Assembly: GCA_947085985.1 (NCBI GenBank)
Contig: CAMTYL010000004.1
Coordinates: forward strand, 150,885 to 214,884
Direction: 5' to 3'
Source of the DNA: an uncultured bacterium
GTDB taxonomy: Bacteria > Patescibacteriota > Minisyncoccia > Phycocordibacterales > Phycocordibacteraceae
DNA length: 64,000 nt
Part shown: one piece after another, positions 1 through 64,000 of the stretch
Position numbering within the stretch: position 1 is the first letter of the stretch
Layout of the letters: the number at the start of each line of letters is the position of its first letter
The notes under the pieces: generated by a model
Databases searched by the model: none
What the model was told of the DNA's origin: nothing
What the model saw: the letters and a program-made list of their open reading frames with translations, nothing else
Program-made: the position numbers and the translations under genes

Positions 1-1850
1 GAAGAATTATTTCTGCTGCTGGAATAAGCGAGCTACCAACTGCCGGCCAGGCACAGGGAGCGCTTGATCGTCCGTACACCACGGCAACGATGCTCATTAT
101 GCTTTCCATACTTGTAACCATCACCGCGGTGGTTCTACTTGCTGCGGCAATCATGCTCGTTATTCGCGTGGTGGTGCTCTCCCTTCTTATGGTCACGTCG
201 CCTATTGGGTTTGCCGGCATGGCCATACCTGCGCTAAACGGAATTGCGAAAGACTGGTGGCATCAATTATTGAACCAATCGTTCTTTGCTCCTCTTTATT
301 TGCTTATGGTTTTTATAAGCCTCAAGCTTCTCGACGGTCTTAATGGTGAAGGGTCGAGAGCATCTGTTACTGCCGCAATCACGGGAGACATCTCGAGTGG
401 CGGAACGACAGCCGGGAACATGCAGGTGCTTGTGGTGTATGCGGTTGTGATTGGATTTATGGTGGCATCTCTTATGATTGCGAAAAAGATGGGCGCTGCA
501 GGAGCTGGGTTCGCAACAAACGCGGCCAGTGCGGTGGTGTACGGCTCTCTTGCGCGCGCAACTAATTTTGCTGCCGGTGGCGCCACCAAGGGGGCGCTTC
601 AGCTCGCCAGAAAGTATGGTGGTCAGAATACTGTCAGAGCCGCGAATGTTGCCCATAGCTTTGTGCGCGGCTCAAATATTGATATGCGTCGCATGGCTGG
701 CATGGGGGCGCTACTGGGTGTGGCAGGGGCAACTACTGGTGCGAAACCGGCCGAGCACGCAACCTTTGCTGAAATGTCGCATCAAGCGGGTGATATTCGT
801 GACGGAAAAATGATGGACAAGCTCAAGCGGCAAGCGGACGCGGATGAACGCACATACCGACTCAACCAGGTACACGGAGATACCCCGCTCAAGGACGAGC
901 AGAAGCGTGACCTGGCACTCATTACCGAAGAGAAGGAGCTCGCGGCACTGCACGGAATCAAGAGTGGAGTGGCCAGCCTTGCTCGCGCACTGTCTCCTGA
1001 GCAATTCAAGAAACTTATGGAGGGTAAGGAGTTGGGTGATGGGGAGAAAGAGAAGTTGCGCAACGCCCGCCTGGGCATAATTCCAGATCAAATGGCAAGA
1101 ATTGAGAAAGGTAAGTCACCAACCGCAACAGTAGACGAGAAAGAGGACGCTAAGAAAGCGAAGCAAGAGCTCCGGAGCATGTCTGGGTACGACCTTGGTC
1201 AGCTTGGCCGGTCGTCCGAGCACGGTGACTTGTTAAAAGACGAGAAGCTTGCAGCCCTAATTAGCGACGATCAAGCTGAGGGTCTTCAAAAGAATGACAA
1301 TTTAACAGTGACACAGAAGCAGAGTGCTAAAAATGCCCGCAAGGCTCGATTTAATGCTGCTAACGCGAAGACCACAATCGACGCAATGAGTAGAGAGCAG
1401 ATTAATAAACTCGATCAAGACACCGTTGCCGATGACAACGTATTGCCGCACATTAAGCCTGATCACTTGGTGGCCATGATGGACGACAACCGATATGACG
1501 CAACCCAGAAGGCTAAAATAGAGAATGAGCTCAAGAGAAAGTTTGACTTCACTAATGCGGCCGCAACACTCTCAACGATGAGCCCTGGTAAGGTTGCGGA
1601 ATTAAGCGGGGCCATCCTTACACAGCCACATGTGGCAGCGCTGCTTGATGATGGCCACCTAGAGAAAATTCAAAAGGCAGGAAATCTCTCCGGCCCTGAG
1701 CGCGCCGCTATAGGCACACACATACAAAGTGTGCTTGCCAGCCCTGGTAGTCCGCGGGCCGCACAATTCATGGGATACCTAAAGGCAGACCCACGTAACG
1801 CTTCTTATTGGGGAGTTACACTACCAACAAGAAGAACAACCACACCTTAA
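1..1850 (+). CDS. VirB6/TrbL-like type IV secretion membrane protein, 5' end outside window
   Basis: Frame is open from position 3. Several N-terminal TM helices (LLAAAIMLVIRVVVLSLLMVTSPIGFAG...) are followed by a long hydrophilic K/E/D-rich tail. Sits at the head of a VirB3/VirB4 cluster. Confidence 0.5.
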   Translation, partial: RIISAAGISELPTAGQAQGALDRPYTTATMLIMLSILVTITAVVLLAAAIMLVIRVVVLSLLMVTSPIGFAGMAIPALNGIAKDWWHQLLNQSFFAPLYLLMVFISLKLLDGLNGEGSRASVTAAITGDISSGGTTAGNMQVLVVYAVVIGFMVASLMIAKKMGAAGAGFATNAASAVVYGSLARATNFAAGGATKGALQLARKYGGQNTVRAANVAHSFVRGSNIDMRRMAGMGALLGVAGATTGAKPAEHATFAEMSHQAGDIRDGKMMDKLKRQADADERTYRLNQVHGDTPLKDEQKRDLALITEEKELAALHGIKSGVASLARALSPEQFKKLMEGKELGDGEKEKLRNARLGIIPDQMARIEKGKSPTATVDEKEDAKKAKQELRSMSGYDLGQLGRSSEHGDLLKDEKLAALISDDQAEGLQKNDNLTVTQKQSAKNARKARFNAANAKTTIDAMSREQINKLDQDTVADDNVLPHIKPDHLVAMMDDNRYDATQKAKIENELKRKFDFTNAAATLSTMSPGKVAELSGAILTQPHVAALLDDGHLEKIQKAGNLSGPERAAIGTHIQSVLASPGSPRAAQFMGYLKADPRNASYWGVTLPTRRTTTP

Positions 1851-2656
1851 TGGAATACACTGACGAACAAATCATTGCTGCTATAGATGCCGCGCCGGTG
1901 CCGGTGCAGGAGACGCTTCGTAGCTCAGACACGAACAAAGCGTTGGCTGATATTGGGGCTGCGCACAATCTCCACATAGACCAGATTGGTGATTTAGCAG
2001 AAATTAACAGAAATCTTCTCGTTGGTCTTGTGGCGCCAGCTGAGATGTATGGAGAACTTGTTGAGATTGGAGTATCTGCTGACGAAGCGCGCCAGATAAT
2101 GTCTGAAATTAACACTAAAATCTTTGTTCCTTTGAGGGAGAAAATGCGGAGTTCTACTGAAGACTCGCCGACAACTGCTCCAGCGCCGCTTCCAAAGCCA
2201 GCGCCAGTATCGCAAGCACAGCCGTTACCGCAGTACCCCGCAGCACCTCTTCAACAAGAACACGTCACCCGTCCCTTGTCTGGTTTGGCGCCACAGGTTG
2301 CTCCACCAGCACTGCTGTCGCCCGCTCCCCACACGCAAGTGTTTACACCAGCAAGCGGGTGGCCGGGTGCTCCGGCAGGGAACTGGCAACCGGCGGCCGC
2401 GGTACACGTGTATGTTCCGGGCCCAGCACCTGTACACCCTCAAATGGTGGCGCCTGCCACACCTCCTGCTCAACAACCAATTTACACACCCGCCTCTGTA
2501 GAGGAACTTCCTATCCAACCAACACGCCAACCTGAACAGGTGGTACGAACCGTACGTCCGATTCCAGCACCTCCTCCTAATTTGCCGGGCACAACGCCAG
2601 AGCGACCCCTAGAGAAGAACTACGTAGCAGATCCGTATCGCGAGCAGCCGCTTTAG
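1850..2656 (+). CDS. hypothetical protein with Pro/Ala/Gln-rich C-terminal half
   Basis: ATG overlaps the upstream stop (TAATG). Structured N-terminus (MEYTDEQIIAAIDAAPVPVQ...) then a P-rich low-complexity tail. Confidence 0.45.
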   Translation: MEYTDEQIIAAIDAAPVPVQETLRSSDTNKALADIGAAHNLHIDQIGDLAEINRNLLVGLVAPAEMYGELVEIGVSADEARQIMSEINTKIFVPLREKMRSSTEDSPTTAPAPLPKPAPVSQAQPLPQYPAAPLQQEHVTRPLSGLAPQVAPPALLSPAPHTQVFTPASGWPGAPAGNWQPAAAVHVYVPGPAPVHPQMVAPATPPAQQPIYTPASVEELPIQPTRQPEQVVRTVRPIPAPPPNLPGTTPERPLEKNYVADPYREQPL

Positions 2657-2691
2657 TTTGGTGATTATTCGTTCTCTGATACGCTATACAC

Positions 2692-3126
2692 ATGTCTGAA
2701 AACCCTCCTCGCAATGAGTCCGGCCCCAATTCACCAGCTGAAGCCGCGCCGACACCTTCTTTAGAAGAGACCGGGGAGCGCAACGCAGTCCCGCCAACTC
2801 CAGAAGCACCGGCGCAAGCAATTGCTGAAAGACGCGAACGTTTGGCTCGCACAGCCGTGGAAGCGACACCTAACCAAGCCCCCGCGCAACCAGCAGTAGC
2901 TGCAACTGTCCCGGTAGCTCCTACTAGGGGACCTTTTGGGAAAATCATCCATGGCACGGGCCGAGTAATGGGTAAGGGTTTTAAGATGGGCGCTGGTTTT
3001 CTTCATGGTTTTTTTGGATACATATTTGTACATATGATTTGGCACGGACTTAAGAATCTTCCTTCCTTTGGGGGAGGGGGTGGTGGCTCAAAACCAAGTG
3101 GCGGAGGGGGAGGTGGTCATCACTAA
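2692..3126 (+). CDS. hypothetical small protein with Gly-rich C-terminus
   Basis: ATG at 2692. Hydrophobic segment FLHGFFGYIFVHMIWHG followed by GGGGGGSKPSGGGGGGHH. Confidence 0.4.
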   Translation: MSENPPRNESGPNSPAEAAPTPSLEETGERNAVPPTPEAPAQAIAERRERLARTAVEATPNQAPAQPAVAATVPVAPTRGPFGKIIHGTGRVMGKGFKMGAGFLHGFFGYIFVHMIWHGLKNLPSFGGGGGGSKPSGGGGGGHH

Positions 3127-3173
3127 TTGTTTCTGTGCATAGTTCGTAGTGCCAGCTGGTATACTACGAAGTA

Positions 3174-3602
3174 ATGGAGTACCAAGTACCGCAATTCATT
3201 GAAGTAGAGGACAAGATTTTTGGTCCGTTCACTCTTAAACAGTTTATTTACGTTGCTGGTGGTGTTGGCATATGTGCAATATGTATTCTCTACGTACCCA
3301 TGCCGTTTGGCATTGTGCTTGCCATCCCGTTTGCAGCACTCTCGGCCGCTCTTGCGTTCTATAAGGTAAACAATAAGAGCTTTGTGGAAGTGCTTGAGTC
3401 TGGTTTCAAGTTTTATACCACCGATCGCTTGTACCTGTGGAAGAAGGAGCCGAAGACGGGCAAGGCCGTGGAGCAGGGACCAAGCGTCGCCGCAAGGGCA
3501 CCAGAGCGCGCAGAGCTTCAGAATCTCTCTCGTAGTCGTCTACACGACTTGGCGTGGTCGCTTGATGTGAAGGACACTGGCGCAAATAACGACAACAAAT
3601 AA
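3174..3602 (+). CDS. VirB3/PrgI-like small T4SS membrane protein
   Basis: 142 aa with two adjacent TM helices (YVAGGVGICAICILYVPMPFGIVLAIPFAALSAALAF). Lies directly upstream of VirB4. TGGTATACT extended -10 box 9 nt upstream of the ATG. Confidence 0.45.
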   Translation: MEYQVPQFIEVEDKIFGPFTLKQFIYVAGGVGICAICILYVPMPFGIVLAIPFAALSAALAFYKVNNKSFVEVLESGFKFYTTDRLYLWKKEPKTGKAVEQGPSVAARAPERAELQNLSRSRLHDLAWSLDVKDTGANNDNK

Positions 3603-3604
3603 TC

Positions 3605-4222
3605 ATGCCCCAGTCCAAAGCAACACAGGCATTTGTGCCGGTAAAGGAAGTGCGAAATGGTGTCGTCATCCTTAAAGATGGCGGCTACCGCGGCATTCTC
3701 ATGTGTTCTTCTATCAACTTTGCCCTAAAGTCTGAAGACGAGCAGAAGGCAATCATTGGCGGGTTCCAGAACTTTCTAAATACCCTGGATTTTTCTGTTG
3801 AAATCGTGGTGCACTCTCGCAAAATGGATATCCGTCCCTACCTAGTGATGCTTGAGGGGCGCATGGACTCACAGAGCAATGAGCTGATGCGTCTCCAGTT
3901 GCGTGAGTACATCCAGTTTGTGCGTGGCTTTATGGACTCTACAAGCATCATGACGAAGTTGTTCTACATCGTGGTGCCGTATTCGCCAGCTCCAGCAAAA
4001 GCAGTTGCGGGCGCCGTGTCTATGCTTAGCCGCGGGCAGGGGAGTGGTTCAGGAGACACGTTTGAAGACGACCGTGTGCAGCTAGAGCAGCGCATGGCAC
4101 TTGCTGCCGGCGGGCTCACGTCCGCAGGACTTCGCGCAGTACCGCTTGGTACTGAAGAAATTATTGAACTTTTGTATCGCTCATTTAATTTGGGGGAGCT
4201 GGAGAGCCCAATCAGACTATAA
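3605..4222 (+). CDS. VirB4/TraE-family ATPase, N-terminal domain encoded as a separate ORF
   Basis: FVPVKEVRNGVVILKDGGYRGILMCSSINFALKSEDEQKAIIGGFQNFLNTLDFSVEIVVHSRKMD resembles the PrgJ/TrsE-type VirB4 N-terminal domain. Ends at an in-frame stop 142 bp before the ATPase ORF. Confidence 0.55.
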   Translation: MPQSKATQAFVPVKEVRNGVVILKDGGYRGILMCSSINFALKSEDEQKAIIGGFQNFLNTLDFSVEIVVHSRKMDIRPYLVMLEGRMDSQSNELMRLQLREYIQFVRGFMDSTSIMTKLFYIVVPYSPAPAKAVAGAVSMLSRGQGSGSGDTFEDDRVQLEQRMALAAGGLTSAGLRAVPLGTEEIIELLYRSFNLGELESPIRL

Positions 4223-4364
4223 TGGTATGAGTATGTCTAAAAATCCCATCTACGTCGTTGCGGGTCCCCACTCATCGCTCCGCCGTATGCTTGATACGTC
4301 TCCGCTCTTCGTGTCCCCACGCCTAGTATCTGGGGCTTTTTTGACGCACTCTATACTTTAAACT

Positions 4365-6179
4365 ATGGCACTTCTTGATTTCCTCGGTAGAAACAACAAA
4401 GACGAAACCCCCAGTATCACACCGGTGTTGCCGCGTGATATTTACGCGGAGGGAGCACTAGACTTAGCTGACGCAATTGCGCCCGCTGCACTTAAAGTAA
4501 GCGCTAGAGAGATTGAACTCGGTGAGAAGTTTTCTCGCACGTTCTACACCATATCCTACCCACGCTTTTTAGCTGATGGATGGTTCACGCCCGTCATCAA
4601 CCTAGACCGGGTGTTTGATGTTGGTATTTTTATTCACCCCATAGACACAGGGTCTGCGCTTCGTGGATTCCAGCGCAAGGTGGCTGAAGTAGAGAGTCAG
4701 ATTGAGGACCGTGCAGAGAAGGGGCTGGTACGCGACCCGCTTCTTGATACCGCGTACCAAGACCTAGAAACACTTCGGGACCAGCTACAGCAGGCTCAGG
4801 AGCACCTCTTTGAGGTAGGCTTGTACATCACCATCTACGGCGACACTAAGGAAGAGTTGGACAAAATTGAAGGGGAGTTGCGCAGCATCCTTGATTCAAA
4901 ACTTATATACACAAAACCAGCGCTCTTCCAGCAGGAGCAGGGGTTCCGCTCAACTCTTCCTCTTGCACTTGACCAGCTAGAGGTACACAGCAAACTGAAC
5001 TCATCGCCGCTTTCCTCCATTTTTCCGTTTGTTTCTTTTGACCTCACAAGCGACACGGGTATTCTCTACGGCATCAACCGACATAACTCATCGCTCATTC
5101 TTTTTGACCGGTTCTCCATGGAGAACTACAACTCGGTGGTGTTCGCTAAGTCTGGTTCTGGTAAGTCGTATGCAGTGAAGCTAGAGGTTCTGCGCTCCCT
5201 TATGTTTGGGACAGATGTCATTGTTATTGACCCAGAGCGTGAGTATGAAGACCTTGCGAGCGCCACTGGTGGCCGCACGTTCAATATCTCGCTTTCCTCC
5301 GAACACCACATCAATCCTTTTGACTTGCCTCCCGTAAAAGAGGACGAGGAGCCCGCCGACATTCTTCGCTCAAACATCATTAACTTGGTAGGGCTGTTCC
5401 GCATTATGCTCGGGGGACTTACCCCAGAAGAGGACGCGATTGTGGACAGAGCTATTACCGAGACCTATGCGCTGAAGGACATTACCGGTGACAACGACTT
5501 TACGGGCGTGGAGCCGCCCCTGCTCTCTGATTTTGAACAGATTCTTTCTGGCATGGAGGGGTCACAATCTCTCGTGACACGCCTTTCTAAATACACACAT
5601 GGCACGTGGTCTGGCTTTTTGAACCAGCCAACCAACGTGGACATCAACAAGCAGTTTATTGTCTTCTCGGTGCGCGATATGGAGGACGAGCTGAAGCCGG
5701 TGGCAATGTACATCATCACGCACTTTATTTGGAACGCGGTGCGTCATGAGCTGAAGAAGCGCCTTCTCGTGATTGACGAGGCGTGGTGGATGATGAAGTC
5801 GGACGACACTGCCTCCTTCCTCTACAGCCTGGCAAAGCGTGGCCGCAAATATTACCTAGGGCTTGCAACCATCACTCAAGACGTTGAAGACTTCTTGAAG
5901 AGCCCCTATGGAAGACCAATTCTTTCAAACTCATCTATTCAGCTACTCTTGAAGCAATCACCAACCACTATCAATGTTCTGCAGGAAACATTCAACCTAA
6001 CGGACGAGGAGAAGTTCTTGCTCCTTGAATCGGGAGTAGGGGAGGGGCTCTTTTTTGCGGGACTTAAACACGTTGCCATTAAAATTGTGGCTTCGTACAC
6101 GGAGGACCAAATAATTACTTCTGACCCTTCTCAGATGCTCGCCATTAAACAGGAAAAGAGTCGGCTTGAGGCTGCATAG
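4365..6179 (+). CDS. virB4: VirB4/TraC/TrsE-type conjugal transfer ATPase, C-terminal ATPase portion
   Basis: Walker A VVFAKSGSGKSYAVKLEV and Walker B LLVIDEAWWMM. 604 aa. Different frame from the N-terminal ORF, with its own TATACT box 6 nt before the ATG. Confidence 0.85.
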   Translation: MALLDFLGRNNKDETPSITPVLPRDIYAEGALDLADAIAPAALKVSAREIELGEKFSRTFYTISYPRFLADGWFTPVINLDRVFDVGIFIHPIDTGSALRGFQRKVAEVESQIEDRAEKGLVRDPLLDTAYQDLETLRDQLQQAQEHLFEVGLYITIYGDTKEELDKIEGELRSILDSKLIYTKPALFQQEQGFRSTLPLALDQLEVHSKLNSSPLSSIFPFVSFDLTSDTGILYGINRHNSSLILFDRFSMENYNSVVFAKSGSGKSYAVKLEVLRSLMFGTDVIVIDPEREYEDLASATGGRTFNISLSSEHHINPFDLPPVKEDEEPADILRSNIINLVGLFRIMLGGLTPEEDAIVDRAITETYALKDITGDNDFTGVEPPLLSDFEQILSGMEGSQSLVTRLSKYTHGTWSGFLNQPTNVDINKQFIVFSVRDMEDELKPVAMYIITHFIWNAVRHELKKRLLVIDEAWWMMKSDDTASFLYSLAKRGRKYYLGLATITQDVEDFLKSPYGRPILSNSSIQLLLKQSPTTINVLQETFNLTDEEKFLLLESGVGEGLFFAGLKHVAIKIVASYTEDQIITSDPSQMLAIKQEKSRLEAA

Positions 6180-6191
6180 GGCCTCACTACA

Positions 6192-6731
6192 ATGGCATAC
6201 GACGGAGATCCAGCAGAATATTTACGCGCACTGGACACTCACCGCGAGCGCCAGGCGGAGCACCACGCTCGGGTTTTTGCCTCTATCGCAGAGCTTTACA
6301 GCAGCAAGGGTGAGCAGTTTGGGGACGAGGAGGCAAAGCAACTGCTTGGTGAGGGCAAGAAACCAACGATACCGGACTTTCCCGTACTTATCTTTGGACT
6401 AGCTGCGGTAAAGGATGCGCTGGACGTGCTGGACCTCACTATTGTGGGCACTATTGTTGTGTTCTTTTTTTCCGTCATTATTGCGATTATTCTGGCTATT
6501 TGGACGTTCGGGAAGATAAGTGGGGGGTGGTGGAAGAAGGCCCTCATTAAAAAAATTCTCGTCCGCTACGGAATTTGTATCGCTATTGAGCTGATCCCTT
6601 TTGTACAAATGGTCCCGACCACCATGGTGTTTGTTCTCCTTGCCCACTATCACGAGACAAAAATTGCAAAGTTATTTAATGAAGCCTTGGAGCGCATACA
6701 CCGAGGCGGCATTGCTCGAAGAGGGTCCTAG
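6192..6731 (+). CDS. small integral membrane protein, T4SS-associated
   Basis: 179 aa with hydrophobic helices (IVGTIVVFFFSVIIAIILAIWTF; GICIAIELIPFVQMVPTTMVFVLLAHY). Confidence 0.4.
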   Translation: MAYDGDPAEYLRALDTHRERQAEHHARVFASIAELYSSKGEQFGDEEAKQLLGEGKKPTIPDFPVLIFGLAAVKDALDVLDLTIVGTIVVFFFSVIIAIILAIWTFGKISGGWWKKALIKKILVRYGICIAIELIPFVQMVPTTMVFVLLAHYHETKIAKLFNEALERIHRGGIARRGS

Positions 6732-6783
6732 TGTTCAGTTGCTTGGTGTGGGCCCGTACCCACTTGAGCGGTATACTGTGTCT

Positions 6784-7776
6784 ATGTTTAGGCCTGGAGT
6801 TGTCCTTGTATTATTTCTGGTACTGCTAACACAGACGACTGTGGCGCACGCCCAGTTTTCGTCAGAAGAGAATCCTATAAATAGTATCCTTACTCCAACC
6901 TACCCGCGCCCGTATCAGACCGCTATTGTGAGTCCACGAAGTAGCCTGATTGATTTGTCTGCAAGTACAGTGGTGATTTCTGTAAACGGTACCGTAATTC
7001 AACGGGGCAGTGGTACGCAGGGCGCCGCTTTTCGTATTGGGGGCCCGGGTGAGACGACGACTGTTGTGGTGACGGTCACCGCTCCGGGAGGGAAAGTGTA
7101 CACCGACACCATCACTGTGCGCCCTGCAGATGTGGCGCTTGTGGTAGAGCCCGCGACTACCGTTCATCCCTTTTACAAGGGACTTCCGCTTGTTGCTCCT
7201 GAGGGGCGTGTTCGGCTGGTTGCCGTGCCGGACCTACGGAGCTCTGCGTCAACCAGCATAGACCCTAGTAAACTGGTGTATACCTGGAAGCTTGGGGAGC
7301 GGGTCCTTACTGACGCCTCGGGCATAGGCCGCTCGGTACTTGTCGCCACAGCACCTATTAAGTATCGCGACGCTACTATATCGCTCCTCGTGACGAGCCA
7401 AGACTCTAGCGTGGTGGCACAAGCATCGACTGTCATAGAGCCGAGTGACGCCATTGTTCGTATGTACCCATACGACCCGCTACTTGGACCAAACTATGAT
7501 CTGGCCTTAGAAAATGAATACACGCTAAACGCGACCGAGGGCACACTTAGGGCTATTCCGTACTTCTTTTCTTCTTCTCCGACGATAGAGTGGAGTGTTG
7601 GTGGGGTGCCGCAAAGCGCGCAGCGTGATATCACCGTGCGGGCAACCGGCTCGGGGCGGGGGGCAACCGCGCTTGAGGTGAGGGCACGCATAACCGGAAC
7701 CCCGAACATTGCTACCAACAGATCCTTGCTTCGATTCGGCGAAAGTGTGTCACCATTTAGTATCTTCGGCTTCTAG
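6784..7776 (+). CDS. secreted protein with repeated beta-rich domains
   Basis: Signal peptide MFRPGVVLVLFLVLLTQTTVAHA begins at ATG 6784. Repetitive T/V/S-rich domains. Confidence 0.5.
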   Translation: MFRPGVVLVLFLVLLTQTTVAHAQFSSEENPINSILTPTYPRPYQTAIVSPRSSLIDLSASTVVISVNGTVIQRGSGTQGAAFRIGGPGETTTVVVTVTAPGGKVYTDTITVRPADVALVVEPATTVHPFYKGLPLVAPEGRVRLVAVPDLRSSASTSIDPSKLVYTWKLGERVLTDASGIGRSVLVATAPIKYRDATISLLVTSQDSSVVAQASTVIEPSDAIVRMYPYDPLLGPNYDLALENEYTLNATEGTLRAIPYFFSSSPTIEWSVGGVPQSAQRDITVRATGSGRGATALEVRARITGTPNIATNRSLLRFGESVSPFSIFGF

Positions 7777-7780
7777 ACAT

Positions 7781-8635
7781 ATGCGAACACTACTCATACT
7801 TGTACTCTTGCTTGCGGTCACGGTGCCTTTTGTGGTGCTTGCTGAGCCTACAGACCCGGACAGGCCTGCCTTTGTTCCCCTCACCAGTATTCCTGGTATT
7901 GAAAGTGCTGGAAATGCAGACTCTCTGCCAGATTTTCTAAACAGTCTCTACCGTCTGGCGATTGGCCTGGCCGCAGTGCTGGCCGTGCTTCAAATTGTGC
8001 GTGCGGGCATTATGTATATGGGCGGAGACTCAGTGACGGAGAAGAAAGAGGCGAAAAGTCTCATTGCTTTGTCTATTGGTGGGTTAATTCTGATTCTTTC
8101 TCCCGTCGTTGTTTTTTCAGTCATAAACCCAGATATTCTGAGCCTTAAAATAAACGCTATTGGGGAGCTTAAACAAACCGAATTCGAAAGATACAAACAA
8201 GGCCAGGAAATTGGAGCGCGCACCGAGACATTGCTTTGGACAAATTCTTCACTTGCTCGCAGCGCTGCCGAAACAAAGTGTACGGCCGATGGTGGCGACA
8301 AGCTGGCATACGTTTGTAAGAAGCCGGATGGCACTACCCGGACCTTGGCCGCAAACCAAACGTGCGCCGCAGGAGAGATAACTACAAGTTTTTGCTACAA
8401 GACTGGAGGCACTGGTGGTGGCTCCGACAGCGAAACACAGAAGATGTGCGAGAAATATCATCGACAGATTGCGCCTTCTCCTGGATCGTGCTCTAAGCTT
8501 GCAGGCGAGGACTGGGCCTCAATTAATTCGGCCTGTTGCTTTGATGTAAAAACCGGCCAGCAGTGTTGCGGAAAAATAAAAGTTTCTCCAAACGAGCCTC
8601 CGCCCACTGGCCCCAACGTCAACCAACAGCAGTAG
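7781..8635 (+). CDS. VirB2/TrbC-like pilin candidate with Cys-rich C-terminal extension
   Basis: Signal peptide MRTLLILVLLLAVTVPFVVLA, then two hydrophobic helices separated by a short loop (LAIGLAAVLAVLQIVRAGIMYM...SLIALSIGGLILILSPVVVFSV), then a 130-aa tail with 12 Cys. Confidence 0.4.
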   Translation: MRTLLILVLLLAVTVPFVVLAEPTDPDRPAFVPLTSIPGIESAGNADSLPDFLNSLYRLAIGLAAVLAVLQIVRAGIMYMGGDSVTEKKEAKSLIALSIGGLILILSPVVVFSVINPDILSLKINAIGELKQTEFERYKQGQEIGARTETLLWTNSSLARSAAETKCTADGGDKLAYVCKKPDGTTRTLAANQTCAAGEITTSFCYKTGGTGGGSDSETQKMCEKYHRQIAPSPGSCSKLAGEDWASINSACCFDVKTGQQCCGKIKVSPNEPPPTGPNVNQQQ

Positions 8636-8637
8636 CC

Positions 8638-9843
8638 ATGAACAAGCGCACACTTATTATCGGGGCTAGCGTTGTCGTCGTTTTGGGAATTCTTGTCGCT
8701 GGATATTTTATGTTTTTCTCTGGTAGTGATGGTCCTGGTGCTACCCCCAATCCCTTTGTTGGGGCGGGGGACCGCGAGCCCGGGAATAATGATGTTCCCA
8801 CAGGTTCGGTTGAGGGGGCTGGCACGATTGTCGCACCCCGTCTCATGAAAATAACTGATGGTCCTGTGGCACACGGGGCTTTGGCAATGCAGATTAGTGT
8901 TCCGGGTCTTTCCACATCTACCCCGGCGCTGGAAGACACTGAGGTTCGCTATATTGAACGACAAAGTGGCAACGTGTATGCGTTCCGTCTTCATGACCGC
9001 ACCCTTACTCGCATAAGCAACAAAACCTTACCTGGAATTATTGATGCTTCGTGGTTCCCGGACGGCTCGCGTGCGCTCGCCCGGTTTGTATCAAACGAGG
9101 CCGGGGTTGATAGGGTGGCGACATATGCACTTCCCACAAATGGTACTGAGGGGTACTTTCTAGAGTCAGATTTAGCGTCTGTTGGTGTTTATGCTTCGTC
9201 TAGCATCTACGTTCTTACGTCTGGCTCAGCTGGGTCTGCGGCCAGCGTTATTGCTCCTGGAAGTGGGGCGGTGACCACGCTTTTTACCACACCTCTTTCT
9301 GCAGTAACCACTGTCCCTTTTGGTCGTAGCGACTTTGTGGTTACTACCAAACCTTCTCAGACGATAGACGGGTATTCGTTTATGTATTCATCCAGCTCTG
9401 GAACACTTTCTCGTCTTCTTGGTCCGCATGCCGGACTTTCAACACTTCCTGACCCCACGGGAAAATACGTTCTCTTCAGCTACATATATCGCGGTAAGGT
9501 GTTGCTCGCGGTCACTGATGTTGCTACAAGAACAGTGACGCAGCTTCCGGTAGCCACACTTGCAGAGAAGTGCACGTGGGCACCTGATGGTCTGTCGCTT
9601 TACTGCGGTGTGCCGTCGACCCTCTCCACCGATCTCCCAGACGCGTGGTACCAGGGCGCCAAGCACTTTACTGACCGCCTTTGGAGCATAGACCTTGGTA
9701 CACGCTTGGCCACTCTTATGATTGACCCGCTTGCGGTGGCAGATGTGTCTATTGATATGGTGGCGCTCACGGTAGACCCAGTAGAGGACGCTATTATTTT
9801 CACCAACAAAACAGATGGTTCGCTGTGGGCGTATGACTTCTAG
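8638..9843 (+). CDS. membrane-anchored beta-propeller-like protein (TolB/WD40-like repeats)
   Basis: N-terminal TM anchor LIIGASVVVVLGILVAGYFMFF. Repeated motifs such as WFPDGSRALA and KYVLFSYIYRGKVLLAVTD. Confidence 0.5.
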   Translation: MNKRTLIIGASVVVVLGILVAGYFMFFSGSDGPGATPNPFVGAGDREPGNNDVPTGSVEGAGTIVAPRLMKITDGPVAHGALAMQISVPGLSTSTPALEDTEVRYIERQSGNVYAFRLHDRTLTRISNKTLPGIIDASWFPDGSRALARFVSNEAGVDRVATYALPTNGTEGYFLESDLASVGVYASSSIYVLTSGSAGSAASVIAPGSGAVTTLFTTPLSAVTTVPFGRSDFVVTTKPSQTIDGYSFMYSSSSGTLSRLLGPHAGLSTLPDPTGKYVLFSYIYRGKVLLAVTDVATRTVTQLPVATLAEKCTWAPDGLSLYCGVPSTLSTDLPDAWYQGAKHFTDRLWSIDLGTRLATLMIDPLAVADVSIDMVALTVDPVEDAIIFTNKTDGSLWAYDF

Positions 9844-9848
9844 AGCGT

Positions 9849-9884
9849 AAAGAAAACGGCCCGTGTATGCGGGCCGTTTTCTTT
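9849..9884. terminator. bidirectional intrinsic terminator
   Basis: Perfect inverted repeat AAAGAAAACGGCCCG-tgtatg-CGGGCCGTTTTCTTT between convergent genes. Confidence 0.7.
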
Positions 9885-10617
9885 ACAGGGTGACTGCTTG
9901 TTTTGGGGTTTCGCCGAGGGACCTGCGTACAAAGTACTCTTGGATAATGCCAAATATATTACTGGTGATGAAATAAATCGCGATTGCACCTGAAGTGTAG
10001 GCCAGAAAGGCCATGATGAGGGGGAAGACGTAGCGCATTTGCAGTGTCATGGCGCGCGATATGTCTGCCTGCATAGACTTGTCTTCCTTTCCGGGTGCTG
10101 CGGGAATTGCGTAAAGTGCAAGTAAGTACTGAGTGATGCCAGTGAGCAGCGCTAGGGTGATACTGGTGCCCGTGATAGTGATGACTCCTAGAAATAGTGG
10201 AGACACGAACGCTGGTACGGCCACAAATGAGTAGAGGAGGGAGGGGTCTACCACCAAAAGCTCCTTGTTATGAAAGACCCAGAAGAGCGTAATAATAATT
10301 GGAAGCTGTATAAGTAGCGTCAAAATGCTGGCAAACGGGTTAACGCCGTGCTTTTTATACAAAGCCATCATTGCACGCGCTTGTTCTTCTTTGTTGTCTT
10401 TGAGTTTCTCCCGCAGCTTCTTCATTTCTGGCTCTATACCCTTCATTGCACGAGCTGTCTTTTGCGCAGCAAAGGATAGCGGCATGATGATGAGGCGCAC
10501 CACTATAGTCACCAGGACCACCGCAAGACCAATGTCTGCTCCTGGAATTATGTCTACCAAGAACATCAACAAGTTATAAATTGGCGTATAGAGAACGGTG
10601 TGAAAGAAAGCAATCAT
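9883..10617 (-). CDS. yidC: membrane protein insertase YidC/Oxa1 (short form)
   Basis: 244 aa multi-TM protein with KKLREKLKD and a hydrophobic core. Lies in the conserved rpmH-rnpA-yidC order. Confidence 0.85.
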   Translation of the reverse strand: MIAFFHTVLYTPIYNLLMFLVDIIPGADIGLAVVLVTIVVRLIIMPLSFAAQKTARAMKGIEPEMKKLREKLKDNKEEQARAMMALYKKHGVNPFASILTLLIQLPIIITLFWVFHNKELLVVDPSLLYSFVAVPAFVSPLFLGVITITGTSITLALLTGITQYLLALYAIPAAPGKEDKSMQADISRAMTLQMRYVFPLIMAFLAYTSGAIAIYFITSNIFGIIQEYFVRRSLGETPKQAVTL

Positions 10618-10628
10618 GTGTGTAGAGT

Positions 10629-10955
10629 TTACCTTAGGCGAGAGTGTGGAGGAAGCTGTTGAAGAAGCTCTGTAATTTCAGTTTTTATTGAGTCAAAGGA
10701 AAGGGTGTTGCTTCCGCTGCGAGCGTACACAATTACCGAGTATCCGTTCTTGCAATGGGGCCCTATTATTTCTAGGACGCGTCGCTTCAGGCGACTGCGC
10801 CCAACCGACGTCTTTTCGGTCTTTTTAGATACCACAACAGCACAGCCGATTTGACCTGGCTGTGCTGTTATTGAGAAGTGCGGCGAAACAAGCCGTACGC
10901 CCTTTTTAGGGTTAGAGATTGCTGCCCGAGACAACCGCAAGCGGCGGGGAAGCAT
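10629..10955 (-). CDS. rnpA: ribonuclease P protein component
   Basis: 108 aa with RLKRRVLE motif. Immediately downstream of rpmH. Confidence 0.8.
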   Translation of the reverse strand: MLPRRLRLSRAAISNPKKGVRLVSPHFSITAQPGQIGCAVVVSKKTEKTSVGRSRLKRRVLEIIGPHCKNGYSVIVYARSGSNTLSFDSIKTEITELLQQLPPHSRLR

Positions 10956-10963
10956 AAAACGGC

Positions 10964-11101
10964 TTAAACAGTGAGTTTTGCGCGACCCTTGCGGCGGCGT
11001 GCAAGCAGGACACTGCGTCCGCCTGGGGTTTTTGAACGTGCACGAAACCCGTGTGTTCGGGCGCGCTTTCGCTTCTTTGGTTGGTAGGTGCGCTTTGGCA
11101 T
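10964..11101 (-). CDS. rpmH: 50S ribosomal protein L34
   Basis: Hand-translated from the minus strand: [45 protein letters not shown] (45 aa). Absent from the ORF track because it is under 60 aa. Confidence 0.8.
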
Positions 11102-11267
11102 ATGTGTGTGGATACTATCAGCTTCACTGTATTTGGGCAAGGATGTCGGGCACTTCCACCCACGAGCAGGGAGGGTATACTAGTGCACACATGGGCAGCT
11201 TTTTGTGCTGATTGGCACAACCGAAAGAGTGTTGCCTGGTGTAATTATCAGTTTTGTTCCGTACCAC

Positions 11268-12641
11268 ATGTCTACACTAACGGGGGGCGCCAGCAGGCTA
11301 GAGCCTAAAGAGTTGTGGGAACAGGTGCTGACACAGGTTGAACTTTCAGTGTCGCCGGCAAATTTTAATACATGGTTTCGGGAGTCCTCCATTGTAAAGG
11401 TAGAAGAGGGAATTGTGTTTGTTGGTGTACCTAGTCAGTTTTTTCGCGACTGGTATCTAAAGAAATTTCACTCGCTTCTCCTTAAAATAATTCGTGGCAT
11501 TTCGTACGAGTACCGGAACATTGAGTATCAGATTGTTAAAGATGACCGCCGCAAGCCCAAAACAGAGCGTCGCCAGCCGACTCAGCAGGTGGCCGAGCTG
11601 CCGCTTGATGATTTTTATATAAACAAGAGCGACAACCTAAATCCACGGTACACCTTTGAGTCTTTTGTGGTTGGTGGCTTTAACGAGCTGGCATATACCG
11701 CTGCGCAGGCTGCTATAAAGCGGCCAGGTATAACCTACAACCCGTTCTTTATTTACGGAGAAACAGGGCGCGGAAAGACGCACCTTATCCAAGCAATTGG
11801 AAACCAGTTCAAGAGAATGTACCCAAACCGAAAGGTGTTCTACCTAACGTCAGAAAAGTTTGGAACAGACTACACTGACTCTCTTCAACAGGGAACTGCT
11901 AACCGTTTTAAGGAAAAATATCGCCAGTTTGATTTGCTCATCATGGACGATGTGCAGTTCCTTTCTAAGAAGGAAAAGATGCAGGAGGAGCTGTTCCATC
12001 TCTTTAACGCCTTCCACGACAACAATAAACAAGTAATTTTCTCCTCAGACCGTCCGCCGGTAGCTATTCCTGATATTGCAGAGCGTCTGCGCGGCAGGTT
12101 TGCGAGCGGAATGGCAGTGGATATTGGTGAGCCCGACATGGAAAGCCGTATGGCAATCGTCCGAAAAAAGGCGGCTGTTCATGGCGTTAACCTTTCCGAC
12201 GAGGTAGTGGAACACATAGCAACGTCTATTTCTGGTTCTATTCGCGAACTTGAAGGTGTTATTAACTCTGTAGTGTGCCACACACAGGTTAAAGGCACCC
12301 CGCCAGACCTAGCAGAGGTGCGTCAGTCCCTGCGCTCTTTCGCACGTCCTCAAAAGACTGTGTCCGTGAAGCATGTTGTTTCTAAGGTTGCTGAGTATTA
12401 CGGTATCGATGAAGAGAGTATTTACGAAAAGACGCGTAGGAGGGAAGTGGTTCGTCCTCGCCAGGTGATTATGTATCTACTTCGCGAAGACTTTAGTGTT
12501 TCGTATCCGAACATAGGCTCTAAGCTTGGTGGCCGCGACCACACTACCGTCATTCATTCGTGCGAGAAGGTGAAGCGAGAGATTCTAGAGAACCACGAAC
12601 TGGCAAAGGAGATTGCTGAAATACGAACCCTTTTGGTCTAA
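11268..12641 (+). CDS. dnaA: chromosomal replication initiator DnaA
   Basis: Walker A GETGRGKTHLIQAIGN and C-terminal DNA-binding segment GSKLGGRDHTTVIHSCEKV. Alternative GTG start at 11205. Confidence 0.9.
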   Translation: MSTLTGGASRLEPKELWEQVLTQVELSVSPANFNTWFRESSIVKVEEGIVFVGVPSQFFRDWYLKKFHSLLLKIIRGISYEYRNIEYQIVKDDRRKPKTERRQPTQQVAELPLDDFYINKSDNLNPRYTFESFVVGGFNELAYTAAQAAIKRPGITYNPFFIYGETGRGKTHLIQAIGNQFKRMYPNRKVFYLTSEKFGTDYTDSLQQGTANRFKEKYRQFDLLIMDDVQFLSKKEKMQEELFHLFNAFHDNNKQVIFSSDRPPVAIPDIAERLRGRFASGMAVDIGEPDMESRMAIVRKKAAVHGVNLSDEVVEHIATSISGSIRELEGVINSVVCHTQVKGTPPDLAEVRQSLRSFARPQKTVSVKHVVSKVAEYYGIDEESIYEKTRRREVVRPRQVIMYLLREDFSVSYPNIGSKLGGRDHTTVIHSCEKVKREILENHELAKEIAEIRTLLV

Positions 12642-12877
12642 TTGTTGATAACTCTGTGGATATTCTATGAAAAACTGCCGACTTATTCTGGGGAAAACAT
12701 GTGGGGAAGCCTCGCTTGGCAGGGGGTTGTGTGGAGATAGAAAAAAAGTAGTCCACAGCTGTGCGCCTAGTACCCCTACTTTCTCACCAGGATGTACAAT
12801 GAAGGGGAAGGAAAGTATGGCTTCTTGTCTAGGTCGTAGACGTTATCCCCGCTATCAACACCCCTAATAATAGTCGT
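12642..12877. promoter_or_regulatory. candidate oriC: DnaA-box cluster plus AT-rich unwinding region between dnaA and dnaN
   Basis: TGTGGATAT (12653), TGTGGGGAA, TGTGGAGAT, GTCCACA and TTATCCCCG. AT-rich stretch AATAATAGTCGTATGATCATTATTTTAGATAAAAAAG just before dnaN. Confidence 0.5.
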
Positions 12878-13978
12878 ATGATCATTATTTTAGATAAAAA
12901 AGAGTTCGCAGACGGGGTAGCGAGTGTTGCCAAGTTTGCACAGCGCACATCAGCAAGTCTCCCAGTACTTTCAGGGATAGCAATCATCGCAGGAGACGAT
13001 GGAATTAAACTGCGCGCTACTAATCTAGAGACAGGAATAGACCTTGCTCTCACAGGAACTATCAAAGAGCCAGGAGTGGTTGCCCTGCCAGCAACAGTAC
13101 TGAGAGAGATAACCGCATCAATTTCTGGAAACGGCCCCCTTACCCTGGAACAGTCTGGAAGCACTGTCGTCGTCACCTCGGGGACAGGCACCAGCACACT
13201 TAAAACGCTCGCCTACGAAGACTTCCCGGTACTTCCGCTCCCCGAGTCTCCGAAAGCAACCTTCACGCTCCCAGGGGCAATTTTGCGCTCTTTAATTACG
13301 TCGGTTGCAGCCTACGCGTCCACCTCTACCGTGAGACCAGAGCTTTCTAGCGTGTACCTTTCAGTAGAGGGTGGGGTAATTACCGCAGTTGCTACCGACT
13401 CTTTCCGATTAGCTGAGAAGAAAATTAACCTCTCAAATTCCGTTACGCCCTGCACCTTCCTTATTCCAGCAAAAAACGCGCAGGATATTGTGCAGGTTCT
13501 ACCAGATACTGATATTCAGATCTCACTAGATGACCACCAGTGTGTATTTACCTGGAAGGGAGGACTCGTCACCACAAGACTGGTGGCTGCTACGTACCCA
13601 GACTACGCACAAATTATTCCAAAGGCAGCAACGGGTGAAGCGGTCGTATTAAAGAAAGACTTTGAAGCAGCGCTCAGACGAACGGCAGTATTTTCAGACG
13701 CGTTTCAAAAAATACGCCTAGGACTTTCGCCAGAGGATAAAAAAATAACCCTGCGTTCCCAAAACACAGAAGTGGGGGAGTCGCTGGAAAGTATTTCAGG
13801 AAACCTAAGTGGTGAAGGGGCGGAGCTATCATTTAATCACCGGTACCTTTCAACCCCACTGGCACACATTGGAAGTGAGAGCGTCACCTTATCGCTCTCT
13901 GGAATTGGACGCGCAATGATAATGCGCGGAACCGGCGACCCATCATTCTTGTATCTGGTGATGCCAATGAACCAATAA
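12878..13978 (+). CDS. dnaN: DNA polymerase III beta sliding clamp
   Basis: 366 aa in three-domain clamp pattern. Position directly after dnaA. Confidence 0.9.
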   Translation: MIIILDKKEFADGVASVAKFAQRTSASLPVLSGIAIIAGDDGIKLRATNLETGIDLALTGTIKEPGVVALPATVLREITASISGNGPLTLEQSGSTVVVTSGTGTSTLKTLAYEDFPVLPLPESPKATFTLPGAILRSLITSVAAYASTSTVRPELSSVYLSVEGGVITAVATDSFRLAEKKINLSNSVTPCTFLIPAKNAQDIVQVLPDTDIQISLDDHQCVFTWKGGLVTTRLVAATYPDYAQIIPKAATGEAVVLKKDFEAALRRTAVFSDAFQKIRLGLSPEDKKITLRSQNTEVGESLESISGNLSGEGAELSFNHRYLSTPLAHIGSESVTLSLSGIGRAMIMRGTGDPSFLYLVMPMNQ

Positions 13979-13979
13979 G

Positions 13980-14012
13980 AAGTAAAAGAGCCCTGTCCAG
14001 GCTCTTTTACTT
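13980..14012. terminator. bidirectional intrinsic terminator
   Basis: AAGTAAAAGAGCC-ctgtcca-GGCTCTTTTACTT between dnaN and the convergent PBP gene. Confidence 0.7.
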
Positions 14013-14013
14013 C

Positions 14014-16218
14014 TTATTGGTTCTCTACGCCGCGTAGATCCTGCAGCTCTCCCTGAGCAGGGGATGTTGTTGATACGGTATTTGGCTGCTGCACCACAGC
14101 AGTGCCCCCGGCGGCCCAAAATGTAACCGGGTACTCCCAGTGATAATACTGAGGGTCAGAGGCTGGGTTGCTCGGCGCTCCTCCGCGAGGATTATTTTTG
14201 TTCGTCCAGTGCAAAAGGCTGTGTGAGACACGAGAGCCATCCGGAAGGGTAAGTGTTCCAATACCACGCAGTGCAGGAGGGAGGTTCTCAGGAATAGCTG
14301 GTGGTTCATTGAAGTATTCCTTTGGCATCTTCGCAATAGCTACCAACATAAACTCACGCCACATAGGAGCAACAATATACCCAGCAATCTCCTTTACCAT
14401 CGGAGTGTTGTTATTGTTTCCAGCCCACACACCAACCGCAATCGTTGGGGTATATCCAACAGTCCACGCGTCTCGGGACTCGTTCGTAGTACCCGTTTTA
14501 GCAGCCACATCGTAATCAGGGAAAAAGAACGGGTTCTCTGGAGGATACTCTGGCTGGCGCGCCTGGTTGTCGGACATCATAGCCGAAACGCCGCGCGCCA
14601 CCTCAGCGTCTAATACCTGCTGTGGTGAAGCGGTGAATCGTTCGAGCACACTGCCGCGCTTGTCACGAATTTCTAGAATACCCGTCGGGGGATTGCGAAC
14701 ACCATCGTTGGCTAGCACACCAAACGCACCAGTGATTTCAAGCAGCTTCACTTCAGCCGCACCAAGCGCAAGAGAGAGTCCATATTCCTTTGCCGAACCA
14801 AGCGTGGTGATACCCACCGCCTGACCAAGCGCCAGCACATTATCCATGCCAGCCAAATACAATGCTTTCACCGCTGGAATGTTTATAGACTGCGCCAGTG
14901 CGGTGGTGAAGGTCATTTGGCCACGAAACTTGTCGTCGTAGTTTGATGGGGCATAGCACGGATAGGTGTTGTTGTAGATATCAGTAGCGGAACATGCGGT
15001 TGAAAATTGTGTGGGAACATCAAATATTGCTGTTTGCGTGGTGTAGCCCTTCTTTAGGGCTGCGGCATACACAAATGGCTTAAACGCAGAGCCCGGCTGA
15101 CGCTTCGCAAGGGTTGCGTTGAAGTTTCCATCAATCTCCGTATCAAAATAATCACGAGACCCAACCATTGAGAGAATCTGTCCTGTCTTAGGGTCAATCG
15201 CCACAAGCGCAGCATTACTTGCATTAAAGCGTGACTGATTAGAGAGAGCGTGACGATTCACAATCGTCTCGGCTTCGTGCTGCAGGTCCGCGTCCAGAGT
15301 CGTAATGACCGTTAGTCCTTGAGTGGCGACGTCAGAACCATACTTGCGTTCCAACTGCTGCTCTATGAAGAACACAAAATGAGGAGCAAGAATAGAATTG
15401 TTCTGCTGGCGGCTAAAAACAACCCGTTCCGCTTTTGCTTCAATAAACTCTTTCTCAGTTATATATCCAAGCGCTCGCATACGAGAGAGCACAATGTCCT
15501 TACGCTCGTCTAGGGCGGCACGGTTGTTGCCATACGGAGAGTAGTACGTCGGAAGCTGGGGAATGGCGGCCAGGTAGGCCGCCTCAGCAACAGTGAGCGA
15601 GTTAGCGCTTTTGCCGTAGAACGCCTTACTAGCTACCTCCGCACCATAGAGCGTCCCACCATAGGGGGTCACGTTGAAATAAAACTCCAGAATCTGAGCC
15701 TTCGTATATTTTTGCTCAAGCTTAATAGCAAGAATGACCTCTTGCACCTTGCGAGTAATGCTCTTCTGTCCAGTAAGAATAGTGTTCTTTACCACCTGCT
15801 GGGTAATGGTAGAACCGCCTTGGGCAAAAGAACGAGTGGTAATGTCAGCAATAATTGCTCGCGCAATACCGCGGAACGAAATACCCACATGCGAGTAAAA
15901 CGTAGAATCCTCAATAGCAAGGGTCGCCTTCTGTAGGTTTACCGACACTTCGCTAAGCGGAATGATGTTTCGGCGAACATCGTGGTTTAGGTCATACAAA
16001 ACAGTTTTTCCTGTTCGGTCATAAATCTTAGTAGACTGAGCCACCTTACGGGAATCGAAGTTATTCAGGTCCGGTATGGGGCGCATAGCCACAACCAGCA
16101 CCGCAATGCCCGCCGCCACAAACAAAAGACCCGCGAAAATAAACGCAACTCGAAGGTACGGGTGGGGGTTTTCCAGATGCTTCCGCAAAGCTGGCTTTTT
16201 ACGCTTAGGGCGCGGCAT
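14014..16218 (-). CDS. class A penicillin-binding protein (transglycosylase/transpeptidase)
   Basis: GT51 motifs (EDSTFYSHVGISFRGIARA; QGGSTITQQVVKN) and transpeptidase SAFKP and KTGT motifs. N-terminal TM anchor. Confidence 0.9.
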   Translation of the reverse strand: MPRPKRKKPALRKHLENPHPYLRVAFIFAGLLFVAAGIAVLVVAMRPIPDLNNFDSRKVAQSTKIYDRTGKTVLYDLNHDVRRNIIPLSEVSVNLQKATLAIEDSTFYSHVGISFRGIARAIIADITTRSFAQGGSTITQQVVKNTILTGQKSITRKVQEVILAIKLEQKYTKAQILEFYFNVTPYGGTLYGAEVASKAFYGKSANSLTVAEAAYLAAIPQLPTYYSPYGNNRAALDERKDIVLSRMRALGYITEKEFIEAKAERVVFSRQQNNSILAPHFVFFIEQQLERKYGSDVATQGLTVITTLDADLQHEAETIVNRHALSNQSRFNASNAALVAIDPKTGQILSMVGSRDYFDTEIDGNFNATLAKRQPGSAFKPFVYAAALKKGYTTQTAIFDVPTQFSTACSATDIYNNTYPCYAPSNYDDKFRGQMTFTTALAQSINIPAVKALYLAGMDNVLALGQAVGITTLGSAKEYGLSLALGAAEVKLLEITGAFGVLANDGVRNPPTGILEIRDKRGSVLERFTASPQQVLDAEVARGVSAMMSDNQARQPEYPPENPFFFPDYDVAAKTGTTNESRDAWTVGYTPTIAVGVWAGNNNNTPMVKEIAGYIVAPMWREFMLVAIAKMPKEYFNEPPAIPENLPPALRGIGTLTLPDGSRVSHSLLHWTNKNNPRGGAPSNPASDPQYYHWEYPVTFWAAGGTAVVQQPNTVSTTSPAQGELQDLRGVENQ

Positions 16219-16239
16219 ATGTAGGCGTATGCTAACATA

Positions 16240-16264
16240 AAAGCGGTCCGTACTGGACCGCTTT
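16240..16264. terminator. intrinsic terminator hairpin
   Basis: AAAGCGGTCC-gtact-GGACCGCTTT. Confidence 0.55.
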
Positions 16265-16274
16265 CGTGAAAAGA

Positions 16275-16406
16275 TTAGTAGGATTCTGCTTCCTCTTCCT
16301 CCTCGTCCGCACCAACCTCATCCTCTTCAACACCCTCGTCTTCGTCTTCAGGAATGTCGGTTAGGACTTCGTCGTCAAGATTCTGGAAATCGTCTTCGTA
16401 CAGCAT
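16275..16406 (-). CDS. candidate 43-aa extremely acidic small protein
   Basis: Hand-translated: MLYEDDFQNLDDEVLTDIPEDEDEGVEEDEVGADEEEEEAESY. Lies between ruvC and a terminator. Weak RBS. Confidence 0.25.
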   Translation of the reverse strand: MLYEDDFQNLDDEVLTDIPEDEDEGVEEDEVGADEEEEEAESY

Positions 16407-16493
16407 GATGCGTAACGTTAGGTAAATTATGAATACTCCCCACAGACAGAGAGTATCACCATAATAAGAGCACAGGCTTGCTTTGCAAGGGGA

Positions 16494-16982
16494 CTACCGC
16501 GGCCGTGTGGACAGTGCGGCGATGCCAAGAGCGATAGCATCAAACTCATCATCTAATCGTTTGCGCAAAGGAAGGGAGACAAGTTTGGGTACCATAACCA
16601 TAACTGCCTTCTTGTCTGCGTTGCCATACCCCGTGACCGCAAGCTTTACTTGTTGCGGAGAAAATTCAAGCACAGGAACCCCTGCGCGCCCTGCAGCAGC
16701 AAGCACCGCACCGCGCGCCTCTGCCACCCCAATACCTGTCTGCTGGTTCTTGGTAAAAAACAGAGACTCAATCGCAAGCACGGCGGGGGAGTATTCAATA
16801 AGTAAGCGCTCAATCGCATTAAACACAAAAGCAAGTCGCTCTTCTCGCTCGCCCTTTGGTGGCTGCACCACCTCACTCCACAGACACACCGGTTTACTCG
16901 GGTCGCCCTCAATAATAGCCACACCAAGCCGGTCATAGCCGGGGTCTACGGCAAGCACTCGTGTAGGAGGACGTGCACTCAT
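16494..16982 (-). CDS. ruvC: Holliday junction resolvase RuvC
   Basis: RVLAVDPGYDRLGVAIIEGD N-terminus, 162 aa. Confidence 0.9.
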   Translation of the reverse strand: MSARPPTRVLAVDPGYDRLGVAIIEGDPSKPVCLWSEVVQPPKGEREERLAFVFNAIERLLIEYSPAVLAIESLFFTKNQQTGIGVAEARGAVLAAAGRAGVPVLEFSPQQVKLAVTGYGNADKKAVMVMVPKLVSLPLRKRLDDEFDAIALGIAALSTRPR

Positions 16983-17045
16983 ACAGCAACACTAAAACAC
17001 AAACTCGAAACACTACCATATATGGTAGTGTTTCGTTCAGTCCAA

Positions 17046-17606
17046 TTACTCATTGTCTGTGGTCTCATATCCACGCGCGTTCGTGAACACGCGCTGTACG
17101 TCCTCGTGTTCATCAAAAAGGGACAATAGCGAGCCAAAGGTTTCCTCGTCCTTGGGCGACAAGTCTGTGAGTGGTTCGTTTGGAGTAAGGGCCCCGCCGC
17201 CTTGTTTTGAGAAAGCCCACAGTGCACTCCCTTGAGCGCCAAGCTCGTACCCATTCTTAGTGAGCAGGTGCTTTACCTCTGCCGTGGTGCGATTCTTGTT
17301 GTCGGTGAGTGCGTCTACTACCACCGCAACCCCGCCCGGGCCGTACCACTCGTACACCACCTGCTCTAAATTGCCGGCGTCCTTGCTCGTGCCTTTAGCG
17401 ACCGCGCGCTCAATACTGTCTTTTGGCATGTTTATTGCCTTGGCACGCGAAATGGCAGCAGCAAGGGACGAGGAGGAGAGGTTGCCCGCAGCCTTTTTTG
17501 ATTCTAAGGTGATGAGTTTTGCAAAACGCGAGAACTCGCGACTCTTGGCCGCGTCCGACGCGCCCTTCTGCCGCTTAATTTGTGACCATTTGTTGTGTCC
17601 GCTCAT
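17046..17606 (-). CDS. yebC: YebC/PmpR-family transcriptional regulator
   Basis: MSGHNKWSQIKRQKGASDAAKS N-terminus. Conserved ruvC-yebC-ruvB neighbourhood. Confidence 0.85.
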   Translation of the reverse strand: MSGHNKWSQIKRQKGASDAAKSREFSRFAKLITLESKKAAGNLSSSSLAAAISRAKAINMPKDSIERAVAKGTSKDAGNLEQVVYEWYGPGGVAVVVDALTDNKNRTTAEVKHLLTKNGYELGAQGSALWAFSKQGGGALTPNEPLTDLSPKDEETFGSLLSLFDEHEDVQRVFTNARGYETTDNE

Positions 17607-17624
17607 TTAAAGAGTATACAAAAC

Positions 17625-18632
17625 CTAGACCAAATACTCACGGCCTTTTTGGGTGAGCATGCGCCCGCGAGGGGAGCGCTCAATGAAGCCAAGGCGAAGC
17701 AGGAAGGGCTCGTACACGGTCTCCACTGTGTCAGGGTCTTCGTGAAGCGCACTTGCGAGTGCGCGGATTCCAGCCGGACCACCCTTAAACGAGTCGCGAA
17801 GCGTGGTGAGATATCGTTGGTCGTCCTTAGTAAGGCCGAGAACATCAATACCAAACAGCTCGCAGGCAGCGTCAGCAACATCACCCGAAAGTGGTAATTC
17901 ATGTACTTCGCCATAATCGCGCACTCGCTTCAAAAGAGCGTTAGCGACACGTGGCGTTGCGCGGCTGCGCGTAGCAACACGGTCAATAACTTCCTCTGGT
18001 GCAGACAGAGAGAGCACCTCGGCTGATCGACGGATGATGCTGCGCAAGTCGTCCTCAGTATAAAAATCAAGCTGGTACACACCACCACCAAAGCGAGAGC
18101 GAAGTGGGGGAGAGAGCTGGGCCATACGAGTAGTTGCGCCCACAAGCGTGAATGGAGGCAGGGCAAGCTCCACGGTGCGGGCAGAGGGCCCCTTACCAAG
18201 GACTAAATCAAGGGAGCCTGACTCAAGTGCGGGGTAGAGCAGCTCCTCAATCTTGTGGGAGAGCTGGTGAATCTCATCAATAAAGAGCACAGTGCCTGGC
18301 TCTAGGTTAGTGAGAATGGCAGCCAAGTCGCCTGCGCGCTCAATAGCAACTCCGGAGGTGGTCTTTAGTGGGGCGTCCAGCGACGCGGCTACCAGGTGGG
18401 CGAGGGTTGTCTTGCCAACTCCCGGAGGTCCATAAAAAAGAATGTGTTCCGGCATACCGCCGCGCTTCTTTGCGGCCTCAAGCACTATCTGCACGTTGGA
18501 TTTTACGTGTGCCTGGCCCACATAGTCGTCCCAGAGAGAGGGGCGCAGCGCCGCGTCCAGGGATTGGTCGCGAATAGGGCTTGCCTCGCTGTTAGTCTGG
18601 AGAAGCGGGGAGTCGCTGGGGGTGCTTGACAT
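17625..18632 (-). CDS. ruvB: Holliday junction branch-migration helicase RuvB
   Basis: GPPGVGKTTLAHLVA and VLFIDEIHQL motifs. ATG at 18632 gives 335 aa. The ORF-track N-terminal extension was rejected. Confidence 0.9.
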   Translation of the reverse strand: MSSTPSDSPLLQTNSEASPIRDQSLDAALRPSLWDDYVGQAHVKSNVQIVLEAAKKRGGMPEHILFYGPPGVGKTTLAHLVAASLDAPLKTTSGVAIERAGDLAAILTNLEPGTVLFIDEIHQLSHKIEELLYPALESGSLDLVLGKGPSARTVELALPPFTLVGATTRMAQLSPPLRSRFGGGVYQLDFYTEDDLRSIIRRSAEVLSLSAPEEVIDRVATRSRATPRVANALLKRVRDYGEVHELPLSGDVADAACELFGIDVLGLTKDDQRYLTTLRDSFKGGPAGIRALASALHEDPDTVETVYEPFLLRLGFIERSPRGRMLTQKGREYLV

Positions 18633-19006
18633 AAAAATGGTCTGTGCTAGTATTCTAGCATACGTGGGAAAGGCCCGAGAGACACCGTCTCTACAGGCCT
18701 TTCTTGTTGAAAAAACGCTAATACGGGCCTTGCGCAAAGCATACCGCTTCGCACGAGGTCTTAGGCGTTTTTCCTTTGACATCCTACACACAACCCTCTA
18801 GGCAAGGCTTGACGGCTTCAGAGCGTTTCCCCAAGGACCTTCTGGTTCCCACCTCGTAGTGGGCGCGCTGGGAGAATCCCCAGGTGTCTCGTTCACCTTT
18901 CGTTTACGAAAGGAGTGCCTGGAGGGTTGTGTGCGGGATGTTTTTGTTTTCTGTACACTAGTAGACGTGGGTGTCATGGTGGCGCCCACACAACAGGAGA
19001 GCAGTA

Positions 19007-19294
19007 ATGCTTAATCTGACGGTTGCGGTCCCTGTACCGCTTGTACTTTTCATTAGCGTACTCGCTTTAGCCGTTATCGGCTATGTGAGGACGAAAGAAA
19101 CCGAGGCCCGCATGTTGTGGGTCACGATCGGATTTTGTGAGGTCATACTCGCACTCATCTGCTTCGTGGGCATTGATGCCCTGTTCCACAGAAACCTGAC
19201 CATCGTCTGGTTCGTGGTGCCTATCACGTTTTCTTTCATCTCCTTACTTGCCCTTCTGGGCAGCAGTCTCCTTATGGTGAAGGGAAAACTGTAA
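19007..19294 (+). CDS. small membrane protein
   Basis: AGGAGA RBS 9 nt before ATG 19007. Three hydrophobic helices. Confidence 0.4.
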   Translation: MLNLTVAVPVPLVLFISVLALAVIGYVRTKETEARMLWVTIGFCEVILALICFVGIDALFHRNLTIVWFVVPITFSFISLLALLGSSLLMVKGKL

Positions 19295-19371
19295 AAGCGA
19301 GTTCCACTACCTGTGGCCCTCGATGTATGTACCCTCATCGAGGGCCATTACTATTTGTGTATACTTGGAGC

Positions 19372-19554
19372 ATGAACGCCCCGCATATTTCTGCAGCCTA
19401 TACGAAAGCAGCCGACCACATTCTGGCCCAGGTGCGCGAAGAAGTTGCAGCCATAACAGCTGCAGCCCGCGCCATTTCACAAGAGGCAAAAAAGGAGAAA
19501 GAGAGCAGCGCTCTCGCTGCTCTGCGCGCAAAACTATTTGATACACGGCCATGA
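19372..19554 (+). CDS. small hypothetical protein
   Basis: ATG 19372. Ala-rich helical sequence. Stop overlaps the next start (ATGA). Confidence 0.3.
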   Translation: MNAPHISAAYTKAADHILAQVREEVAAITAAARAISQEAKKEKESSALAALRAKLFDTRP

Positions 19555-20159
19555 ACGGAGCGCACGAACATCTGCCGCCGGTAGCGAAAGCAGAAAGAGA
19601 ATTAGTGGGTGGCAGCGAGGAGCGCGTACACAATGAGCACGAGCTCGTTGCAGCAAGCCTGAATGCTAAGCTTGCGCTTAACGAAGCAATGCAAGCGGCA
19701 CCAGGACGCGCAGAAGAATTGGAAGTTCTGCGCAAGAGACTTGACTCACTCATTACAGATGCGAACGAGGCACTTAAGACGCTTGGGGCAGTAGCGGCCG
19801 TTGGTGACGTGCTTGAGGGTGCGCGCACAAAAAGTACTGAGCAGTCGGGACTGGTTGACCCCCAAACACTTGTGGAGAACCCCGACAAGGCTGAACAGCT
19901 TCTCGAGGGCGTAATTGCGATTACTGAGAACGTGTCTGACGACCCAGCACATCGTGCACTCTCAAACGAGGCGAAAGCAGCGCTCGCAGAGATTCCCCGC
20001 ACAAAGCAGACGGGCAGAAGGCTGGCACTTACTATTGCCGAGCGTGTTGCGAAAATATGCCTAGACCTGGCTGGTCTTGGTGCCGTAAGTCACGCGCTAG
20101 ACCTGATTGAAGACTGTACGCGAGTATTTATGGAGAATCGGCGCGCAGCCACCGCTTAG
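19551..20159 (+). CDS. hypothetical alpha-helical protein
   Basis: 202 aa, E/A/L-rich. Translationally coupled to the upstream small ORF. Confidence 0.4.
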   Translation: MNGAHEHLPPVAKAERELVGGSEERVHNEHELVAASLNAKLALNEAMQAAPGRAEELEVLRKRLDSLITDANEALKTLGAVAAVGDVLEGARTKSTEQSGLVDPQTLVENPDKAEQLLEGVIAITENVSDDPAHRALSNEAKAALAEIPRTKQTGRRLALTIAERVAKICLDLAGLGAVSHALDLIEDCTRVFMENRRAATA

Positions 20160-21856
20160 TCGCGCGGCACGTCCACCACCTTGAAGACCTCTTCAAGCGA
20201 CGTCTCGCCACTGATTGCTTTCAACACACCCTCTTGTGCCATGGTGAGGTAGCCCTGACGACGCACTGATTTTGCAATGTCACTCTCGCTTGGGTTGTCG
20301 CGAAGGAAGGTGCCCAACTCTTCGTCCATAAATATTGCCTCATGTACGCCGACGCGTCCTTTGTATCCCGTCTCGTCCTCTGACTTCGGGTCCGGTACCC
20401 ACACCATATCTATAGAAGCCGGTAGAAGACTCTTGTCTTCTACCGTAGAGAGCACGCGCTCCATGAGTGTCTTCTCTTCGTCCGTTGCGGGCACTTGCTT
20501 GCGCGCGTTTGGGTCAAGGGTTCGCACCAAACGTTGCGCCATCGCAACCGAGACCGCAGAGGCAAAGGTTTTTGGATCAAGCCCAAGGTCTACCAAGCGA
20601 GGGAAGGTACCCGCTGCGTTGTTGGTGTGGAGTGTTGAAAACACGAAGTGTCCGGTGAGTGCTGCCTGTACCGCCACTTGCGCCACTTCAGCGTCGCGGA
20701 TTTCTCCCACCATGATTACGTCCGGGTCCTGGCGAAGTACCGAGCGCAGTCCGGAGGCAAACGTATAGTCAGTGCCATTTGTTTGAGTCTGCACAATGCC
20801 TGGCAGGTGATACTCAATCGGGTCCTCAATGGTCACAATTTTAATCTCAGGGGTATGGATATGGCGCAGGAACGCGTAGAGGGAGGTGGTCTTTCCGGAA
20901 CCAGTCGGACCAGTCACTACCAACATGCCGTTAGGGCGAGTGATTTCGTCGGTGAGACGCGTCAGTAGTTTCGGGTGAATACCAAGCTTCTCAAACTCAA
21001 CTCCAAGCACAGAGGGGTCAAGTAAGCGAAGCACAAACGATTCACCAAACGCTCCAGGAATAACCGAGGTGCGGATCTCAACGTCGCCAGAAGGTCCTGG
21101 CACCGAGATGCGGCCGTCTTGCGCGCGGTTGGTGACGTTTAGTTTAAGGCCGGACAACAGCTTGATACGGCTTGCGAGCAAGCGGTACGCGTGAGGGTCA
21201 AAGGTATACATGTCGGTAAGCACACCGTCCAGACGCATACGAAGACGAACACCCGTTTCTTCTGGCTCCAAGTGAATGTCAGAGGCACGAAGCGCAAGCG
21301 CGGAGGCCATGATGTCTTCCAACAGTCCCGACACTTTTGCATGCGCGCCATCAGCAAACGCCTTGTCTAGGTGCGCGCGAAGCGCAGACACGGTGGTAAG
21401 TTCGCGGGTGAGTGCCGCCTGAGCCTCGTTTGAAAGGTCAAACACGCCAGAACGACTCACGCTTGCCAGGGAGAGATCCTGATATCGAACCCACGCAGTT
21501 TCTAGGCTTTTCATAGAGACCAGGAACCGCTCCAAAATGAAACCCTGTGCCTCAAGCGCCTGCTCAATCGCAGGCCAATTCTTGTTCTGCGGATTATGAA
21601 TGGCAACCGAGAGGTGGCGGCCACTTTTATCAAACAGAACAACCTCTGCCGCGTGTGCGTCCGCTTCAGGGAGAAGCCGAAGTGCGTCCACATTGATGGG
21701 CATGATGGTGAGGTCGGTGTAGGTGTAGCGGTACTTTTCAGCAAGTATTCGCGCCAAATCCTCCTCCTCCTTTTCGCGCAGGTGCGCCAATTGCTCACTC
21801 TGTGCTTGGTCGTCAAAATGAACCGTCATATATACGTGAATCATAGCACCCAGCAC
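20156..21856 (-). CDS. pilB: type IV pilus assembly / type II secretion ATPase (PilB/GspE family)
   Basis: Walker A VTGPTGSGKTTSLYA, plus TIEDPIEY and MVGEIRD. N-terminal GspE_N-like domain. GTG start at 21856 with in-frame ATGs at 21844 and 21829. Confidence 0.85.
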   Translation of the reverse strand: MLGAMIHVYMTVHFDDQAQSEQLAHLREKEEEDLARILAEKYRYTYTDLTIMPINVDALRLLPEADAHAAEVVLFDKSGRHLSVAIHNPQNKNWPAIEQALEAQGFILERFLVSMKSLETAWVRYQDLSLASVSRSGVFDLSNEAQAALTRELTTVSALRAHLDKAFADGAHAKVSGLLEDIMASALALRASDIHLEPEETGVRLRMRLDGVLTDMYTFDPHAYRLLASRIKLLSGLKLNVTNRAQDGRISVPGPSGDVEIRTSVIPGAFGESFVLRLLDPSVLGVEFEKLGIHPKLLTRLTDEITRPNGMLVVTGPTGSGKTTSLYAFLRHIHTPEIKIVTIEDPIEYHLPGIVQTQTNGTDYTFASGLRSVLRQDPDVIMVGEIRDAEVAQVAVQAALTGHFVFSTLHTNNAAGTFPRLVDLGLDPKTFASAVSVAMAQRLVRTLDPNARKQVPATDEEKTLMERVLSTVEDKSLLPASIDMVWVPDPKSEDETGYKGRVGVHEAIFMDEELGTFLRDNPSESDIAKSVRRQGYLTMAQEGVLKAISGETSLEEVFKVVDVPRD

Positions 21857-21899
21857 CTGCGGGGGTCGGGCGTTGCGTGGGGGCAGGGCACAGTCGCCC

Positions 21900-21928
21900 T
21901 TGACAAAACACCCTTTTGGGTGTAATAT
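21900..21928 (+). promoter_or_regulatory. consensus sigma70-type promoter
   Basis: TTGACA (21900-21905), 17-nt spacer, TAATAT (21923-21928). AAAGGAGG RBS follows before ATG 21998. Confidence 0.6.
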
Positions 21929-21997
21929 GTATATATAAAGTCGCTCTTTCCAGACGAATAGTCAGAAAGGGCTCACGCCGCAAAAAAGGAGGGACGC

Positions 21998-22705
21998 ATG
22001 TCCGCTCGCAAAATCACTGCCGCTCTGTTCGCCTTGGCTCTGTTGGCTCCGGCCACCAGCGTCTTCGCGCAGACGGTACCGGCCGAAGACGGCTGGTACA
22101 GCGCGGGCGACACCGTCACCCGCTCACCGAAACCGTCCTGCGGCAAGATGCCGAAGGACGGGGAATACGAGCCGCTCTTCAAGATGGAGGGCGGCGTGTA
22201 CACTACTTGTCGCTGGTCCTACAAGGGGCCGAAGAAGAAGGCGGTGTATACCGGCTGGGGCTGGTTCCAGTGCTCAATGCAACACTTCATGTCGGTAGAA
22301 GACTGTCGTGCAGGGTTGATGAACTTCGTCACCCCCACACAATACTTCTCGGGCGGATTCCAGCCCGACTACTCCGGTTTCCGGCAGTACGGCGGGTACC
22401 AGCAGCCCTACTACAGTGGCGGCGGGTACCAGCGACCGTACGTCTGCCGCAACCAGGGCGACCCGGCCTGCTACCAAGGCTCGCGTTCGGGCGGCGGCTA
22501 CTATCCGCCACCACCGCCAACGCGCGGGCCTGTCTCTGGACAGCTCTACGTCTGCCGGGGATCGGGTGATCCCGGCTGCTACCAACAGACGCCTTCCGGA
22601 GGCGGATACACTCCGCCCCCGGCGACCCAGAACCCATCTTCCGGTAGCGTATATAGCTGCCAGGGGACGGGGGACCCGAACTGCTACCGGGCTCCGCGCC
22701 AGTAG
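21998..22705 (+). CDS. secreted Gly/Tyr/Cys-rich repeat protein on a GC-rich island
   Basis: Signal peptide MSARKITAALFALALLAPATSVFA. Three C-x3-GDPxCY repeats (VCRNQGDPACYQ, VCRGSGDPGCYQ, SCQGTGDPNCYR). Local GC about 65%. Confidence 0.6.
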   Translation: MSARKITAALFALALLAPATSVFAQTVPAEDGWYSAGDTVTRSPKPSCGKMPKDGEYEPLFKMEGGVYTTCRWSYKGPKKKAVYTGWGWFQCSMQHFMSVEDCRAGLMNFVTPTQYFSGGFQPDYSGFRQYGGYQQPYYSGGGYQRPYVCRNQGDPACYQGSRSGGGYYPPPPPTRGPVSGQLYVCRGSGDPGCYQQTPSGGGYTPPPATQNPSSGSVYSCQGTGDPNCYRAPRQ

Positions 22706-22729
22706 CTCACCCTGACTATCTCGTCGAAT

Positions 22730-22759
22730 CGCGCTCATCCTTCGGGATGGGCGCGTTTT
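22730..22759 (+). terminator. intrinsic terminator
   Basis: CGCGCTCATCC-ttcg-GGATGGGCGCG followed by TTTT. Confidence 0.6.
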
Positions 22760-22822
22760 GATGTCCAATTACTGATCTGTGTGCCAGTTCCGTTGCTATT
22801 TGGGGCGGGGTACAATTAGGGC

Positions 22823-23275
22823 ATGCAACGATTCCTCCCTGACTTAGAAGCGCTTACCAAGGAGGCAAAGACATTTACCGGAACGCTTGTACCAAAAGCG
22901 CGCGGAGCAACCTTGGTGACTCTCTCGGGAGAACTTGGGGCGGGGAAGACATCCTTTGCGCAGGGTGTAGCCGCAGCACTCGGTGTCGCAGGCTCGGTCA
23001 CCAGCCCCACTTTTGTTCTTGAAAAGGTGTACGAGCTGCGAGGTCAGCCATTTTCTAAACTCATTCACATAGATGCGTATCGGCTGGTAAGTGGGGACGA
23101 GTTGCGAGCTCTTGGCTTTGACGAGCTGATGGGCGAGGCCAGCAATCTCGTACTGCTTGAGTGGCCAGAAAAAGTATCGGATCTGCTTCCAGCCCCCGCG
23201 CACCGCATTACACTCACGGTGCCGGAACCAGCAGATAATCCGGCAACCGCCGGGCGAACTATTTCGTATGCCTAA
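22823..23275 (+). CDS. tsaE: tRNA threonylcarbamoyladenosine biosynthesis ATPase TsaE
   Basis: LSGELGAGKTSFAQG P-loop and SPTF motif, 150 aa. Confidence 0.8.
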   Translation: MQRFLPDLEALTKEAKTFTGTLVPKARGATLVTLSGELGAGKTSFAQGVAAALGVAGSVTSPTFVLEKVYELRGQPFSKLIHIDAYRLVSGDELRALGFDELMGEASNLVLLEWPEKVSDLLPAPAHRITLTVPEPADNPATAGRTISYA

Positions 23276-25664
23276 GACCGCACCACAGAGAACAAAACGG
23301 CTCGTGCTCCTTGATGCGCACGCCATCATTCATCGTGCGTATCATGCGCTCCCTGATTTCACGGGCCCTGGCGGACAACCAACAGGAGCACTATACGGGC
23401 TCTCAAGCATGTTGCTAAAAATAGCGACCGATTTGCGACCCGACTACATTGTGGCGTGCTACGACTTGCCAAAGCCCACGGTACGTCACGAAGCGTATGA
23501 GGGCTACAAAGGCACCCGAGGAAAATCGGACGACGCACTCATCACGCAACTGCAAAGTTCACGCCAAGTGTTCAAGGCGTTCTCAATCCCAATATACGAG
23601 CGCGAAGGGTTTGAGGCCGACGATGTGCTCGGAACTATTTGCAAAGAGCTTGCAGACGACACAGACACAGAAATCATTATCGCTTCCGGCGACATGGACA
23701 CCATGCAGCTGATAGATCAGGGGCGAGTGTCGGTATATACCCTTAAAAAAGGATTAAACGACACTATTTTGTACGACGAGCACGCGGTGCGGGAGCGCTA
23801 CGGCTTTCCGCCAGAACTTATTGCCGATTACAAGGGGTTGCGCGGCGACCCCTCTGACAGCATCAAGGGCGTGCCAGGGGTGGGGGAGAAGACGGCAACC
23901 GAGCTGATTCAGAAGTTTGGCTCGGTGGAAAACATTTACAAGACAATCAAGAAGAATGAAGCGCTGCTGCTTGAGGCTGGGGTGAAGCCACGCATCATCG
24001 GCCTTCTCAAAGAGCACGAGGAAGACGCACTCTTCTCCAAGATGATGGCAACCATTCGCACCGATGCACCGATTGCGTTTCGGATTCCAAAGGACACGTG
24101 GCGAGACACGATATCGCAGGAGGCAATCTTTGCACTCTTTGATGAGTTTGGGTTTAGAACCCTGCGCGCTCGCGTGCGCACCCTCACTGGGGAAGAAGAC
24201 ATGGAGGACGAGGCGATGCTCGCAGCCCTTGAAGAATCAACTGAAGAGTCGGCAGGGTCTGTTGACCCGGCGCGCTTGAAAGAAGCGAAAGTGATGCTGT
24301 GGCTTTTGTATTCAGAGTTCACGAACCCAGACTACGACGACGTGCTCGGGTTTACCAAAACGCACACCTTTGACGAAGCATACGAGGAACTCGGGCGACG
24401 CCTCGCTGAAATTCCGACACTGCAGAACCTGTACGACACCATAGAAAAGCCGCTTATACCCATTGTGGACGAGATGGGGCGACACGGTGTGCGCATTGAC
24501 CGTGCGCTTCTAGAAAGACTTCGAAGCGAGTACCAGGAGGAGCTGACCGGCATTGAGAAAAACATTTTCCAGATGGCAGGGCGAGAGTTTAATGTAAGCT
24601 CGCCAAAGCAGTTAGGAGAGGTGTTGTTTGACGAGCTTGAACTCACCGTAAAGGGGCAGAAGAAAACCGCTGGCGGACAGCGCAGTACCAAGGAAACCGA
24701 GCTTGAAAAGATTCGCGACCTGCACCCGATTGTGGACGAGGTGCTCAAGTACAGAGGACTGAAGAAATTGCTCGGCACCTACATTGAAGCAATCCCGCCA
24801 CTTCTGGATAGCGAGGACCGACTTCACGCAGAATTTTTGCAGACAGGCGCAGTGACGGGTCGCATGGCGAGCCAAAACCCTGGGCTGCAAAACATTCCGG
24901 TGCGCACCGAGCAGGGCAGAGCAATCCGTGCAGCCTTTATCCCCACAGAGGGGTACACCCTTGTGGGGCTTGATTACTCACAGATTGAACTTCGTATCGC
25001 GGCGATTCTCTCGGGGGACGAGAAGCTGTGTGAAATTTTCAAGAGCGGACGCGATGTACACACTGAAGTAGCTTCTGCGGTTATGGGAGTTCCTGCGGGC
25101 GAAGTGGATAGAGAGATGCGACGCCGGGCAAAGATCATTAACTTCGGCATCCTCTACGGCATGGGAGTGAACGCGCTCAAGGTACAGCTCGGCACTACCA
25201 TCGGTGAGGCACAGCAATACCTGGAGGATTATTTCTCCACGTTCTCTCGCCTCAAGGAATACCTGGAAGAGACAAAGGGATACGCGCGCAAGCACGGATA
25301 CACGGAAACTATGTTTGGCCGCCGCCGCCAGTTCCCAGAAATGAAGTCGCCGCTGCCATATGTGCGCGCACAAGCAGAGCGCATGGCTATAAACGCGCCG
25401 ATACAGGGCACTCAGTCAGACGTGATTAAAGCGGCCATGGTGCGCGTAGACGAATGGCTCCGAGAAATAGGTGCGCGAGAAGACGTACACCTCATGTTGC
25501 AGGTGCACGACGAGTTGGTGTACGAAGTAAAAAACGAGCGAGTAGAAGAGATTGCGCGTGGGATTGAGGACATTATGGAAGGGGTGCTCACTGACGAGCA
25601 AAGAAAAGACGTGCCGATTTTGGCGGAGTGGAAGGCTGGACCGAACTGGGGAGCAATGGAATAA
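23268..25664 (+). CDS. polA: DNA polymerase I
   Basis: 5'-3' exonuclease N-terminus (RLVLLDAHAIIHRAYHAL). Polymerase motifs (DYSQIELRI; KIINFGILYGMG; QVHDELVYE). ATG 23268 overlaps the tsaE end. Confidence 0.9.
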   Translation: MPKTAPQRTKRLVLLDAHAIIHRAYHALPDFTGPGGQPTGALYGLSSMLLKIATDLRPDYIVACYDLPKPTVRHEAYEGYKGTRGKSDDALITQLQSSRQVFKAFSIPIYEREGFEADDVLGTICKELADDTDTEIIIASGDMDTMQLIDQGRVSVYTLKKGLNDTILYDEHAVRERYGFPPELIADYKGLRGDPSDSIKGVPGVGEKTATELIQKFGSVENIYKTIKKNEALLLEAGVKPRIIGLLKEHEEDALFSKMMATIRTDAPIAFRIPKDTWRDTISQEAIFALFDEFGFRTLRARVRTLTGEEDMEDEAMLAALEESTEESAGSVDPARLKEAKVMLWLLYSEFTNPDYDDVLGFTKTHTFDEAYEELGRRLAEIPTLQNLYDTIEKPLIPIVDEMGRHGVRIDRALLERLRSEYQEELTGIEKNIFQMAGREFNVSSPKQLGEVLFDELELTVKGQKKTAGGQRSTKETELEKIRDLHPIVDEVLKYRGLKKLLGTYIEAIPPLLDSEDRLHAEFLQTGAVTGRMASQNPGLQNIPVRTEQGRAIRAAFIPTEGYTLVGLDYSQIELRIAAILSGDEKLCEIFKSGRDVHTEVASAVMGVPAGEVDREMRRRAKIINFGILYGMGVNALKVQLGTTIGEAQQYLEDYFSTFSRLKEYLEETKGYARKHGYTETMFGRRRQFPEMKSPLPYVRAQAERMAINAPIQGTQSDVIKAAMVRVDEWLREIGAREDVHLMLQVHDELVYEVKNERVEEIARGIEDIMEGVLTDEQRKDVPILAEWKAGPNWGAME

Positions 25665-25808
25665 CCAGGCAAAAATGTTCGGATACGTCGTTGCGGGCCC
25701 CAAGGAGCTCATGCGCCGTACTATATGTACGTCTTATTAGTTCCTTCTCCCGCGCCTCGTCTGCGAGCATTTTTGCTCTGGTTAGAGTGATGTAGGTATA
25801 CTAATCGG

Positions 25809-26468
25809 GTGATTTATCTTTTCTGTGGAAGCGACACGAATAAGGTTCGGGCCAAGGCCTTTCAGTGGGTAGAGGCTGCGCGCAGTAAGGCGCCAGACGC
25901 GGTGTATGTGCGACTTACGCCCGAGATGGTGACACCAGAAATGGTGCGCGGCGCGCTCAGTAGTCAGGGACTCTTTTTTTCTAAGTCACTCATCCTTCTA
26001 GACGACCCTTTTTCGCAAAGTGAAACAAGTGAGACGGTACTTGAGCTTCTAGAGGAACTCGCAGCGTCGCAGAATCCCGTTGCCATTCTTGCGCCAAAGC
26101 TTTTGGCCGCGAGAGTGAAAAAGGTAGAAGCAAAAGCAGAGAAGGTATTCAAAATTGATGTTGATAGCGCGCGCCTGCCTGCCGGCAGGCAGGGGTTTAA
26201 TAGTGCGCTCGTAAATGCGCTCGCGAACAAAGACAGCGCAGGGCTGTGGAAAGAATTACATAAAGCGTACCGACAGGGAGACGCGCCCGAACTAGTGCAC
26301 GGACTACTCCACTGGAAAGCACGCGACATGATGCAAAAAGGGAATCCGAAGTGGGGGAAGGACGGAGCGCGTACACTCTCGCGCGAACTGATTGAGTTGG
26401 TGAGCGATTCTAGAAACGGGGACTTGGCGCTTAGGGAGGGGTTGGAGCGGTTTGTGTTAAAAGTGTAG
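25809..26468 (+). CDS. DNA polymerase III delta subunit-like protein (HolA-like)
   Basis: N-terminus IYLFCGSDTNKV resembles HolA. GTG start 13 nt after a TATACT box. Confidence 0.45.
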   Translation: MIYLFCGSDTNKVRAKAFQWVEAARSKAPDAVYVRLTPEMVTPEMVRGALSSQGLFFSKSLILLDDPFSQSETSETVLELLEELAASQNPVAILAPKLLAARVKKVEAKAEKVFKIDVDSARLPAGRQGFNSALVNALANKDSAGLWKELHKAYRQGDAPELVHGLLHWKARDMMQKGNPKWGKDGARTLSRELIELVSDSRNGDLALREGLERFVLKV

Positions 26469-26478
26469 ATATCAGCAC

Positions 26479-26675
26479 GTGCGCCTACCTGGGACGTGAT
26501 TACACTTCTCGCTCCTTACAGGAGCAGTACACCTTGTGGAGATTTTGCTTCATGACTTCGCAAAATCTGCTCACAAGGTCTTCGAGCCCAGGACGCAGGC
26601 TTCCCAAGCCTGCTTAGGCGCACAAATTAAAGAACCGCCAGTGGGGCGGTTCTTTAATTTGTGCGCCTACCTGGG
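26479..26675 (-). repeat. tRNA-3'-associated structured element, Lys copy
   Basis: 15-nt direct repeat GTGCGCCTACCTGGG at 26479-26493 and 26661-26675. 23-bp hairpin GGCGCACAAATTAAAGAACCGCC-agtg-GGGCGGTTCTTTAATTTGTGCGCC overlaps the tRNA 3' end. GCAGGCTT-ccc-AAGCCTGC hairpin. Terminal GTG-TAAT-CAC hairpin. Confidence 0.6.
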
Positions 26676-26734
26676 CTCGAACCAGGGACCGTCTCCTTAA
26701 AAGGGAGCTGCTCTACCAACTGAGCTATAGGCGC
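26662..26734 (-). tRNA. tRNA-Lys (anticodon TTT)
   Basis: Hand-folded cloverleaf: GCGCCTA acceptor, D-arm GCTCAGTTGGTAGAGC, anticodon loop CTTTTAA, T-arm CCTGG-TTCGAGC-CCAGG. Confidence 0.85.
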
Positions 26735-26752
26735 ATGCTCACTGTTATACCG

Positions 26753-27754
26753 CTAATAGGTGTATAGGTCTACGGTTAGCCCATTCTCGTCCAGTAATCT
26801 AATAGCTTCACGCGAGTCTTTCCAGAGCTCTCCGTACCGCATGGTGGAGTCATTCCTGCGGGTTATTTCGGTGCGCCCCAGATAGATGCGCCAGATATCG
26901 CTATAGAAAGATGAGCTGTAGCGATAGTTCTCCACACAACCATTGTACGTGAGGCGTGAGTAGATAAGCGAAAGACAGTTGGCTGAGGTGCGGCTATCTT
27001 CCTGTGGGGTCACACACATGCTCGTATTTCTCACTAAGTTGTAGCAGGCAGTTTCTTTGTACGGGTTTCCGGTGAAGTGCCTATCAAACTCGGACGAAGG
27101 GGAAGGGCAGCGGCGACCAAGAGCAGGAGAGAAACTTTGATTCACTCCCAAATACCCCGTGCACATGTTTTCTGCAAAAGAGCCCCCTATAGGCGATTCT
27201 CCAGTTATCACGTACGCACGCTCACCTGGATACAGCACAATAGGTTCTGAAGCATTAAGTGTGCCACTTGTCGGAAGCTTTGTGCCTTGTGGAATTGTCG
27301 CACTCCTGTCGGTTGCTACAGAGACAAGCTTCCACCCAGTAATGGTTATGGGCTCTGTGGCGCTTGAGGACGCCTGAAGGACAAGGTACTCATGCTGCGG
27401 GTCGGTGGACGAAACATTCCCGCCACTGATAGTCACCAGGCCGCGCTTTGGAGAAGGGGTGCTGAACAGTGCCTGGCGCTTAGACTCTATCTGCAGATTA
27501 CCCAACTGGTACTCAATACTTTGCACACTGCTGCGCACTTCTGCAGAGCGGATACTTGGCAGGCCCCCCGTCACGTTGATGCCACCCTTATACCAATCGG
27601 TGTCACCATAGCCAACTTGAGTCTGTCCAACGCCCGTAACGGGGGTGATGAATGGCCCCGAGAATGAAATAGGATTGCTCGGGCCACCACCAGCAAGCCA
27701 CAAGACAAAGAAAAAGACCATCACTCCGAGAAAAAAGAGGAAGTCGCTTTGCAT
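26753..27754 (-). CDS. secreted/membrane-anchored hypothetical protein
   Basis: N-terminal hydrophobic segment FLFFLGVMVFFFVLWLAGG. 333 aa, Cys-containing C-terminal region. Confidence 0.45.
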   Translation of the reverse strand: MQSDFLFFLGVMVFFFVLWLAGGGPSNPISFSGPFITPVTGVGQTQVGYGDTDWYKGGINVTGGLPSIRSAEVRSSVQSIEYQLGNLQIESKRQALFSTPSPKRGLVTISGGNVSSTDPQHEYLVLQASSSATEPITITGWKLVSVATDRSATIPQGTKLPTSGTLNASEPIVLYPGERAYVITGESPIGGSFAENMCTGYLGVNQSFSPALGRRCPSPSSEFDRHFTGNPYKETACYNLVRNTSMCVTPQEDSRTSANCLSLIYSRLTYNGCVENYRYSSSFYSDIWRIYLGRTEITRRNDSTMRYGELWKDSREAIRLLDENGLTVDLYTY

Positions 27755-27773
27755 AAAAGTATAATACCGCGCC

Positions 27774-29030
27774 CTACTTCATTCGCTTGAGTTCTTCACG
27801 TACTACCTCCGCATCACTCCATGGAGTCCTTTTTCCATTTGCTTCCATGATGTATGGGTCTGTGCCTTTGCCAGTGATAAGCACCGCGTCTCCTGTGCGG
27901 GCAAGCGAAAGGGCAGTGGCAATTGCTTCTCGGCGGTCCATGATAATGCGCGGCTCACGACTCATGCCAGAGGCCATGGCGTCCATAATTGCCTGCGGGT
28001 CTTCGTCGTAGGGGTCTTCGTTTGCAAGGATTACTTCGTCGCAGTGTTCGTCTGCGATTTTACCCATCAGCGGCCGCTTCCAGGTGTCGCGGCCGCCCCC
28101 GGTGTTTCCAAGTACACAAATCTTTCTGCGCTTTCCGTACGCACCGTATAGTGCTGTGAGCGAGTCAGGGGTGTGAGCGTAGTCAACCACCGCAAGAAAA
28201 TCCTGGCCCTCTTCAATTTTTTCAGCGCGTCCTGGAATACGAGTAAGTAAGTGGAGCGCCTCACTACTTTTCTCTAGCGGCACACCAAGCCACGCAGCAG
28301 TCTTAATTGCAGCGAGAGCATTGCGTACAGAAAACTCACCGGGTTGTGGAATATCAAACGACACCCCCTCGTACGTAAACGAAACCGACTCGTTTTGATA
28401 GGAGATATTTGCGGCGTCTCCAATGCTAAACGGCAGCGCTGTTTCTACAGGAAGAGCCAGGTAGGGCTTCGCGTACTCACTGTCACTGTTAGCAATTATC
28501 GCGCGCGGGCGCTTTGTTGAGCGCGCCAGCTCTTCCCCTAGGCGGAACTTCGCGCGCGCGTATGCCTCCATGCTTCCGTGTGACTCAATATGCTCGCGTT
28601 GCAAGTTAGTAAAAATAAGCGCGTCCATAGCAAGGAACAGGTGACGATTCTGGACCGCACCTTCAGAAGTCACTTCAAGCACCGCGTAGCGCGCGCCCTT
28701 ATTTGCAGCGTCAAGCAAAAACTTTTGCAGAAATCCGCGACCAGGCATGGTCATCTTGAATAGGTTTGGGCGCGACTCCTCGTTCACCGCAAAACGGATA
28801 GTGCCGGCCATGGCGGTGGGGTAGTCTGCATGGCGCAAAATAGCAAAGAGCATTTCTGAAACCGAAGACTTTCCCTTGGTGCCCGTGATACCAATCACGG
28901 TTAGCTTTTTCGCAGGGAAGCCGTAGACAAGAGCTGCACCAAACGCCCAGAGCGCATGATAGATACGCATAAGTGCCTGGTGCAGCGAGCGGGGAAGAAG
29001 TGTTGCTAAGAGTGAGCGAAGGAAGTGCAT
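27774..29030 (-). CDS. Mur ligase family protein, MurE-like
   Basis: ATP-binding loop IGITGTKGKSS and DYAHTPDSL motif typical of MurE. Confidence 0.7.
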   Translation of the reverse strand: MHFLRSLLATLLPRSLHQALMRIYHALWAFGAALVYGFPAKKLTVIGITGTKGKSSVSEMLFAILRHADYPTAMAGTIRFAVNEESRPNLFKMTMPGRGFLQKFLLDAANKGARYAVLEVTSEGAVQNRHLFLAMDALIFTNLQREHIESHGSMEAYARAKFRLGEELARSTKRPRAIIANSDSEYAKPYLALPVETALPFSIGDAANISYQNESVSFTYEGVSFDIPQPGEFSVRNALAAIKTAAWLGVPLEKSSEALHLLTRIPGRAEKIEEGQDFLAVVDYAHTPDSLTALYGAYGKRRKICVLGNTGGGRDTWKRPLMGKIADEHCDEVILANEDPYDEDPQAIMDAMASGMSREPRIIMDRREAIATALSLARTGDAVLITGKGTDPYIMEANGKRTPWSDAEVVREELKRMK

Positions 29031-29032
29031 AA

Positions 29033-29587
29033 CTACTTTGATGCGGATGAGAGAGCCGCCTTAAGGCGTGCATCTTTACCAACGGCGGAGCGGGGAATCT
29101 GTCCAAGTGCTCCACGGGCCTCGCGCTCCGTATAGCCGAGTGCAACTAACATATCAAATACGTCCGCGTCGCTTTCATCGTGCCCCTGGTCTCGGCCCCC
29201 AAGCTTCTCAGCAAGTTCTACGATAATTTTCTCCGCAGCTTTCTTTCCAAGGCCGGCAACGCGAGTGAGGTAGTCGAGGTCACGCCCTGCAATCGCGCTC
29301 TCAAGTGAGGCGCGTGGACCACGCCGCATGATTGAAAGCGCGGTCTTTGGTCCTACGTTTGGTACTGAAAGGAGAAGTTCAAAAAAAGCCCGCTCCTCCT
29401 CAATAACAAAGCCGTATAAATCCACCCCGTCCTGTTTAATGGAGAGATAGGTCTTTAAGGTCACCTCGCTGCCGGGAGAAAGCTGTTCCGGAGCAGCCAG
29501 ATGCACAAATACACCCCAGCCAGCCACGTCTACCACCGCACCGACGGTGTCTACTGATAAAACCCTGCCACGAATCTCTCTAATCAT
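29033..29587 (-). CDS. ruvA: Holliday junction DNA helicase subunit RuvA
   Basis: MIREIRGRVLSV... OB-fold N-terminus, helix-hairpin-helix region, 184 aa. Confidence 0.85.
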   Translation of the reverse strand: MIREIRGRVLSVDTVGAVVDVAGWGVFVHLAAPEQLSPGSEVTLKTYLSIKQDGVDLYGFVIEEERAFFELLLSVPNVGPKTALSIMRRGPRASLESAIAGRDLDYLTRVAGLGKKAAEKIIVELAEKLGGRDQGHDESDADVFDMLVALGYTEREARGALGQIPRSAVGKDARLKAALSSASK

Positions 29588-29643
29588 GCCTATATCCTAG
29601 CATTCTTGCATCTGCACCGGATATATCGTACTATCCGTTCTAC

Positions 29644-29907
29644 ATGGCAATCACTTCATCAGCAAAGAAGGCGCACCGAGCTTCCCTTAAGAAGCGCGTA
29701 TATAACGTGCGCCGCAAGCGTGCAGTTACCGACACTACCAAAGCAGTAAAGAAGCTTATGGGGACGGACACCAAGGCAGCAAACGAGTCGCTCAGCGCCG
29801 CATTCAAGGCACTTGATAAGGCAGCAAAGGGAGGCACGATTAAGAAGAACACCGCTGACCGCAAGAAGTCGCGCCTCGCAAAGGCTATCGCTCGCGCAGC
29901 AAAGTAA
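29644..29907 (+). CDS. rpsT: 30S ribosomal protein S20
   Basis: MAITSSAKKAHRASLKKRVYNVRRKRAVT... basic 87-aa protein. Confidence 0.85.
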   Translation: MAITSSAKKAHRASLKKRVYNVRRKRAVTDTTKAVKKLMGTDTKAANESLSAAFKALDKAAKGGTIKKNTADRKKSRLAKAIARAAK

Positions 29908-29911
29908 GAAG

Positions 29912-29937
29912 AAACCCCGGCAAGGCCGGGGTTTTTC
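29912..29937 (+). terminator. intrinsic terminator after rpsT
   Basis: CCCCGGC-aag-GCCGGGG followed by TTTTT. Confidence 0.65.
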
Positions 29938-29949
29938 TTTTATTACTGA

Positions 29950-30139
29950 CTCGGTAGGAACCGGCGAGTACGCCTTTCGGTCACACATAAATCTCTGCTA
30001 AGATTTTGCGCGACCCCCACTCGCCGTCGACACGGCTCCGTGCTTCGATTCCTACACGTGAGCCTCCCAGGCTCACTCGAGAGCACCAAATGAAAACAGC
30101 CCTAACTGGGCTGTTTTCATTTGGTGCTCTCGGTAGGAA
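29950..30139 (-). repeat. tRNA-3'-associated structured element, Arg-GCG copy (element D)
   Basis: 11-nt direct repeat CTCGGTAGGAA at 29950 and 30129. 24-bp hairpin GAGAGCACCAAATGAAAACAGCCC-taact-GGGCTGTTTTCATTTGGTGCTCTC (30079-30131). GAGCCT-ccc-AGGCTC hairpin. Core shares GAATCGAA, GCGAGTGGGGGTCGCG and CGAAAG-GCG-TACT-CGC with the other copies. Confidence 0.6.
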
Positions 30140-30196
30140 TCGAACCTACATTGCATCCTCCGCAAGGATGCGTCCTATCCATTGAACGACGAGAGC
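30125..30196 (-). tRNA. tRNA-Arg (anticodon GCG), CCA encoded
   Basis: Hand-folded: acceptor GCTCTCG/CGAGAGC, anticodon stem CATCC/GGATG with loop TTGCGGA, T-arm GTAGG-TTCGATT-CCTAC, discriminator A then CCA. Confidence 0.75.
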
Positions 30197-30206
30197 GAGT
30201 GAGGCA

Positions 30207-30400
30207 AATAGAAATGTGAACGCAGTTCATGTTTCTATTTCGCCGAGCGAGCTCGTGTACCCCTAACGAGTCTTCGAGTGTACGGGGTACGAGAGCGAGG
30301 TGCTCATTCTGTGCGCCGAACGAGCTTGTGTACCCCCGCGAGTCCTCGAGCAGAGGGGTACGAGAGCCTGGGCTCGCTGACACGTTTTTGACTTTATCCT
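30207..30400. repeat. palindrome plus two tandem ~55-nt structured repeats upstream of tRNA-Arg(GCG)
   Basis: AAATAGAAA...TTTCTATTT palindrome at 30207-30241. Units CGAGCTCGTGTACCCCTAACGAGTCTTCGAGTGTACGGGGTACGAGAGC and CGAGCTTGTGTACCCCCGCGAGTCCTCGAGCAGAGGGGTACGAGAGC, each with a GTACCCC/GGGGTAC stem. Confidence 0.5.
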
Positions 30401-30422
30401 TTCTGAGCACTATTGGCAACTT

Positions 30423-30896
30423 TTACAGGCGGAAGCGATGGATGAGCATGTCAAAGAAAGATTCATCATGTTTACCTTCTTCAACGTGCGCGCTGAAGAA
30501 GTCGTACACCTCTACGGGGTCGTGATCAACAATAGGAACAAGAATGTGGGGGGCAAAAATACGCTTGGTCTTTATGGAGAGAGATGGCGGCCACGCTGGG
30601 TCTGCGTATTCAAGGACCGAGAAGTGGAGCATCTCCTCGTAGGTATATAGAATCTGGTCAACATACAGTCCCTCTTCGGTAATGGTAAATACGTGTCGTG
30701 TCGGAGCGCGCAGTGCCTGAAGGGCAACAGTACCGCTGGCGGCTATCACCACGAGAGCGAGGATGAAATTTCCAAAGAGAATACAGGCAACCACTCCAGC
30801 GACAGCGATAACGCCAAGAGACCAGTACCAGTCGGCACCTTTTTCTTCAAACGTGTATTCCTGTGCTTCCCACTGGTAGAAGACCGTGCGGGCCAT
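30423..30896 (-). CDS. small membrane protein
   Basis: 157 aa with two TM helices (WSLGVIAVAGVVACILFGNFILALVVIAASG). Confidence 0.4.
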   Translation of the reverse strand: MARTVFYQWEAQEYTFEEKGADWYWSLGVIAVAGVVACILFGNFILALVVIAASGTVALQALRAPTRHVFTITEEGLYVDQILYTYEEMLHFSVLEYADPAWPPSLSIKTKRIFAPHILVPIVDHDPVEVYDFFSAHVEEGKHDESFFDMLIHRFRL

Positions 30897-30950
30897 ATAA
30901 ATGTAATACTAGCACTCGTGAGTTGATGTAGATGGAGTAATGCACCAAAA

Positions 30951-30980
30951 GATAAAACCCGCCATGTGGCGGGTTTTATC
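30951..30980. terminator. bidirectional terminator after tRNA-Ser
   Basis: GATAAAACCCGCCA/TGGCGGGTTTTATC perfect palindrome. Confidence 0.65.
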
Positions 30981-30985
30981 TTTTG

Positions 30986-31070
30986 CGGAGGAGGTGGGAT
31001 TCGAACCCACGGAGACTTTCGCCTCGGCGGTTTTCAAGACCGCTCGTTTCGACCACTCACGCACTCCTCC
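30986..31070 (-). tRNA. tRNA-Ser (anticodon TGA)
   Basis: Anticodon loop CTTGAAA, long variable arm CGAGGCGAAAGTCTCCG, T-arm GTGGG-TTCGAAT-CCCAC. Confidence 0.85.
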
Positions 31071-31079
31071 AGAGTGTTT

Positions 31080-31376
31080 TTACGCTTCCGTAGAAGCTGA
31101 TGGTGCTGGTGCCGGTGCGGGAGCAACATGAGAAGCGCTCACGCCTTTATTACGGAACCAGACAAGGTACACAATCTCTGGAATGCCAAGCAGATTCACA
31201 ACAAGCAGAAAGATAAACCAACCGTTCTGCGAGCCGCGCGCTGCGTGCCACAACGCATAGCCCTTAATCGCTACCGTCCATACGACAAACGCCATAAGGA
31301 GAGGAAACGCAAAGGGAAGCGTGAGGAACGACACCATTTCTGGAGCTCCCGGAGCCATGAACCAAGAATTCACCAT
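31080..31376 (-). CDS. small membrane protein
   Basis: 98 aa with two to three TM helices. Ala-Pro repeat at the C-terminus. Confidence 0.4.
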   Translation of the reverse strand: MVNSWFMAPGAPEMVSFLTLPFAFPLLMAFVVWTVAIKGYALWHAARGSQNGWFIFLLVVNLLGIPEIVYLVWFRNKGVSASHVAPAPAPAPSASTEA

Positions 31377-31423
31377 ACCGGGAGACTATAGCACGCCGGC
31401 TGGCTCCCGTGTAGGATTTAGCT

Positions 31424-31837
31424 ATGAGGTACTTGGCAATAGATTTTGGCACCAAGCGTGTGGGGCTTGCGCTCTCCGACGAAGGCGCACACATGGGATT
31501 TCCTCACGGCACACTTCCAAATAACGGACGCCTTATTGATGAGGTGCTAGATTTGGTTGCGCGCAAGGAAGTGGGCGCAGTGGTGATAGGAGAGTCACGC
31601 AATTACGATGGCACTCCGAACCCAGTCGCAAAAGCTGCGAAGGAATTTGGTGCACTTATTGAGCGCAGGCTAGTGGGCATGCCGGTCTACTTTGAACCAG
31701 AGACGCTTACCACCCAAGAAGCCCGTAGAAATTTTGAAGGGGTGCGCGAGCCGGGGAGTGGGGGCGCGCACGTCGACGCGTCAGCCGCTGCACTTATTTT
31801 GACCAGCTACTTAGATAGACTACACAACCATGGATAA
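31424..31837 (+). CDS. ruvX: Holliday-junction-resolvase-like nuclease YqgF/RuvX
   Basis: MRYLAIDFGTKRVGLALSD N-terminus. Confidence 0.8.
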   Translation: MRYLAIDFGTKRVGLALSDEGAHMGFPHGTLPNNGRLIDEVLDLVARKEVGAVVIGESRNYDGTPNPVAKAAKEFGALIERRLVGMPVYFEPETLTTQEARRNFEGVREPGSGGAHVDASAAALILTSYLDRLHNHG

Positions 31838-32213
31838 TTCCGAAGAACCAGTTCTTGAAGAGGTATCAGTGCAAGAGGAGCCGCGCATCAGTATTGATGA
31901 CCTTGCAAAAGTAGAAGTGAAAATTGGAACCGTACTCTCGGCGGAGCAGGTACCAGAGACAGACAAATTGCTAAAGCTCTCCGTTGAATTTGGAGAGGAG
32001 CAAGGAGCACGGCAAATCGTGTCGGGCATTAACGAGTATGTCTCGTCCCCCGAAGAGCTGGTTGGTAAGCAGCTTGCCTTTGTCACGAATTTAAAGCCGC
32101 GCACCATCAAAGGACTTGAAAGCAACGGCATGTTGTTTGCGGTAGGGAACAAGGAGACGTTTGCGTTTCTCACCCCAAGCAAGGAGGTGCCCCCTGGCAC
32201 AAGCGCGCACTAG
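31830..32213 (+). CDS. tRNA-binding domain protein (CsaA/Trbp111-like)
   Basis: DLAKVEVKIGTVLSAEQVPETDKLLKLSVEFGEE pattern of the OB-fold tRNA-binding domain. Confidence 0.7.
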   Translation: MDNSEEPVLEEVSVQEEPRISIDDLAKVEVKIGTVLSAEQVPETDKLLKLSVEFGEEQGARQIVSGINEYVSSPEELVGKQLAFVTNLKPRTIKGLESNGMLFAVGNKETFAFLTPSKEVPPGTSAH

Positions 32214-32278
32214 TTTTACACGACAGTGAAGAGAAGCCGGTCAGCGACCGGCGAGGGAGGCGGTATACTACGAATATA

Positions 32279-33382
32279 ATGTCGGACAGTCTTTTGACCC
32301 GTATAGCACGTACAGAGTTCGCGCCACCGCGGTATCTCTCGCTTACTGCGGCTGGTATAGATATTTCAACCAGCGGAATAAAGGCCGCAGTTCTTGCAGA
32401 ACGTATACACGGCCTTGAGTTAGTGAAATTTGCAGAACACCTATTACCTGCAGGTGCGGTGGTGGGTGGTGAGATAGCGGATCCAAAAGCCGTCATTGAA
32501 GCAGTGCAGACCATCGTCAAAAAGAACAATATCAAGTTTGCAAACATCGCACTTTCGGAATCCCGCAGCTATTTGTTTGAAGCAGTGCTAGAGGGTAACC
32601 ACGAGCAGGCCACCTCTAAAGAGCTCCGCAGCCTTACGGAGTCACACTTAGATGAATACGTGCCCTTGCCGCCAGCAGATGTTGCGTTTGATGTCGCGCT
32701 CACTGCAACAACAAAGGACACCACCACGGTGGTGGGCGTGGGGTATGCACGACGAGTGATAGACGAATCGCTCGCAACGCTAGACGACGTCGGCATCACC
32801 ACGCGCGCGATTGAAAGCGAAATATTTTCAATTGCACGCGCGCTTATTCCCCATGACAGCACCGAGACGGTACTCATCATTGATATAGGAAAGACCACCA
32901 CAAAGTTAGCGGTGGTAACGGGGCAAACCCCACGATTTGCGACAACACTAGATATTGGAGGAGACTCGCTCACGCAGGCAGTGATGAAGCACTTTGGTGT
33001 AAGTGAAGAGGAAGCAAAGAAAGTAAAGGCGGAGAAGGGCTTGGTAAGCGAGGGCGGCAAGGACGAGTACATGTCTTCTATGCTCCTCACGGTTTCAGCA
33101 ATTCGCGACGAAATTAGTCACCGCCTTGAGTACTGGCAGGGGAGGGCGCAGATGGGAACTGCACACGAACCAGTTACTCGTGTCATCCTAACGGGCGGAA
33201 ACGCCACCGTCCGCGGGCTACCAGAGTATTTGGAGACTGCCATTAAGCTCCCGGTGGCACTTGGTGACGTGTTCACCAACCTAGCTTCTCGCGATCATTG
33301 GCTGCCACCCCTTGATTACATGGAGTCGCTCGCGTACGCAACCGCCATTGGTCTTGCACTGCGTGATTTTCACACAACCTAA
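32279..33382 (+). CDS. pilM: type IV pilus assembly protein PilM
   Basis: Actin-like ATPase N-terminus GIDISTSGIKAAVL. 367 aa. Followed by pilN/pilO-like genes. Confidence 0.75.
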   Translation: MSDSLLTRIARTEFAPPRYLSLTAAGIDISTSGIKAAVLAERIHGLELVKFAEHLLPAGAVVGGEIADPKAVIEAVQTIVKKNNIKFANIALSESRSYLFEAVLEGNHEQATSKELRSLTESHLDEYVPLPPADVAFDVALTATTKDTTTVVGVGYARRVIDESLATLDDVGITTRAIESEIFSIARALIPHDSTETVLIIDIGKTTTKLAVVTGQTPRFATTLDIGGDSLTQAVMKHFGVSEEEAKKVKAEKGLVSEGGKDEYMSSMLLTVSAIRDEISHRLEYWQGRAQMGTAHEPVTRVILTGGNATVRGLPEYLETAIKLPVALGDVFTNLASRDHWLPPLDYMESLAYATAIGLALRDFHTT

Positions 33383-33385
33383 GCC

Positions 33386-33931
33386 ATGAACCTGCTCCCC
33401 GACAGTAGAAAGAAGCGTCTCGCACAACTCTATCTGGTGAGGCTAAGTGTGGTGAGCGCCGCACTCCTCGCGGCGGTGGGCGTAATTCACGCTGCGCTCT
33501 CCATTCCTTCACTTGTGTACGCACATCAGCTGGTGACCGACCGCACACAGACACTCTCCAGTCTTGGTGAGCAGCTGGCAGGAGCGGAGGATAAGCAGGT
33601 TGGAGAGCGTGTAGCGCACCTGGCTACTTCTGCCACAGCGCTCACGGGAAGCACACAAGGAGTGGCAGTGAGCAGCTTACTTCGCGCGCTCACTCAGATT
33701 GATCATCCGGGAGTTTCAATTACAGGCATGTCGTTTACTCGCGCACAGGCCCCGGATGCACACCGGCTTACTATTTCTGGAAAGGCAATAGGAAGAGGAG
33801 CACTACGCTCATATGCGACTGCACTTGGAACGCTTTCGTACGTAAAGACTGTTGATTTGCCCGTCAGTGCGTATGCAAAGGAAAGTGATATTGATTTCTC
33901 GCTTACGCTCATAGGTACCCTCACGCCATGA
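33386..33931 (+). CDS. PilN-like pilus assembly protein
   Basis: Single N-terminal TM helix (LSVVSAALLAAVGVIHAAL) with coiled-coil. Position after pilM. Confidence 0.5.
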   Translation: MNLLPDSRKKRLAQLYLVRLSVVSAALLAAVGVIHAALSIPSLVYAHQLVTDRTQTLSSLGEQLAGAEDKQVGERVAHLATSATALTGSTQGVAVSSLLRALTQIDHPGVSITGMSFTRAQAPDAHRLTISGKAIGRGALRSYATALGTLSYVKTVDLPVSAYAKESDIDFSLTLIGTLTP

Positions 33932-34458
33932 ACCGCCCCCTCTTACTTCACGCGCTCGTTGCTCTAGCCTTACTAGTAATTGCACTTAGTGCAGTGGTTG
34001 GCACGTCGATCGTGCTTGTAAGTACGGAAAAGGAGGCGGACCGTCTCGCAGCACAGATTGAAGAGAAGCAGGCAGAAATGCTCCGTGTGGCCGCAGCAAA
34101 GGCAGCGCTCCCGCTACTGGTAGAGGCTGAAGGAAAACTCGCAAAGCACAGCTTGCAAACAAGCGACATAGTCCCGTTTCTGGAAGAACTTGAGAGGCTG
34201 GGTAGGGTGCAGGGAGCAGACGTTGAAGTACTGTCAGTAACGGGAGGGCAAGGAAATCCTGCTCAACGTTTTTCACTCTCTCTCAAGGTGTCTGGCTCCT
34301 ACGACGCAGTGGCGCGCACCATTGGACGCATTGAATACGGACCGTACGACACTCAACTCACCACGCTCACTATTGATAGCGGCTTCGCAGAAGGATCAAA
34401 GAACAGGACATGGACTGCAGCGGCTGTTTTCTCAATAGGCGCCAGCGCCACCAACTAG
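33928..34458 (+). CDS. PilO-like pilus assembly protein
   Basis: N-terminal TM helix plus coiled-coil (AAQIEEKQAEMLRVAAAKAAL). Overlapping start with the upstream gene. Confidence 0.5.
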   Translation: MNRPLLLHALVALALLVIALSAVVGTSIVLVSTEKEADRLAAQIEEKQAEMLRVAAAKAALPLLVEAEGKLAKHSLQTSDIVPFLEELERLGRVQGADVEVLSVTGGQGNPAQRFSLSLKVSGSYDAVARTIGRIEYGPYDTQLTTLTIDSGFAEGSKNRTWTAAAVFSIGASATN

Positions 34459-34459
34459 T

Positions 34460-34765
34460 ATGAAAAAATTATTTCCCTCACTACACACGGTTAAAGAGCT
34501 GTTTAAGGTACGGACGCACACGCACCCCGCGCGCGATTGGTTTGTGTTGCTTGGTCTCACTGCACTCCTAATAGGCCTAAGTATTGGTTGGAATGTATGG
34601 AGGTACCTTTCAGTTACCAGCACTCCTGCAACAGAGAGCGAGACAGTGGCAATACCTGAGTTTGATACGAGTGCCGTGGACGCTGTGGAGAAGGTGTTTG
34701 AAGAACGCGCCGCTGAAGCGCGTCGCTACCAGGACACCTATCGTTTCGTTGACCCAAGCCGATAA
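34460..34765 (+). CDS. small membrane protein in the pilMNO cluster
   Basis: 101 aa with one TM helix (FVLLGLTALLIGLSIGWNVW). Confidence 0.35.
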   Translation: MKKLFPSLHTVKELFKVRTHTHPARDWFVLLGLTALLIGLSIGWNVWRYLSVTSTPATESETVAIPEFDTSAVDAVEKVFEERAAEARRYQDTYRFVDPSR

Positions 34766-34784
34766 CCTGGGCTACTGTAGAGGA

Positions 34785-34856
34785 GCCCCCATAGCTCAAT
34801 GGATAGAGCAGGAGACTTCTAAGCTCTTGATGTAGGTTCGATTCCTGCTGGGGGCA
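34785..34856 (+). tRNA. tRNA-Arg (anticodon TCT)
   Basis: Acceptor GCCCCCA/TGGGGGC, D-arm GCTCAATGGATAGAGC, anticodon loop CTTCTAA, T-arm GTAGG-TTCGATT-CCTGC. Confidence 0.85.
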
Positions 34857-35043
34857 CAAAAATGAAAAACTAAGACGGCGTCTTAGTTTTTCTATTTTTT
34901 GTAGGCACCAGCAGGAATCGAAAGCCGGAGCGATACGCGAGCAGCAGCGAGCGTCGCGAGGTGGGGTCGCGTGCATTTGCGAGTGACGACGAGCAAATAA
35001 CAGGTGACCGAAAGTGGTACTCCACGGTTCCTGCTCCAGGCAC
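34857..35043 (+). repeat. tRNA-3'-associated structured element, Arg-TCT copy (element A)
   Basis: AAAATGAAAAACTAAGACG hairpin overlaps the tRNA 3' end. Core has GAATCGAAAGCCGGAGCGAT, GCGAGGTGGGGTCGCG, GCGAGTGACGACGAG and CGAAAG-TGG-TACT-CCA-CGG. Ends with a degenerate copy of the tRNA 3' end (TTCCTGCTCCAGGCAC). Confidence 0.6.
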
Positions 35044-35052
35044 ATAAACACG

Positions 35053-35080
35053 AAAAGGACCGGCAACGGCCGGTCCTTTT
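35053..35080. terminator. bidirectional terminator after tRNA-Val
   Basis: AAAAGGACCGGC-aac-GCCGGTCCTTTT. Confidence 0.65.
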
Positions 35081-35089
35081 CTGTGCGGG

Positions 35090-35162
35090 TGGGCGATAGA
35101 GGACTCGAACCTCTGACCATTCCGGTGTAAACGGAGTGCTCTACCAACTGAGCTAATCGCCC
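35090..35162 (-). tRNA. tRNA-Val (anticodon TAC)
   Basis: Acceptor GGGCGAT, D-arm GCTCAGTTGGTAGAGC, anticodon loop TTTACAC, T-arm AGAGG-TTCGAGT-CCTCT. Confidence 0.85.
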
Positions 35163-35235
35163 GCAGGAGAACAATACCGCAGGTATGAAATTTTGGAAAG
35201 CAACCAACGTCGGCTATGCTTGGTTCTTATAGACT

Positions 35236-35514
35236 ATGAACGAGCGCATAGAGGCAAAGGTTAGTGGCCGAGTGCAAATGGTGATGTATCGCGATTTTGC
35301 TACACGCAAAGCGCGTGGGCTGCGCCTCGTGGGGGAAGTGCAAAACCTACCTGACAAAACGGTGCGCGTGGTCGCCGAAGGACCGAAAGAGAAACTGGTT
35401 GTGTACACACAAAAGCTGAACAAGGGCTCATTACTCTCGCACGTGACAAACGTAGAGGTCTCGTGGCTACCTGCGCAGGGAACACACACTACCTTTTCAA
35501 TTAACTATGACTAA
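35236..35514 (+). CDS. acyP: acylphosphatase
   Basis: VSGRVQMVMYRDFATRKARGLRLVGEVQNLPDKTVRVVAEG matches the acylphosphatase signatures. Confidence 0.8.
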   Translation: MNERIEAKVSGRVQMVMYRDFATRKARGLRLVGEVQNLPDKTVRVVAEGPKEKLVVYTQKLNKGSLLSHVTNVEVSWLPAQGTHTTFSINYD

Positions 35515-36196
35515 AGGCGAGGTACCGAAGGCTATCGGGGTGATTCTTGATGGTAACCGCCGCTGGGCGAGGGAGCAGGGCCTACCTCCGTTTGAAGGTC
35601 ACCGTGAAGGTTCCGAGCGAGTAAAAGATCTGGTGCGGTGGGCGCGAGAAGTTGGTATCGGAACAGTGTATATTTATGCATTTTCAACAGAAAACTGGAA
35701 CCGAGCAGAAGAAGAAGTCAGTTATCTCATGAAGCTGATGGCAAAATTCTTTTCCGAGGGGATTGTGGATGAAATAGAAAAGGAAGACGGCAGGGTTGTT
35801 TTCTTGGGCGACCGGGGCCGCATACCGCCGGAGCTTGTTTATGAGATGGAACGCGCCGAGGAGCGGACGCGTAATGGAAAGGGTGGGACGCTTGCGGTCT
35901 GTTTGTCATACGGAGGACGTGCGGAAATTGTGGCGGCAGCAAACAAGCTCATTCGGGAAGGGAAAGAAATTGAGAGCGAAGAGGAATTTTCGCGAGCATT
36001 ATGGAGTGCGGACCTTCCTGATCCAGACCTCATCATTCGCACGAGTGGGGAGCAGCGCCTCTCAGGGTTTCTCACCTGGCAGTCAGTGTATAGCGAGCTG
36101 TTTTTTACCGACACCAAGTGGCCAGCGTTCACTAAGGAGGAATTCCTTTCTATCCTTGAGGAGTACAGTGCGCGAGAGCGCCGTAAAGGAAAATAG
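35507..36196 (+). CDS. uppS: isoprenyl transferase (undecaprenyl-diphosphate synthase)
   Basis: AIGVILDGNRRWAREQGL and FSTENWNR motifs. Confidence 0.85.
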   Translation: MTKGEVPKAIGVILDGNRRWAREQGLPPFEGHREGSERVKDLVRWAREVGIGTVYIYAFSTENWNRAEEEVSYLMKLMAKFFSEGIVDEIEKEDGRVVFLGDRGRIPPELVYEMERAEERTRNGKGGTLAVCLSYGGRAEIVAAANKLIREGKEIESEEEFSRALWSADLPDPDLIIRTSGEQRLSGFLTWQSVYSELFFTDTKWPAFTKEEFLSILEEYSARERRKGK

Positions 36197-36218
36197 GTAT
36201 CTGTGATAGGGTGAGCTC

Positions 36219-36959
36219 ATGAACCCTGAAATCCTCTATGAGGACGACAATATTGTCGCTATCAATAAGCCGGCGGGCACCATGACGCACCCAGATGGGC
36301 ACACCTCCGACGAAACGGTGAGTGATTGGTTTGCGCGTGCGTACCCAGCTTCACGCGAGGTAGGGGAGACGCAGCGCCTACCTGACGGCACGGAGATAGC
36401 GCGCCCTGGCGTAGTGCATCGTCTTGATCGCGACACGTCGGGTGTGTTGATTTTAGTAAAGACTCCTGAGGCTCACGTGTTCTATAAGGCAGCATTCCAA
36501 GAGCGGCTCACCAAGAAGACGTATCTTGCGGTGGTGTACGGCACGCTAAAAGAAGAGAAGGGAACCATTGAGTTTGCTATTGGCCGTTCTCGAAAGGATT
36601 TCCGCCTACGTTCCGCACAGCCAAAGGCGCGCGGCACGCTGCGGGAGGCCATCACGCACTACGAGGTTATAGATAGTATCGGCACGCATTCGCTCGTGAA
36701 AGTAATGCCAGAAACGGGCAGAACGCATCAAATCCGTGTCCACCTGAAAGCACTCCATCATCCGGTTGTCTGCGATCCGCTGTACGCGATTGGAAAACCG
36801 TGTGATTTGGGGACCTCGCGACTGGCCCTTCATGCAGTGAGCCTGGTCCTACCACTCCCAGAAGGAGGCACTGTTCGCGTACAAGCACCAGTCCCGGGCG
36901 ATCTTGCCAACGCCATTTCGGTCTTTCCAGAAGCCGCGTCAGTTATTGCCTCATTCTAG
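36219..36959 (+). CDS. RluA-family pseudouridine synthase
   Basis: RPGVVHRLDRDTSGVLILVKT catalytic Asp motif and HQIRVHL. Confidence 0.8.
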   Translation: MNPEILYEDDNIVAINKPAGTMTHPDGHTSDETVSDWFARAYPASREVGETQRLPDGTEIARPGVVHRLDRDTSGVLILVKTPEAHVFYKAAFQERLTKKTYLAVVYGTLKEEKGTIEFAIGRSRKDFRLRSAQPKARGTLREAITHYEVIDSIGTHSLVKVMPETGRTHQIRVHLKALHHPVVCDPLYAIGKPCDLGTSRLALHAVSLVLPLPEGGTVRVQAPVPGDLANAISVFPEAASVIASF

Positions 36960-36983
36960 GCCGCATGGTAGAGTGCGCGAATC

Positions 36984-37493
36984 ATGCATACCGTAATCAC
37001 CCCCGTACCAACCAATGAACGAGCCAGTCTCGGCATTCGTTCCGGCGACACCGTTCGCGTCCACCAGAAGGTGGTAGAGAAGGGTAAGACCCGTCTCCAG
37101 GTATTTGAGGGCCTTGTTATTGCCGTTAAGCACGGCACAGAGCCAGGAGCTACCTTTACCGTACGCGCCACCCTATCAGGTGTTGGTGTAGAGAAGATTT
37201 TCCCTCTATACAGCCCAGTTATTGATAAGATTGAGATCACCAAGCGCTCTAAGGTTCGCCGTGCAAAGCTCTACTTCATCCGTGAGAAGGTTGCTCGCGA
37301 GGTACGTCGCCAGCTTCGCAACATGCGCATGGTGAAGATCTCCACCGATGACTTCAAGAAGGAGGAGGCTCCTATCGTTGAGGAGACTGTAGAAGAGGCA
37401 ACTGAAGCTCCTGAGGTAGTGGTTGAGGCTACTGAGACCGAGGAGGTGGCTGCCGCGACCGAAACTACTGAGGAAGAGAAGAAGGACGCGTAA
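36984..37493 (+). CDS. rplS: 50S ribosomal protein L19 with acidic C-terminal extension
   Basis: [27 protein letters not shown]19 core. E/T-rich tail. Confidence 0.9.
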
Positions 37494-37514
37494 TACGCCC
37501 CAGCATATTTGTAA

Positions 37515-37556
37515 AAAATGAGCCGGCCCGCTATAGTAAGCGGGCCGGCTCATTTT
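37515..37556 (+). terminator. intrinsic terminator after rplS
   Basis: AAAATGAGCCGGCCCGC-tatagta-AGCGGGCCGGCTCATTTT. Confidence 0.7.
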
Positions 37557-37571
37557 GAGCTCGTATGCCAT

Positions 37572-37656
37572 GCCCAGGTGGTGAAATTGGTATACACGCA
37601 TCCTTGAGGTGGATGTGGCTTCGGCTGTGGAGGTTCAAGTCCTCTCCTGGGCACCA
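37572..37656 (+). tRNA. tRNA-Leu (anticodon GAG), CCA encoded
   Basis: Anticodon loop TTGAGGT, long variable arm TGGCTTCGGCTGT, T-arm GGAGG-TTCAAGT-CCTCT, acceptor GCCCAGG/CCTGGGC. Confidence 0.85.
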
Positions 37657-37852
37657 AATGAAAAAACGCCTTCGGGCGTTTTTTCATTTGGTGCCCAGGA
37701 AGCAGGGTGTCTGCACACCCTGCAGGAGGACTTGAAAGCCGGAGCGATGCTTTGCTCAGCAGAGCAAAGCCGCGAGGCGGGGCTGCGACCGAGCCGAGTG
37801 ACGACGAGGCGAGAGTTGTAGCCAAAAGCGTAATCGCGTGTCCTCTCCTGGG
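37653..37852 (+). repeat. tRNA-3'-associated structured element, Leu copy (element B)
   Basis: 25-bp hairpin CCTGGGCACCAAATGAAAAAACGCC-ttcg-GGCGTTTTTTCATTTGGTGCCCAGG. GCAGGGTG-tctgca-CACCCTGC hairpin. Core carries GGAGGACTTGAAAGCCGGAGCGAT, GCGAGGCGGGG, GAGTGACGACGAG and AAAGCG-TAAT-CGC. Direct repeat GTCCTCTCCTGGGC at 37639 and 37839, exactly 200 bp apart. Confidence 0.65.
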
Positions 37853-37898
37853 CCGCATTTCATCATTTTCCGAAAAACGTGCTATAACGCATCTACAT

Positions 37899-37972
37899 GG
37901 CGGCTATAGTTTAGTGGTAAAACTCAGGTTTGTGGAGCCTGTATCGAGAGTTCGATTCTCTCTAGCCGCCCA
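37899..37972 (+). tRNA. tRNA-His (anticodon GTG) with G-1
   Basis: G-1 followed by GCGGCTA acceptor and discriminator C. Anticodon loop TTGTGGA. T-arm GAGAG-TTCGATT-CTCTC. Confidence 0.85.
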
Positions 37973-38175
37973 GATATGAAAACCGCCTTTGGCGGCTTTT
38001 TCATATCTGGGCGGCTAAGCAGGTAATCTGCATTACCTGCGAGAGAGAATCGAACGCCGGAGCATGTTTCTCTCAGTAGAGAGAAACAGCGAGGCGGTGC
38101 CCAGAGCAAGCCGAGTGACGACGAGGCGCAGACTCGCGGGCGAAAGTGGTAATCCACGTTTCTCTCTAGCCGCCC
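37973..38175 (+). repeat. tRNA-3'-associated structured element, His copy (element C)
   Basis: Hairpin TAGCCGCCCAGATATGAAAACCGCC-tttg-GCGGCTTTTTCATATCTGGGCGGCTA. GCAGGTAAT-ctgc-ATTACCTGC hairpin. Core carries GAGAGAGAATCGAACGCCGGAGC, GCGAGGCGGTG, GAGTGACGACGAG and CGAAAG-TGG-TAAT-CCA-CG. 17-nt direct repeat TTCTCTCTAGCCGCCCA at 37956 and 38159. Confidence 0.65.
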
Positions 38176-38286
38176 AAATCAGCCAACCCAGAAGTGAATA
38201 CTTCCGGGTTGTTGCTGTTTGCAGAAGCTAGCTTGTCTTTTGGTCTGGTTGCACATACCATTCCCTTCGGAAAAGGGGGTATCAAC

Positions 38287-38859
38287 ATGTACAAAGTTTT
38301 TGCAGGGTTCAAGGTTCCCGAAATCTTGAACCCGTTTGCGGAAAATATCGACCGACTCGTGGTGGTACACGGCGGACCTGTCGTGCGGCGTAAACACCCA
38401 CTACACGTCACCGTCATGGCGCCACGAACCGTACGAGATCAGCAGCGCCATGAGCTCGAAGCGTTTGCACAGGAGTTCAATACTGACTACGGAAATGTGC
38501 CGTGTCGTATTGCGTCCCTTCAGCGCTACGAGCACCGCAGCAAGAAGTTCTTTGTTGCAAGTCTCACGGGGCAGCAATTGAGCGACACCATTGATCACTT
38601 TCACCACGAGCTGCATAGGAGATTTTCCTTCACACGGCGTCAACATGAGGGAACAAAGCCTCACATAACGCTGGTCAGCTCCAAGCACACGCGAAGGCAA
38701 GAGGTGTTTGACCGCGTGGTCAGTGCCGCTCACAGTATTGAGTACCCGCGAGAGCCTCTCCGTCTCCCGCACATCGTTCTTCATGTCCACAAGGAGGGAA
38801 CAGAATTACCGCACGTTTCGCCGCCACCAGGTGAACCGCACGCTGGGTGGCAGCCATAG
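38287..38859 (+). CDS. 2H phosphoesterase superfamily protein (LigT / 2'-5' RNA ligase-like)
   Basis: Two H-x-T/S-x motifs (HVTVM; HITLVS) at the expected spacing. AAGGGGG RBS before ATG 38287. Confidence 0.6.
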   Translation: MYKVFAGFKVPEILNPFAENIDRLVVVHGGPVVRRKHPLHVTVMAPRTVRDQQRHELEAFAQEFNTDYGNVPCRIASLQRYEHRSKKFFVASLTGQQLSDTIDHFHHELHRRFSFTRRQHEGTKPHITLVSSKHTRRQEVFDRVVSAAHSIEYPREPLRLPHIVLHVHKEGTELPHVSPPPGEPHAGWQP

Positions 38860-38918
38860 CGAGTCGGAGAAGGGAGGGTCGCATGACCCTCCCTTGTCAC
38901 TTTGGTATACTCACTTCC

Positions 38919-39338
38919 ATGAAATCATTCATTAAAGAATTTAAGACATTCGCCCTTAGAGGAAACGCCATAGATTTGGCAATCGGAGTCGTGATTGGTG
39001 CGGCGTTCAACGCCGTCACTACCTCCTTGGTGGCTAACATCATGACCCCACCCCTCTCCCTCCTGACCAGGGGTATAAATTTCAGTGATTTGGCAGTTAG
39101 TATTCCTGGTACTGATGCTCACATTCAGTACGGACTCTTTATCCAGGCGGTCATATCTTTTGTTATCACCGCATTCGCGCTCTTCTTGCTCGTGCACGGC
39201 ATGAACAAATTGGCAGCGGCGGCAAAGAGGGAACAGGAAGAGGGAACGGCACCACCACCCCCAAAGAGCCCAGAATTAGAGGTGCTTGAAGAGATTCGTG
39301 ACGCACTCAAAGCGCCAGAAAAGGAAATTAACATCTAA
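38919..39338 (+). CDS. mscL: large-conductance mechanosensitive channel
   Basis: MKSFIKEFKTFALRGNAIDLAIGVVIGAAF N-terminus, 139 aa. TGGTATACT box 7 nt before the ATG. Confidence 0.85.
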   Translation: MKSFIKEFKTFALRGNAIDLAIGVVIGAAFNAVTTSLVANIMTPPLSLLTRGINFSDLAVSIPGTDAHIQYGLFIQAVISFVITAFALFLLVHGMNKLAAAAKREQEEGTAPPPPKSPELEVLEEIRDALKAPEKEINI

Positions 39339-39341
39339 TGC

Positions 39342-40004
39342 ATGAAGCAACTGTTTGCGCTCACCACGATACTAGTAGTTGTGGGCATTGGCGGTTTTCT
39401 ATATAGAAACGCCCTTGAGCGACCAATCACGGTTGGGGAAGGTGAGGGAGCTTGTACAAAAGAAGCGAAGCTTTGCCCTGACGGAAGCGCAGTCGGACGA
39501 ACAGGGCCCACGTGCTCCTTTGCCTCGTGCGCACTACCGAATGCTGAGGACGCCACCATCGGCATTTCTTTTGTCATTCCTGCTGGATACGCGCAAAAGC
39601 CAGACACTGTCGCCTCCGACCAAACACTCCGCTGGGTGCTTGAAAAGCCTCTCAATCAAGATGAGAGCCACTCCATCATCATTCGTCACTACACCACTGC
39701 GCCAGACGAAGACCCTAATGTACTTATTAGAAGGCACTCAGTTCTTGAGCCTAAGGGAGAAGCACCAGAGTCCATGGCCCTCTACGAGATCGCGAACCTG
39801 GGTAGATACGAGTTCCGCTCCATAACATTAGAGCGGTTTGAAGGCATCGTGCGCACCGCCTACTTTTTAGTGCGAGACCAAGACGTACTGCAGTTTGAAG
39901 TTGTAGAGCGTGGCGTTGATTGGACGAACCCTGACCTGGTAATTACTGCGCTTCCTGAACACAAAGCACTACTTTCCTTGCTCACCACACTCCAATCAAA
40001 CTAG
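39342..40004 (+). CDS. membrane-anchored hypothetical protein
   Basis: N-terminal TM helix LFALTTILVVVGIGGFLY, then a Cys-containing extracytoplasmic domain. Confidence 0.4.
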   Translation: MKQLFALTTILVVVGIGGFLYRNALERPITVGEGEGACTKEAKLCPDGSAVGRTGPTCSFASCALPNAEDATIGISFVIPAGYAQKPDTVASDQTLRWVLEKPLNQDESHSIIIRHYTTAPDEDPNVLIRRHSVLEPKGEAPESMALYEIANLGRYEFRSITLERFEGIVRTAYFLVRDQDVLQFEVVERGVDWTNPDLVITALPEHKALLSLLTTLQSN

Positions 40005-40008
40005 ACGG

Positions 40009-40779
40009 TTACTCAAGCAAAAGCAGTAGAGCCATTACCAAGATACCTACTCCAATAGCAATAAGCTGGGTGAACGATTTCTTAATACCCGAAGTTTTAT
40101 GAAGCTCCGGTATCAAGTCCGAGCCGGCTATGTAAATAAACATTCCTGCCGAAAAAGCTGCAATGAGTGGAGCGGCGCTCTCAAAAAAGCTTGCAAGCAC
40201 AAACGCAAGACCAACTCCCACAAAGGCAGAAACTGCAGAGAAGAGGTTCATGATGAGCGCCTGTGTGCGTGAGAATCCCGCGTGCACCAAGAGTGCAAAG
40301 TCTCCAATCTCTTGCGGAATCTCATGAAGAAGAATTGCTGCGGTCGTGGCGATACCAACAGCGGGGGAGACCATAAAGGCCGCACCAATAGCAACACCGT
40401 CAATCAGGTTGTGCATGCCGTCTGATACCAGCACCAGGTGTCCTAGGGGGTGAATGCGAGCATGTTCGGCAGCATCAAGCGGCTCGTCCGCGTGTACGTG
40501 ATGCCAGTGGAGAAATTTCTCTAATACAAAAAACGTGAAGAACCCCGTGAGAACCAGTAGGGATACTGCAAGGGCACTCTCTGCCTCCGCAAATGCCTCT
40601 GGCAAAAGGTGAATGAATGCATCTCCGAGCAGGGCACCGGCTGCAATAGAAATAAGAATAAAAAGCACACGTCGCAAGCGCGCCTCGTTCCAGGCAAGAG
40701 TGACAATACCAAGAAGCGAAACAGAGCTCACGAGGGCGACGGCAACCACTGCTGGAATGAGGTATGTGAGTGTATCCAT
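40009..40779 (-). CDS. zupT: ZIP-family zinc transporter (ZupT-like)
   Basis: HNLIDGVAIGAAF and LHEIPQEIGDFA motifs. ATG 40779 gives 257 aa. The ORF-track N-terminal extension was rejected. Confidence 0.8.
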   Translation of the reverse strand: MDTLTYLIPAVVAVALVSSVSLLGIVTLAWNEARLRRVLFILISIAAGALLGDAFIHLLPEAFAEAESALAVSLLVLTGFFTFFVLEKFLHWHHVHADEPLDAAEHARIHPLGHLVLVSDGMHNLIDGVAIGAAFMVSPAVGIATTAAILLHEIPQEIGDFALLVHAGFSRTQALIMNLFSAVSAFVGVGLAFVLASFFESAAPLIAAFSAGMFIYIAGSDLIPELHKTSGIKKSFTQLIAIGVGILVMALLLLLE

Positions 40780-40861
40780 ATCGTGTACCGTACAAGACAA
40801 TATAATTAGATGCAAATCATTCGCAGGTGGAAAAGTTACCTTCTTCGCGTATGATGGGGGA

Positions 40862-41287
40862 GTGAAAACAGCACCACCACAAACGGAACTGCAGCTACTT
40901 AAGACTGCGGGGCTGCGCGCCACGACGCAACGCGTTGCGCTCCTGCACGTACTTTCGCGCGCCACAAAGCCTCAATCAGTAGAGGCGCTTACGCGTTCGC
41001 TGCGAGGGGAATTGGACATGGCAACCGCATATCGCACGCTCAGTACTTTTGTAGAGGCTGGTTTTGTGCGACAAGTAGAGCTTTCAGCGGGTAAGGCGTT
41101 TTACGAGATAGCAGGAGAGCACCACCATCATGTGGTGTGCACTACCTGTAATCGAATTGAGGATGTGGACGTGTGCCTGCCGGACGCTCTTTCTAGTACG
41201 GCACGCAAGTCATCGGGCTTCGCGTCCATACGTGAACACACCCTAGAATTTTTTGGTACGTGTAAGCGATGTGCACGCGCGGTATGA
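40862..41287 (+). CDS. zur: Fur-family metalloregulator, likely Zur
   Basis: TTQRVALLHVL winged helix. HHHHVVCTTCNRIEDVD and CKRCA metal sites. Start is probably GTG 40862 since there is no in-frame ATG. Divergent from zupT. Confidence 0.7.
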   Translation: MKTAPPQTELQLLKTAGLRATTQRVALLHVLSRATKPQSVEALTRSLRGELDMATAYRTLSTFVEAGFVRQVELSAGKAFYEIAGEHHHHVVCTTCNRIEDVDVCLPDALSSTARKSSGFASIREHTLEFFGTCKRCARAV

Positions 41288-42411
41288 GCAAAATCATACT
41301 CTCGCTCCTCGTAGCTTTCTCAGTTCTCGCTCCCGTGGTGGCGGTAGCGCAGTCACTTACGCCCGACACTGAAACATTTGAAAGAGCTCGAGTCATATCA
41401 GTGGGAATGGAATCTGTGGCGCAGCTTCCTGGCACTGACACGACCGCAAAGACACAAGAAATTACCGTCAGGGTGCTCTCAGGTGCGGACAAGGGGGAGG
41501 AAGTAACGTTTGTGAATGATTTCACTCAACTGTCTGTTGGGGACGAATTCTTTTTGCGTCACGAAGTGAGCGCGAGCGAGGGGAGAGAGTATTACGCCGT
41601 GGCCGATCCGTATCGTCTACATGTGCTCATCGCACTACTAATCATATTTATTGTGTTGACCGTGCTGGTTGGCGGTAAACAGGGTGTGCGGGGACTCCTC
41701 TCGCTCGCAGGAAGCATGTTTCTCATCATGTATGTGCTACTTCCAGGAATTTCAGCAGGGCACTCGCCAATGGTGGTAGCGATTGGAACCGCATCTCTGA
41801 TTATCATTGCCGGCTCCTACGTGACACATGGAATTAATCGCACCACTACTGCAGCCGTACTCGGAATGATTATTACGGTGGTGATTACGGGCATTGCTGC
41901 CTGGTATACCGTCACTCTTGCACACCTATCAGGGTACGCCTCCGAGGAGGTGACATACGTCTTCTTTCAGTTTAACGGCACCATAGACCTGGTCGGTCTG
42001 TTGCTCGGCGGAATCCTCATCGGTCTTCTTGGGGTGCTGTATGACAGCGCCATTGGTCAGGCGGTTGCCGTAGAAGAGTTGATGCGCGCAGGCAAGGAAC
42101 TCTCTCCCGCACATGTGTTTGGTAGAGCTATGCGTATGGGGCGCGAACACATTGGCGCGCTCGTAAACACGCTTGCTATTGCGTACGTGGGCGCCGCGCT
42201 CCCGCTCCTCTTGCTGCTTGAGAAGGCTTCAGCATCTTTTGCATATCTGGTAAACGCTGAAGTTCTAGCAACGGAAATTATTCGCATCTTGATAGGGAGT
42301 ATCGGGCTCATTTTGGCTGTTCCTATAACAACAGCCATCGCCGTGCTTATTCTTGGTACCTATGGCATTCCTGAAAGAAAAGCGCCCGCCCACCGTCATA
42401 CGCATGAGTGA
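41284..42411 (+). CDS. YibE/F-family membrane protein
   Basis: Signal and periplasmic N-domain, then multiple TM helices. ATGA overlap with the zur stop. Confidence 0.65.
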   Translation: MSKIILSLLVAFSVLAPVVAVAQSLTPDTETFERARVISVGMESVAQLPGTDTTAKTQEITVRVLSGADKGEEVTFVNDFTQLSVGDEFFLRHEVSASEGREYYAVADPYRLHVLIALLIIFIVLTVLVGGKQGVRGLLSLAGSMFLIMYVLLPGISAGHSPMVVAIGTASLIIIAGSYVTHGINRTTTAAVLGMIITVVITGIAAWYTVTLAHLSGYASEEVTYVFFQFNGTIDLVGLLLGGILIGLLGVLYDSAIGQAVAVEELMRAGKELSPAHVFGRAMRMGREHIGALVNTLAIAYVGAALPLLLLLEKASASFAYLVNAEVLATEIIRILIGSIGLILAVPITTAIAVLILGTYGIPERKAPAHRHTHE

Positions 42412-42465
42412 TATACTTGAGATATCCCGCCTTTTTGGCGAATTTAAGAATAAAACTATCGTTGT

Positions 42466-43257
42466 ATGACAGATTTCTTGGCAAACAAGAACGTGCGCTA
42501 CGCAGTACTTAGTGTACTCGTACTTCTCTCACTTTTTCTAGCAGCCGCCACCTGGGACGCGCTTTTTGGTCGCGACCAGTTTGAGCCTACGAATGTGGTG
42601 ACCGTAGAGGGGACGGGCGAAGTGTTTCTCGTGCCGGACGTTGCTCAGATAACGTTTAGTGTCACTGAATCCGCAGCCTCTGTGAAGGCTGCACAAGAGG
42701 CAGCAACTAAAAAGACTGATGCCGCTGTAGAAGCAATAAAGGGTCTTGGCGTTGATGATAAGGACGTAAAGACCCTAAGCTACAATGTCTCACCAAAGTA
42801 TGAGTACAATCAGCCGTGTCGCCCAGGTATGGCGTGTCCTGGCATGGTCTATGGCTCTTCACGCATTGTTGGATACGAAGTATCACAAACCATTGAGGTT
42901 CGCGTAAAGGATACGGCAAAGGCAAGCGAGGCACTCGCAGCGCTTGGCGAAATTGGTGTGCAGAATATCTACGGGCCAAACTTTATGGTTGACGACGAGG
43001 ACGCCGCGCGCGCCGAGGCTCGCGGGAAAGCCATTGAGGAAGCTCGCGCCAAAGCAAAAGTGCTTGCCAAGCAGCTTGGCGTATCGCTTGGCGAAGTGAT
43101 CAGCTACTCAGAGGGTAGCATGTACCCTCAGCCGATGATGTATAGCGCCGTTGCCAAGGGTGGCATGATGGACACTCGTATGGAGGCAGCGCCGTCACTT
43201 CCAACTGGCGAGAACAAGACAACAGTCACGGTCTCTATTACGTACGAGATTCGCTAG
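42466..43257 (+). CDS. SIMPL-domain (DUF541/BP26-like) periplasmic protein
   Basis: N-terminal anchor, then a domain with VAQITFSV...EVRVKD pattern typical of SIMPL. Confidence 0.7.
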   Translation: MTDFLANKNVRYAVLSVLVLLSLFLAAATWDALFGRDQFEPTNVVTVEGTGEVFLVPDVAQITFSVTESAASVKAAQEAATKKTDAAVEAIKGLGVDDKDVKTLSYNVSPKYEYNQPCRPGMACPGMVYGSSRIVGYEVSQTIEVRVKDTAKASEALAALGEIGVQNIYGPNFMVDDEDAARAEARGKAIEEARAKAKVLAKQLGVSLGEVISYSEGSMYPQPMMYSAVAKGGMMDTRMEAAPSLPTGENKTTVTVSITYEIR

Positions 43258-43272
43258 GGAATAAGAACAGTT

Positions 43273-43306
43273 ACGCAAAAACCTCCCAGCAGGGAGGTTT
43301 TTGCGT
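43273..43306 (+). terminator. intrinsic terminator
   Basis: ACGCAAAAACCTCCC-agca-GGGAGGTTTTTGCGT. Confidence 0.7.
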
Positions 43307-43396
43307 TATTGACACTTTGGGGGAGTGCGGTATCATATTCACTACATAAAGGCCCGCAGGGCTTTTTTATTTACGAGACGAAATAACTCCAGAGCT

Positions 43397-43585
43397 ATGC
43401 GCGCATTCATCAGCTATCTCAAGAACGTACAGGGCGAGTTGAAGCACGTGGTGTGGCCAAAGCGCAACACGGCAATTATTCACACCGCCATCATCATTTT
43501 GATCTCGGCGTTTGTGGCACTCTACATTGCGGGTCTGGACTACGTGTTCACGAGCGTGGTGAATCGTCTTGTTTCGGGCTATTAG
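43397..43585 (+). CDS. secE: preprotein translocase subunit SecE
   Basis: MRAFISYLKNVQGELKHVVWPKRNTAIIHTAIIILISAFVALYIAGLD: 62-aa single-TM protein directly upstream of nusG. Confidence 0.75.
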   Translation: MRAFISYLKNVQGELKHVVWPKRNTAIIHTAIIILISAFVALYIAGLDYVFTSVVNRLVSGY

Positions 43586-43604
43586 TCGGTAATACAACTC
43601 TAGT

Positions 43605-44174
43605 ATGGACACAAAGACCGCACCCCACTTTTCAGAAGAGGCAGAGAACAGCGAGCCACGCTGGTACACCATTCACACCTACGCAGGATATGAGAATGCC
43701 GTTGAGCGCAACCTAAAGCAGCGCATTGAGAGTCTTGGTATGGAGCACAAAATCTTTGAGGTGGTCGTTCCTACCGAGAAGAAGATTCGCGTAAAGGCAG
43801 GGAAGCGCATCGTAGAGGAAGAGAAGATTTACCCGGGCTACATCCTCGTAAAGATGATTGTGGACGAGGACTCATGGTTCGTGGTGCGCAACACGCCCCG
43901 TGTGACTGGGTTCGTAGGAAGCGGCACGACACCGGTGCCAATGGAAGAGAGTGAGGTCACAACGCTTATGAAGCGTATGGGCCAAGAGGCGCCAAAGCAC
44001 CGCATCGACCTCGTGAAGGACGACCCAGTAGCTATCGTTGATGGACCGTTTAAGGATCTCGAGGGCAAGATTGGAGAAATTGACGAGGATCGCGGAAAGG
44101 TAAAGGTGCTTGTAGCTATGTTCGGCCGCGAGACCCCAGTAGAGTTAGATTTCCTGCAAATTAGGAAATTGTAA
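43605..44174 (+). CDS. nusG: transcription termination/antitermination factor NusG
   Basis: NGN domain (WYTIHTYAGYENAV) and KOW domain (GPFKDLEGKIGEID). Confidence 0.9.
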   Translation: MDTKTAPHFSEEAENSEPRWYTIHTYAGYENAVERNLKQRIESLGMEHKIFEVVVPTEKKIRVKAGKRIVEEEKIYPGYILVKMIVDEDSWFVVRNTPRVTGFVGSGTTPVPMEESEVTTLMKRMGQEAPKHRIDLVKDDPVAIVDGPFKDLEGKIGEIDEDRGKVKVLVAMFGRETPVELDFLQIRKL

Positions 44175-44204
44175 TCCATTTATGGATTACTAATTTTCTT
44201 ACTT

Positions 44205-44239
44205 ATAAATGTGGCGAGCATTCCCCGCGCCACATTTAT
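44205..44239 (+). terminator. hairpin/terminator between nusG and rplK
   Basis: ATAAATGTGGCG...CGCCACATTTAT 12-bp stem. Preceded by palindrome GTAATCCAT-tt-ATGGATTAC at 44171-44190. Confidence 0.5.
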
Positions 44240-44257
44240 GTTAGGAAATAGGACGCA

Positions 44258-44286
44258 TTGACCCAAAGCATTATTTAGGATACATT
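44258..44286 (+). promoter_or_regulatory. candidate sigma70 promoter for rplK
   Basis: TTGACC, 17-nt spacer, TACATT. ATG at 44295. Confidence 0.45.
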
Positions 44287-44294
44287 CCACACAC

Positions 44295-44714
44295 ATGGCA
44301 AAAGCAGTTAAAAAAATCAAACTCCAAATCCCAGGCGGCAAGGCTACTCCAGCTCCGCCTATTGGTACCGTGCTTGGACCTGCCGGTGTGAACATTGGTG
44401 ACTTCGTCAACAAGTTCAACGAGGCAACCAAGGACAAGCCAGGCATCATTATTCCGGTTGAAATGACCGTGTACGATGACCGCACCTTCACCTTCATCAT
44501 GAAGGTGTCTCCGATGCCTCGTCTTATTTTGAAGGCGCTTGGCGTTGAGAAGGGTTCTGGAAAGGCTCCGCTTGCACGTGTCGGTACACTCTCACGCGCT
44601 CAGGTTCGTGAGATCGCCGAGACTAAGATGCCAGACCTTACTGCAAATAGCATTGAGGCAGCAGAGCGCATGGTAGAGGGCACGGCCCGCTCCATGGGCG
44701 TGGAGGTAAAGTAA
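44295..44714 (+). CDS. rplK: 50S ribosomal protein L11
   Basis: [34 protein letters not shown]... Confidence 0.9.
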
Positions 44715-44764
44715 GGATGCTTAAACAAAAAACTGCAGGGCAAGCCCTGCGGTTTTTTGTATTT

Positions 44765-45262
44765 CTACGGACGCTCAAGCACCACCCAGTCGTAGGAAAT
44801 TCCATTTTCCTCCCGCGTCTCTCGCGACAATTCATTCGTGAAGTCACTGTAGTCAGGGAAGGTGACGCTACCTGCTGTGGCATCGTCCACAAGCGTAAGA
44901 TACAGGCGACTGGCGAAGGGGAGTGCTGCTCGGTATAACTCTCCACCACCAATTATAAAGATTTCATTGCTGCCTTCGGCTTCTTTTGCGTAGGAGAGTG
45001 CTTCAGGAAATGAGTATGCGGTTTGTGCCCCCTTCGCTTCGTACCAGCCGCTCCTTGTCACTACGAAGTTGGCGCGCCCTGGCAGCGGGCGAAACTTCTC
45101 TGGAAGAGACTCCCATGTTTTGCGGCCCATGATTACGGGGTGCCCCTTGGTAATCTCTTTAAAATGCGCGAGGTCGCCCGGAAGATGCCAGGGCAGATCA
45201 GTGCCGGTACCAATAACGCGGTCGTGTCCGAGGGCTGCAATAAGACTGATGCGAGGGTTCAT
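44765..45262 (-). CDS. folA: dihydrofolate reductase
   Basis: ISLIAALGHDRVIG, PWHLPGDLAHFKEIT and GRKTWESLP motifs. Confidence 0.85.
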   Translation of the reverse strand: MNPRISLIAALGHDRVIGTGTDLPWHLPGDLAHFKEITKGHPVIMGRKTWESLPEKFRPLPGRANFVVTRSGWYEAKGAQTAYSFPEALSYAKEAEGSNEIFIIGGGELYRAALPFASRLYLTLVDDATAGSVTFPDYSDFTNELSRETREENGISYDWVVLERP

Positions 45263-45264
45263 AG

Positions 45265-45729
45265 CTAGAGCGTATCAGACGCTGGCATTCGTGCACGAGT
45301 CTCGTGTACTGAAAGAGTACCGTCTTTGCGTGAGACAACGCATACGACGTCCACAGGTTCGTCCCAGGGCTTGCGGGCAAGTGGGGTGGGGGAGAGTTGA
45401 TCGTCAAAACAAAACCCGATGCGTAGCCACTCTACTGGAGCCACTGCCAGGAAGCGGTCGTACCATCCGCCGCCCTGACCAAGGCGAGTACCAAGCACAT
45501 CAAACCTGCGCCCTGGCAGCAATATGGCAGCAGGAAGCTCGCCTAGGGTGGCGCAGGCGCGTGCAGCTTCCTCAGACGGGTTAAGAGACGCGCGTGGTGC
45601 TATTTTGTGTTGTGTAGCAGTCTTCGGCAAATTGAAAAGGAGCTCAAAATCTACCTCCGTGCGGAGTGGTTGATACGTTACAAAGGCTCCAAAAGGGGCA
45701 AGAAAAGCAAATTCCAATTTTCTATTCAT
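45265..45729 (-). CDS. 5-formyltetrahydrofolate cyclo-ligase family protein
   Basis: GQGGGWYDRFL signature. Confidence 0.7.
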   Translation of the reverse strand: MNRKLEFAFLAPFGAFVTYQPLRTEVDFELLFNLPKTATQHKIAPRASLNPSEEAARACATLGELPAAILLPGRRFDVLGTRLGQGGGWYDRFLAVAPVEWLRIGFCFDDQLSPTPLARKPWDEPVDVVCVVSRKDGTLSVHETRARMPASDTL

Positions 45730-45750
45730 GTGCCGTATACTAACAATACT

Positions 45751-46419
45751 ATGGCAATAAACGCTGGAATTTTTGGAGACGGCACCAATCTAAAGGACCG
45801 GTATATTCCTGACCAAAAGAAGCTAGCTAGTCAGGTGAAGCATTGGAAAGAGCTTGGGTTGCGGGTGGTGCTTACCTCCGGAACATATGATCTGTTCCAC
45901 GTCGGGCACGCGGAGTATTTGGAGCAGGCGAAAAAGCAGGGAGATCTGCTCATCGTTGGTGTTGATAGTGATGCGAAGGTGCGGGAACGCAAGGGTCCAC
46001 ATCGTCCAGTAGTGCCAGAAGGGGAGCGAGTTAAGATTTTGTCGCATCTCCGACACGTAGATGCAATAACCTTAAAGCCACCAAAAGAGAAAGCGAACGC
46101 ACTTATAAAGTTGATCAGGCCAGATGTGTTGGTACTCTCGAAAAGTACAAAGCACAAGAAAGAGGATATAGAAGAAAAGAAAAAGTATTGCGGCAAGGTT
46201 GTACTTCTTCCACCTCAAGCCGAGACCTCAACAAGTGCTAAGGTCCGTCTCCTGCACACTAGTGGAGCCGGTAAGTTTGCCGAAGAAATCACTCCGAAGC
46301 TCTCTTCCATGGTTGAGCAGAAACTTGCCCACAGCTCCAAACAACTCGCCCAGGCAATCGCGAGCGATATTCCACGGCTGATTGAAGAGACGTTGCGAGC
46401 AATAGAGAAAAAGAAGTAG
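45751..46419 (+). CDS. cytidylyltransferase-like nucleotidyltransferase (TagD/RfaE-domain-II-like)
   Basis: VLTSGTYDLFHVGHAEYLEQAKKQGDLLIVGVDSD (HxGH motif). Confidence 0.6.
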   Translation: MAINAGIFGDGTNLKDRYIPDQKKLASQVKHWKELGLRVVLTSGTYDLFHVGHAEYLEQAKKQGDLLIVGVDSDAKVRERKGPHRPVVPEGERVKILSHLRHVDAITLKPPKEKANALIKLIRPDVLVLSKSTKHKKEDIEEKKKYCGKVVLLPPQAETSTSAKVRLLHTSGAGKFAEEITPKLSSMVEQKLAHSSKQLAQAIASDIPRLIEETLRAIEKKK

Positions 46420-46421
46420 TC

Positions 46422-47252
46422 ATGCAGACCCTTATTGCTTATGTACCTGTTCTGCATGAGGGATACAGGAAGTTCTTTGAATCGGTAGAGGGAGAGAGGA
46501 GGTTATTCATACTAGATTCGTCACTCATAACCGAATTTTCAGAGCTCCGAAAAGAAATACGAGAACTCAAACCGGAACTGATGGTACAAGCCATTGAGGC
46601 GCTCGGCATTTTTTCAAGTGTTGAATTGCTGGATGCCAAAAATGCAATTGAGATGAACGAAGCCGGTGTGGAAATCATCATGCCAGACGAAGAGGTGGCA
46701 AGAAAACTCACGGAAACGTACTTCTCACGCGCATCTGTAGAATACCGCCCAATATTCTTGCGCTGGGACAAACACAATTCTCTGCAAGAGAGACCGGTTG
46801 TGCCAGACGAATACATTACGAGGGAGACCCTCCATCGGAAGTTAATGGATACTGCAGAAGCAGAAGCAAAAAAGAGCTCAGATAATTGGCGACATGTTGG
46901 CGGCCTTGTTAGCCGGGATGGGGTAGTGTTGTTGCAGTCTCATAACACGCACCTCCCAAGCGAGCACACTCCGTACGTTAACGGGGATCCACGCAATAAT
47001 TTTCATAAAGGGGACCACATAGAGTTCTCTTCAGCACTCCATGCAGAAGCGGGATTGATTTCTGAGGCGGCAAGACGGGGAATTGCACTTGAAGGCTGCG
47101 ACATGTATGTAACTGTCTTTCCGTGTCCTCCCTGCGCCAAGTTAATAGCAAACGCAGGGATAAAAAATCTGTACTGCGGAGGCGGATATGGAGTACTCGA
47201 CGGTGAAGAGGTGCTAAAAAGTGCAGGAGTGAGTATACGGTACGTTGAATAA
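46422..47252 (+). CDS. dCMP deaminase with N-terminal extension
   Basis: C-terminal HAEAGLI...PCPPCAKLIANAGI zinc-binding deaminase motifs. Confidence 0.7.
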   Translation: MQTLIAYVPVLHEGYRKFFESVEGERRLFILDSSLITEFSELRKEIRELKPELMVQAIEALGIFSSVELLDAKNAIEMNEAGVEIIMPDEEVARKLTETYFSRASVEYRPIFLRWDKHNSLQERPVVPDEYITRETLHRKLMDTAEAEAKKSSDNWRHVGGLVSRDGVVLLQSHNTHLPSEHTPYVNGDPRNNFHKGDHIEFSSALHAEAGLISEAARRGIALEGCDMYVTVFPCPPCAKLIANAGIKNLYCGGGYGVLDGEEVLKSAGVSIRYVE

Positions 47253-47260
47253 ACGGAGCC

Positions 47261-47707
47261 CTATCCGAGTTTTACGCGAACGGATTCGTGGTCTGGGGCT
47301 TCAACATCCCCCATAAGAAGATGGGCGTGTAAGTGCGCAACACTGCTTCCTGTGTATTTACTTTCACCAAAGCGCATAAAGAATGAGCCGCCCGGGATAG
47401 AAAAATGTTTTGTGGCCCATGACATAAGCGCGAACAAATCCCCAGTCTCTGTGGCAGTGAGCAAGGAAGGGTCCTCAATATGTGTTGGTTTATATACAAA
47501 AATGAAGTGATACTTCGTTCCTGCATACGGACTCATGTTCTCGGTGAAGTACCAGTAGTCAGTCTCCTTAAGAACTGGCTTTGGGTGATATGTAGAAAAA
47601 TACTCCTTGCAGAAAGGGCAAACCCCGTCCTGCTGGATTTGCTCCATTAGCTTTCTCTGTTCCTCGGTGCGTGCGTTCCCTATATTGAGCAGATGCGCCT
47701 TGCTCAT
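47261..47707 (-). CDS. HIT-family hydrolase
   Basis: HLHAHLL histidine triad. Confidence 0.75.
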   Translation of the reverse strand: MSKAHLLNIGNARTEEQRKLMEQIQQDGVCPFCKEYFSTYHPKPVLKETDYWYFTENMSPYAGTKYHFIFVYKPTHIEDPSLLTATETGDLFALMSWATKHFSIPGGSFFMRFGESKYTGSSVAHLHAHLLMGDVEAPDHESVRVKLG

Positions 47708-48588
47708 ACAGCGACAGGAATACCCTTAATTGGGTCGTGTGGCTCGTAGTCCGACAACTCGAAGTCGTCGGCGCGGTACGCAAAGACATCGTCTTTTTTG
47801 TTTACCATCGTAACTGTTGGAAGCCGTCGTGGCTCGCGCGCAAGCATTTCTTCCATCAAGGGAATCTGGTCAACATAGATGTGGGCGTCCGAAACACTGT
47901 GAACAAATTCATATGGCTCTGTTCCAGTCGCGTGAGCAATCATCATGAGTAGTGCCGCATACTGCACCATGTTGGATGGTACTCCAACAGGAAAGTCTGC
48001 CGAGCGCTGGAACATGTGGAGGGTCAGTTTGTTATTGATGATGCGTAAATGGATCCATCCATGACAAGGAGCAACAACTACTTTTTGTTGCTTTCCTTCA
48101 CCTCGAATTATGTACTGTGGAATCCAAGGAGAGATAAAGTGTGTTCGGAGGTGTGGGAACTCAATCATCTGCTCAATAATGTTCTGAATCTGGTTGTACG
48201 GCACTCCTTCTGCGGTGGGGAAATCGTGGAATGCGGCGCCATACGAACCTGGCCCCAAGTCACCCACATCTAAACCGCGCTTCGCGGCCTTCTCAGGAGT
48301 TCCCCAGGGTGTCCAAAATTTACAACCGAAAGCCTCAAGCTCTTCGAGTGTGCGTGCGCCGTTTATGAAAGCGCAGATTTCTCCAATTGAACCTTTCCAG
48401 AACCCTTTAATGCTCCGCTCAGTAATCATGGGGAACCCATTCTCAAGCTTGAAGTGCATTGGCGGTGGAGCAATCACTGTGAGTGCGTCCACTCCTTGCT
48501 GGCTTTTCACCACCTCGCCATTCTCCAAAATGTATCGAATACGGTCACGATACTGAGTGTCTGGTGCGCGCTCCGAGAATGGTTTCAT
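47704..48588 (-). CDS. thyA: thymidylate synthase
   Basis: PCHGWIHLRI, LHMFQRSADFPVGVPSNMVQYA motifs. ATG at 48588 gives 294 aa. The longer ORF-track form is antisense to dut. Confidence 0.9.
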   Translation of the reverse strand: MKPFSERAPDTQYRDRIRYILENGEVVKSQQGVDALTVIAPPPMHFKLENGFPMITERSIKGFWKGSIGEICAFINGARTLEELEAFGCKFWTPWGTPEKAAKRGLDVGDLGPGSYGAAFHDFPTAEGVPYNQIQNIIEQMIEFPHLRTHFISPWIPQYIIRGEGKQQKVVVAPCHGWIHLRIINNKLTLHMFQRSADFPVGVPSNMVQYAALLMMIAHATGTEPYEFVHSVSDAHIYVDQIPLMEEMLAREPRRLPTVTMVNKKDDVFAYRADDFELSDYEPHDPIKGIPVAV

Positions 48589-48642
48589 GAGGTAAATAGT
48601 AGCATCTGTGAGGGGTTGTGGCAGGGGTGGTAGAATCTCGGT

Positions 48643-49074
48643 ATGAAGGTCCAGATACGACGAAGTGACAAGGAGGTTGCGCTCCCAGAATATAAGACTT
48701 CCGGAGCTGCTGCTATGGACTGTGCTGTGCGAGAGGACGTGGTTATAGCACCTCGAAGCATTGGATACGCCCCACTTAATTTCTCGCTTAAGCCACCGCC
48801 CGGCCATTTCGTTATGATGGCCGCAAGAAGTTCTTTGCATAAGCGAGGGCTTATGATGGCAAACGGTGTAGCCATTTTTGACGAGGACTACTGTGGAGAC
48901 GAGGACGAATTTAAGGTGATTTTCTATAATTTTACTGACGAAGCAGTGGAGATTAAAAAGGGGGAACGAGTTACTCAAATAATGGTGATTCCCGTTGAGC
49001 GGACTGAGTTAGAAGAAGTTGGGTCGCTTGGAAGTCCTGCGCGAGGAGGAATTGGTTCTACCGGAAACACCTAA
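48643..49074 (+). CDS. dut: dUTP diphosphatase
   Basis: SGAAAMDCAV, RSSLHKRG and GDEDEF dUTPase motifs. Confidence 0.85.
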   Translation: MKVQIRRSDKEVALPEYKTSGAAAMDCAVREDVVIAPRSIGYAPLNFSLKPPPGHFVMMAARSSLHKRGLMMANGVAIFDEDYCGDEDEFKVIFYNFTDEAVEIKKGERVTQIMVIPVERTELEEVGSLGSPARGGIGSTGNT

Positions 49075-49138
49075 GAACGAAACGGCTTATGAGATAAGAA
49101 CTGGTCGACCCATATTCCACCACTTAACCCCACATCCT

Positions 49139-50404
49139 ATGGATTACTACGCACACATCAAAAAAGAGGACAGCGACGTATACGATGCAATTGTCGGAGA
49201 AGAGAAACGCCAGGCAGAAGGTCTGGAACTTATTCCAAGTGAGAACTATGTATCAAGCGCAGTGCGCGAGGCGATGGCAAGTGTGCTCACCAATAAATAC
49301 TCGGAAGGGTACCCAGGCAAGCGTTACTACGGCGGGCAAGAGTTTACCGACCAAGTAGAGCGTATCGCTATAGCGCGCGCCTGTGAGCTCTTTGGTGCGA
49401 AGTTTGCAAACGTGCAGCCACTTGGAGGAGCCAACGCAAACATTGCCACCTACATGGCACTCCTTGGGCCGGGGGACACAATTTTGGGCATGGACCTCTC
49501 CCATGGCGGACACCTCACCCATGGGCACCCGGTGACCTACATTAGCAAAATCTTCAACTTCATCCGCTACAAGATGAAGGATATTGAGACGGGCGAAATT
49601 GATTACGGCGAGCTGCGTGAGACCGCGCTTCGAGAGCGACCAAAGGTAATTCTTGCTGGATTCTCTGCGTACCCACGCGAGCTTGATTGGAAGCGTATCG
49701 CTGATATTGCACACGAGGTGGACGCACTTGCGGTTGCAGACGTGGCGCATATCGCAGGACTTATCGCAGGGGGCGCTGCAGAGAATCCCTTTACGCACGG
49801 CTTTGATGTAATGACCACCACCACCCACAAGACGCTGCGTGGTCCACGTGGCGGCATGATACTTGTGCGCGAAAGCGAGGAGATTGCGAAGAAAATTGAT
49901 AAAGCGGTATTCCCAGGACTCCAGGGTGGTCCGCACATGCACCAGATTGCTGCAAAGGCCATCGCTTTTAGAGAAGCGCTTCAACCGTCTTTTAAGGACT
50001 ACGCGCAGCAGGTAGTAAAGAACGCTGCGGCCATGGCAGGAGTATTCACCGAAGGAGGCGTGCGCCTTATCACTGGCGGCACGAGCAATCACCTTATCCT
50101 GGCTGATGTGTGGGGCTCACTCCAGATTTCCGGGCACGACGCAGAGACACTGCTGGATAGAGCGGGCATTACTCTTAACAAAAACACGATTGCAGACGAC
50201 ACGCGAAAGCCACTAGACCCGTCCGGCATCCGCTTTGGAACACCAGCGATGACGACCAGAGGACTAAACGAAGAAGACTCGCGCGAAGTGGCTCGCATCA
50301 TGCTGGAGGTACTTCAAAAGCGCGACGACGAAACGGTGGCAAAAGCCAGCGAACGCGTCAAAGCGCTCGCGCACAAGTACCCAGTGCCAGAATCATTTCT
50401 ATAG
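49139..50404 (+). CDS. glyA: serine hydroxymethyltransferase
   Basis: LIPSENYVSSAVREA and the PLP-lysine segment TTTTHKTLRGPRGG. Confidence 0.9.
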   Translation: MDYYAHIKKEDSDVYDAIVGEEKRQAEGLELIPSENYVSSAVREAMASVLTNKYSEGYPGKRYYGGQEFTDQVERIAIARACELFGAKFANVQPLGGANANIATYMALLGPGDTILGMDLSHGGHLTHGHPVTYISKIFNFIRYKMKDIETGEIDYGELRETALRERPKVILAGFSAYPRELDWKRIADIAHEVDALAVADVAHIAGLIAGGAAENPFTHGFDVMTTTTHKTLRGPRGGMILVRESEEIAKKIDKAVFPGLQGGPHMHQIAAKAIAFREALQPSFKDYAQQVVKNAAAMAGVFTEGGVRLITGGTSNHLILADVWGSLQISGHDAETLLDRAGITLNKNTIADDTRKPLDPSGIRFGTPAMTTRGLNEEDSREVARIMLEVLQKRDDETVAKASERVKALAHKYPVPESFL

Positions 50405-50406
50405 AC

Positions 50407-50997
50407 ATGGAAGAAATAGAAATTAAATTCCTGGACATAGAAAAGGAAAAGCTCGAGGCGCAGCTTAAAGAAATAGGAGCAGAGAAGGTGGGTGTGTATC
50501 ACTATCGCAGGGTTATCTTTGATCACTCTGATTTCAGACTTGATAAAACATCCGCGTTTCTTAGACTTCGTGATGAAGGGGAGAAAACTACGTTGGCCTT
50601 CAAGCAGAGACTTGGGGTTGTGGCCGACAGTCTTGCTGGGGACGATGACGGAATGTACGAAAAGGAGGTGGTAGTTAGCGACTTTGATGCGACAAGAGAG
50701 ATACTACTGCGCACTGGACTCGTAGAGAAGATGTACCAAGAAAATTACCGTACACGATATGTTCTTGATGGGGTTGAGTACGACATAGACGAGTGGCCAC
50801 TACTACCGGCGTATCTTGAAATTGAAGGTCAAGACTGGGAGCAGGTGTACGCTGCAGCTGCAGCTCTCGGGTTAAGAAAAGAAGACGCCAAGAAATTCAC
50901 AGCAAATCAAGTGTATAAGCTTAGTGGCCTTGATGACCGAAACTATTCAAAACTCACATTTGATGAGCAGATACTGAAGACAGAGAACTTGTTTTAG
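50407..50997 (+). CDS. CYTH-domain protein (triphosphatase/class IV adenylate cyclase fold)
   Basis: EIEIKFL N-terminal signature, 196 aa. Confidence 0.7.
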   Translation: MEEIEIKFLDIEKEKLEAQLKEIGAEKVGVYHYRRVIFDHSDFRLDKTSAFLRLRDEGEKTTLAFKQRLGVVADSLAGDDDGMYEKEVVVSDFDATREILLRTGLVEKMYQENYRTRYVLDGVEYDIDEWPLLPAYLEIEGQDWEQVYAAAAALGLRKEDAKKFTANQVYKLSGLDDRNYSKLTFDEQILKTENLF

Positions 50998-51017
50998 TTT
51001 TCTGCTACTATCGCGGT

Positions 51018-52718
51018 ATGGAAGACGCTATTAGAAAGGCTACAGAAACGGCGCTCGCTGAAGCGGGTGCTGAGAGCGTGACCTTTGCCGTTGAATGGCC
51101 AGCAGACCTCGCCCACGGTGACTACGCCGTGAATGCTGCTATGGCAGCCGCTAAGGGGCTTGGCAAGAATCCTCGCGAGTTGGCCGAGGCTCTCGCGCCA
51201 ACTATTGCGCGCGAGCTTGGTGCGCTTGCGGCAAGTGTAGAAGTGGCAGGACCTGGGTTCATAAATATTCGTCTATCAGCTTCTGCAGTCGCAGAGAGTC
51301 TCGTTGGCGCAACGGACAGTACGTGGGGAACGGGTACTGCGCGCGTGGCAGAGAAGATTGCATTTGAGTATTCGTGCCCGAATCCATTTAAGGAAATGCA
51401 CATCGGGCACCTGATGAGCACCGTCATTGGTGAGGCATGCTCGCGCATTATTGAGAGTCAGGGCGCGCGCGTCCTTCGCGACACATACGGGGGCGATGTT
51501 GGCCCACACGTGGCAAAGGCCATCTGGGCTCTTCAGAAGAAAGGAATTACTGAGCCCTCCACGGCGCGTGAGCTTGGAGATGCGTACACGCACGGTTCTC
51601 GTTCGTATGAAGAAAGCGAGACCGCAAAGATTGAAATTGATGCGCTCAACACCAGACTCTACCAAACACTCGCAAAAGATGAGGCGGAGCGAACGAGCGA
51701 GGACCGTGAGTTGCTAGAGCTGTGGCGCCACGGACGTGATGTTTCCTACGACGCGCACAAGAGCGTTTGGAAGTTGCTTGGAACAGAGTTTGATTACATC
51801 CTGCACGAAAGCGACACAACCCCAATCGGTATGCGGGTGGTGAATGACGGTCTTGCTAAGGGAGTGTTCGCAGAGAGTGAGGGTGCAGTGATTTATCGCG
51901 GAGAAGAGAAGGGTCTCCACACGCTCGTATTTATTACGAGCCGTGGCACGCCTACCTACGAAACAAAAGAAATGGGTCTTGCGTTTATGAAGGAGGAACA
52001 GTTGGGGCCGCTCGACCACTCCTACATCATGACTGCCGCAGAGCAGTCCGGACACTTTGCAGTATTTCTTGCAGCTCTTGAAGAAGTGGCACCAGAGCTG
52101 GCCCGCCACACCTATCACATGCCACACGGGTTCCTGCGCCTTACTACCGGCAAGATGTCGTCGCGCGAGGGAAGTGTCATTACTGCAAAGGAATTTCTTG
52201 AGGGACTTATTGAAAAGGCGAGCGAGCGAAACCCTGACCCGCTCATCAGTACACAGGTAGCAGTGGGTGCTGCGAAGTATTTGATACTGCGCCAAGCGCC
52301 AGGAGGGGACGTCATCTTTGATGTGGAGAAGTCACTGTCGCTTGATGGCGACTCGGGGCCATACCTGCAGTACGCACTTGTGCGCGCAAAGAGCATCCTC
52401 GCACAAGTCTCAACGAAGAATTCAGGAATGGGAAACACTACCATATATGGTAGTAATTCTGATGGTGAGATTGAAGTGCTTGCAAGAATGATTGCTCGAT
52501 TCCCGGAAGTGGTGCGCCGAGCGGAAGCACTTCAGGCACCGCATGCAATAACCCAATATCTCACTCAGCTCGCGAGCGAGTGGAACTCGTACTACGCGTC
52601 AGGAAAAATTATTGGAAGCACGGACGAGGAGAACAAGATTGCTCTCGTGAAAGCATTTGCAAGAACGATGGAGAACGGGCTCACGCTTCTTGGAATCCCA
52701 GCACCAGAGAGAATGTAG
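51018..52718 (+). CDS. argS: arginine--tRNA ligase
   Basis: HIGH motif (MHIGHLMSTVIG), KMSSR segment and C-terminal DALR anticodon-binding domain. Confidence 0.9.
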   Translation: MEDAIRKATETALAEAGAESVTFAVEWPADLAHGDYAVNAAMAAAKGLGKNPRELAEALAPTIARELGALAASVEVAGPGFINIRLSASAVAESLVGATDSTWGTGTARVAEKIAFEYSCPNPFKEMHIGHLMSTVIGEACSRIIESQGARVLRDTYGGDVGPHVAKAIWALQKKGITEPSTARELGDAYTHGSRSYEESETAKIEIDALNTRLYQTLAKDEAERTSEDRELLELWRHGRDVSYDAHKSVWKLLGTEFDYILHESDTTPIGMRVVNDGLAKGVFAESEGAVIYRGEEKGLHTLVFITSRGTPTYETKEMGLAFMKEEQLGPLDHSYIMTAAEQSGHFAVFLAALEEVAPELARHTYHMPHGFLRLTTGKMSSREGSVITAKEFLEGLIEKASERNPDPLISTQVAVGAAKYLILRQAPGGDVIFDVEKSLSLDGDSGPYLQYALVRAKSILAQVSTKNSGMGNTTIYGSNSDGEIEVLARMIARFPEVVRRAEALQAPHAITQYLTQLASEWNSYYASGKIIGSTDEENKIALVKAFARTMENGLTLLGIPAPERM

Positions 52719-52753
52719 GGTTGCAAATTCTTGAATACGTGCTACTATTAATT

Positions 52754-52981
52754 ATGCCGCGATTAACCGCGGTGTTCTTAATTGAGGGGGACATTTTGTC
52801 CGAGAGCTACGAAGACCAGCCGCACGGCAACACGAACCCGCGTCGGCGTGAGCCCACGCACAAGGGCCATGCTCAGAAGACGCTTGAGATGATCGCGCGC
52901 AATTCGGGTGGACGGCCCAAGCCGACCGCCGCGCAACAGCGTCTGCTGTTCGGCGAGTTCAGCTCGCTTCGTCGTCGCTAG
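52754..52981 (+). CDS. small hypothetical protein on GC-rich island 2 (ORF1)
   Basis: 75 aa. ATG 4 nt after a TACTAT box (leaderless-type). Basic C-terminus. Confidence 0.3.
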   Translation: MPRLTAVFLIEGDILSESYEDQPHGNTNPRRREPTHKGHAQKTLEMIARNSGGRPKPTAAQQRLLFGEFSSLRRR

Positions 52982-52998
52982 CGACAGGAGGAAGTCCA

Positions 52999-53235
52999 AT
53001 GGAACGACTTTGTTCACCCGAAGCGGTGGAACAACAAATTCGTTCCATTGGCTTCCCGGTCGCTCTTCATGCGGACGGGCCGAGCGGCATGACCGATCGG
53101 TACTACATCCGCAACGAAGAGTGCCTTCACGAACAAATCCTGCACGCCCTTGCGGCGGCAGAAAAAGACAAAGCGAACGGAGTCCTCGTACTCCCGTTCC
53201 CAAACTCCCGGCGGATGCCGGCCAGGCCTCCATAG
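52999..53235 (+). CDS. small hypothetical protein on GC-rich island 2 (ORF2)
   Basis: 78 aa. Strong AGGAGG RBS 8 nt upstream. Stop lies inside a terminator hairpin. Confidence 0.35.
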   Translation: MERLCSPEAVEQQIRSIGFPVALHADGPSGMTDRYYIRNEECLHEQILHALAAAEKDKANGVLVLPFPNSRRMPARPP

Positions 53236-53250
53236 TGGGGCCTGTTTCAT
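53222..53250 (+). terminator. intrinsic terminator
   Basis: CAGGCC-tccatagtgg-GGCCTG followed by TTTCATTTT. Confidence 0.55.
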
Positions 53251-53282
53251 TTTAGGTAGTAAAACGCTAGGATAGAGAAATC

Positions 53283-56200
53283 ATGGCCGAACAAGAGAAA
53301 TCAGAGCTTGTTGCAAGAGAAGAGGCAATACTCGCTTTTTGGAACAAAGAGCAGATTTTTGAGAAGACACTCACCAAGCCCGCGCCGAAGGGAGATTTTG
53401 TATTTTATGAGGGCCCACCAACTGCAAACGGGCGCCCTGGTATCCACCACCTAGAACCACGATCATTCAAGGACGCGCTTCCGCGCTACAAAACTATGCG
53501 TGGCTATCGTGTGCCGCGTCGCGCGGGGTGGGATACGCACGGTCTCCCGGTTGAGCTTGAGGTAGAGAAACAACTTGGCTTCAAGGGTAAGCAAGATATT
53601 GAGACGTACGGCATTGCGGCCTTCAACAAGAAGTGCCGCGAGAGCGTGCTGACCTATATTGATGAGTGGAAGGCGTTCACTGAGCGCATCGGCTACTGGG
53701 TAAACTTCAACACTGCCTACTTTACGTACAACGCTCCCTACATGGAGTCCCTGTGGAACATCATGAAGAAGGTAGACACTGATGGCAGGCTCTACAAGGA
53801 CTACAAAGTACTGCCGTGGTGTGTGAAGTGCGGGACAGCACTTTCTAGTCACGAACTCGCCCAAGGGTACGAGGATGTAAAGGATTTGTCGCTCACGGTG
53901 AAGTTCAAAGTGGTAGGTGAGGAGAATACCTACTTCCTCGCATGGACCACGACGCCGTGGACTCTGCCTGGGAATGTGGGGCTCGCGGTGGGGAAGGATG
54001 TTGTGTACGGAAAGTACACGAATAACGGAGAGACTGTCATTATTGCAAAAGCATTGGAGCGAAAGCTCGGTGAAGGGTGGGTGCTTGCTGAGGAAGTCGC
54101 TGGTAGTGAGCTTGTTGGAAAATCGTACGAGCCACTCTACCCATTTGCAAAGGACATTGCTGCAAAAACAGAAGTAGAAAAGTTTGCGAATGCATACAAA
54201 GTGTACGCGGCAGATTTCGTAACCACCGAAGACGGGACGGGTATCGTACACACCGCCGTCATGTACGGACAAGAAGATTTTGATTTGGGACAAAAGGTTG
54301 GTCTGCCAAAGGTGCACCTGGTAGCACCAGACGGCACCTTCGTACAAGGCACGGGAATGTTTGAAGGGAAGTCAGTCATTGATGCGGAAACAAATGTTGA
54401 GGTATTGAAGGACCTGCAGGCCCGCGGACTCTACTTCTCTAAGGAGAGTTACAACCACTCCTACCCACACTGTTGGCGCAGCAAGAACCGCCTCATCTAC
54501 TACGCACGCGATTCGTGGTACATCCGCATGCAGGATTTGCGCGATACGCTCATTGCGGAGAACAAGAAGATTAATTGGGAGCCCGCGCACATTCGTGACG
54601 GGCGAATGGGCGAGTGGCTTTCTAATGTAAAGGACTGGGCTATTAGTCGTGAGCGCTACTGGGGTACGCCGCTTCCCGTATGGCGAAGTGAAAATGGAGA
54701 AGAACAGCTGGTGATTGGTTCGGTAGAAGAGTTAAAGAAGTATACGAAGCGAAGCGGAAATCGGTACGTGGCTATGCGCCACGGGGAATCAGAGAACAAT
54801 GTCGCAAACATTGTGGACTGCACTAACGAGAAGAAGTGGCCGCTGACACAGAAGGGTCACGAGCAGGTACGCTCTGCCGCCGTTTCACTCAAAGAAAAGG
54901 GAATTGAACTGATTTACGCATCTCCGTTTGAGCGCGCACAAGAAACGGCGCGCGTAGTAGCGGCTGAGCTCGGTCTTTCCTTAGAAAGTATCGTCACTGA
55001 CGAGCGTATAAAGGAAATAAATGCAGGAACCCTTTGTGATAAATCACTAGACGAATTCCTAGCGTACCGTAAGGTGCATGCGTACGAAGAGCCGCTGCCG
55101 GGAGGCGAGAGTCATCTAGACGCGAAGCGTCGCTTTGGTGCTTTCTTGTACGACCTGGAGGAACAGCACGCGAACAAAACCATACTGATTGTCACGCACG
55201 GTATTGGGCTTGAGATGTTCATGCCGGTCATTGCGGGAAGTGATGCGCGCGCTACCCAGGCAATGGTAGAGAACGACCTGCCGGTAAATGCAGAAGTGCG
55301 CGAGCTTGATTTCGTGCCACTGCCACATAACGACGACTACGAGCTTGATCTGCACCGCCCATATATTGATGATGTAGTGCTCGTAAGTGAGAAGGGAACC
55401 AAGCTTCGCCGTGTAAAGGAGGTAATGGATGTCTGGTTTGACTCAGGCGCCATGCCCTTTGCACAGGCTCACTATCCGTTCGCAAAAGAGGCGCCAGCAT
55501 TTCCTGCCGACTTTATTTCAGAGGCTATTGATCAGACGCGTGGCTGGTTCTACACACTGCTTGCCGTTTCTGTATTGATGGGGAAGGGGACGCCATACCG
55601 AAACGTAATTTGTCTCGGACACTTGCTTGATGAGAAGGGAAAGAAGATGAGTAAGTCTTTGGGGAACGTCATTGTTCCAGCGGACGCTATTGCAACGTAT
55701 GGTGTGGATACGCTGCGCTTCTGGATGTACTACGTCAATCAGCCTGGCGACTCAAAGAACTTTGACGATAAGACCGTGCGCGAAGCCGCTCGTGTTATCT
55801 CGTGGCTAGATAACAGCGCCAAATTCTACGAACTCTTTGCAGCAGGAAGTCAGTCATCACAAAAGACCGCACTTGATGAATGGATGCTCGCGCGCACTAA
55901 TCAAACAGTGAAGACTGTAACGGAGGCCATGGACCGCTATGACCTCTACACAGCGTCGCGCACCATCGCGCTCTTGCTGGAAGATGTCTCGCAGTGGTAC
56001 GTGCGCCGTATTCGCGATAGAGCGCGCGACGGTGATGCTGCTGCACTTTCCACACTCCGCGAAACACTCAAGACCTGTGCTCTTCTCATTGCGCCACTTG
56101 CTCCGTTTGTGGCAGAAGATGTGTACCGAATTGTAAAGAGTACAGAGGACGCAGAGAGTGTGCATCTAGCTAACTGGCCTGAGGTACAGGCGGGTATCTT

Positions 56201-56627
56201 TGACGTACTTACTGGTAAGGGAAAGAAAGAAGCGGCACTTATAGAAGAAATGGTGCGCGTGCGCACGCTTACGTCAGAGGCACTGATGCTTCGCCAAAAA
56301 GCTGGAGCTAAGGTGCGGCAGCCGCTCGCATCACTTTCAATTGTTGGCGAACTTTCGCTGGAGATGCAAAGAATACTCGCAGACGAGCTTAATGTGAAGG
56401 AAATACGAACCGGTGCGAAGGAGCTCGCGCTTGATACGGTCCTTACCCCAGAACTTATTAAAGAGGGAGATGAGCGCACTCTTGCGCGAGCAGTTGCAGA
56501 GGCACGCAAAAGTGAGGGGTATGCACAGAAGGACCAGGTGAAGGTAGAGATGCGTGAGGACGGTGCGCACAGTGCAGAGATATCCAGTGGGGTGGTGAAG
56601 TTTTCTCTAATACGCGATGCGGCATAA
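53283..56627 (+). CDS. ileS: isoleucine--tRNA ligase carrying an inserted histidine-phosphatase (PGM-like) domain
   Basis: HIGH ([11 protein letters not shown]), editing-domain [19 protein letters not shown] and KMSKSLGN motifs. About 190 extra residues (494-680) have RHGESENN and IVTHG motifs. Confidence 0.9.
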
Positions 56628-57144
56628 GTACGTCACGCGAGCGGTGGTACTTGGTCGCGGTGCGGCTCGCGAGTCTGGGCTCATGCTCACGCTCCTGACC
56701 GAGGACTTCGGATTGGTGAGAGCAAAAGCCGAGGGTCTGCGAAAGCCTGGTGCAAAATTAGCGGGTGCGCTGCAAACACTCTGTGAGAGTGATGTCACCT
56801 TGGTGCGCGGCAAAGAAGGGTGGCGCCTTACGGGTGCTCTCTTGGTAGAGAATAGATTTCACACACTAGACAGTGATGCACGCGCCTGTGCAGCACGTAT
56901 TGCTTCACTGTTCCTGCGCTTGATGCCGGAGGGTCCGCAGGATGCGGGGTTTTTCAGTTTGTACCGCAGATTCCTCACAGATTTGGTGGGAGCACCCTCA
57001 GTAGAGCGAGACACTATAGAATGCAGAGCAGCGCTTGAGTTACTCATGCTCTTGGGGCTTGATACAGGGACTGATACGGTAAAGCTTGCGCGAAACGATA
57101 TGGTTGTTCGCATCAATAAAGGAATCGCCGCGTCAGGACTCTAG
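56617..57144 (+). CDS. recO: DNA repair protein RecO (short form)
   Basis: N-terminal OB-fold [36 protein letters not shown]. 175 aa. Confidence 0.65.
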
Positions 57145-57175
57145 AACACGTCGGTGCGCTATACTGGTGTGGTAT

Positions 57176-59068
57176 ATGCCACCGAATGCACCCAAGGAGA
57201 ACAGCAGCGCGCTTGAGGAGCTGCGTCAAAAGCTCTACGCAACGGATGCGCCACAGAGCTTCCCAGAGCAAGCCATACACGCACCCTCAGTGCACCAGGG
57301 TAGCGTAGAGGAGACCACTGCCTGGGCAGCCGAGGTGCCGAAAAGGAAAGTGGCCTGGTCGGTGATGTTTCTTTTTGGTGCAATCGGGGTATTTGTATTG
57401 GCGCTTGCCATAGCTGCGTATTTCCTCGTATTTGGTGGCGGCGCCGTATCCACTGACAATGTTGAGATTACGGTGGCACCTATTCCATCACTACGTAGTG
57501 GCGATGTCGCGCCTCTTTTGGTAACGATTAAAAACAATAACCCAACGCCAATGGTTGGTGCGGTACTCTCCGCGTCGTTTCCTGAGACAGCGCGTTCTGC
57601 AGATGACCATACAATTCCGTATCCCCGATATGAAGACATGGTGGGGGATATAGCACCAGGGGCCGCGATTACGCGCACGGTGCGCGTGGTGCTCTCGGGT
57701 GCCGAGGGAGATGTGTTCAGTATCCCCCTAAAGGTGGAGTACAAAACAGAAGGCTCCAATGCCACATTCGTGAAAGATGATAGTCACGATGTCACCATCA
57801 CCTCCTCGCCCCTGTCGGTGCGCGTAGTTGCTCCAGTGCAAGCAACAGCAGGACAGGACATCACGCTACAAGTATTTATCCGCTCAGACGCTCCGACCGC
57901 GCTTGAAAATATCGTGGTATTTGCTGAATACCCGTTTGGTTTCATTCCGGCAAAAACAGGACTCTCAACAACGCTCTTTGATGTGGGCACCATTTCCCCT
58001 GGACAGGAGGTTTCCGTGAATGTGCAGGGAACATTGTCCGGAGAGGACATGGACGAACGAGTCTTTCGGTTTAAGGTGGGTACCCGCGGAGCGCAGGGAG
58101 CGCTTGGTGTTACCTACGCGTTTGGGCAGGGAAGTGTAGGACTGTCCAACCCATTCCTCGCTACTACGTTTGCCGTGAACGGGAACCGCGGGACGGATTT
58201 GGTGGTGCCAGTGGGTGAGTCAAACTCGGTAAGTGTGGAGTGGGTTAATAGTTTGCCTCAAGAGCTTACCGATGCTCGCATAACAGTGAAGCTTGCCGGA
58301 GACGTACTTGACCCGTCGTCCGTGGTAGTTGCTGGAGGCTTCTACCGCTCAGTGGACCAGACAATCATTTTTGGGCGAGAAACAAATGCTACGCTCGCTC
58401 GTCTTACTTCGGGCACAAAGGGCTCCGGGTCCTTCACCTTCAGGACAAAACAGATTGACTCTATTCGTGCACTTCGCAATCCAACCATTGCCGCAACGGT
58501 GACGGTGTCAGGGCGAAGTAGTAAGGATGGAAACACACCCGTATTGAATACAGCCACCATAAACCGCACCATTCAGATAGGTACTGATTTAGGCTTCAAC
58601 TCGTACTCTTCGCGAACAACAGGGCCGTTTACAAACACAGGTCCTGTTCCACCGAAAGCCAACACGGAAAGCACCTACACCATATTTTTTGACTTTACCT
58701 CAACCGTTAATTCCGTAGCAGGTGCCACCGCAAAGGGAGTGCTTCCGCCGTATGTCAGGTTTGTGGGCGCCACGAGCCCAAACGATGGTTCAATCACCTT
58801 TGACGAGAACACCAGAACGGTAACGTGGGCAGCAGGAGAAGTGACCGCCGGAACCACAAGCGCCGCGCCGAAGCGGGGTGCGTTCCAGGTTGCACTCTTG
58901 CCAAGCTTCTCCCAACAGGGTACAAGTCCAATACTGATGTCCTTCGTCTCGTACAGTGCGACTGACCGTTTTACCAAGCGTCTGCTTGAGGGGCGGGGCC
59001 AGGATGTGTCTACCCAGACACTGCGCGACCCTGGCTTTGTAAGTGCGCAGGGAGAAGTAGCACGATAA
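57176..59068 (+). CDS. large membrane-anchored surface protein with repeated beta domains (DUF11/CARDB-like)
   Basis: TM anchor WSVMFLFGAIGVFVLALAIAAYFLVF after a short cytoplasmic N-terminus. Repetitive T/S/V-rich Ig-like segments. Confidence 0.5.
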   Translation: MPPNAPKENSSALEELRQKLYATDAPQSFPEQAIHAPSVHQGSVEETTAWAAEVPKRKVAWSVMFLFGAIGVFVLALAIAAYFLVFGGGAVSTDNVEITVAPIPSLRSGDVAPLLVTIKNNNPTPMVGAVLSASFPETARSADDHTIPYPRYEDMVGDIAPGAAITRTVRVVLSGAEGDVFSIPLKVEYKTEGSNATFVKDDSHDVTITSSPLSVRVVAPVQATAGQDITLQVFIRSDAPTALENIVVFAEYPFGFIPAKTGLSTTLFDVGTISPGQEVSVNVQGTLSGEDMDERVFRFKVGTRGAQGALGVTYAFGQGSVGLSNPFLATTFAVNGNRGTDLVVPVGESNSVSVEWVNSLPQELTDARITVKLAGDVLDPSSVVVAGGFYRSVDQTIIFGRETNATLARLTSGTKGSGSFTFRTKQIDSIRALRNPTIAATVTVSGRSSKDGNTPVLNTATINRTIQIGTDLGFNSYSSRTTGPFTNTGPVPPKANTESTYTIFFDFTSTVNSVAGATAKGVLPPYVRFVGATSPNDGSITFDENTRTVTWAAGEVTAGTTSAAPKRGAFQVALLPSFSQQGTSPILMSFVSYSATDRFTKRLLEGRGQDVSTQTLRDPGFVSAQGEVAR

Positions 59069-59078
59069 CCAGAACACC

Positions 59079-60416
59079 ATGTCCAAGAAAATAGAATCTT
59101 TAGAGCCTATCGTTTCCCTCGCAAAGCGTCGCGGTTTCATATACCCGGGCTCCGATATTTATGGCGGCTTGGCAGGAACGTTTGACTACGGCCCCCTTGG
59201 CGTCGCGCTAAAGGACAATGTAAAGAAAATCTGGTGGCGTATGTTTGTTGAGACGCGCGACGACATGTACGGTGTAGACGCTGCTATTTTAATGAATCCA
59301 AAAGTGTGGGAAGCATCTGGTCACGTATCAGGATTCTCTGACCCTCTAGTTGAATGTTCAAATTGTAAGAAGCGCTTCCGTGCCGACCACCTGGAAAATG
59401 CAGACACCTGTCCTGCCTGCCAAAAGAAGGGAACCCTTGGAGAAGCCCGCCAATTCAACATGATGTTTGCTACAAAGGCGGGTGCCATGGAGGACGAGTC
59501 CGCCACAGTGTATCTGCGTCCAGAAACCGCAGCAGGCATGTTTGTGAACTTCAAGAATGTAATTGATTCGTTCCACCCAAAGCTGCCGTTTGGACTAGGG
59601 CAAATTGGAAAAGCATTTCGCAATGAAATAGCCCCGCGTGATTTCATTTTCCGTCTGCGCGAGCTGGAGCAAATGGAAGTGGAGTATTTTGTGCGCGAAA
59701 GCGACTGGGAGCGCGCGTTTGCTGAATGGCAGGAGAAAATGCACGAATTTGCACGCGCAATTGGCCTTCCCGGCGAGGCGCTTCACGAGCTTGAAGTAGA
59801 GTCGCAAGACTTGGCGCACTACTCAAAGCGCACCATTGATTTTGAGTTCGACTATCCATTTGGGCGCAAAGAGCTCTGGGGTCTTGCATACCGCACGGAC
59901 TTTGACCTCCTGGCCCACGAGAAAGGCTCAACGGTAAGCCTCAACTACCTTGATGAAGAATCAGGAGAACGATTTACACCGCACGTGATAGAACCATCGC
60001 TTGGTGTGGACCGCACCGTGCTCGCGATACTTTCAAGCGCATACTGCGAAGACGAGCTTGGTGGGGAAGTGAGAAGCTATTTGAAGCTCGCGCCGTCAGT
60101 GGCGCCTGTCAAGGCAATGGTGTCGCCCCTTCTCAAGAACAAGCCAGAACTTGTAGAGAAGGCAAAAGAGGTGAGAAAGAAGCTGCAGACGGTACACCCA
60201 GCTATTGCGTGGGACGACAACGGAAATATTGGCAAGCGATACCGAAGACAGGACGAAATTGGCACGCCATTTTGTATTACCGTTGACTTTGACACCCTTG
60301 GTGAGAAACCAGAGCTTCTAAACACCGTTACGCTTCGCCACCGCGACACTGGAGAGCAGGAGCGGCTTACTGTGGACGAGGTAGTGGAGCGAATTCGTCA
60401 GGCGAGCGTATACTAA
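59079..60416 (+). CDS. glyQS: glycine--tRNA ligase (dimeric class II type)
   Basis: RGFIYPGSDIYGGLAGTFDYGPLG and RPETAAGMFVNF motifs. 445 aa. Confidence 0.85.
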   Translation: MSKKIESLEPIVSLAKRRGFIYPGSDIYGGLAGTFDYGPLGVALKDNVKKIWWRMFVETRDDMYGVDAAILMNPKVWEASGHVSGFSDPLVECSNCKKRFRADHLENADTCPACQKKGTLGEARQFNMMFATKAGAMEDESATVYLRPETAAGMFVNFKNVIDSFHPKLPFGLGQIGKAFRNEIAPRDFIFRLRELEQMEVEYFVRESDWERAFAEWQEKMHEFARAIGLPGEALHELEVESQDLAHYSKRTIDFEFDYPFGRKELWGLAYRTDFDLLAHEKGSTVSLNYLDEESGERFTPHVIEPSLGVDRTVLAILSSAYCEDELGGEVRSYLKLAPSVAPVKAMVSPLLKNKPELVEKAKEVRKKLQTVHPAIAWDDNGNIGKRYRRQDEIGTPFCITVDFDTLGEKPELLNTVTLRHRDTGEQERLTVDEVVERIRQASVY

Positions 60417-60420
60417 AGAC

Positions 60421-61479
60421 ATGAGCACCGAGACGCGCATTGCTATCACAACCGGCACCTTCCTACGGGCTATTTTGATCGGTGGGCTTGCGTACGCGGC
60501 GTGGATTCTGCGGGACCTATTCTTGCTTGTGCTCACGGCGATAGTTATCGCCTCGGCAATCGAGCCTGGGGTGGCATTTTTTGTAAAGCGTCGGATTCCG
60601 CGCGCTATCGCCGTGCTCGGTATGTATGGCATGGTGTTCGGGTCATTATTTGCCGTTACGTATTTGTTCTTGCCTCCTGTACTAAACGATGCGCAGACAT
60701 TCCTACAGGCTGCTCCTGAATACCTAGATACGCTCCATGTGCCAGCCTCGCTCACCAATATCACTGACGCTGCGCATGACGCAACGTCCAATCAGTCGCA
60801 GTCCATCTTTGAAACTATCCTCTCATTCCAGTCTGCATTCTCTGATACGTCTGGCGGAACGGTGCGCGTGCTCTCCACGTTCTTTGGTGGTATCTTCGCT
60901 CTTCTGCTGGTGATTGTGTTGTCTTTCTACTTTGCACTGCAGGAGACTGGTGTGGACGACTTCCTCCGTCTTATCACCCCCGCTAAGCACGAGGAGTATG
61001 TGGTGAATCTGTGGGTGCGCGCAAAGAAAAAGATTGGACAATGGATGCAGGGCCAGTTGCTCCTGTCACTTTTGGTGGGAATCATTGTGTATCTCGGTCT
61101 CCTTATTCTGGGAGTACCGTACGCACTTTTCTTGGCGGTCGCGGCAGCACTTTTGGACCTTATTCCGCTGTTCGGTTCATTCCTTGCAGGAATTCTCGGC
61201 GTGGTAGTCGCTTTCTCTTCCGGTGGTTTCACCCTCGCGCTTATCGTGGCGGGCCTCTATTTCATTGTGAATCAGTTTGAGGCGCACCTTATCTATCCAT
61301 TAGTAGTGAACAAGGTGGTGGGTATACCTCCGCTTCTCGTGATTCTCTCACTCATTATTGGAGGAAGTCTTGCGGGCTTCCTCGGTATCCTGCTTTCTAT
61401 TCCTATTGCAGCTGGACTTCGTGAGTTCTTGAATGACTTTGATAAGTCTAAGCAGCGCGCACGAGACCTGGTGCTGTAG
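60421..61479 (+). CDS. AI-2E family transporter (PerM/UPF0118)
   Basis: Eight predicted TM helices. Conserved C-terminal LLSIPIAAGLREF. Confidence 0.75.
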   Translation: MSTETRIAITTGTFLRAILIGGLAYAAWILRDLFLLVLTAIVIASAIEPGVAFFVKRRIPRAIAVLGMYGMVFGSLFAVTYLFLPPVLNDAQTFLQAAPEYLDTLHVPASLTNITDAAHDATSNQSQSIFETILSFQSAFSDTSGGTVRVLSTFFGGIFALLLVIVLSFYFALQETGVDDFLRLITPAKHEEYVVNLWVRAKKKIGQWMQGQLLLSLLVGIIVYLGLLILGVPYALFLAVAAALLDLIPLFGSFLAGILGVVVAFSSGGFTLALIVAGLYFIVNQFEAHLIYPLVVNKVVGIPPLLVILSLIIGGSLAGFLGILLSIPIAAGLREFLNDFDKSKQRARDLVL

Positions 61480-61490
61480 CAAACAAGCCT

Positions 61491-62930
61491 ATGGCAAGGT
61501 ACCTCACAACCACACTCCCGTATGTAAACGACGAACCGCATCTGGGCTTTGCACTTGAGAGTGTGTACGCAGATGTGCTCGCGCGCGCGTGGCGCTTGGC
61601 AGGAGAAGACGTCTTTTTTTCAACAGGCACCGACGAACACGGGCAAAAAATATTTGAAGCCGCACAGAAGAAGGGACAACATGTGCAAGAGTATGTAGAT
61701 TTCTATGCTTCAAGAGTTGAAGGACTAAAAGACGTACTTGCTCTCACGCCAGACAACTTTATTCGCACCTCAAGTGAGGCGCACAAACAAGCCGCGCAGG
61801 AGATGTGGCGACGCTGCGACGCTGCAGGAGACATATATAAGAAAGCCTATTCTGGTACGTACTGTGTTGGGTGCGAGGCGTACAAAACCGAAAAGGATTT
61901 GACTCCAGAGGGCACCTGCGAACTGCACCCAAGCACACCCGTCCAAATCATTGAAGAAGAGAACTACTTTTTTCGTCTCTCAAAGTACCAGCAGGACCTA
62001 GAAGAGTATCTTTCGCACGAAGGGGTAATTATTCCTGAGTGGCGCCGTCAGGAAGCACTCAATTTTGTACGAGGCGGACTAGAGGATTTCAGCATCTCTC
62101 GCTCTAAAGAAAAACTGACTTGGGGGATTTCTGTGCCTGGAGACGATGAGCAAGTGATGTATGTCTGGTTTGACGCGCTTACCGACTACATTTCAACACT
62201 AGGCTGGCCAGAGGACGCGCAGGGGAACTATAAGAAATTCTGGGAAGAGGGAAGCACCGTGCAGGTGGCAGGGAAGGACCAGGTGCGGTTCCAGTCAGTT
62301 ATGTGGCAGGCCATGCTTATGTCCGCACAGATTAAGACTACCGACCAGGTGTTCTATCACGGCTTCATCAACTCAAACGGGCAACGTATGAGCAAGTCCA
62401 CCGGCAACGTTATTAGCCCGTACGAGCTGGTAGAGAAGTATGGGGTGGACGCGACCCGCTACTTGCTCCTTCGTCACGTGCATCCAACCGAAGACTCCGA
62501 CATAACCTGGGAGCGACTAGATGAGTGGTACACCGCTCACTTGGTGAACGGACTTGGGAACTTGGTATCGCGCGTAATGAAGCTTGCGCAGGAACATTTG
62601 CCAGGCCCAGTGTCACTGGTTGATTTGGGTCACACCATAGACCCTACATTTTTTACGCGTCTTGAAGCATTCTCATTCCAGGAGGCCATGAATGAAATTT
62701 TTGCTCTTGTTGGAGAGGGGGACGAGTTCATGACAAGAGAGGAGCCGTTCAAAAAAATTAAGGTAGAGGATACAGAAGGCATTGCACGAGCTGATATTGC
62801 AAAGCTTGTGAGCGATGTTGCACGCATCGCCCTATATCTTGCGCCGTTCATGCCGAGCACGAGTGTGCGGATATTAGACGCAGTACATACAAACACCAAG
62901 CCTGAAAACCTTTTCCCGCGCCTTCCATAA
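61491..62930 (+). CDS. metG: methionine--tRNA ligase
   Basis: PYVNDEPHLGF (HIGH-region variant), zinc knuckle CVGCEAY...CELHPS and QRMSKSTGN. Confidence 0.85.
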   Translation: MARYLTTTLPYVNDEPHLGFALESVYADVLARAWRLAGEDVFFSTGTDEHGQKIFEAAQKKGQHVQEYVDFYASRVEGLKDVLALTPDNFIRTSSEAHKQAAQEMWRRCDAAGDIYKKAYSGTYCVGCEAYKTEKDLTPEGTCELHPSTPVQIIEEENYFFRLSKYQQDLEEYLSHEGVIIPEWRRQEALNFVRGGLEDFSISRSKEKLTWGISVPGDDEQVMYVWFDALTDYISTLGWPEDAQGNYKKFWEEGSTVQVAGKDQVRFQSVMWQAMLMSAQIKTTDQVFYHGFINSNGQRMSKSTGNVISPYELVEKYGVDATRYLLLRHVHPTEDSDITWERLDEWYTAHLVNGLGNLVSRVMKLAQEHLPGPVSLVDLGHTIDPTFFTRLEAFSFQEAMNEIFALVGEGDEFMTREEPFKKIKVEDTEGIARADIAKLVSDVARIALYLAPFMPSTSVRILDAVHTNTKPENLFPRLP

Positions 62931-62932
62931 GC

Positions 62933-63724
62933 ATGAAATACTTTGACGCGCACTGTCATATCCAATTTCCCATGTTTGACGAAGACCGGGAAGCACTTGC
63001 TCTGCGAATGGAGCAGGAAGCATTCGGTGGGGTCGTTGTCGGAGTAGACCGAACCTCTAGCGAGCAAGCAGTTGCACTCGCTGAAACACATCCGCACTTG
63101 TGGGCTGCTGTTGGATTGCATCCAAACTACACTGAAAAGCAGGCGTTTGAGGTGGATGCATTCAAGCTACTGGCCATGCATGAGAAGGTGGTCGCGATTG
63201 GAGAATGCGGACTAGATAACTTTCGCCCAGAGAATCCCCACGAGACACGCGCTACGCAACGAGCGGTGTTTGAGCAACACATTCGTCTAGCGATTGAGGT
63301 TGATAAACCACTCATGATTCATGCGCGCCCCACAAAGGGAACGCAGGATGCTTACCAGGATTTGATTGAAATACTCACGTCGTACAAGAAAGAGCATGGA
63401 GAGCGTCTGCGCGGCGACATCCACTTCTTTGTGGGTGGGGTAGAGGAGGCTCGAGCACTTATTGACTTGGACTTCACTCTGTCGTTTACCGCGGTGCTCA
63501 CTTTTACCCACGATTATGATGACGTGGTGCGGTTTGCACCAATCACGCACCTGCTGTCAGAGACCGACGCTCCGTATGTGGCGCCCGTCTCTCGTCGCGG
63601 GCAGAGAAATGACCCATTTTCAGTTCGCGACGTCGTACAGGCTATGGCCGCGATACGTGGCGAGGACGAAGAGCTGGTACGGCAGACGGTACTCAGTAAT
63701 GCCAAGCGCCTCTTCAAGCTATAG
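62933..63724 (+). CDS. tatD: TatD-family metal-dependent deoxyribonuclease
   Basis: FDAHCHIQF, IGECGLD and IHAR motifs. Conserved metG-tatD adjacency. Confidence 0.85.
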   Translation: MKYFDAHCHIQFPMFDEDREALALRMEQEAFGGVVVGVDRTSSEQAVALAETHPHLWAAVGLHPNYTEKQAFEVDAFKLLAMHEKVVAIGECGLDNFRPENPHETRATQRAVFEQHIRLAIEVDKPLMIHARPTKGTQDAYQDLIEILTSYKKEHGERLRGDIHFFVGGVEEARALIDLDFTLSFTAVLTFTHDYDDVVRFAPITHLLSETDAPYVAPVSRRGQRNDPFSVRDVVQAMAAIRGEDEELVRQTVLSNAKRLFKL

Positions 63725-63782
63725 CAAGCAAATAGAGGGGTTTATTGCCGAGAGCGCTCCCGCGTGGTACAGTTCGCCCGTT

Positions 63783-64000
63783 ATGAAAAAAGAATTCGAT
63801 AACGGTGCCGAGAGCACCGAGCTAGAGACGGAGGCGGGATATAACGAGTCCCGCGTGTACGAACTCGGCTTCCACCTCGACCCTGAGCTTCCTCAGGAAG
63901 AGGCGAAAAAAACGTACCAGGTACTTCGCGACATTGTGTCAGGAGCAGGAGACATTATTGCTGAAGGCCAGCCACAGAAGGTGCAGCTTGCCTACACTAT
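63783..64000 (+). CDS. rpsF: 30S ribosomal protein S6, 3' end outside window
   Basis: Hand-translated open frame: MKKEFDNGAESTELETEAGYNESRVYELGFHLDPELPQEEAKKTYQVLRDIVSGAGDIIAEGQPQKVQLAYT. The YE..F...P pattern matches S6. Confidence 0.55.
   Translation, partial: MKKEFDNGAESTELETEAGYNESRVYELGFHLDPELPQEEAKKTYQVLRDIVSGAGDIIAEGQPQKVQLAYT

What the first reader, a model, noticed from the sequence alone, without database searches (positions are those of the whole stretch)
53283..56627. IleRS with an embedded histidine-phosphatase (phosphoglycerate-mutase-like) domain
A ~190-residue insert (about 54762-55310) has the RHG catalytic signature [10 protein letters not shown] and a second His motif ILIVTHG. 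It sits between the [10 protein letters not shown] core element and the DLHRPYID / DVWFDSG segment that precedes KMSKS. All canonical IleRS motifs are intact in one 1114-aa frame. An aminoacyl-tRNA synthetase carrying an intact phosphatase fold is unusual. It could act on a phosphorylated ligand or tRNA end, or be a moonlighting fusion.
Basis: partly seen in the sequence, partly recalled or inferred. Interest (0 to 1): 0.7.

Follow-up and report, generated by a model that had tools for sequence, protein, structure and literature searches.

The report
IleRS with nested histidine phosphatase
This candidate-phyla-radiation bacterium, like thousands of its relatives, carries a complete and apparently active phosphatase enzyme built into a surface loop of its isoleucyl-tRNA synthetase; the pairing also exists as two adjacent genes in related lineages and has not been described or explained.

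Summary
ORF 53283-56627 (+) encodes a 1114-aa type-2 IleRS with all synthetic and editing motifs. A 188-residue branch-1 histidine phosphatase (Pfam His_Phos_1, E=9e-30) is inserted cleanly in the CP3 subdomain (residues 490-677, nt 54750-55313).

It is not a chimera:
- All 120 best homologs (62-95% identity, independent assemblies) have the insert.
- So do 38 Patescibacteria species-representative genomes.
- Every catalytic residue (R499, H500, R551, E578, H639) is invariant.
- dN/dS is about 0.08.

New context:
- The same phosphatase subfamily occurs free-standing (about 189 aa). In 6 of 7 informative cases it lies immediately upstream of an insert-less ileS, usually directly after argS.
- It also occurs in tandem, at a second IleRS loop, nested in ValRS, and fused to TsaC.
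- One close syntenic ortholog (L039) has lost it cleanly, so it is dispensable for aminoacylation.

Best reading (about 0.5): an active PhoE/PspA-like phosphomonoesterase that partners IleRS; the substrate is unknown. Main rival (about 0.35): an autonomous housekeeping phosphatase hitch-hiking in a permissive loop. It is phosphatase-type, not a mutase. No paper describing it was found.

The parts
53283..56627 (+). Whole gene: type-2 isoleucyl-tRNA synthetase (1114 aa) with a nested histidine phosphatase
   Evidence: The AF2 model has pLDDT 87.9 and pTM 0.80, and its best PDB match is IleRS2 8C8V.
53436..53459 (+). HIGH-region motif PGIHHLEP (type-2 'G-I/V-H-H' variant)
   Evidence: The same variant is aligned in P. 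megaterium IleRS2. H56 is invariant in 121 homologs.
53946..54257 (+). CP1 editing-domain signature motifs [10 protein letters not shown] and GTGIVHTA
   Evidence: These residues are invariant or nearly invariant in alignment A1.
54636..54665 (+). CP2-CP3 linker [10 protein letters not shown], which lines the tRNA CCA pocket in yeast IleRS
   Evidence: PMC7955072, read.
54666..54749 (+). N-terminal half of the CP3 subdomain (TPLPVW...[11 protein letters not shown])
   Evidence: Domain limits come from PMC7191050 and PMC7955072, transferred by the alignment.
54750..55313 (+). Nested branch-1 histidine phosphatase domain (residues 490-677)
   Evidence: Pfam PF00300 E=8.7e-30. HMM envelope 54750-55310. 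Boundaries set against the insert-less ortholog L039. pLDDT is 91-98. Fold matches PspA, Rv2419c, PhoE and CobC at TM 0.73-0.79.
54777..54785 (+). RHG motif: R499 and the predicted nucleophile H500
   Evidence: Invariant in 121 close homologs, 16 diverse homologs and 83 domain copies of all architectures. Aligned to R9/H10 of PhoE.
54933..54935 (+). R551, the second phosphate-binding arginine (S-P-x-x-R motif)
   Evidence: Invariant.
55014..55016 (+). E578, the predicted general acid/base
   Evidence: At least 90% conserved, invariant, and E (D in 3) in all 83 copies.
55017..55103 (+). Substrate-cap segment (residues 579-607), the most variable part of the insert
   Evidence: Majority-residue frequency 0.45, against 0.80-0.84 for the IleRS catalytic core. 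The segment is deleted in some IleRS variants.
55197..55199 (+). H639, the second catalytic histidine (ILIVTHG)
   Evidence: Invariant.
55314..55427 (+). C-terminal half of CP3 ([19 protein letters not shown]...)
   Evidence: This segment is retained in the insert-less orthologs L039 and L040.
55428..55658 (+). Second half of the Rossmann fold, from DVWFDSG to KMSKS
   Evidence: Invariant.
55875..56324 (+). Anticodon-binding domain (Pfam Anticodon_1, residues 865-1014)
52719..53282 (.). argS-ileS spacer: the position where other CPR lineages encode the free-standing phosphatase. No remnant is detectable here.
   Evidence: Searches show the gene at this position elsewhere. Searches find no remnant.

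Best explanation
Shown: this is a real single-polypeptide type-2 IleRS of a Patescibacteria (Paceibacteria-like) genome. Its CP3 subdomain hosts a complete, folded and selectively maintained branch-1 histidine phosphatase. The domain belongs to a CPR-wide subfamily of small (about 189 aa) phosphatases. In other lineages that subfamily is a separate gene wedged between argS and ileS, 1-11 bp from (or overlapping) the ileS start in most cases.

By homology: the domain works as a phosphomonoesterase. H500 attacks the phosphate to form a phospho-histidine intermediate. R499, R551 and H639 hold the phosphoryl group, and E578 protonates the leaving group. It lacks the tail and the family scores of true mutases.

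Inferred: it is an accessory enzyme of the synthetase. It is kept at 1:1 stoichiometry with IleRS, and in the nested form it is physically beside the catalytic body. It acts on a phosphorylated species tied to the adenylate-forming/tRNA-charging cycle rather than on central metabolism. My ranking of substrates is: (1) a small nucleotide-type phosphomonoester or by-product (AMP or another NMP, less likely PPi); (2) a phosphate blocking the tRNA 3' end; (3) a phosphorylated protein.

The domain is not needed for aminoacylation chemistry itself, because a close ortholog lost it cleanly.
For: Identity and reality.

Conservation: all 120 best homologs carry PF00300. So do 38 Patescibacteria species-representative loci and three independent assemblies of close relatives.

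Selection: the catalytic residues are invariant across 121 close homologs, 16 diverse homologs and 83 mixed copies, while the rest of the domain varies. dN/dS is 0.08, against 0.03-0.05 in the core.

Partnership:
- Free-standing members P0249, P0240, P0260, P0244 and P0235 come from different 50%-identity clusters. Each sits directly upstream of an insert-less ileS, and four of them directly follow argS. P0216 also follows argS.
- Peregrinibacteria/Peribacteria carry tandem double inserts.
- A second insertion site exists after residue 863.
- The domain is nested at the homologous site of a complete ValRS (P0246, 948 bits).
- It is fused to the adenylate-forming TsaC.
- No simple N-terminal fusion appears among the 150 best representatives, although loss of a stop codon would make one.
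- The operon sits in a translation gene cluster: smpB-infC-rpmI-rplT-argS-hp-ileS-recO.

Phosphatase rather than mutase.
Against: - L039 is a syntenic ortholog nested among insert-bearing IleRS in the core tree. It lacks the domain and has no phosphatase gene in its 12-kb locus. The coupling is therefore dispensable.
- CPR proteins fuse promiscuously. TsaC alone is found fused to MGMT, TruB, 2H-phosphoesterase, NUDIX, GNAT and a glycosylase. Fusion is therefore weaker evidence here than elsewhere.
- The argS-hp-ileS order could be one inherited arrangement rather than repeated selection.
- Two different IleRS loops host the domain, which argues against a need for precise geometry.
- Net charge ranges from -15 to +20 and is -9 here, and the cap is highly variable. 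Neither feature points to a defined substrate or to RNA binding.
- All characterised structural neighbours are metabolic small-molecule phosphatases.
- No coordinates were available, so I could not measure the distance between H500 and the synthetic or editing sites.
- The partner survey started from the IleRS insert, so it is biased towards its closest relatives.
Confidence: 0.5

Rival explanations
1. Hitch-hiker. The domain is an autonomous housekeeping phosphatase (PhoE/PspA-like, broad or metabolic specificity) with no biochemical link to aminoacylation. It started as the gene upstream of ileS in a compact operon. It was then copied into CP3, a variable, solvent-exposed and permissive loop. 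It persists because the cell needs the phosphatase, not because IleRS does.
For: - Clean loss in the syntenic ortholog L039, with IleRS otherwise intact.
- An abundant free-standing form, at least 325 clusters.
- P0127 is a free-standing gene that still carries a CP3-like tail. That is consistent with fission and continued usefulness on its own.
- Promiscuous CPR fusions.
- CP3 is variable in topology and peripheral (PMC7191050 and PMC13439101).
- Two different host loops.
- All structural neighbours are small-molecule phosphatases.
Against: The same subfamily is tied to class Ia synthetases in at least four arrangements: adjacent gene, CP3-nested, second-site, and ValRS-nested. Among the 150 nearest representatives the only partners are IleRS, ValRS and TsaC. 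The mechanistically easy N-terminal fusion is not seen. Multiple copies per synthetase are hard to explain by co-expression alone.
Confidence: 0.35
2. Repair or antidote module. The phosphatase removes a phosphate or pyrophosphate that blocks charging. The block could be on the tRNA 3' end (3'-phosphate left by RNase damage, or toxin-installed pyrophosphate on A76) or on the synthetase itself (toxin kinase). This would add a third 'quality-control' site to IleRS and ValRS.
For: - CP3 starts directly after the linker that lines the CCA pocket.
- The pattern resembles conflict-type evolution: patchy presence and loss, copy-number variation, a fast-evolving or deleted cap giving an open SixA-like pocket, and widely varying surface charge.
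- The partners are tRNA enzymes.
Against: I found no precedent for a branch-1 histidine phosphatase acting on RNA ends. The domain is acidic here. The free-standing and TsaC-fused forms have no obvious access to a tRNA 3' end. The second insertion site is far along the chain from the catalytic half. The gene behaves as core, operon-embedded housekeeping, not as an island gene.
Confidence: 0.1
3. Non-catalytic domain. The fold serves as a structural spacer, a phosphate/ligand sensor, or a docking surface in CP3. CP3 does serve as a docking surface in vertebrate IARS1.
For: CP3 is a protein-docking surface in human IARS1 (PMC13439101). The G residues of the RHG and HG motifs are not strictly conserved.
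Against: The nucleophile His, both Arg, the second His and the acid/base Glu are invariant in every copy examined, including both copies of the two-copy enzymes. A pure binding or scaffold role would not preserve E578.
Confidence: 0.04
4. Artefact: an assembly chimera or mis-join that places a phosphatase gene inside ileS.
For: None was found. The only relevant point is that the window is a metagenome-style sequence.
Against: There is one uninterrupted frame with uniform composition. The same architecture is present in more than 120 protein clusters from NCBI, JGI, ENA and Logan assemblies, and on contigs up to 686 kb. It is also found in 38 species-representative genomes.
Confidence: 0.01

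Closest known systems
Type-2 (eukaryote-like, mupirocin-resistant class) IleRS, e.g. Priestia megaterium IleRS2 (PDB 8C8U/8C8V/8C8W) and Thermus thermophilus IleRS (1ILE)
   Same: Full-length homology: E=5e-225 to 8C8W and TM 0.74/0.80 to 8C8V. It has the same G-V/I-H-H variant of HIGH, KMSKS, the CP1 editing motifs, the anticodon-binding domain and the C-terminal DUF5915 region.
   Different: It carries 188 extra residues in CP3, between positions equivalent to 478 and 480 of 8C8W. The window protein has also lost the CxxC...CxxC zinc knuckle that flanks this point in T. thermophilus IleRS and in some insert-bearing relatives.
Small phosphatase-type branch-1 histidine phosphatases: PhoE/YhfR of Geobacillus stearothermophilus (1EBB, 1H2E), PspA phosphoserine phosphatase of Hydrogenobacter (4IJ5), Rv2419c, CobC, riboflavin-pathway HFP (9MMH)
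   Same: It has the same fold (TM 0.73-0.79), the same catalytic constellation aligned residue by residue, a similar size, and no mutase tail.
   Different: Identity is only 19-24%, and it falls below every curated family cut-off. It is nested inside another enzyme. The cap region is not conserved, so no substrate can be transferred by homology.
NCBIfam NF040702 'isoleucine--tRNA ligase, N-acetyltransferase domain-containing' (ileS_w_GNAT)
   Same: It is a precedent for an IleRS that carries an additional catalytic domain.
   Different: The extra domain is different (GNAT versus histidine phosphatase). The window protein scores 317 bits against a cut-off of 1999. I did not examine where the GNAT sits.
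PRK07238 bifunctional RNase H / acid phosphatase (Rv2228c type)
   Same: A branch-1 histidine phosphatase is fused to a nucleic-acid enzyme. It is one of the better NCBIfam hits for the insert (63-67 bits).
   Different: That fusion is end-to-end rather than nested, and the partner is different. The score is far below the cut-off of 326.
Free-standing CPR histidine phosphatases encoded between argS and ileS (e.g. P0249, P0240, P0260; public names 'histidine phosphatase family protein' / 'broad specificity phosphatase PhoE')
   Same: They belong to the same subfamily: 31-38% identity, a shared N-x-Y-x3-R-H-G start and the same catalytic set. They have the same partner gene and the same syntenic block.
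   Different: They are a separate polypeptide, and the downstream IleRS (931-963 aa) has an ordinary CP3 with a zinc knuckle. They are uncharacterised, so they give no functional annotation.

Membership tests
Isoleucyl-tRNA synthetase (TIGR00392 ileS) | Whole-protein score above the curated equivalog cut-off | tested here: met
   825.3 bits against a cut-off of 621.4, split into two stretches by the insert.
Isoleucyl-tRNA synthetase (TIGR00392 ileS) | Class I signature motifs (HIGH-type and KMSKS) and the second-half Rossmann motifs | tested here: met
   [25 protein letters not shown] and KMSKS were located and are invariant among 121 homologs.
Isoleucyl-tRNA synthetase (TIGR00392 ileS) | CP1 editing domain with Thr-rich and GTG-x-V-H motifs | tested here: met
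   [10 protein letters not shown] and GTGIVHTA are present and conserved.
Isoleucyl-tRNA synthetase (TIGR00392 ileS) | Charges tRNA-Ile with isoleucine | not testable with these tools
   This needs an aminoacylation assay.
Type-2 IleRS | Closer to IleRS2/eukaryote-like enzymes than to type-1 bacterial IleRS | tested here: met
   E=5e-225 to P. megaterium IleRS2 and 3e-215 to T. thermophilus IleRS, against 1e-94 to S. aureus type 1 and 7e-92 to P. megaterium IleRS1. The fold ranking agrees.
Mupirocin-resistance IleRS MupA/MupB (NF000257/NF000258) | Score above the exception-model cut-off | tested here: not met
   700 and 697 bits against a cut-off of 1900.
Histidine phosphatase superfamily, branch 1 (Pfam PF00300) | Score above the gathering threshold | tested here: met
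   104.3 bits (107.7 for the insert alone) against a threshold of 21.7.
Histidine phosphatase superfamily, branch 1 (Pfam PF00300) | Catalytic core: RHG Arg+His, second Arg, acid/base Glu, second His | tested here: met
   R499, H500, R551, E578 and H639 are present. They align to the PhoE catalytic residues and are invariant.
Histidine phosphatase superfamily, branch 1 (Pfam PF00300) | Alpha/beta fold of the superfamily | tested here: met
   The AF2 module has pLDDT 91-98 over the domain. Foldseek gives E=3e-15 to PspA and TM 0.73-0.79 to several members.
Histidine phosphatase superfamily, branch 1 (Pfam PF00300) | Phosphoryl-transfer activity through a phospho-histidine | not testable with these tools
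   This needs an enzyme assay with an H500A control.
Cofactor-dependent phosphoglycerate mutase (dPGM: TIGR01258, NF038349 and PRK models) | Score above curated cut-offs | tested here: not met
   NF038349 scores 82.6 against 225. TIGR01258 scores 38.1 against 81.7. All PRK dPGM models are far below their cut-offs.
Cofactor-dependent phosphoglycerate mutase (dPGM: TIGR01258, NF038349 and PRK models) | C-terminal tail needed for mutase rather than phosphatase activity (established knowledge of dPGM) | tested here: not met
   The domain ends at its last beta-strand and runs straight into CP3 (VPLPHN...). Free-standing members end at the same strand.
Alpha-ribazole phosphatase CobC (TIGR03162) / phosphoserine phosphatase PspA (NF045917) / SixA (TIGR00249) | Score above curated cut-offs | tested here: not met
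   56-61 against 162.9; 55-60 against 350; 35-38 against 74.5.
IleRS with GNAT domain (NF040702) | Score above the exception-model cut-off | tested here: not met
   317 bits against 1999.

The most novel reading that the evidence does not exclude
The nested phosphatase is a third functional site of the synthetase. It would be a repair or antidote activity that removes a phosphate or pyrophosphate blocking the tRNA 3' end, or a phosphate placed on the synthetase itself by a toxin kinase. CPR IleRS and ValRS would then restore their own substrate or themselves to a chargeable state. Such an activity would be a new kind of aaRS quality control, evolving under conflict-type pressure (patchy loss, copy-number changes, a hypervariable or deleted cap).
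Probability: 0.1. Interest if true: 0.85.

Novelty: new variant of a known kind. Interest (0 to 1): 0.66.

Why it matters
Aminoacyl-tRNA synthetases are among the best-studied enzymes, and their added domains usually mark added functions. Here a complete second enzyme sits inside the catalytic half of IleRS across a large part of the Patescibacteria. These are organisms with minimal genomes, where retained domains are rarely idle.

The same phosphatase is tied to ileS as a neighbouring gene in sister lineages, and it recurs inside ValRS. That pattern gives a concrete, testable hypothesis: tRNA charging in these bacteria involves, or is coupled to, a dephosphorylation step that is unknown in model organisms.

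If the coupling is real, it reveals new aaRS biology and a CPR-specific vulnerability. If it is not, it is a clear natural example of how a permissive loop (CP3) can accept a whole enzyme. That would be useful for domain-insertion engineering.

It also explains why annotation pipelines label many of these proteins only as 'class I tRNA ligase family protein'.

Tried and rejected
1. Assembly chimera. Rejected.

2. Phosphoglycerate mutase identity. Rejected: all dPGM cut-offs are missed and there is no tail.

3. Decayed phosphatase gene in the window's 565-bp argS-ileS spacer. tblastn and a maximum-sensitivity HMM search of all six frames, in the window and in two relatives, found nothing. Rfam also found nothing there.

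4. TsaC-phosphatase fusion as a pointer to a shared PPi/AMP chemistry. Kept only as weak evidence. There are just four clusters, and CPR TsaC is fused to many unrelated enzymes.

5. RNA-binding surface. Net charge is not conserved.

6. Phylogeny of domain copies, to count transfer events. The NJ tree is star-like and unresolved. The IleRS-core tree resolves L039 as nested among insert-bearing forms, but it is unreliable at depth because Bacteroidota outgroups fall inside it.

7. Geometry of the phosphatase pocket relative to the synthetic/editing sites. Not possible, because models are returned without coordinates.

8. AFDB search for named entries. The library was unavailable.

9. Literature. 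Eight searches on IleRS/aaRS plus histidine phosphatase/CPR/fusion found no description (one search was rejected for syntax).

10. P0127 as an artefact of a broken ileS. Rejected: its upstream gene is unrelated. It does rest on a single 951-bp contig.

11. Not verified: P0125 (a ValRS N-half followed by four phosphatase copies) could not be checked on its contig. Three insert-bearing loci carry non-CPR bin names (L008, L014, L024), and I did not verify those names.
Full report
**Observation**

The window holds a single ORF at 53283-56627 (+) of 1114 aa. Base composition is uniform across the region.

Pfam splits tRNA-synt_1 around a His_Phos_1 match: E=8.7e-30, residues 498-658, and E=7.7e-31 for the insert alone. 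It also finds Anticodon_1 and DUF5915. NCBIfam gives TIGR00392 ileS at 825 bits, above the 621 cut-off.

The two editing-domain signatures are present as well.

Against solved structures, the protein is a type-2 IleRS: E=5e-225 to P. megaterium IleRS2 and 3e-215 to T. thermophilus IleRS, against about 1e-94 to type-1 enzymes. The two aligned halves abut at residues 478 and 480 of 8C8W, so the extra 190 residues are a clean insertion.

**Where the insert sits**

Published domain limits place CP3 at residues 459-526 of yeast IleRS and 473-534 of C. albicans IleRS. CP3 comes directly after the WxISRxRYWG linker that lines the tRNA-CCA/reveromycin pocket (PMC7955072 and PMC7191050).

Our residue 488 aligns to about yeast residue 492, so the phosphatase is nested in the middle of CP3. 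CP3 differs in topology between IleRS lineages. It carries a zinc knuckle in T. thermophilus and is a docking surface in human IARS1. Some insert-bearing relatives keep the CxxC...CxxC knuckle on either side of the insert; the window protein has lost it.

**Not an artefact**

- All 120 best homologs (62-95% identity; NCBI, JGI, ENA and Logan assemblies; contigs up to 686 kb) carry PF00300.
- A scan of species-representative genomes returned 38 insert-bearing loci. Their names are Patescibacteria, Paceibacteria, Yanofsky-, Nomura- and Wolfebacteria, Spechtbacterales, Minisyncoccia, 'Saccharibacteria' and Peregrinibacteria/Peribacteria. Three carry odd bin labels that I did not verify.
- Close relatives at 89% and 78% identity, from three assemblies, show the same gene calls.

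**The domain is a maintained enzyme**

- In 121 close homologs the invariant positions of the insert are N493, R499, H500, T522, G525, S547, R551 and H639, and E578 is at least 90% conserved.
- In 16 diverse junction regions (36-55% identity), R499, H500, R551, E578, E609 and H639 are invariant.
- In 83 domain copies of every architecture, R499, H500, S547, R551 and H639 are kept without exception. E578 is replaced only by D, in three copies.
- These residues align to the catalytic residues of PhoE.
- For the closest DNA pair, dN/dS is 0.08 in the insert against 0.03-0.05 in the IleRS core. dS is near saturation, so these are rough values.
- The substrate-cap segment (579-607) is the most variable part (majority-residue frequency 0.45). 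It is deleted in a few IleRS variants.
- AF2 models are confident: full length pLDDT 87.9 and pTM 0.80, with the domain at 91-98.
- The nearest solved folds are small phosphatase-type members (PspA, Rv2419c, TIGAR, PhoE, CobC and the riboflavin-pathway HFP) at TM 0.73-0.79 and 19-24% identity.
- It misses every curated subfamily cut-off (dPGM, CobC, PspA, SixA). It ends at the last strand without a mutase tail.

It is therefore phosphatase-type and of a distinct subfamily.

**Wider distribution of the subfamily**

A search of 1.84 billion representative proteins with the insert alone gave 11,044 hits at E≤1e-3 and 36 at E≤1e-30. I classified the best 150.

- Most are IleRS, or fragments of IleRS, with the domain at the same site. 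Their cores are down to about 35-40% identical to ours.
- Several IleRS have two copies. The second copy is either in tandem in CP3 (all six Peregrinibacteria/Peribacteria loci with partial query coverage) or at a second site after residue 863, the loop before the first anticodon-binding helix.
- P0246 is a complete ValRS (948 bits against a cut-off of 704) with the domain at the homologous post-WG-P-P-W position. P0176 is a ValRS fragment with the domain.
- P0125 is a ValRS N-half followed by four copies. I could not verify it on its contig.
- Four Patescibacteria clusters fuse the domain to TsaC/YrdC.
- A free-standing form of about 189 aa is abundant: at least 325 clusters, named only 'histidine phosphatase family protein', 'PhoE' or 'putative phosphoglycerate mutase', from Staskawiczbacteria and other Parcubacteria. 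It shares the N-x-Y-x3-RHG start, so N493 belongs to the subfamily and not to an IleRS interface.

**Gene neighbourhood: the key new result**

| Free-standing gene | Locus | Arrangement |
|---|---|---|
| P0249 | L083-L085 | argS 4341-5999, phosphatase 6001-6573, insert-less ileS 6583-9471, one unannotated gene, then recO |
| P0240 | L087/L088 | argS 3303-4997, phosphatase 5001-5570, ileS 5572-8367, one unannotated gene, then recO |
| P0260 | L082 | ileS starts 11 bp downstream; argS lies further upstream |
| P0244 | L089 | argS C-terminus upstream; the ileS N-terminus overlaps the end of the gene |
| P0235 | L092/L093 | ileS 119 bp downstream |
| P0216 | L090 | follows argS, with no ileS after it |
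| P0127 | L081 | not next to a synthetase on its 951-bp contig; keeps a CP3-like tail (FVFEPRAVNQDYE), suggesting fission from a nested copy |

Each of these genes represents a different 50%-identity cluster. Thus 6 of 7 informative cases are adjacent to ileS.

The block is the same one as in the window: SHMT-CYTH-argS-[spacer]-ileS-recO-membrane protein-glyS. The downstream IleRS in those lineages has an ordinary zinc-knuckle CP3.

**Loss**

L039 shares the ileS-recO-membrane protein-glyS order. Its GlyRS is 74.6% identical, the highest of all loci, and its IleRS flanks are 64% and 52% identical. It falls as sister to the window plus L001, inside an insert-bearing clade of the IleRS-core tree.

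Yet its CP3 reads ...KYLKPG-SSMPRNKKGEIDLHKPYIDD..., with no insert and no phosphatase gene in 12 kb. The simplest reading is a precise secondary loss, so the domain is dispensable for aminoacylation.

**Interpretation**

What is shown:
- The gene is a real, widespread nested-domain IleRS.
- The guest domain is a catalytically competent phosphatase under purifying selection.
- The phosphatase and ileS are linked in at least two genomic configurations, and the domain recurs in ValRS.

What follows by homology is phospho-histidine chemistry through H500, with R499, R551 and H639 holding the phosphoryl group and E578 as the general acid.

What is inferred is a functional partnership with the synthetase. 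I put that at about 0.5, because the arguments pull in both directions.

For the partnership:
- conserved, tightly spaced gene order within a translation gene cluster;
- several independent physical unions with class Ia synthetases;
- multiple copies per enzyme;
- absence of the easy N-terminal fusion.

Against it:
- clean loss in L039;
- promiscuous CPR fusions (TsaC is also fused to MGMT, TruB, 2H phosphoesterase, NUDIX, GNAT and a glycosylase);
- two different host loops;
- unconserved surface charge (-15 to +20, and -9 here);
- purely metabolic known relatives;
- the bias of a survey that started from the IleRS insert.

The substrate cannot be assigned. I rank a small nucleotide-type phosphomonoester or by-product first, a blocking phosphate on the tRNA 3' end second, and a phosphoprotein third. 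No precedent for the second was found in the literature library.

The main rival (0.35) is an autonomous housekeeping phosphatase that moved from the upstream gene position into a permissive loop.

**Comparison with what is known, and novelty**

Both halves belong to well-known families. IleRS with an extra catalytic domain has a curated precedent (NF040702, IleRS with GNAT). Histidine phosphatases fused to nucleic-acid enzymes also exist (RNase H/acid phosphatase, PRK07238).

A phosphatase nested in CP3 of IleRS or ValRS, and its operonic twin, were not found in eight literature searches. Public annotations are generic. I therefore rate it a new variant of a known kind (an aaRS with an accessory domain), with moderate-to-high interest.

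**Limits**

- No atomic coordinates were available, so no distances could be measured.
- The AFDB library was unavailable.
- Trees are neighbour-joining on saturated data.
- The genome scan was truncated at 600 rows.
- Whole-genome presence or absence of other phosphatases and of ppa could not be examined.

Noticed in passing
window 52719-53282: The argS-ileS spacer is unusually long (565 bp) and GC-rich (0.57-0.60). Relatives keep a 624-653 bp spacer, but only the ends are conserved. The 5' end has a hairpin CCGCGATTAACCGCGG followed by a T-run, which looks like an argS terminator. The 3' end has a T-rich element and the ileS ribosome-binding site. There is no Rfam match and no phosphatase remnant, although this is where other lineages encode the free-standing phosphatase.
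   Followed up: partly
window 52999-53235 (+): A small ORF of 78 aa (MERLCSPEAVEQQIRSIGFPVALHADGPSGMTDRYY...ANGVLVLPFPNSRR) lies inside the spacer. It has a recognisable homolog in L096/L097 (80-aa gene at 6713-6955) and has no Pfam match. It is possibly a real small protein cotranscribed with ileS.
   Followed up: partly
proteins P0274-P0387: In Patescibacteria the TsaC/YrdC domain (t6A pathway) is fused to a wide range of small enzymes. The most common partner is the methylguanine-DNA methyltransferase domain PF01035. Others are TruB, 2H/cyclic phosphodiesterase, NUDIX, GNAT and methylpurine glycosylase. This is a striking hub of fusions.
   Followed up: no
L032, L033, L035-L038 (IleRS at about 4600-8560): Peregrinibacteria/Peribacteria IleRS carry two tandem phosphatase domains in CP3, giving proteins of about 1465-1490 aa. 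Both copies are catalytically intact in the representatives examined.
   Followed up: partly
proteins P0146, P0388, P0389: These IleRS variants have a nested phosphatase that lacks the cap segment (profile positions about 91-124). That leaves a minimal, SixA-like open active site.
   Followed up: no
protein P0125: This 1161-aa protein is a ValRS N-terminal half followed by four histidine-phosphatase repeats. It could be a genuine multi-copy form or a truncated or misassembled gene.
   Followed up: no
L096/L097 719-4668: In a 78%-identical relative, an MmeI-type restriction-modification gene and a SocA_Panacea/HTH gene are inserted between SHMT and argS. This is a defence islet inside the otherwise conserved translation cluster.
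   Followed up: no
window 47704-48978 (-): The thymidylate synthase ORF as listed starts about 140 residues upstream of the Pfam domain (the match begins at residue 141). This is either an N-terminal extension or an over-long TTG start call.
   Followed up: no
window 51018-62930: Four aaRS genes are clustered within 12 kb: ArgRS at 51018, IleRS at 53283, GlyRS at 59079, and a short (479 aa) MetRS-like gene at 61491. They are interleaved with recO, a 660-aa membrane or surface protein with no Pfam match, and an AI-2E transporter. The order is conserved across many Paceibacteria loci.
   Followed up: partly
L081 (P0127, 287-928): This free-standing phosphatase is the closest such protein to the window's insert (44% identity). 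It still ends with a CP3-like segment (FVFEPRAVNQDYE), which suggests gene fission out of an IleRS. It is a single 951-bp contig.
   Followed up: partly
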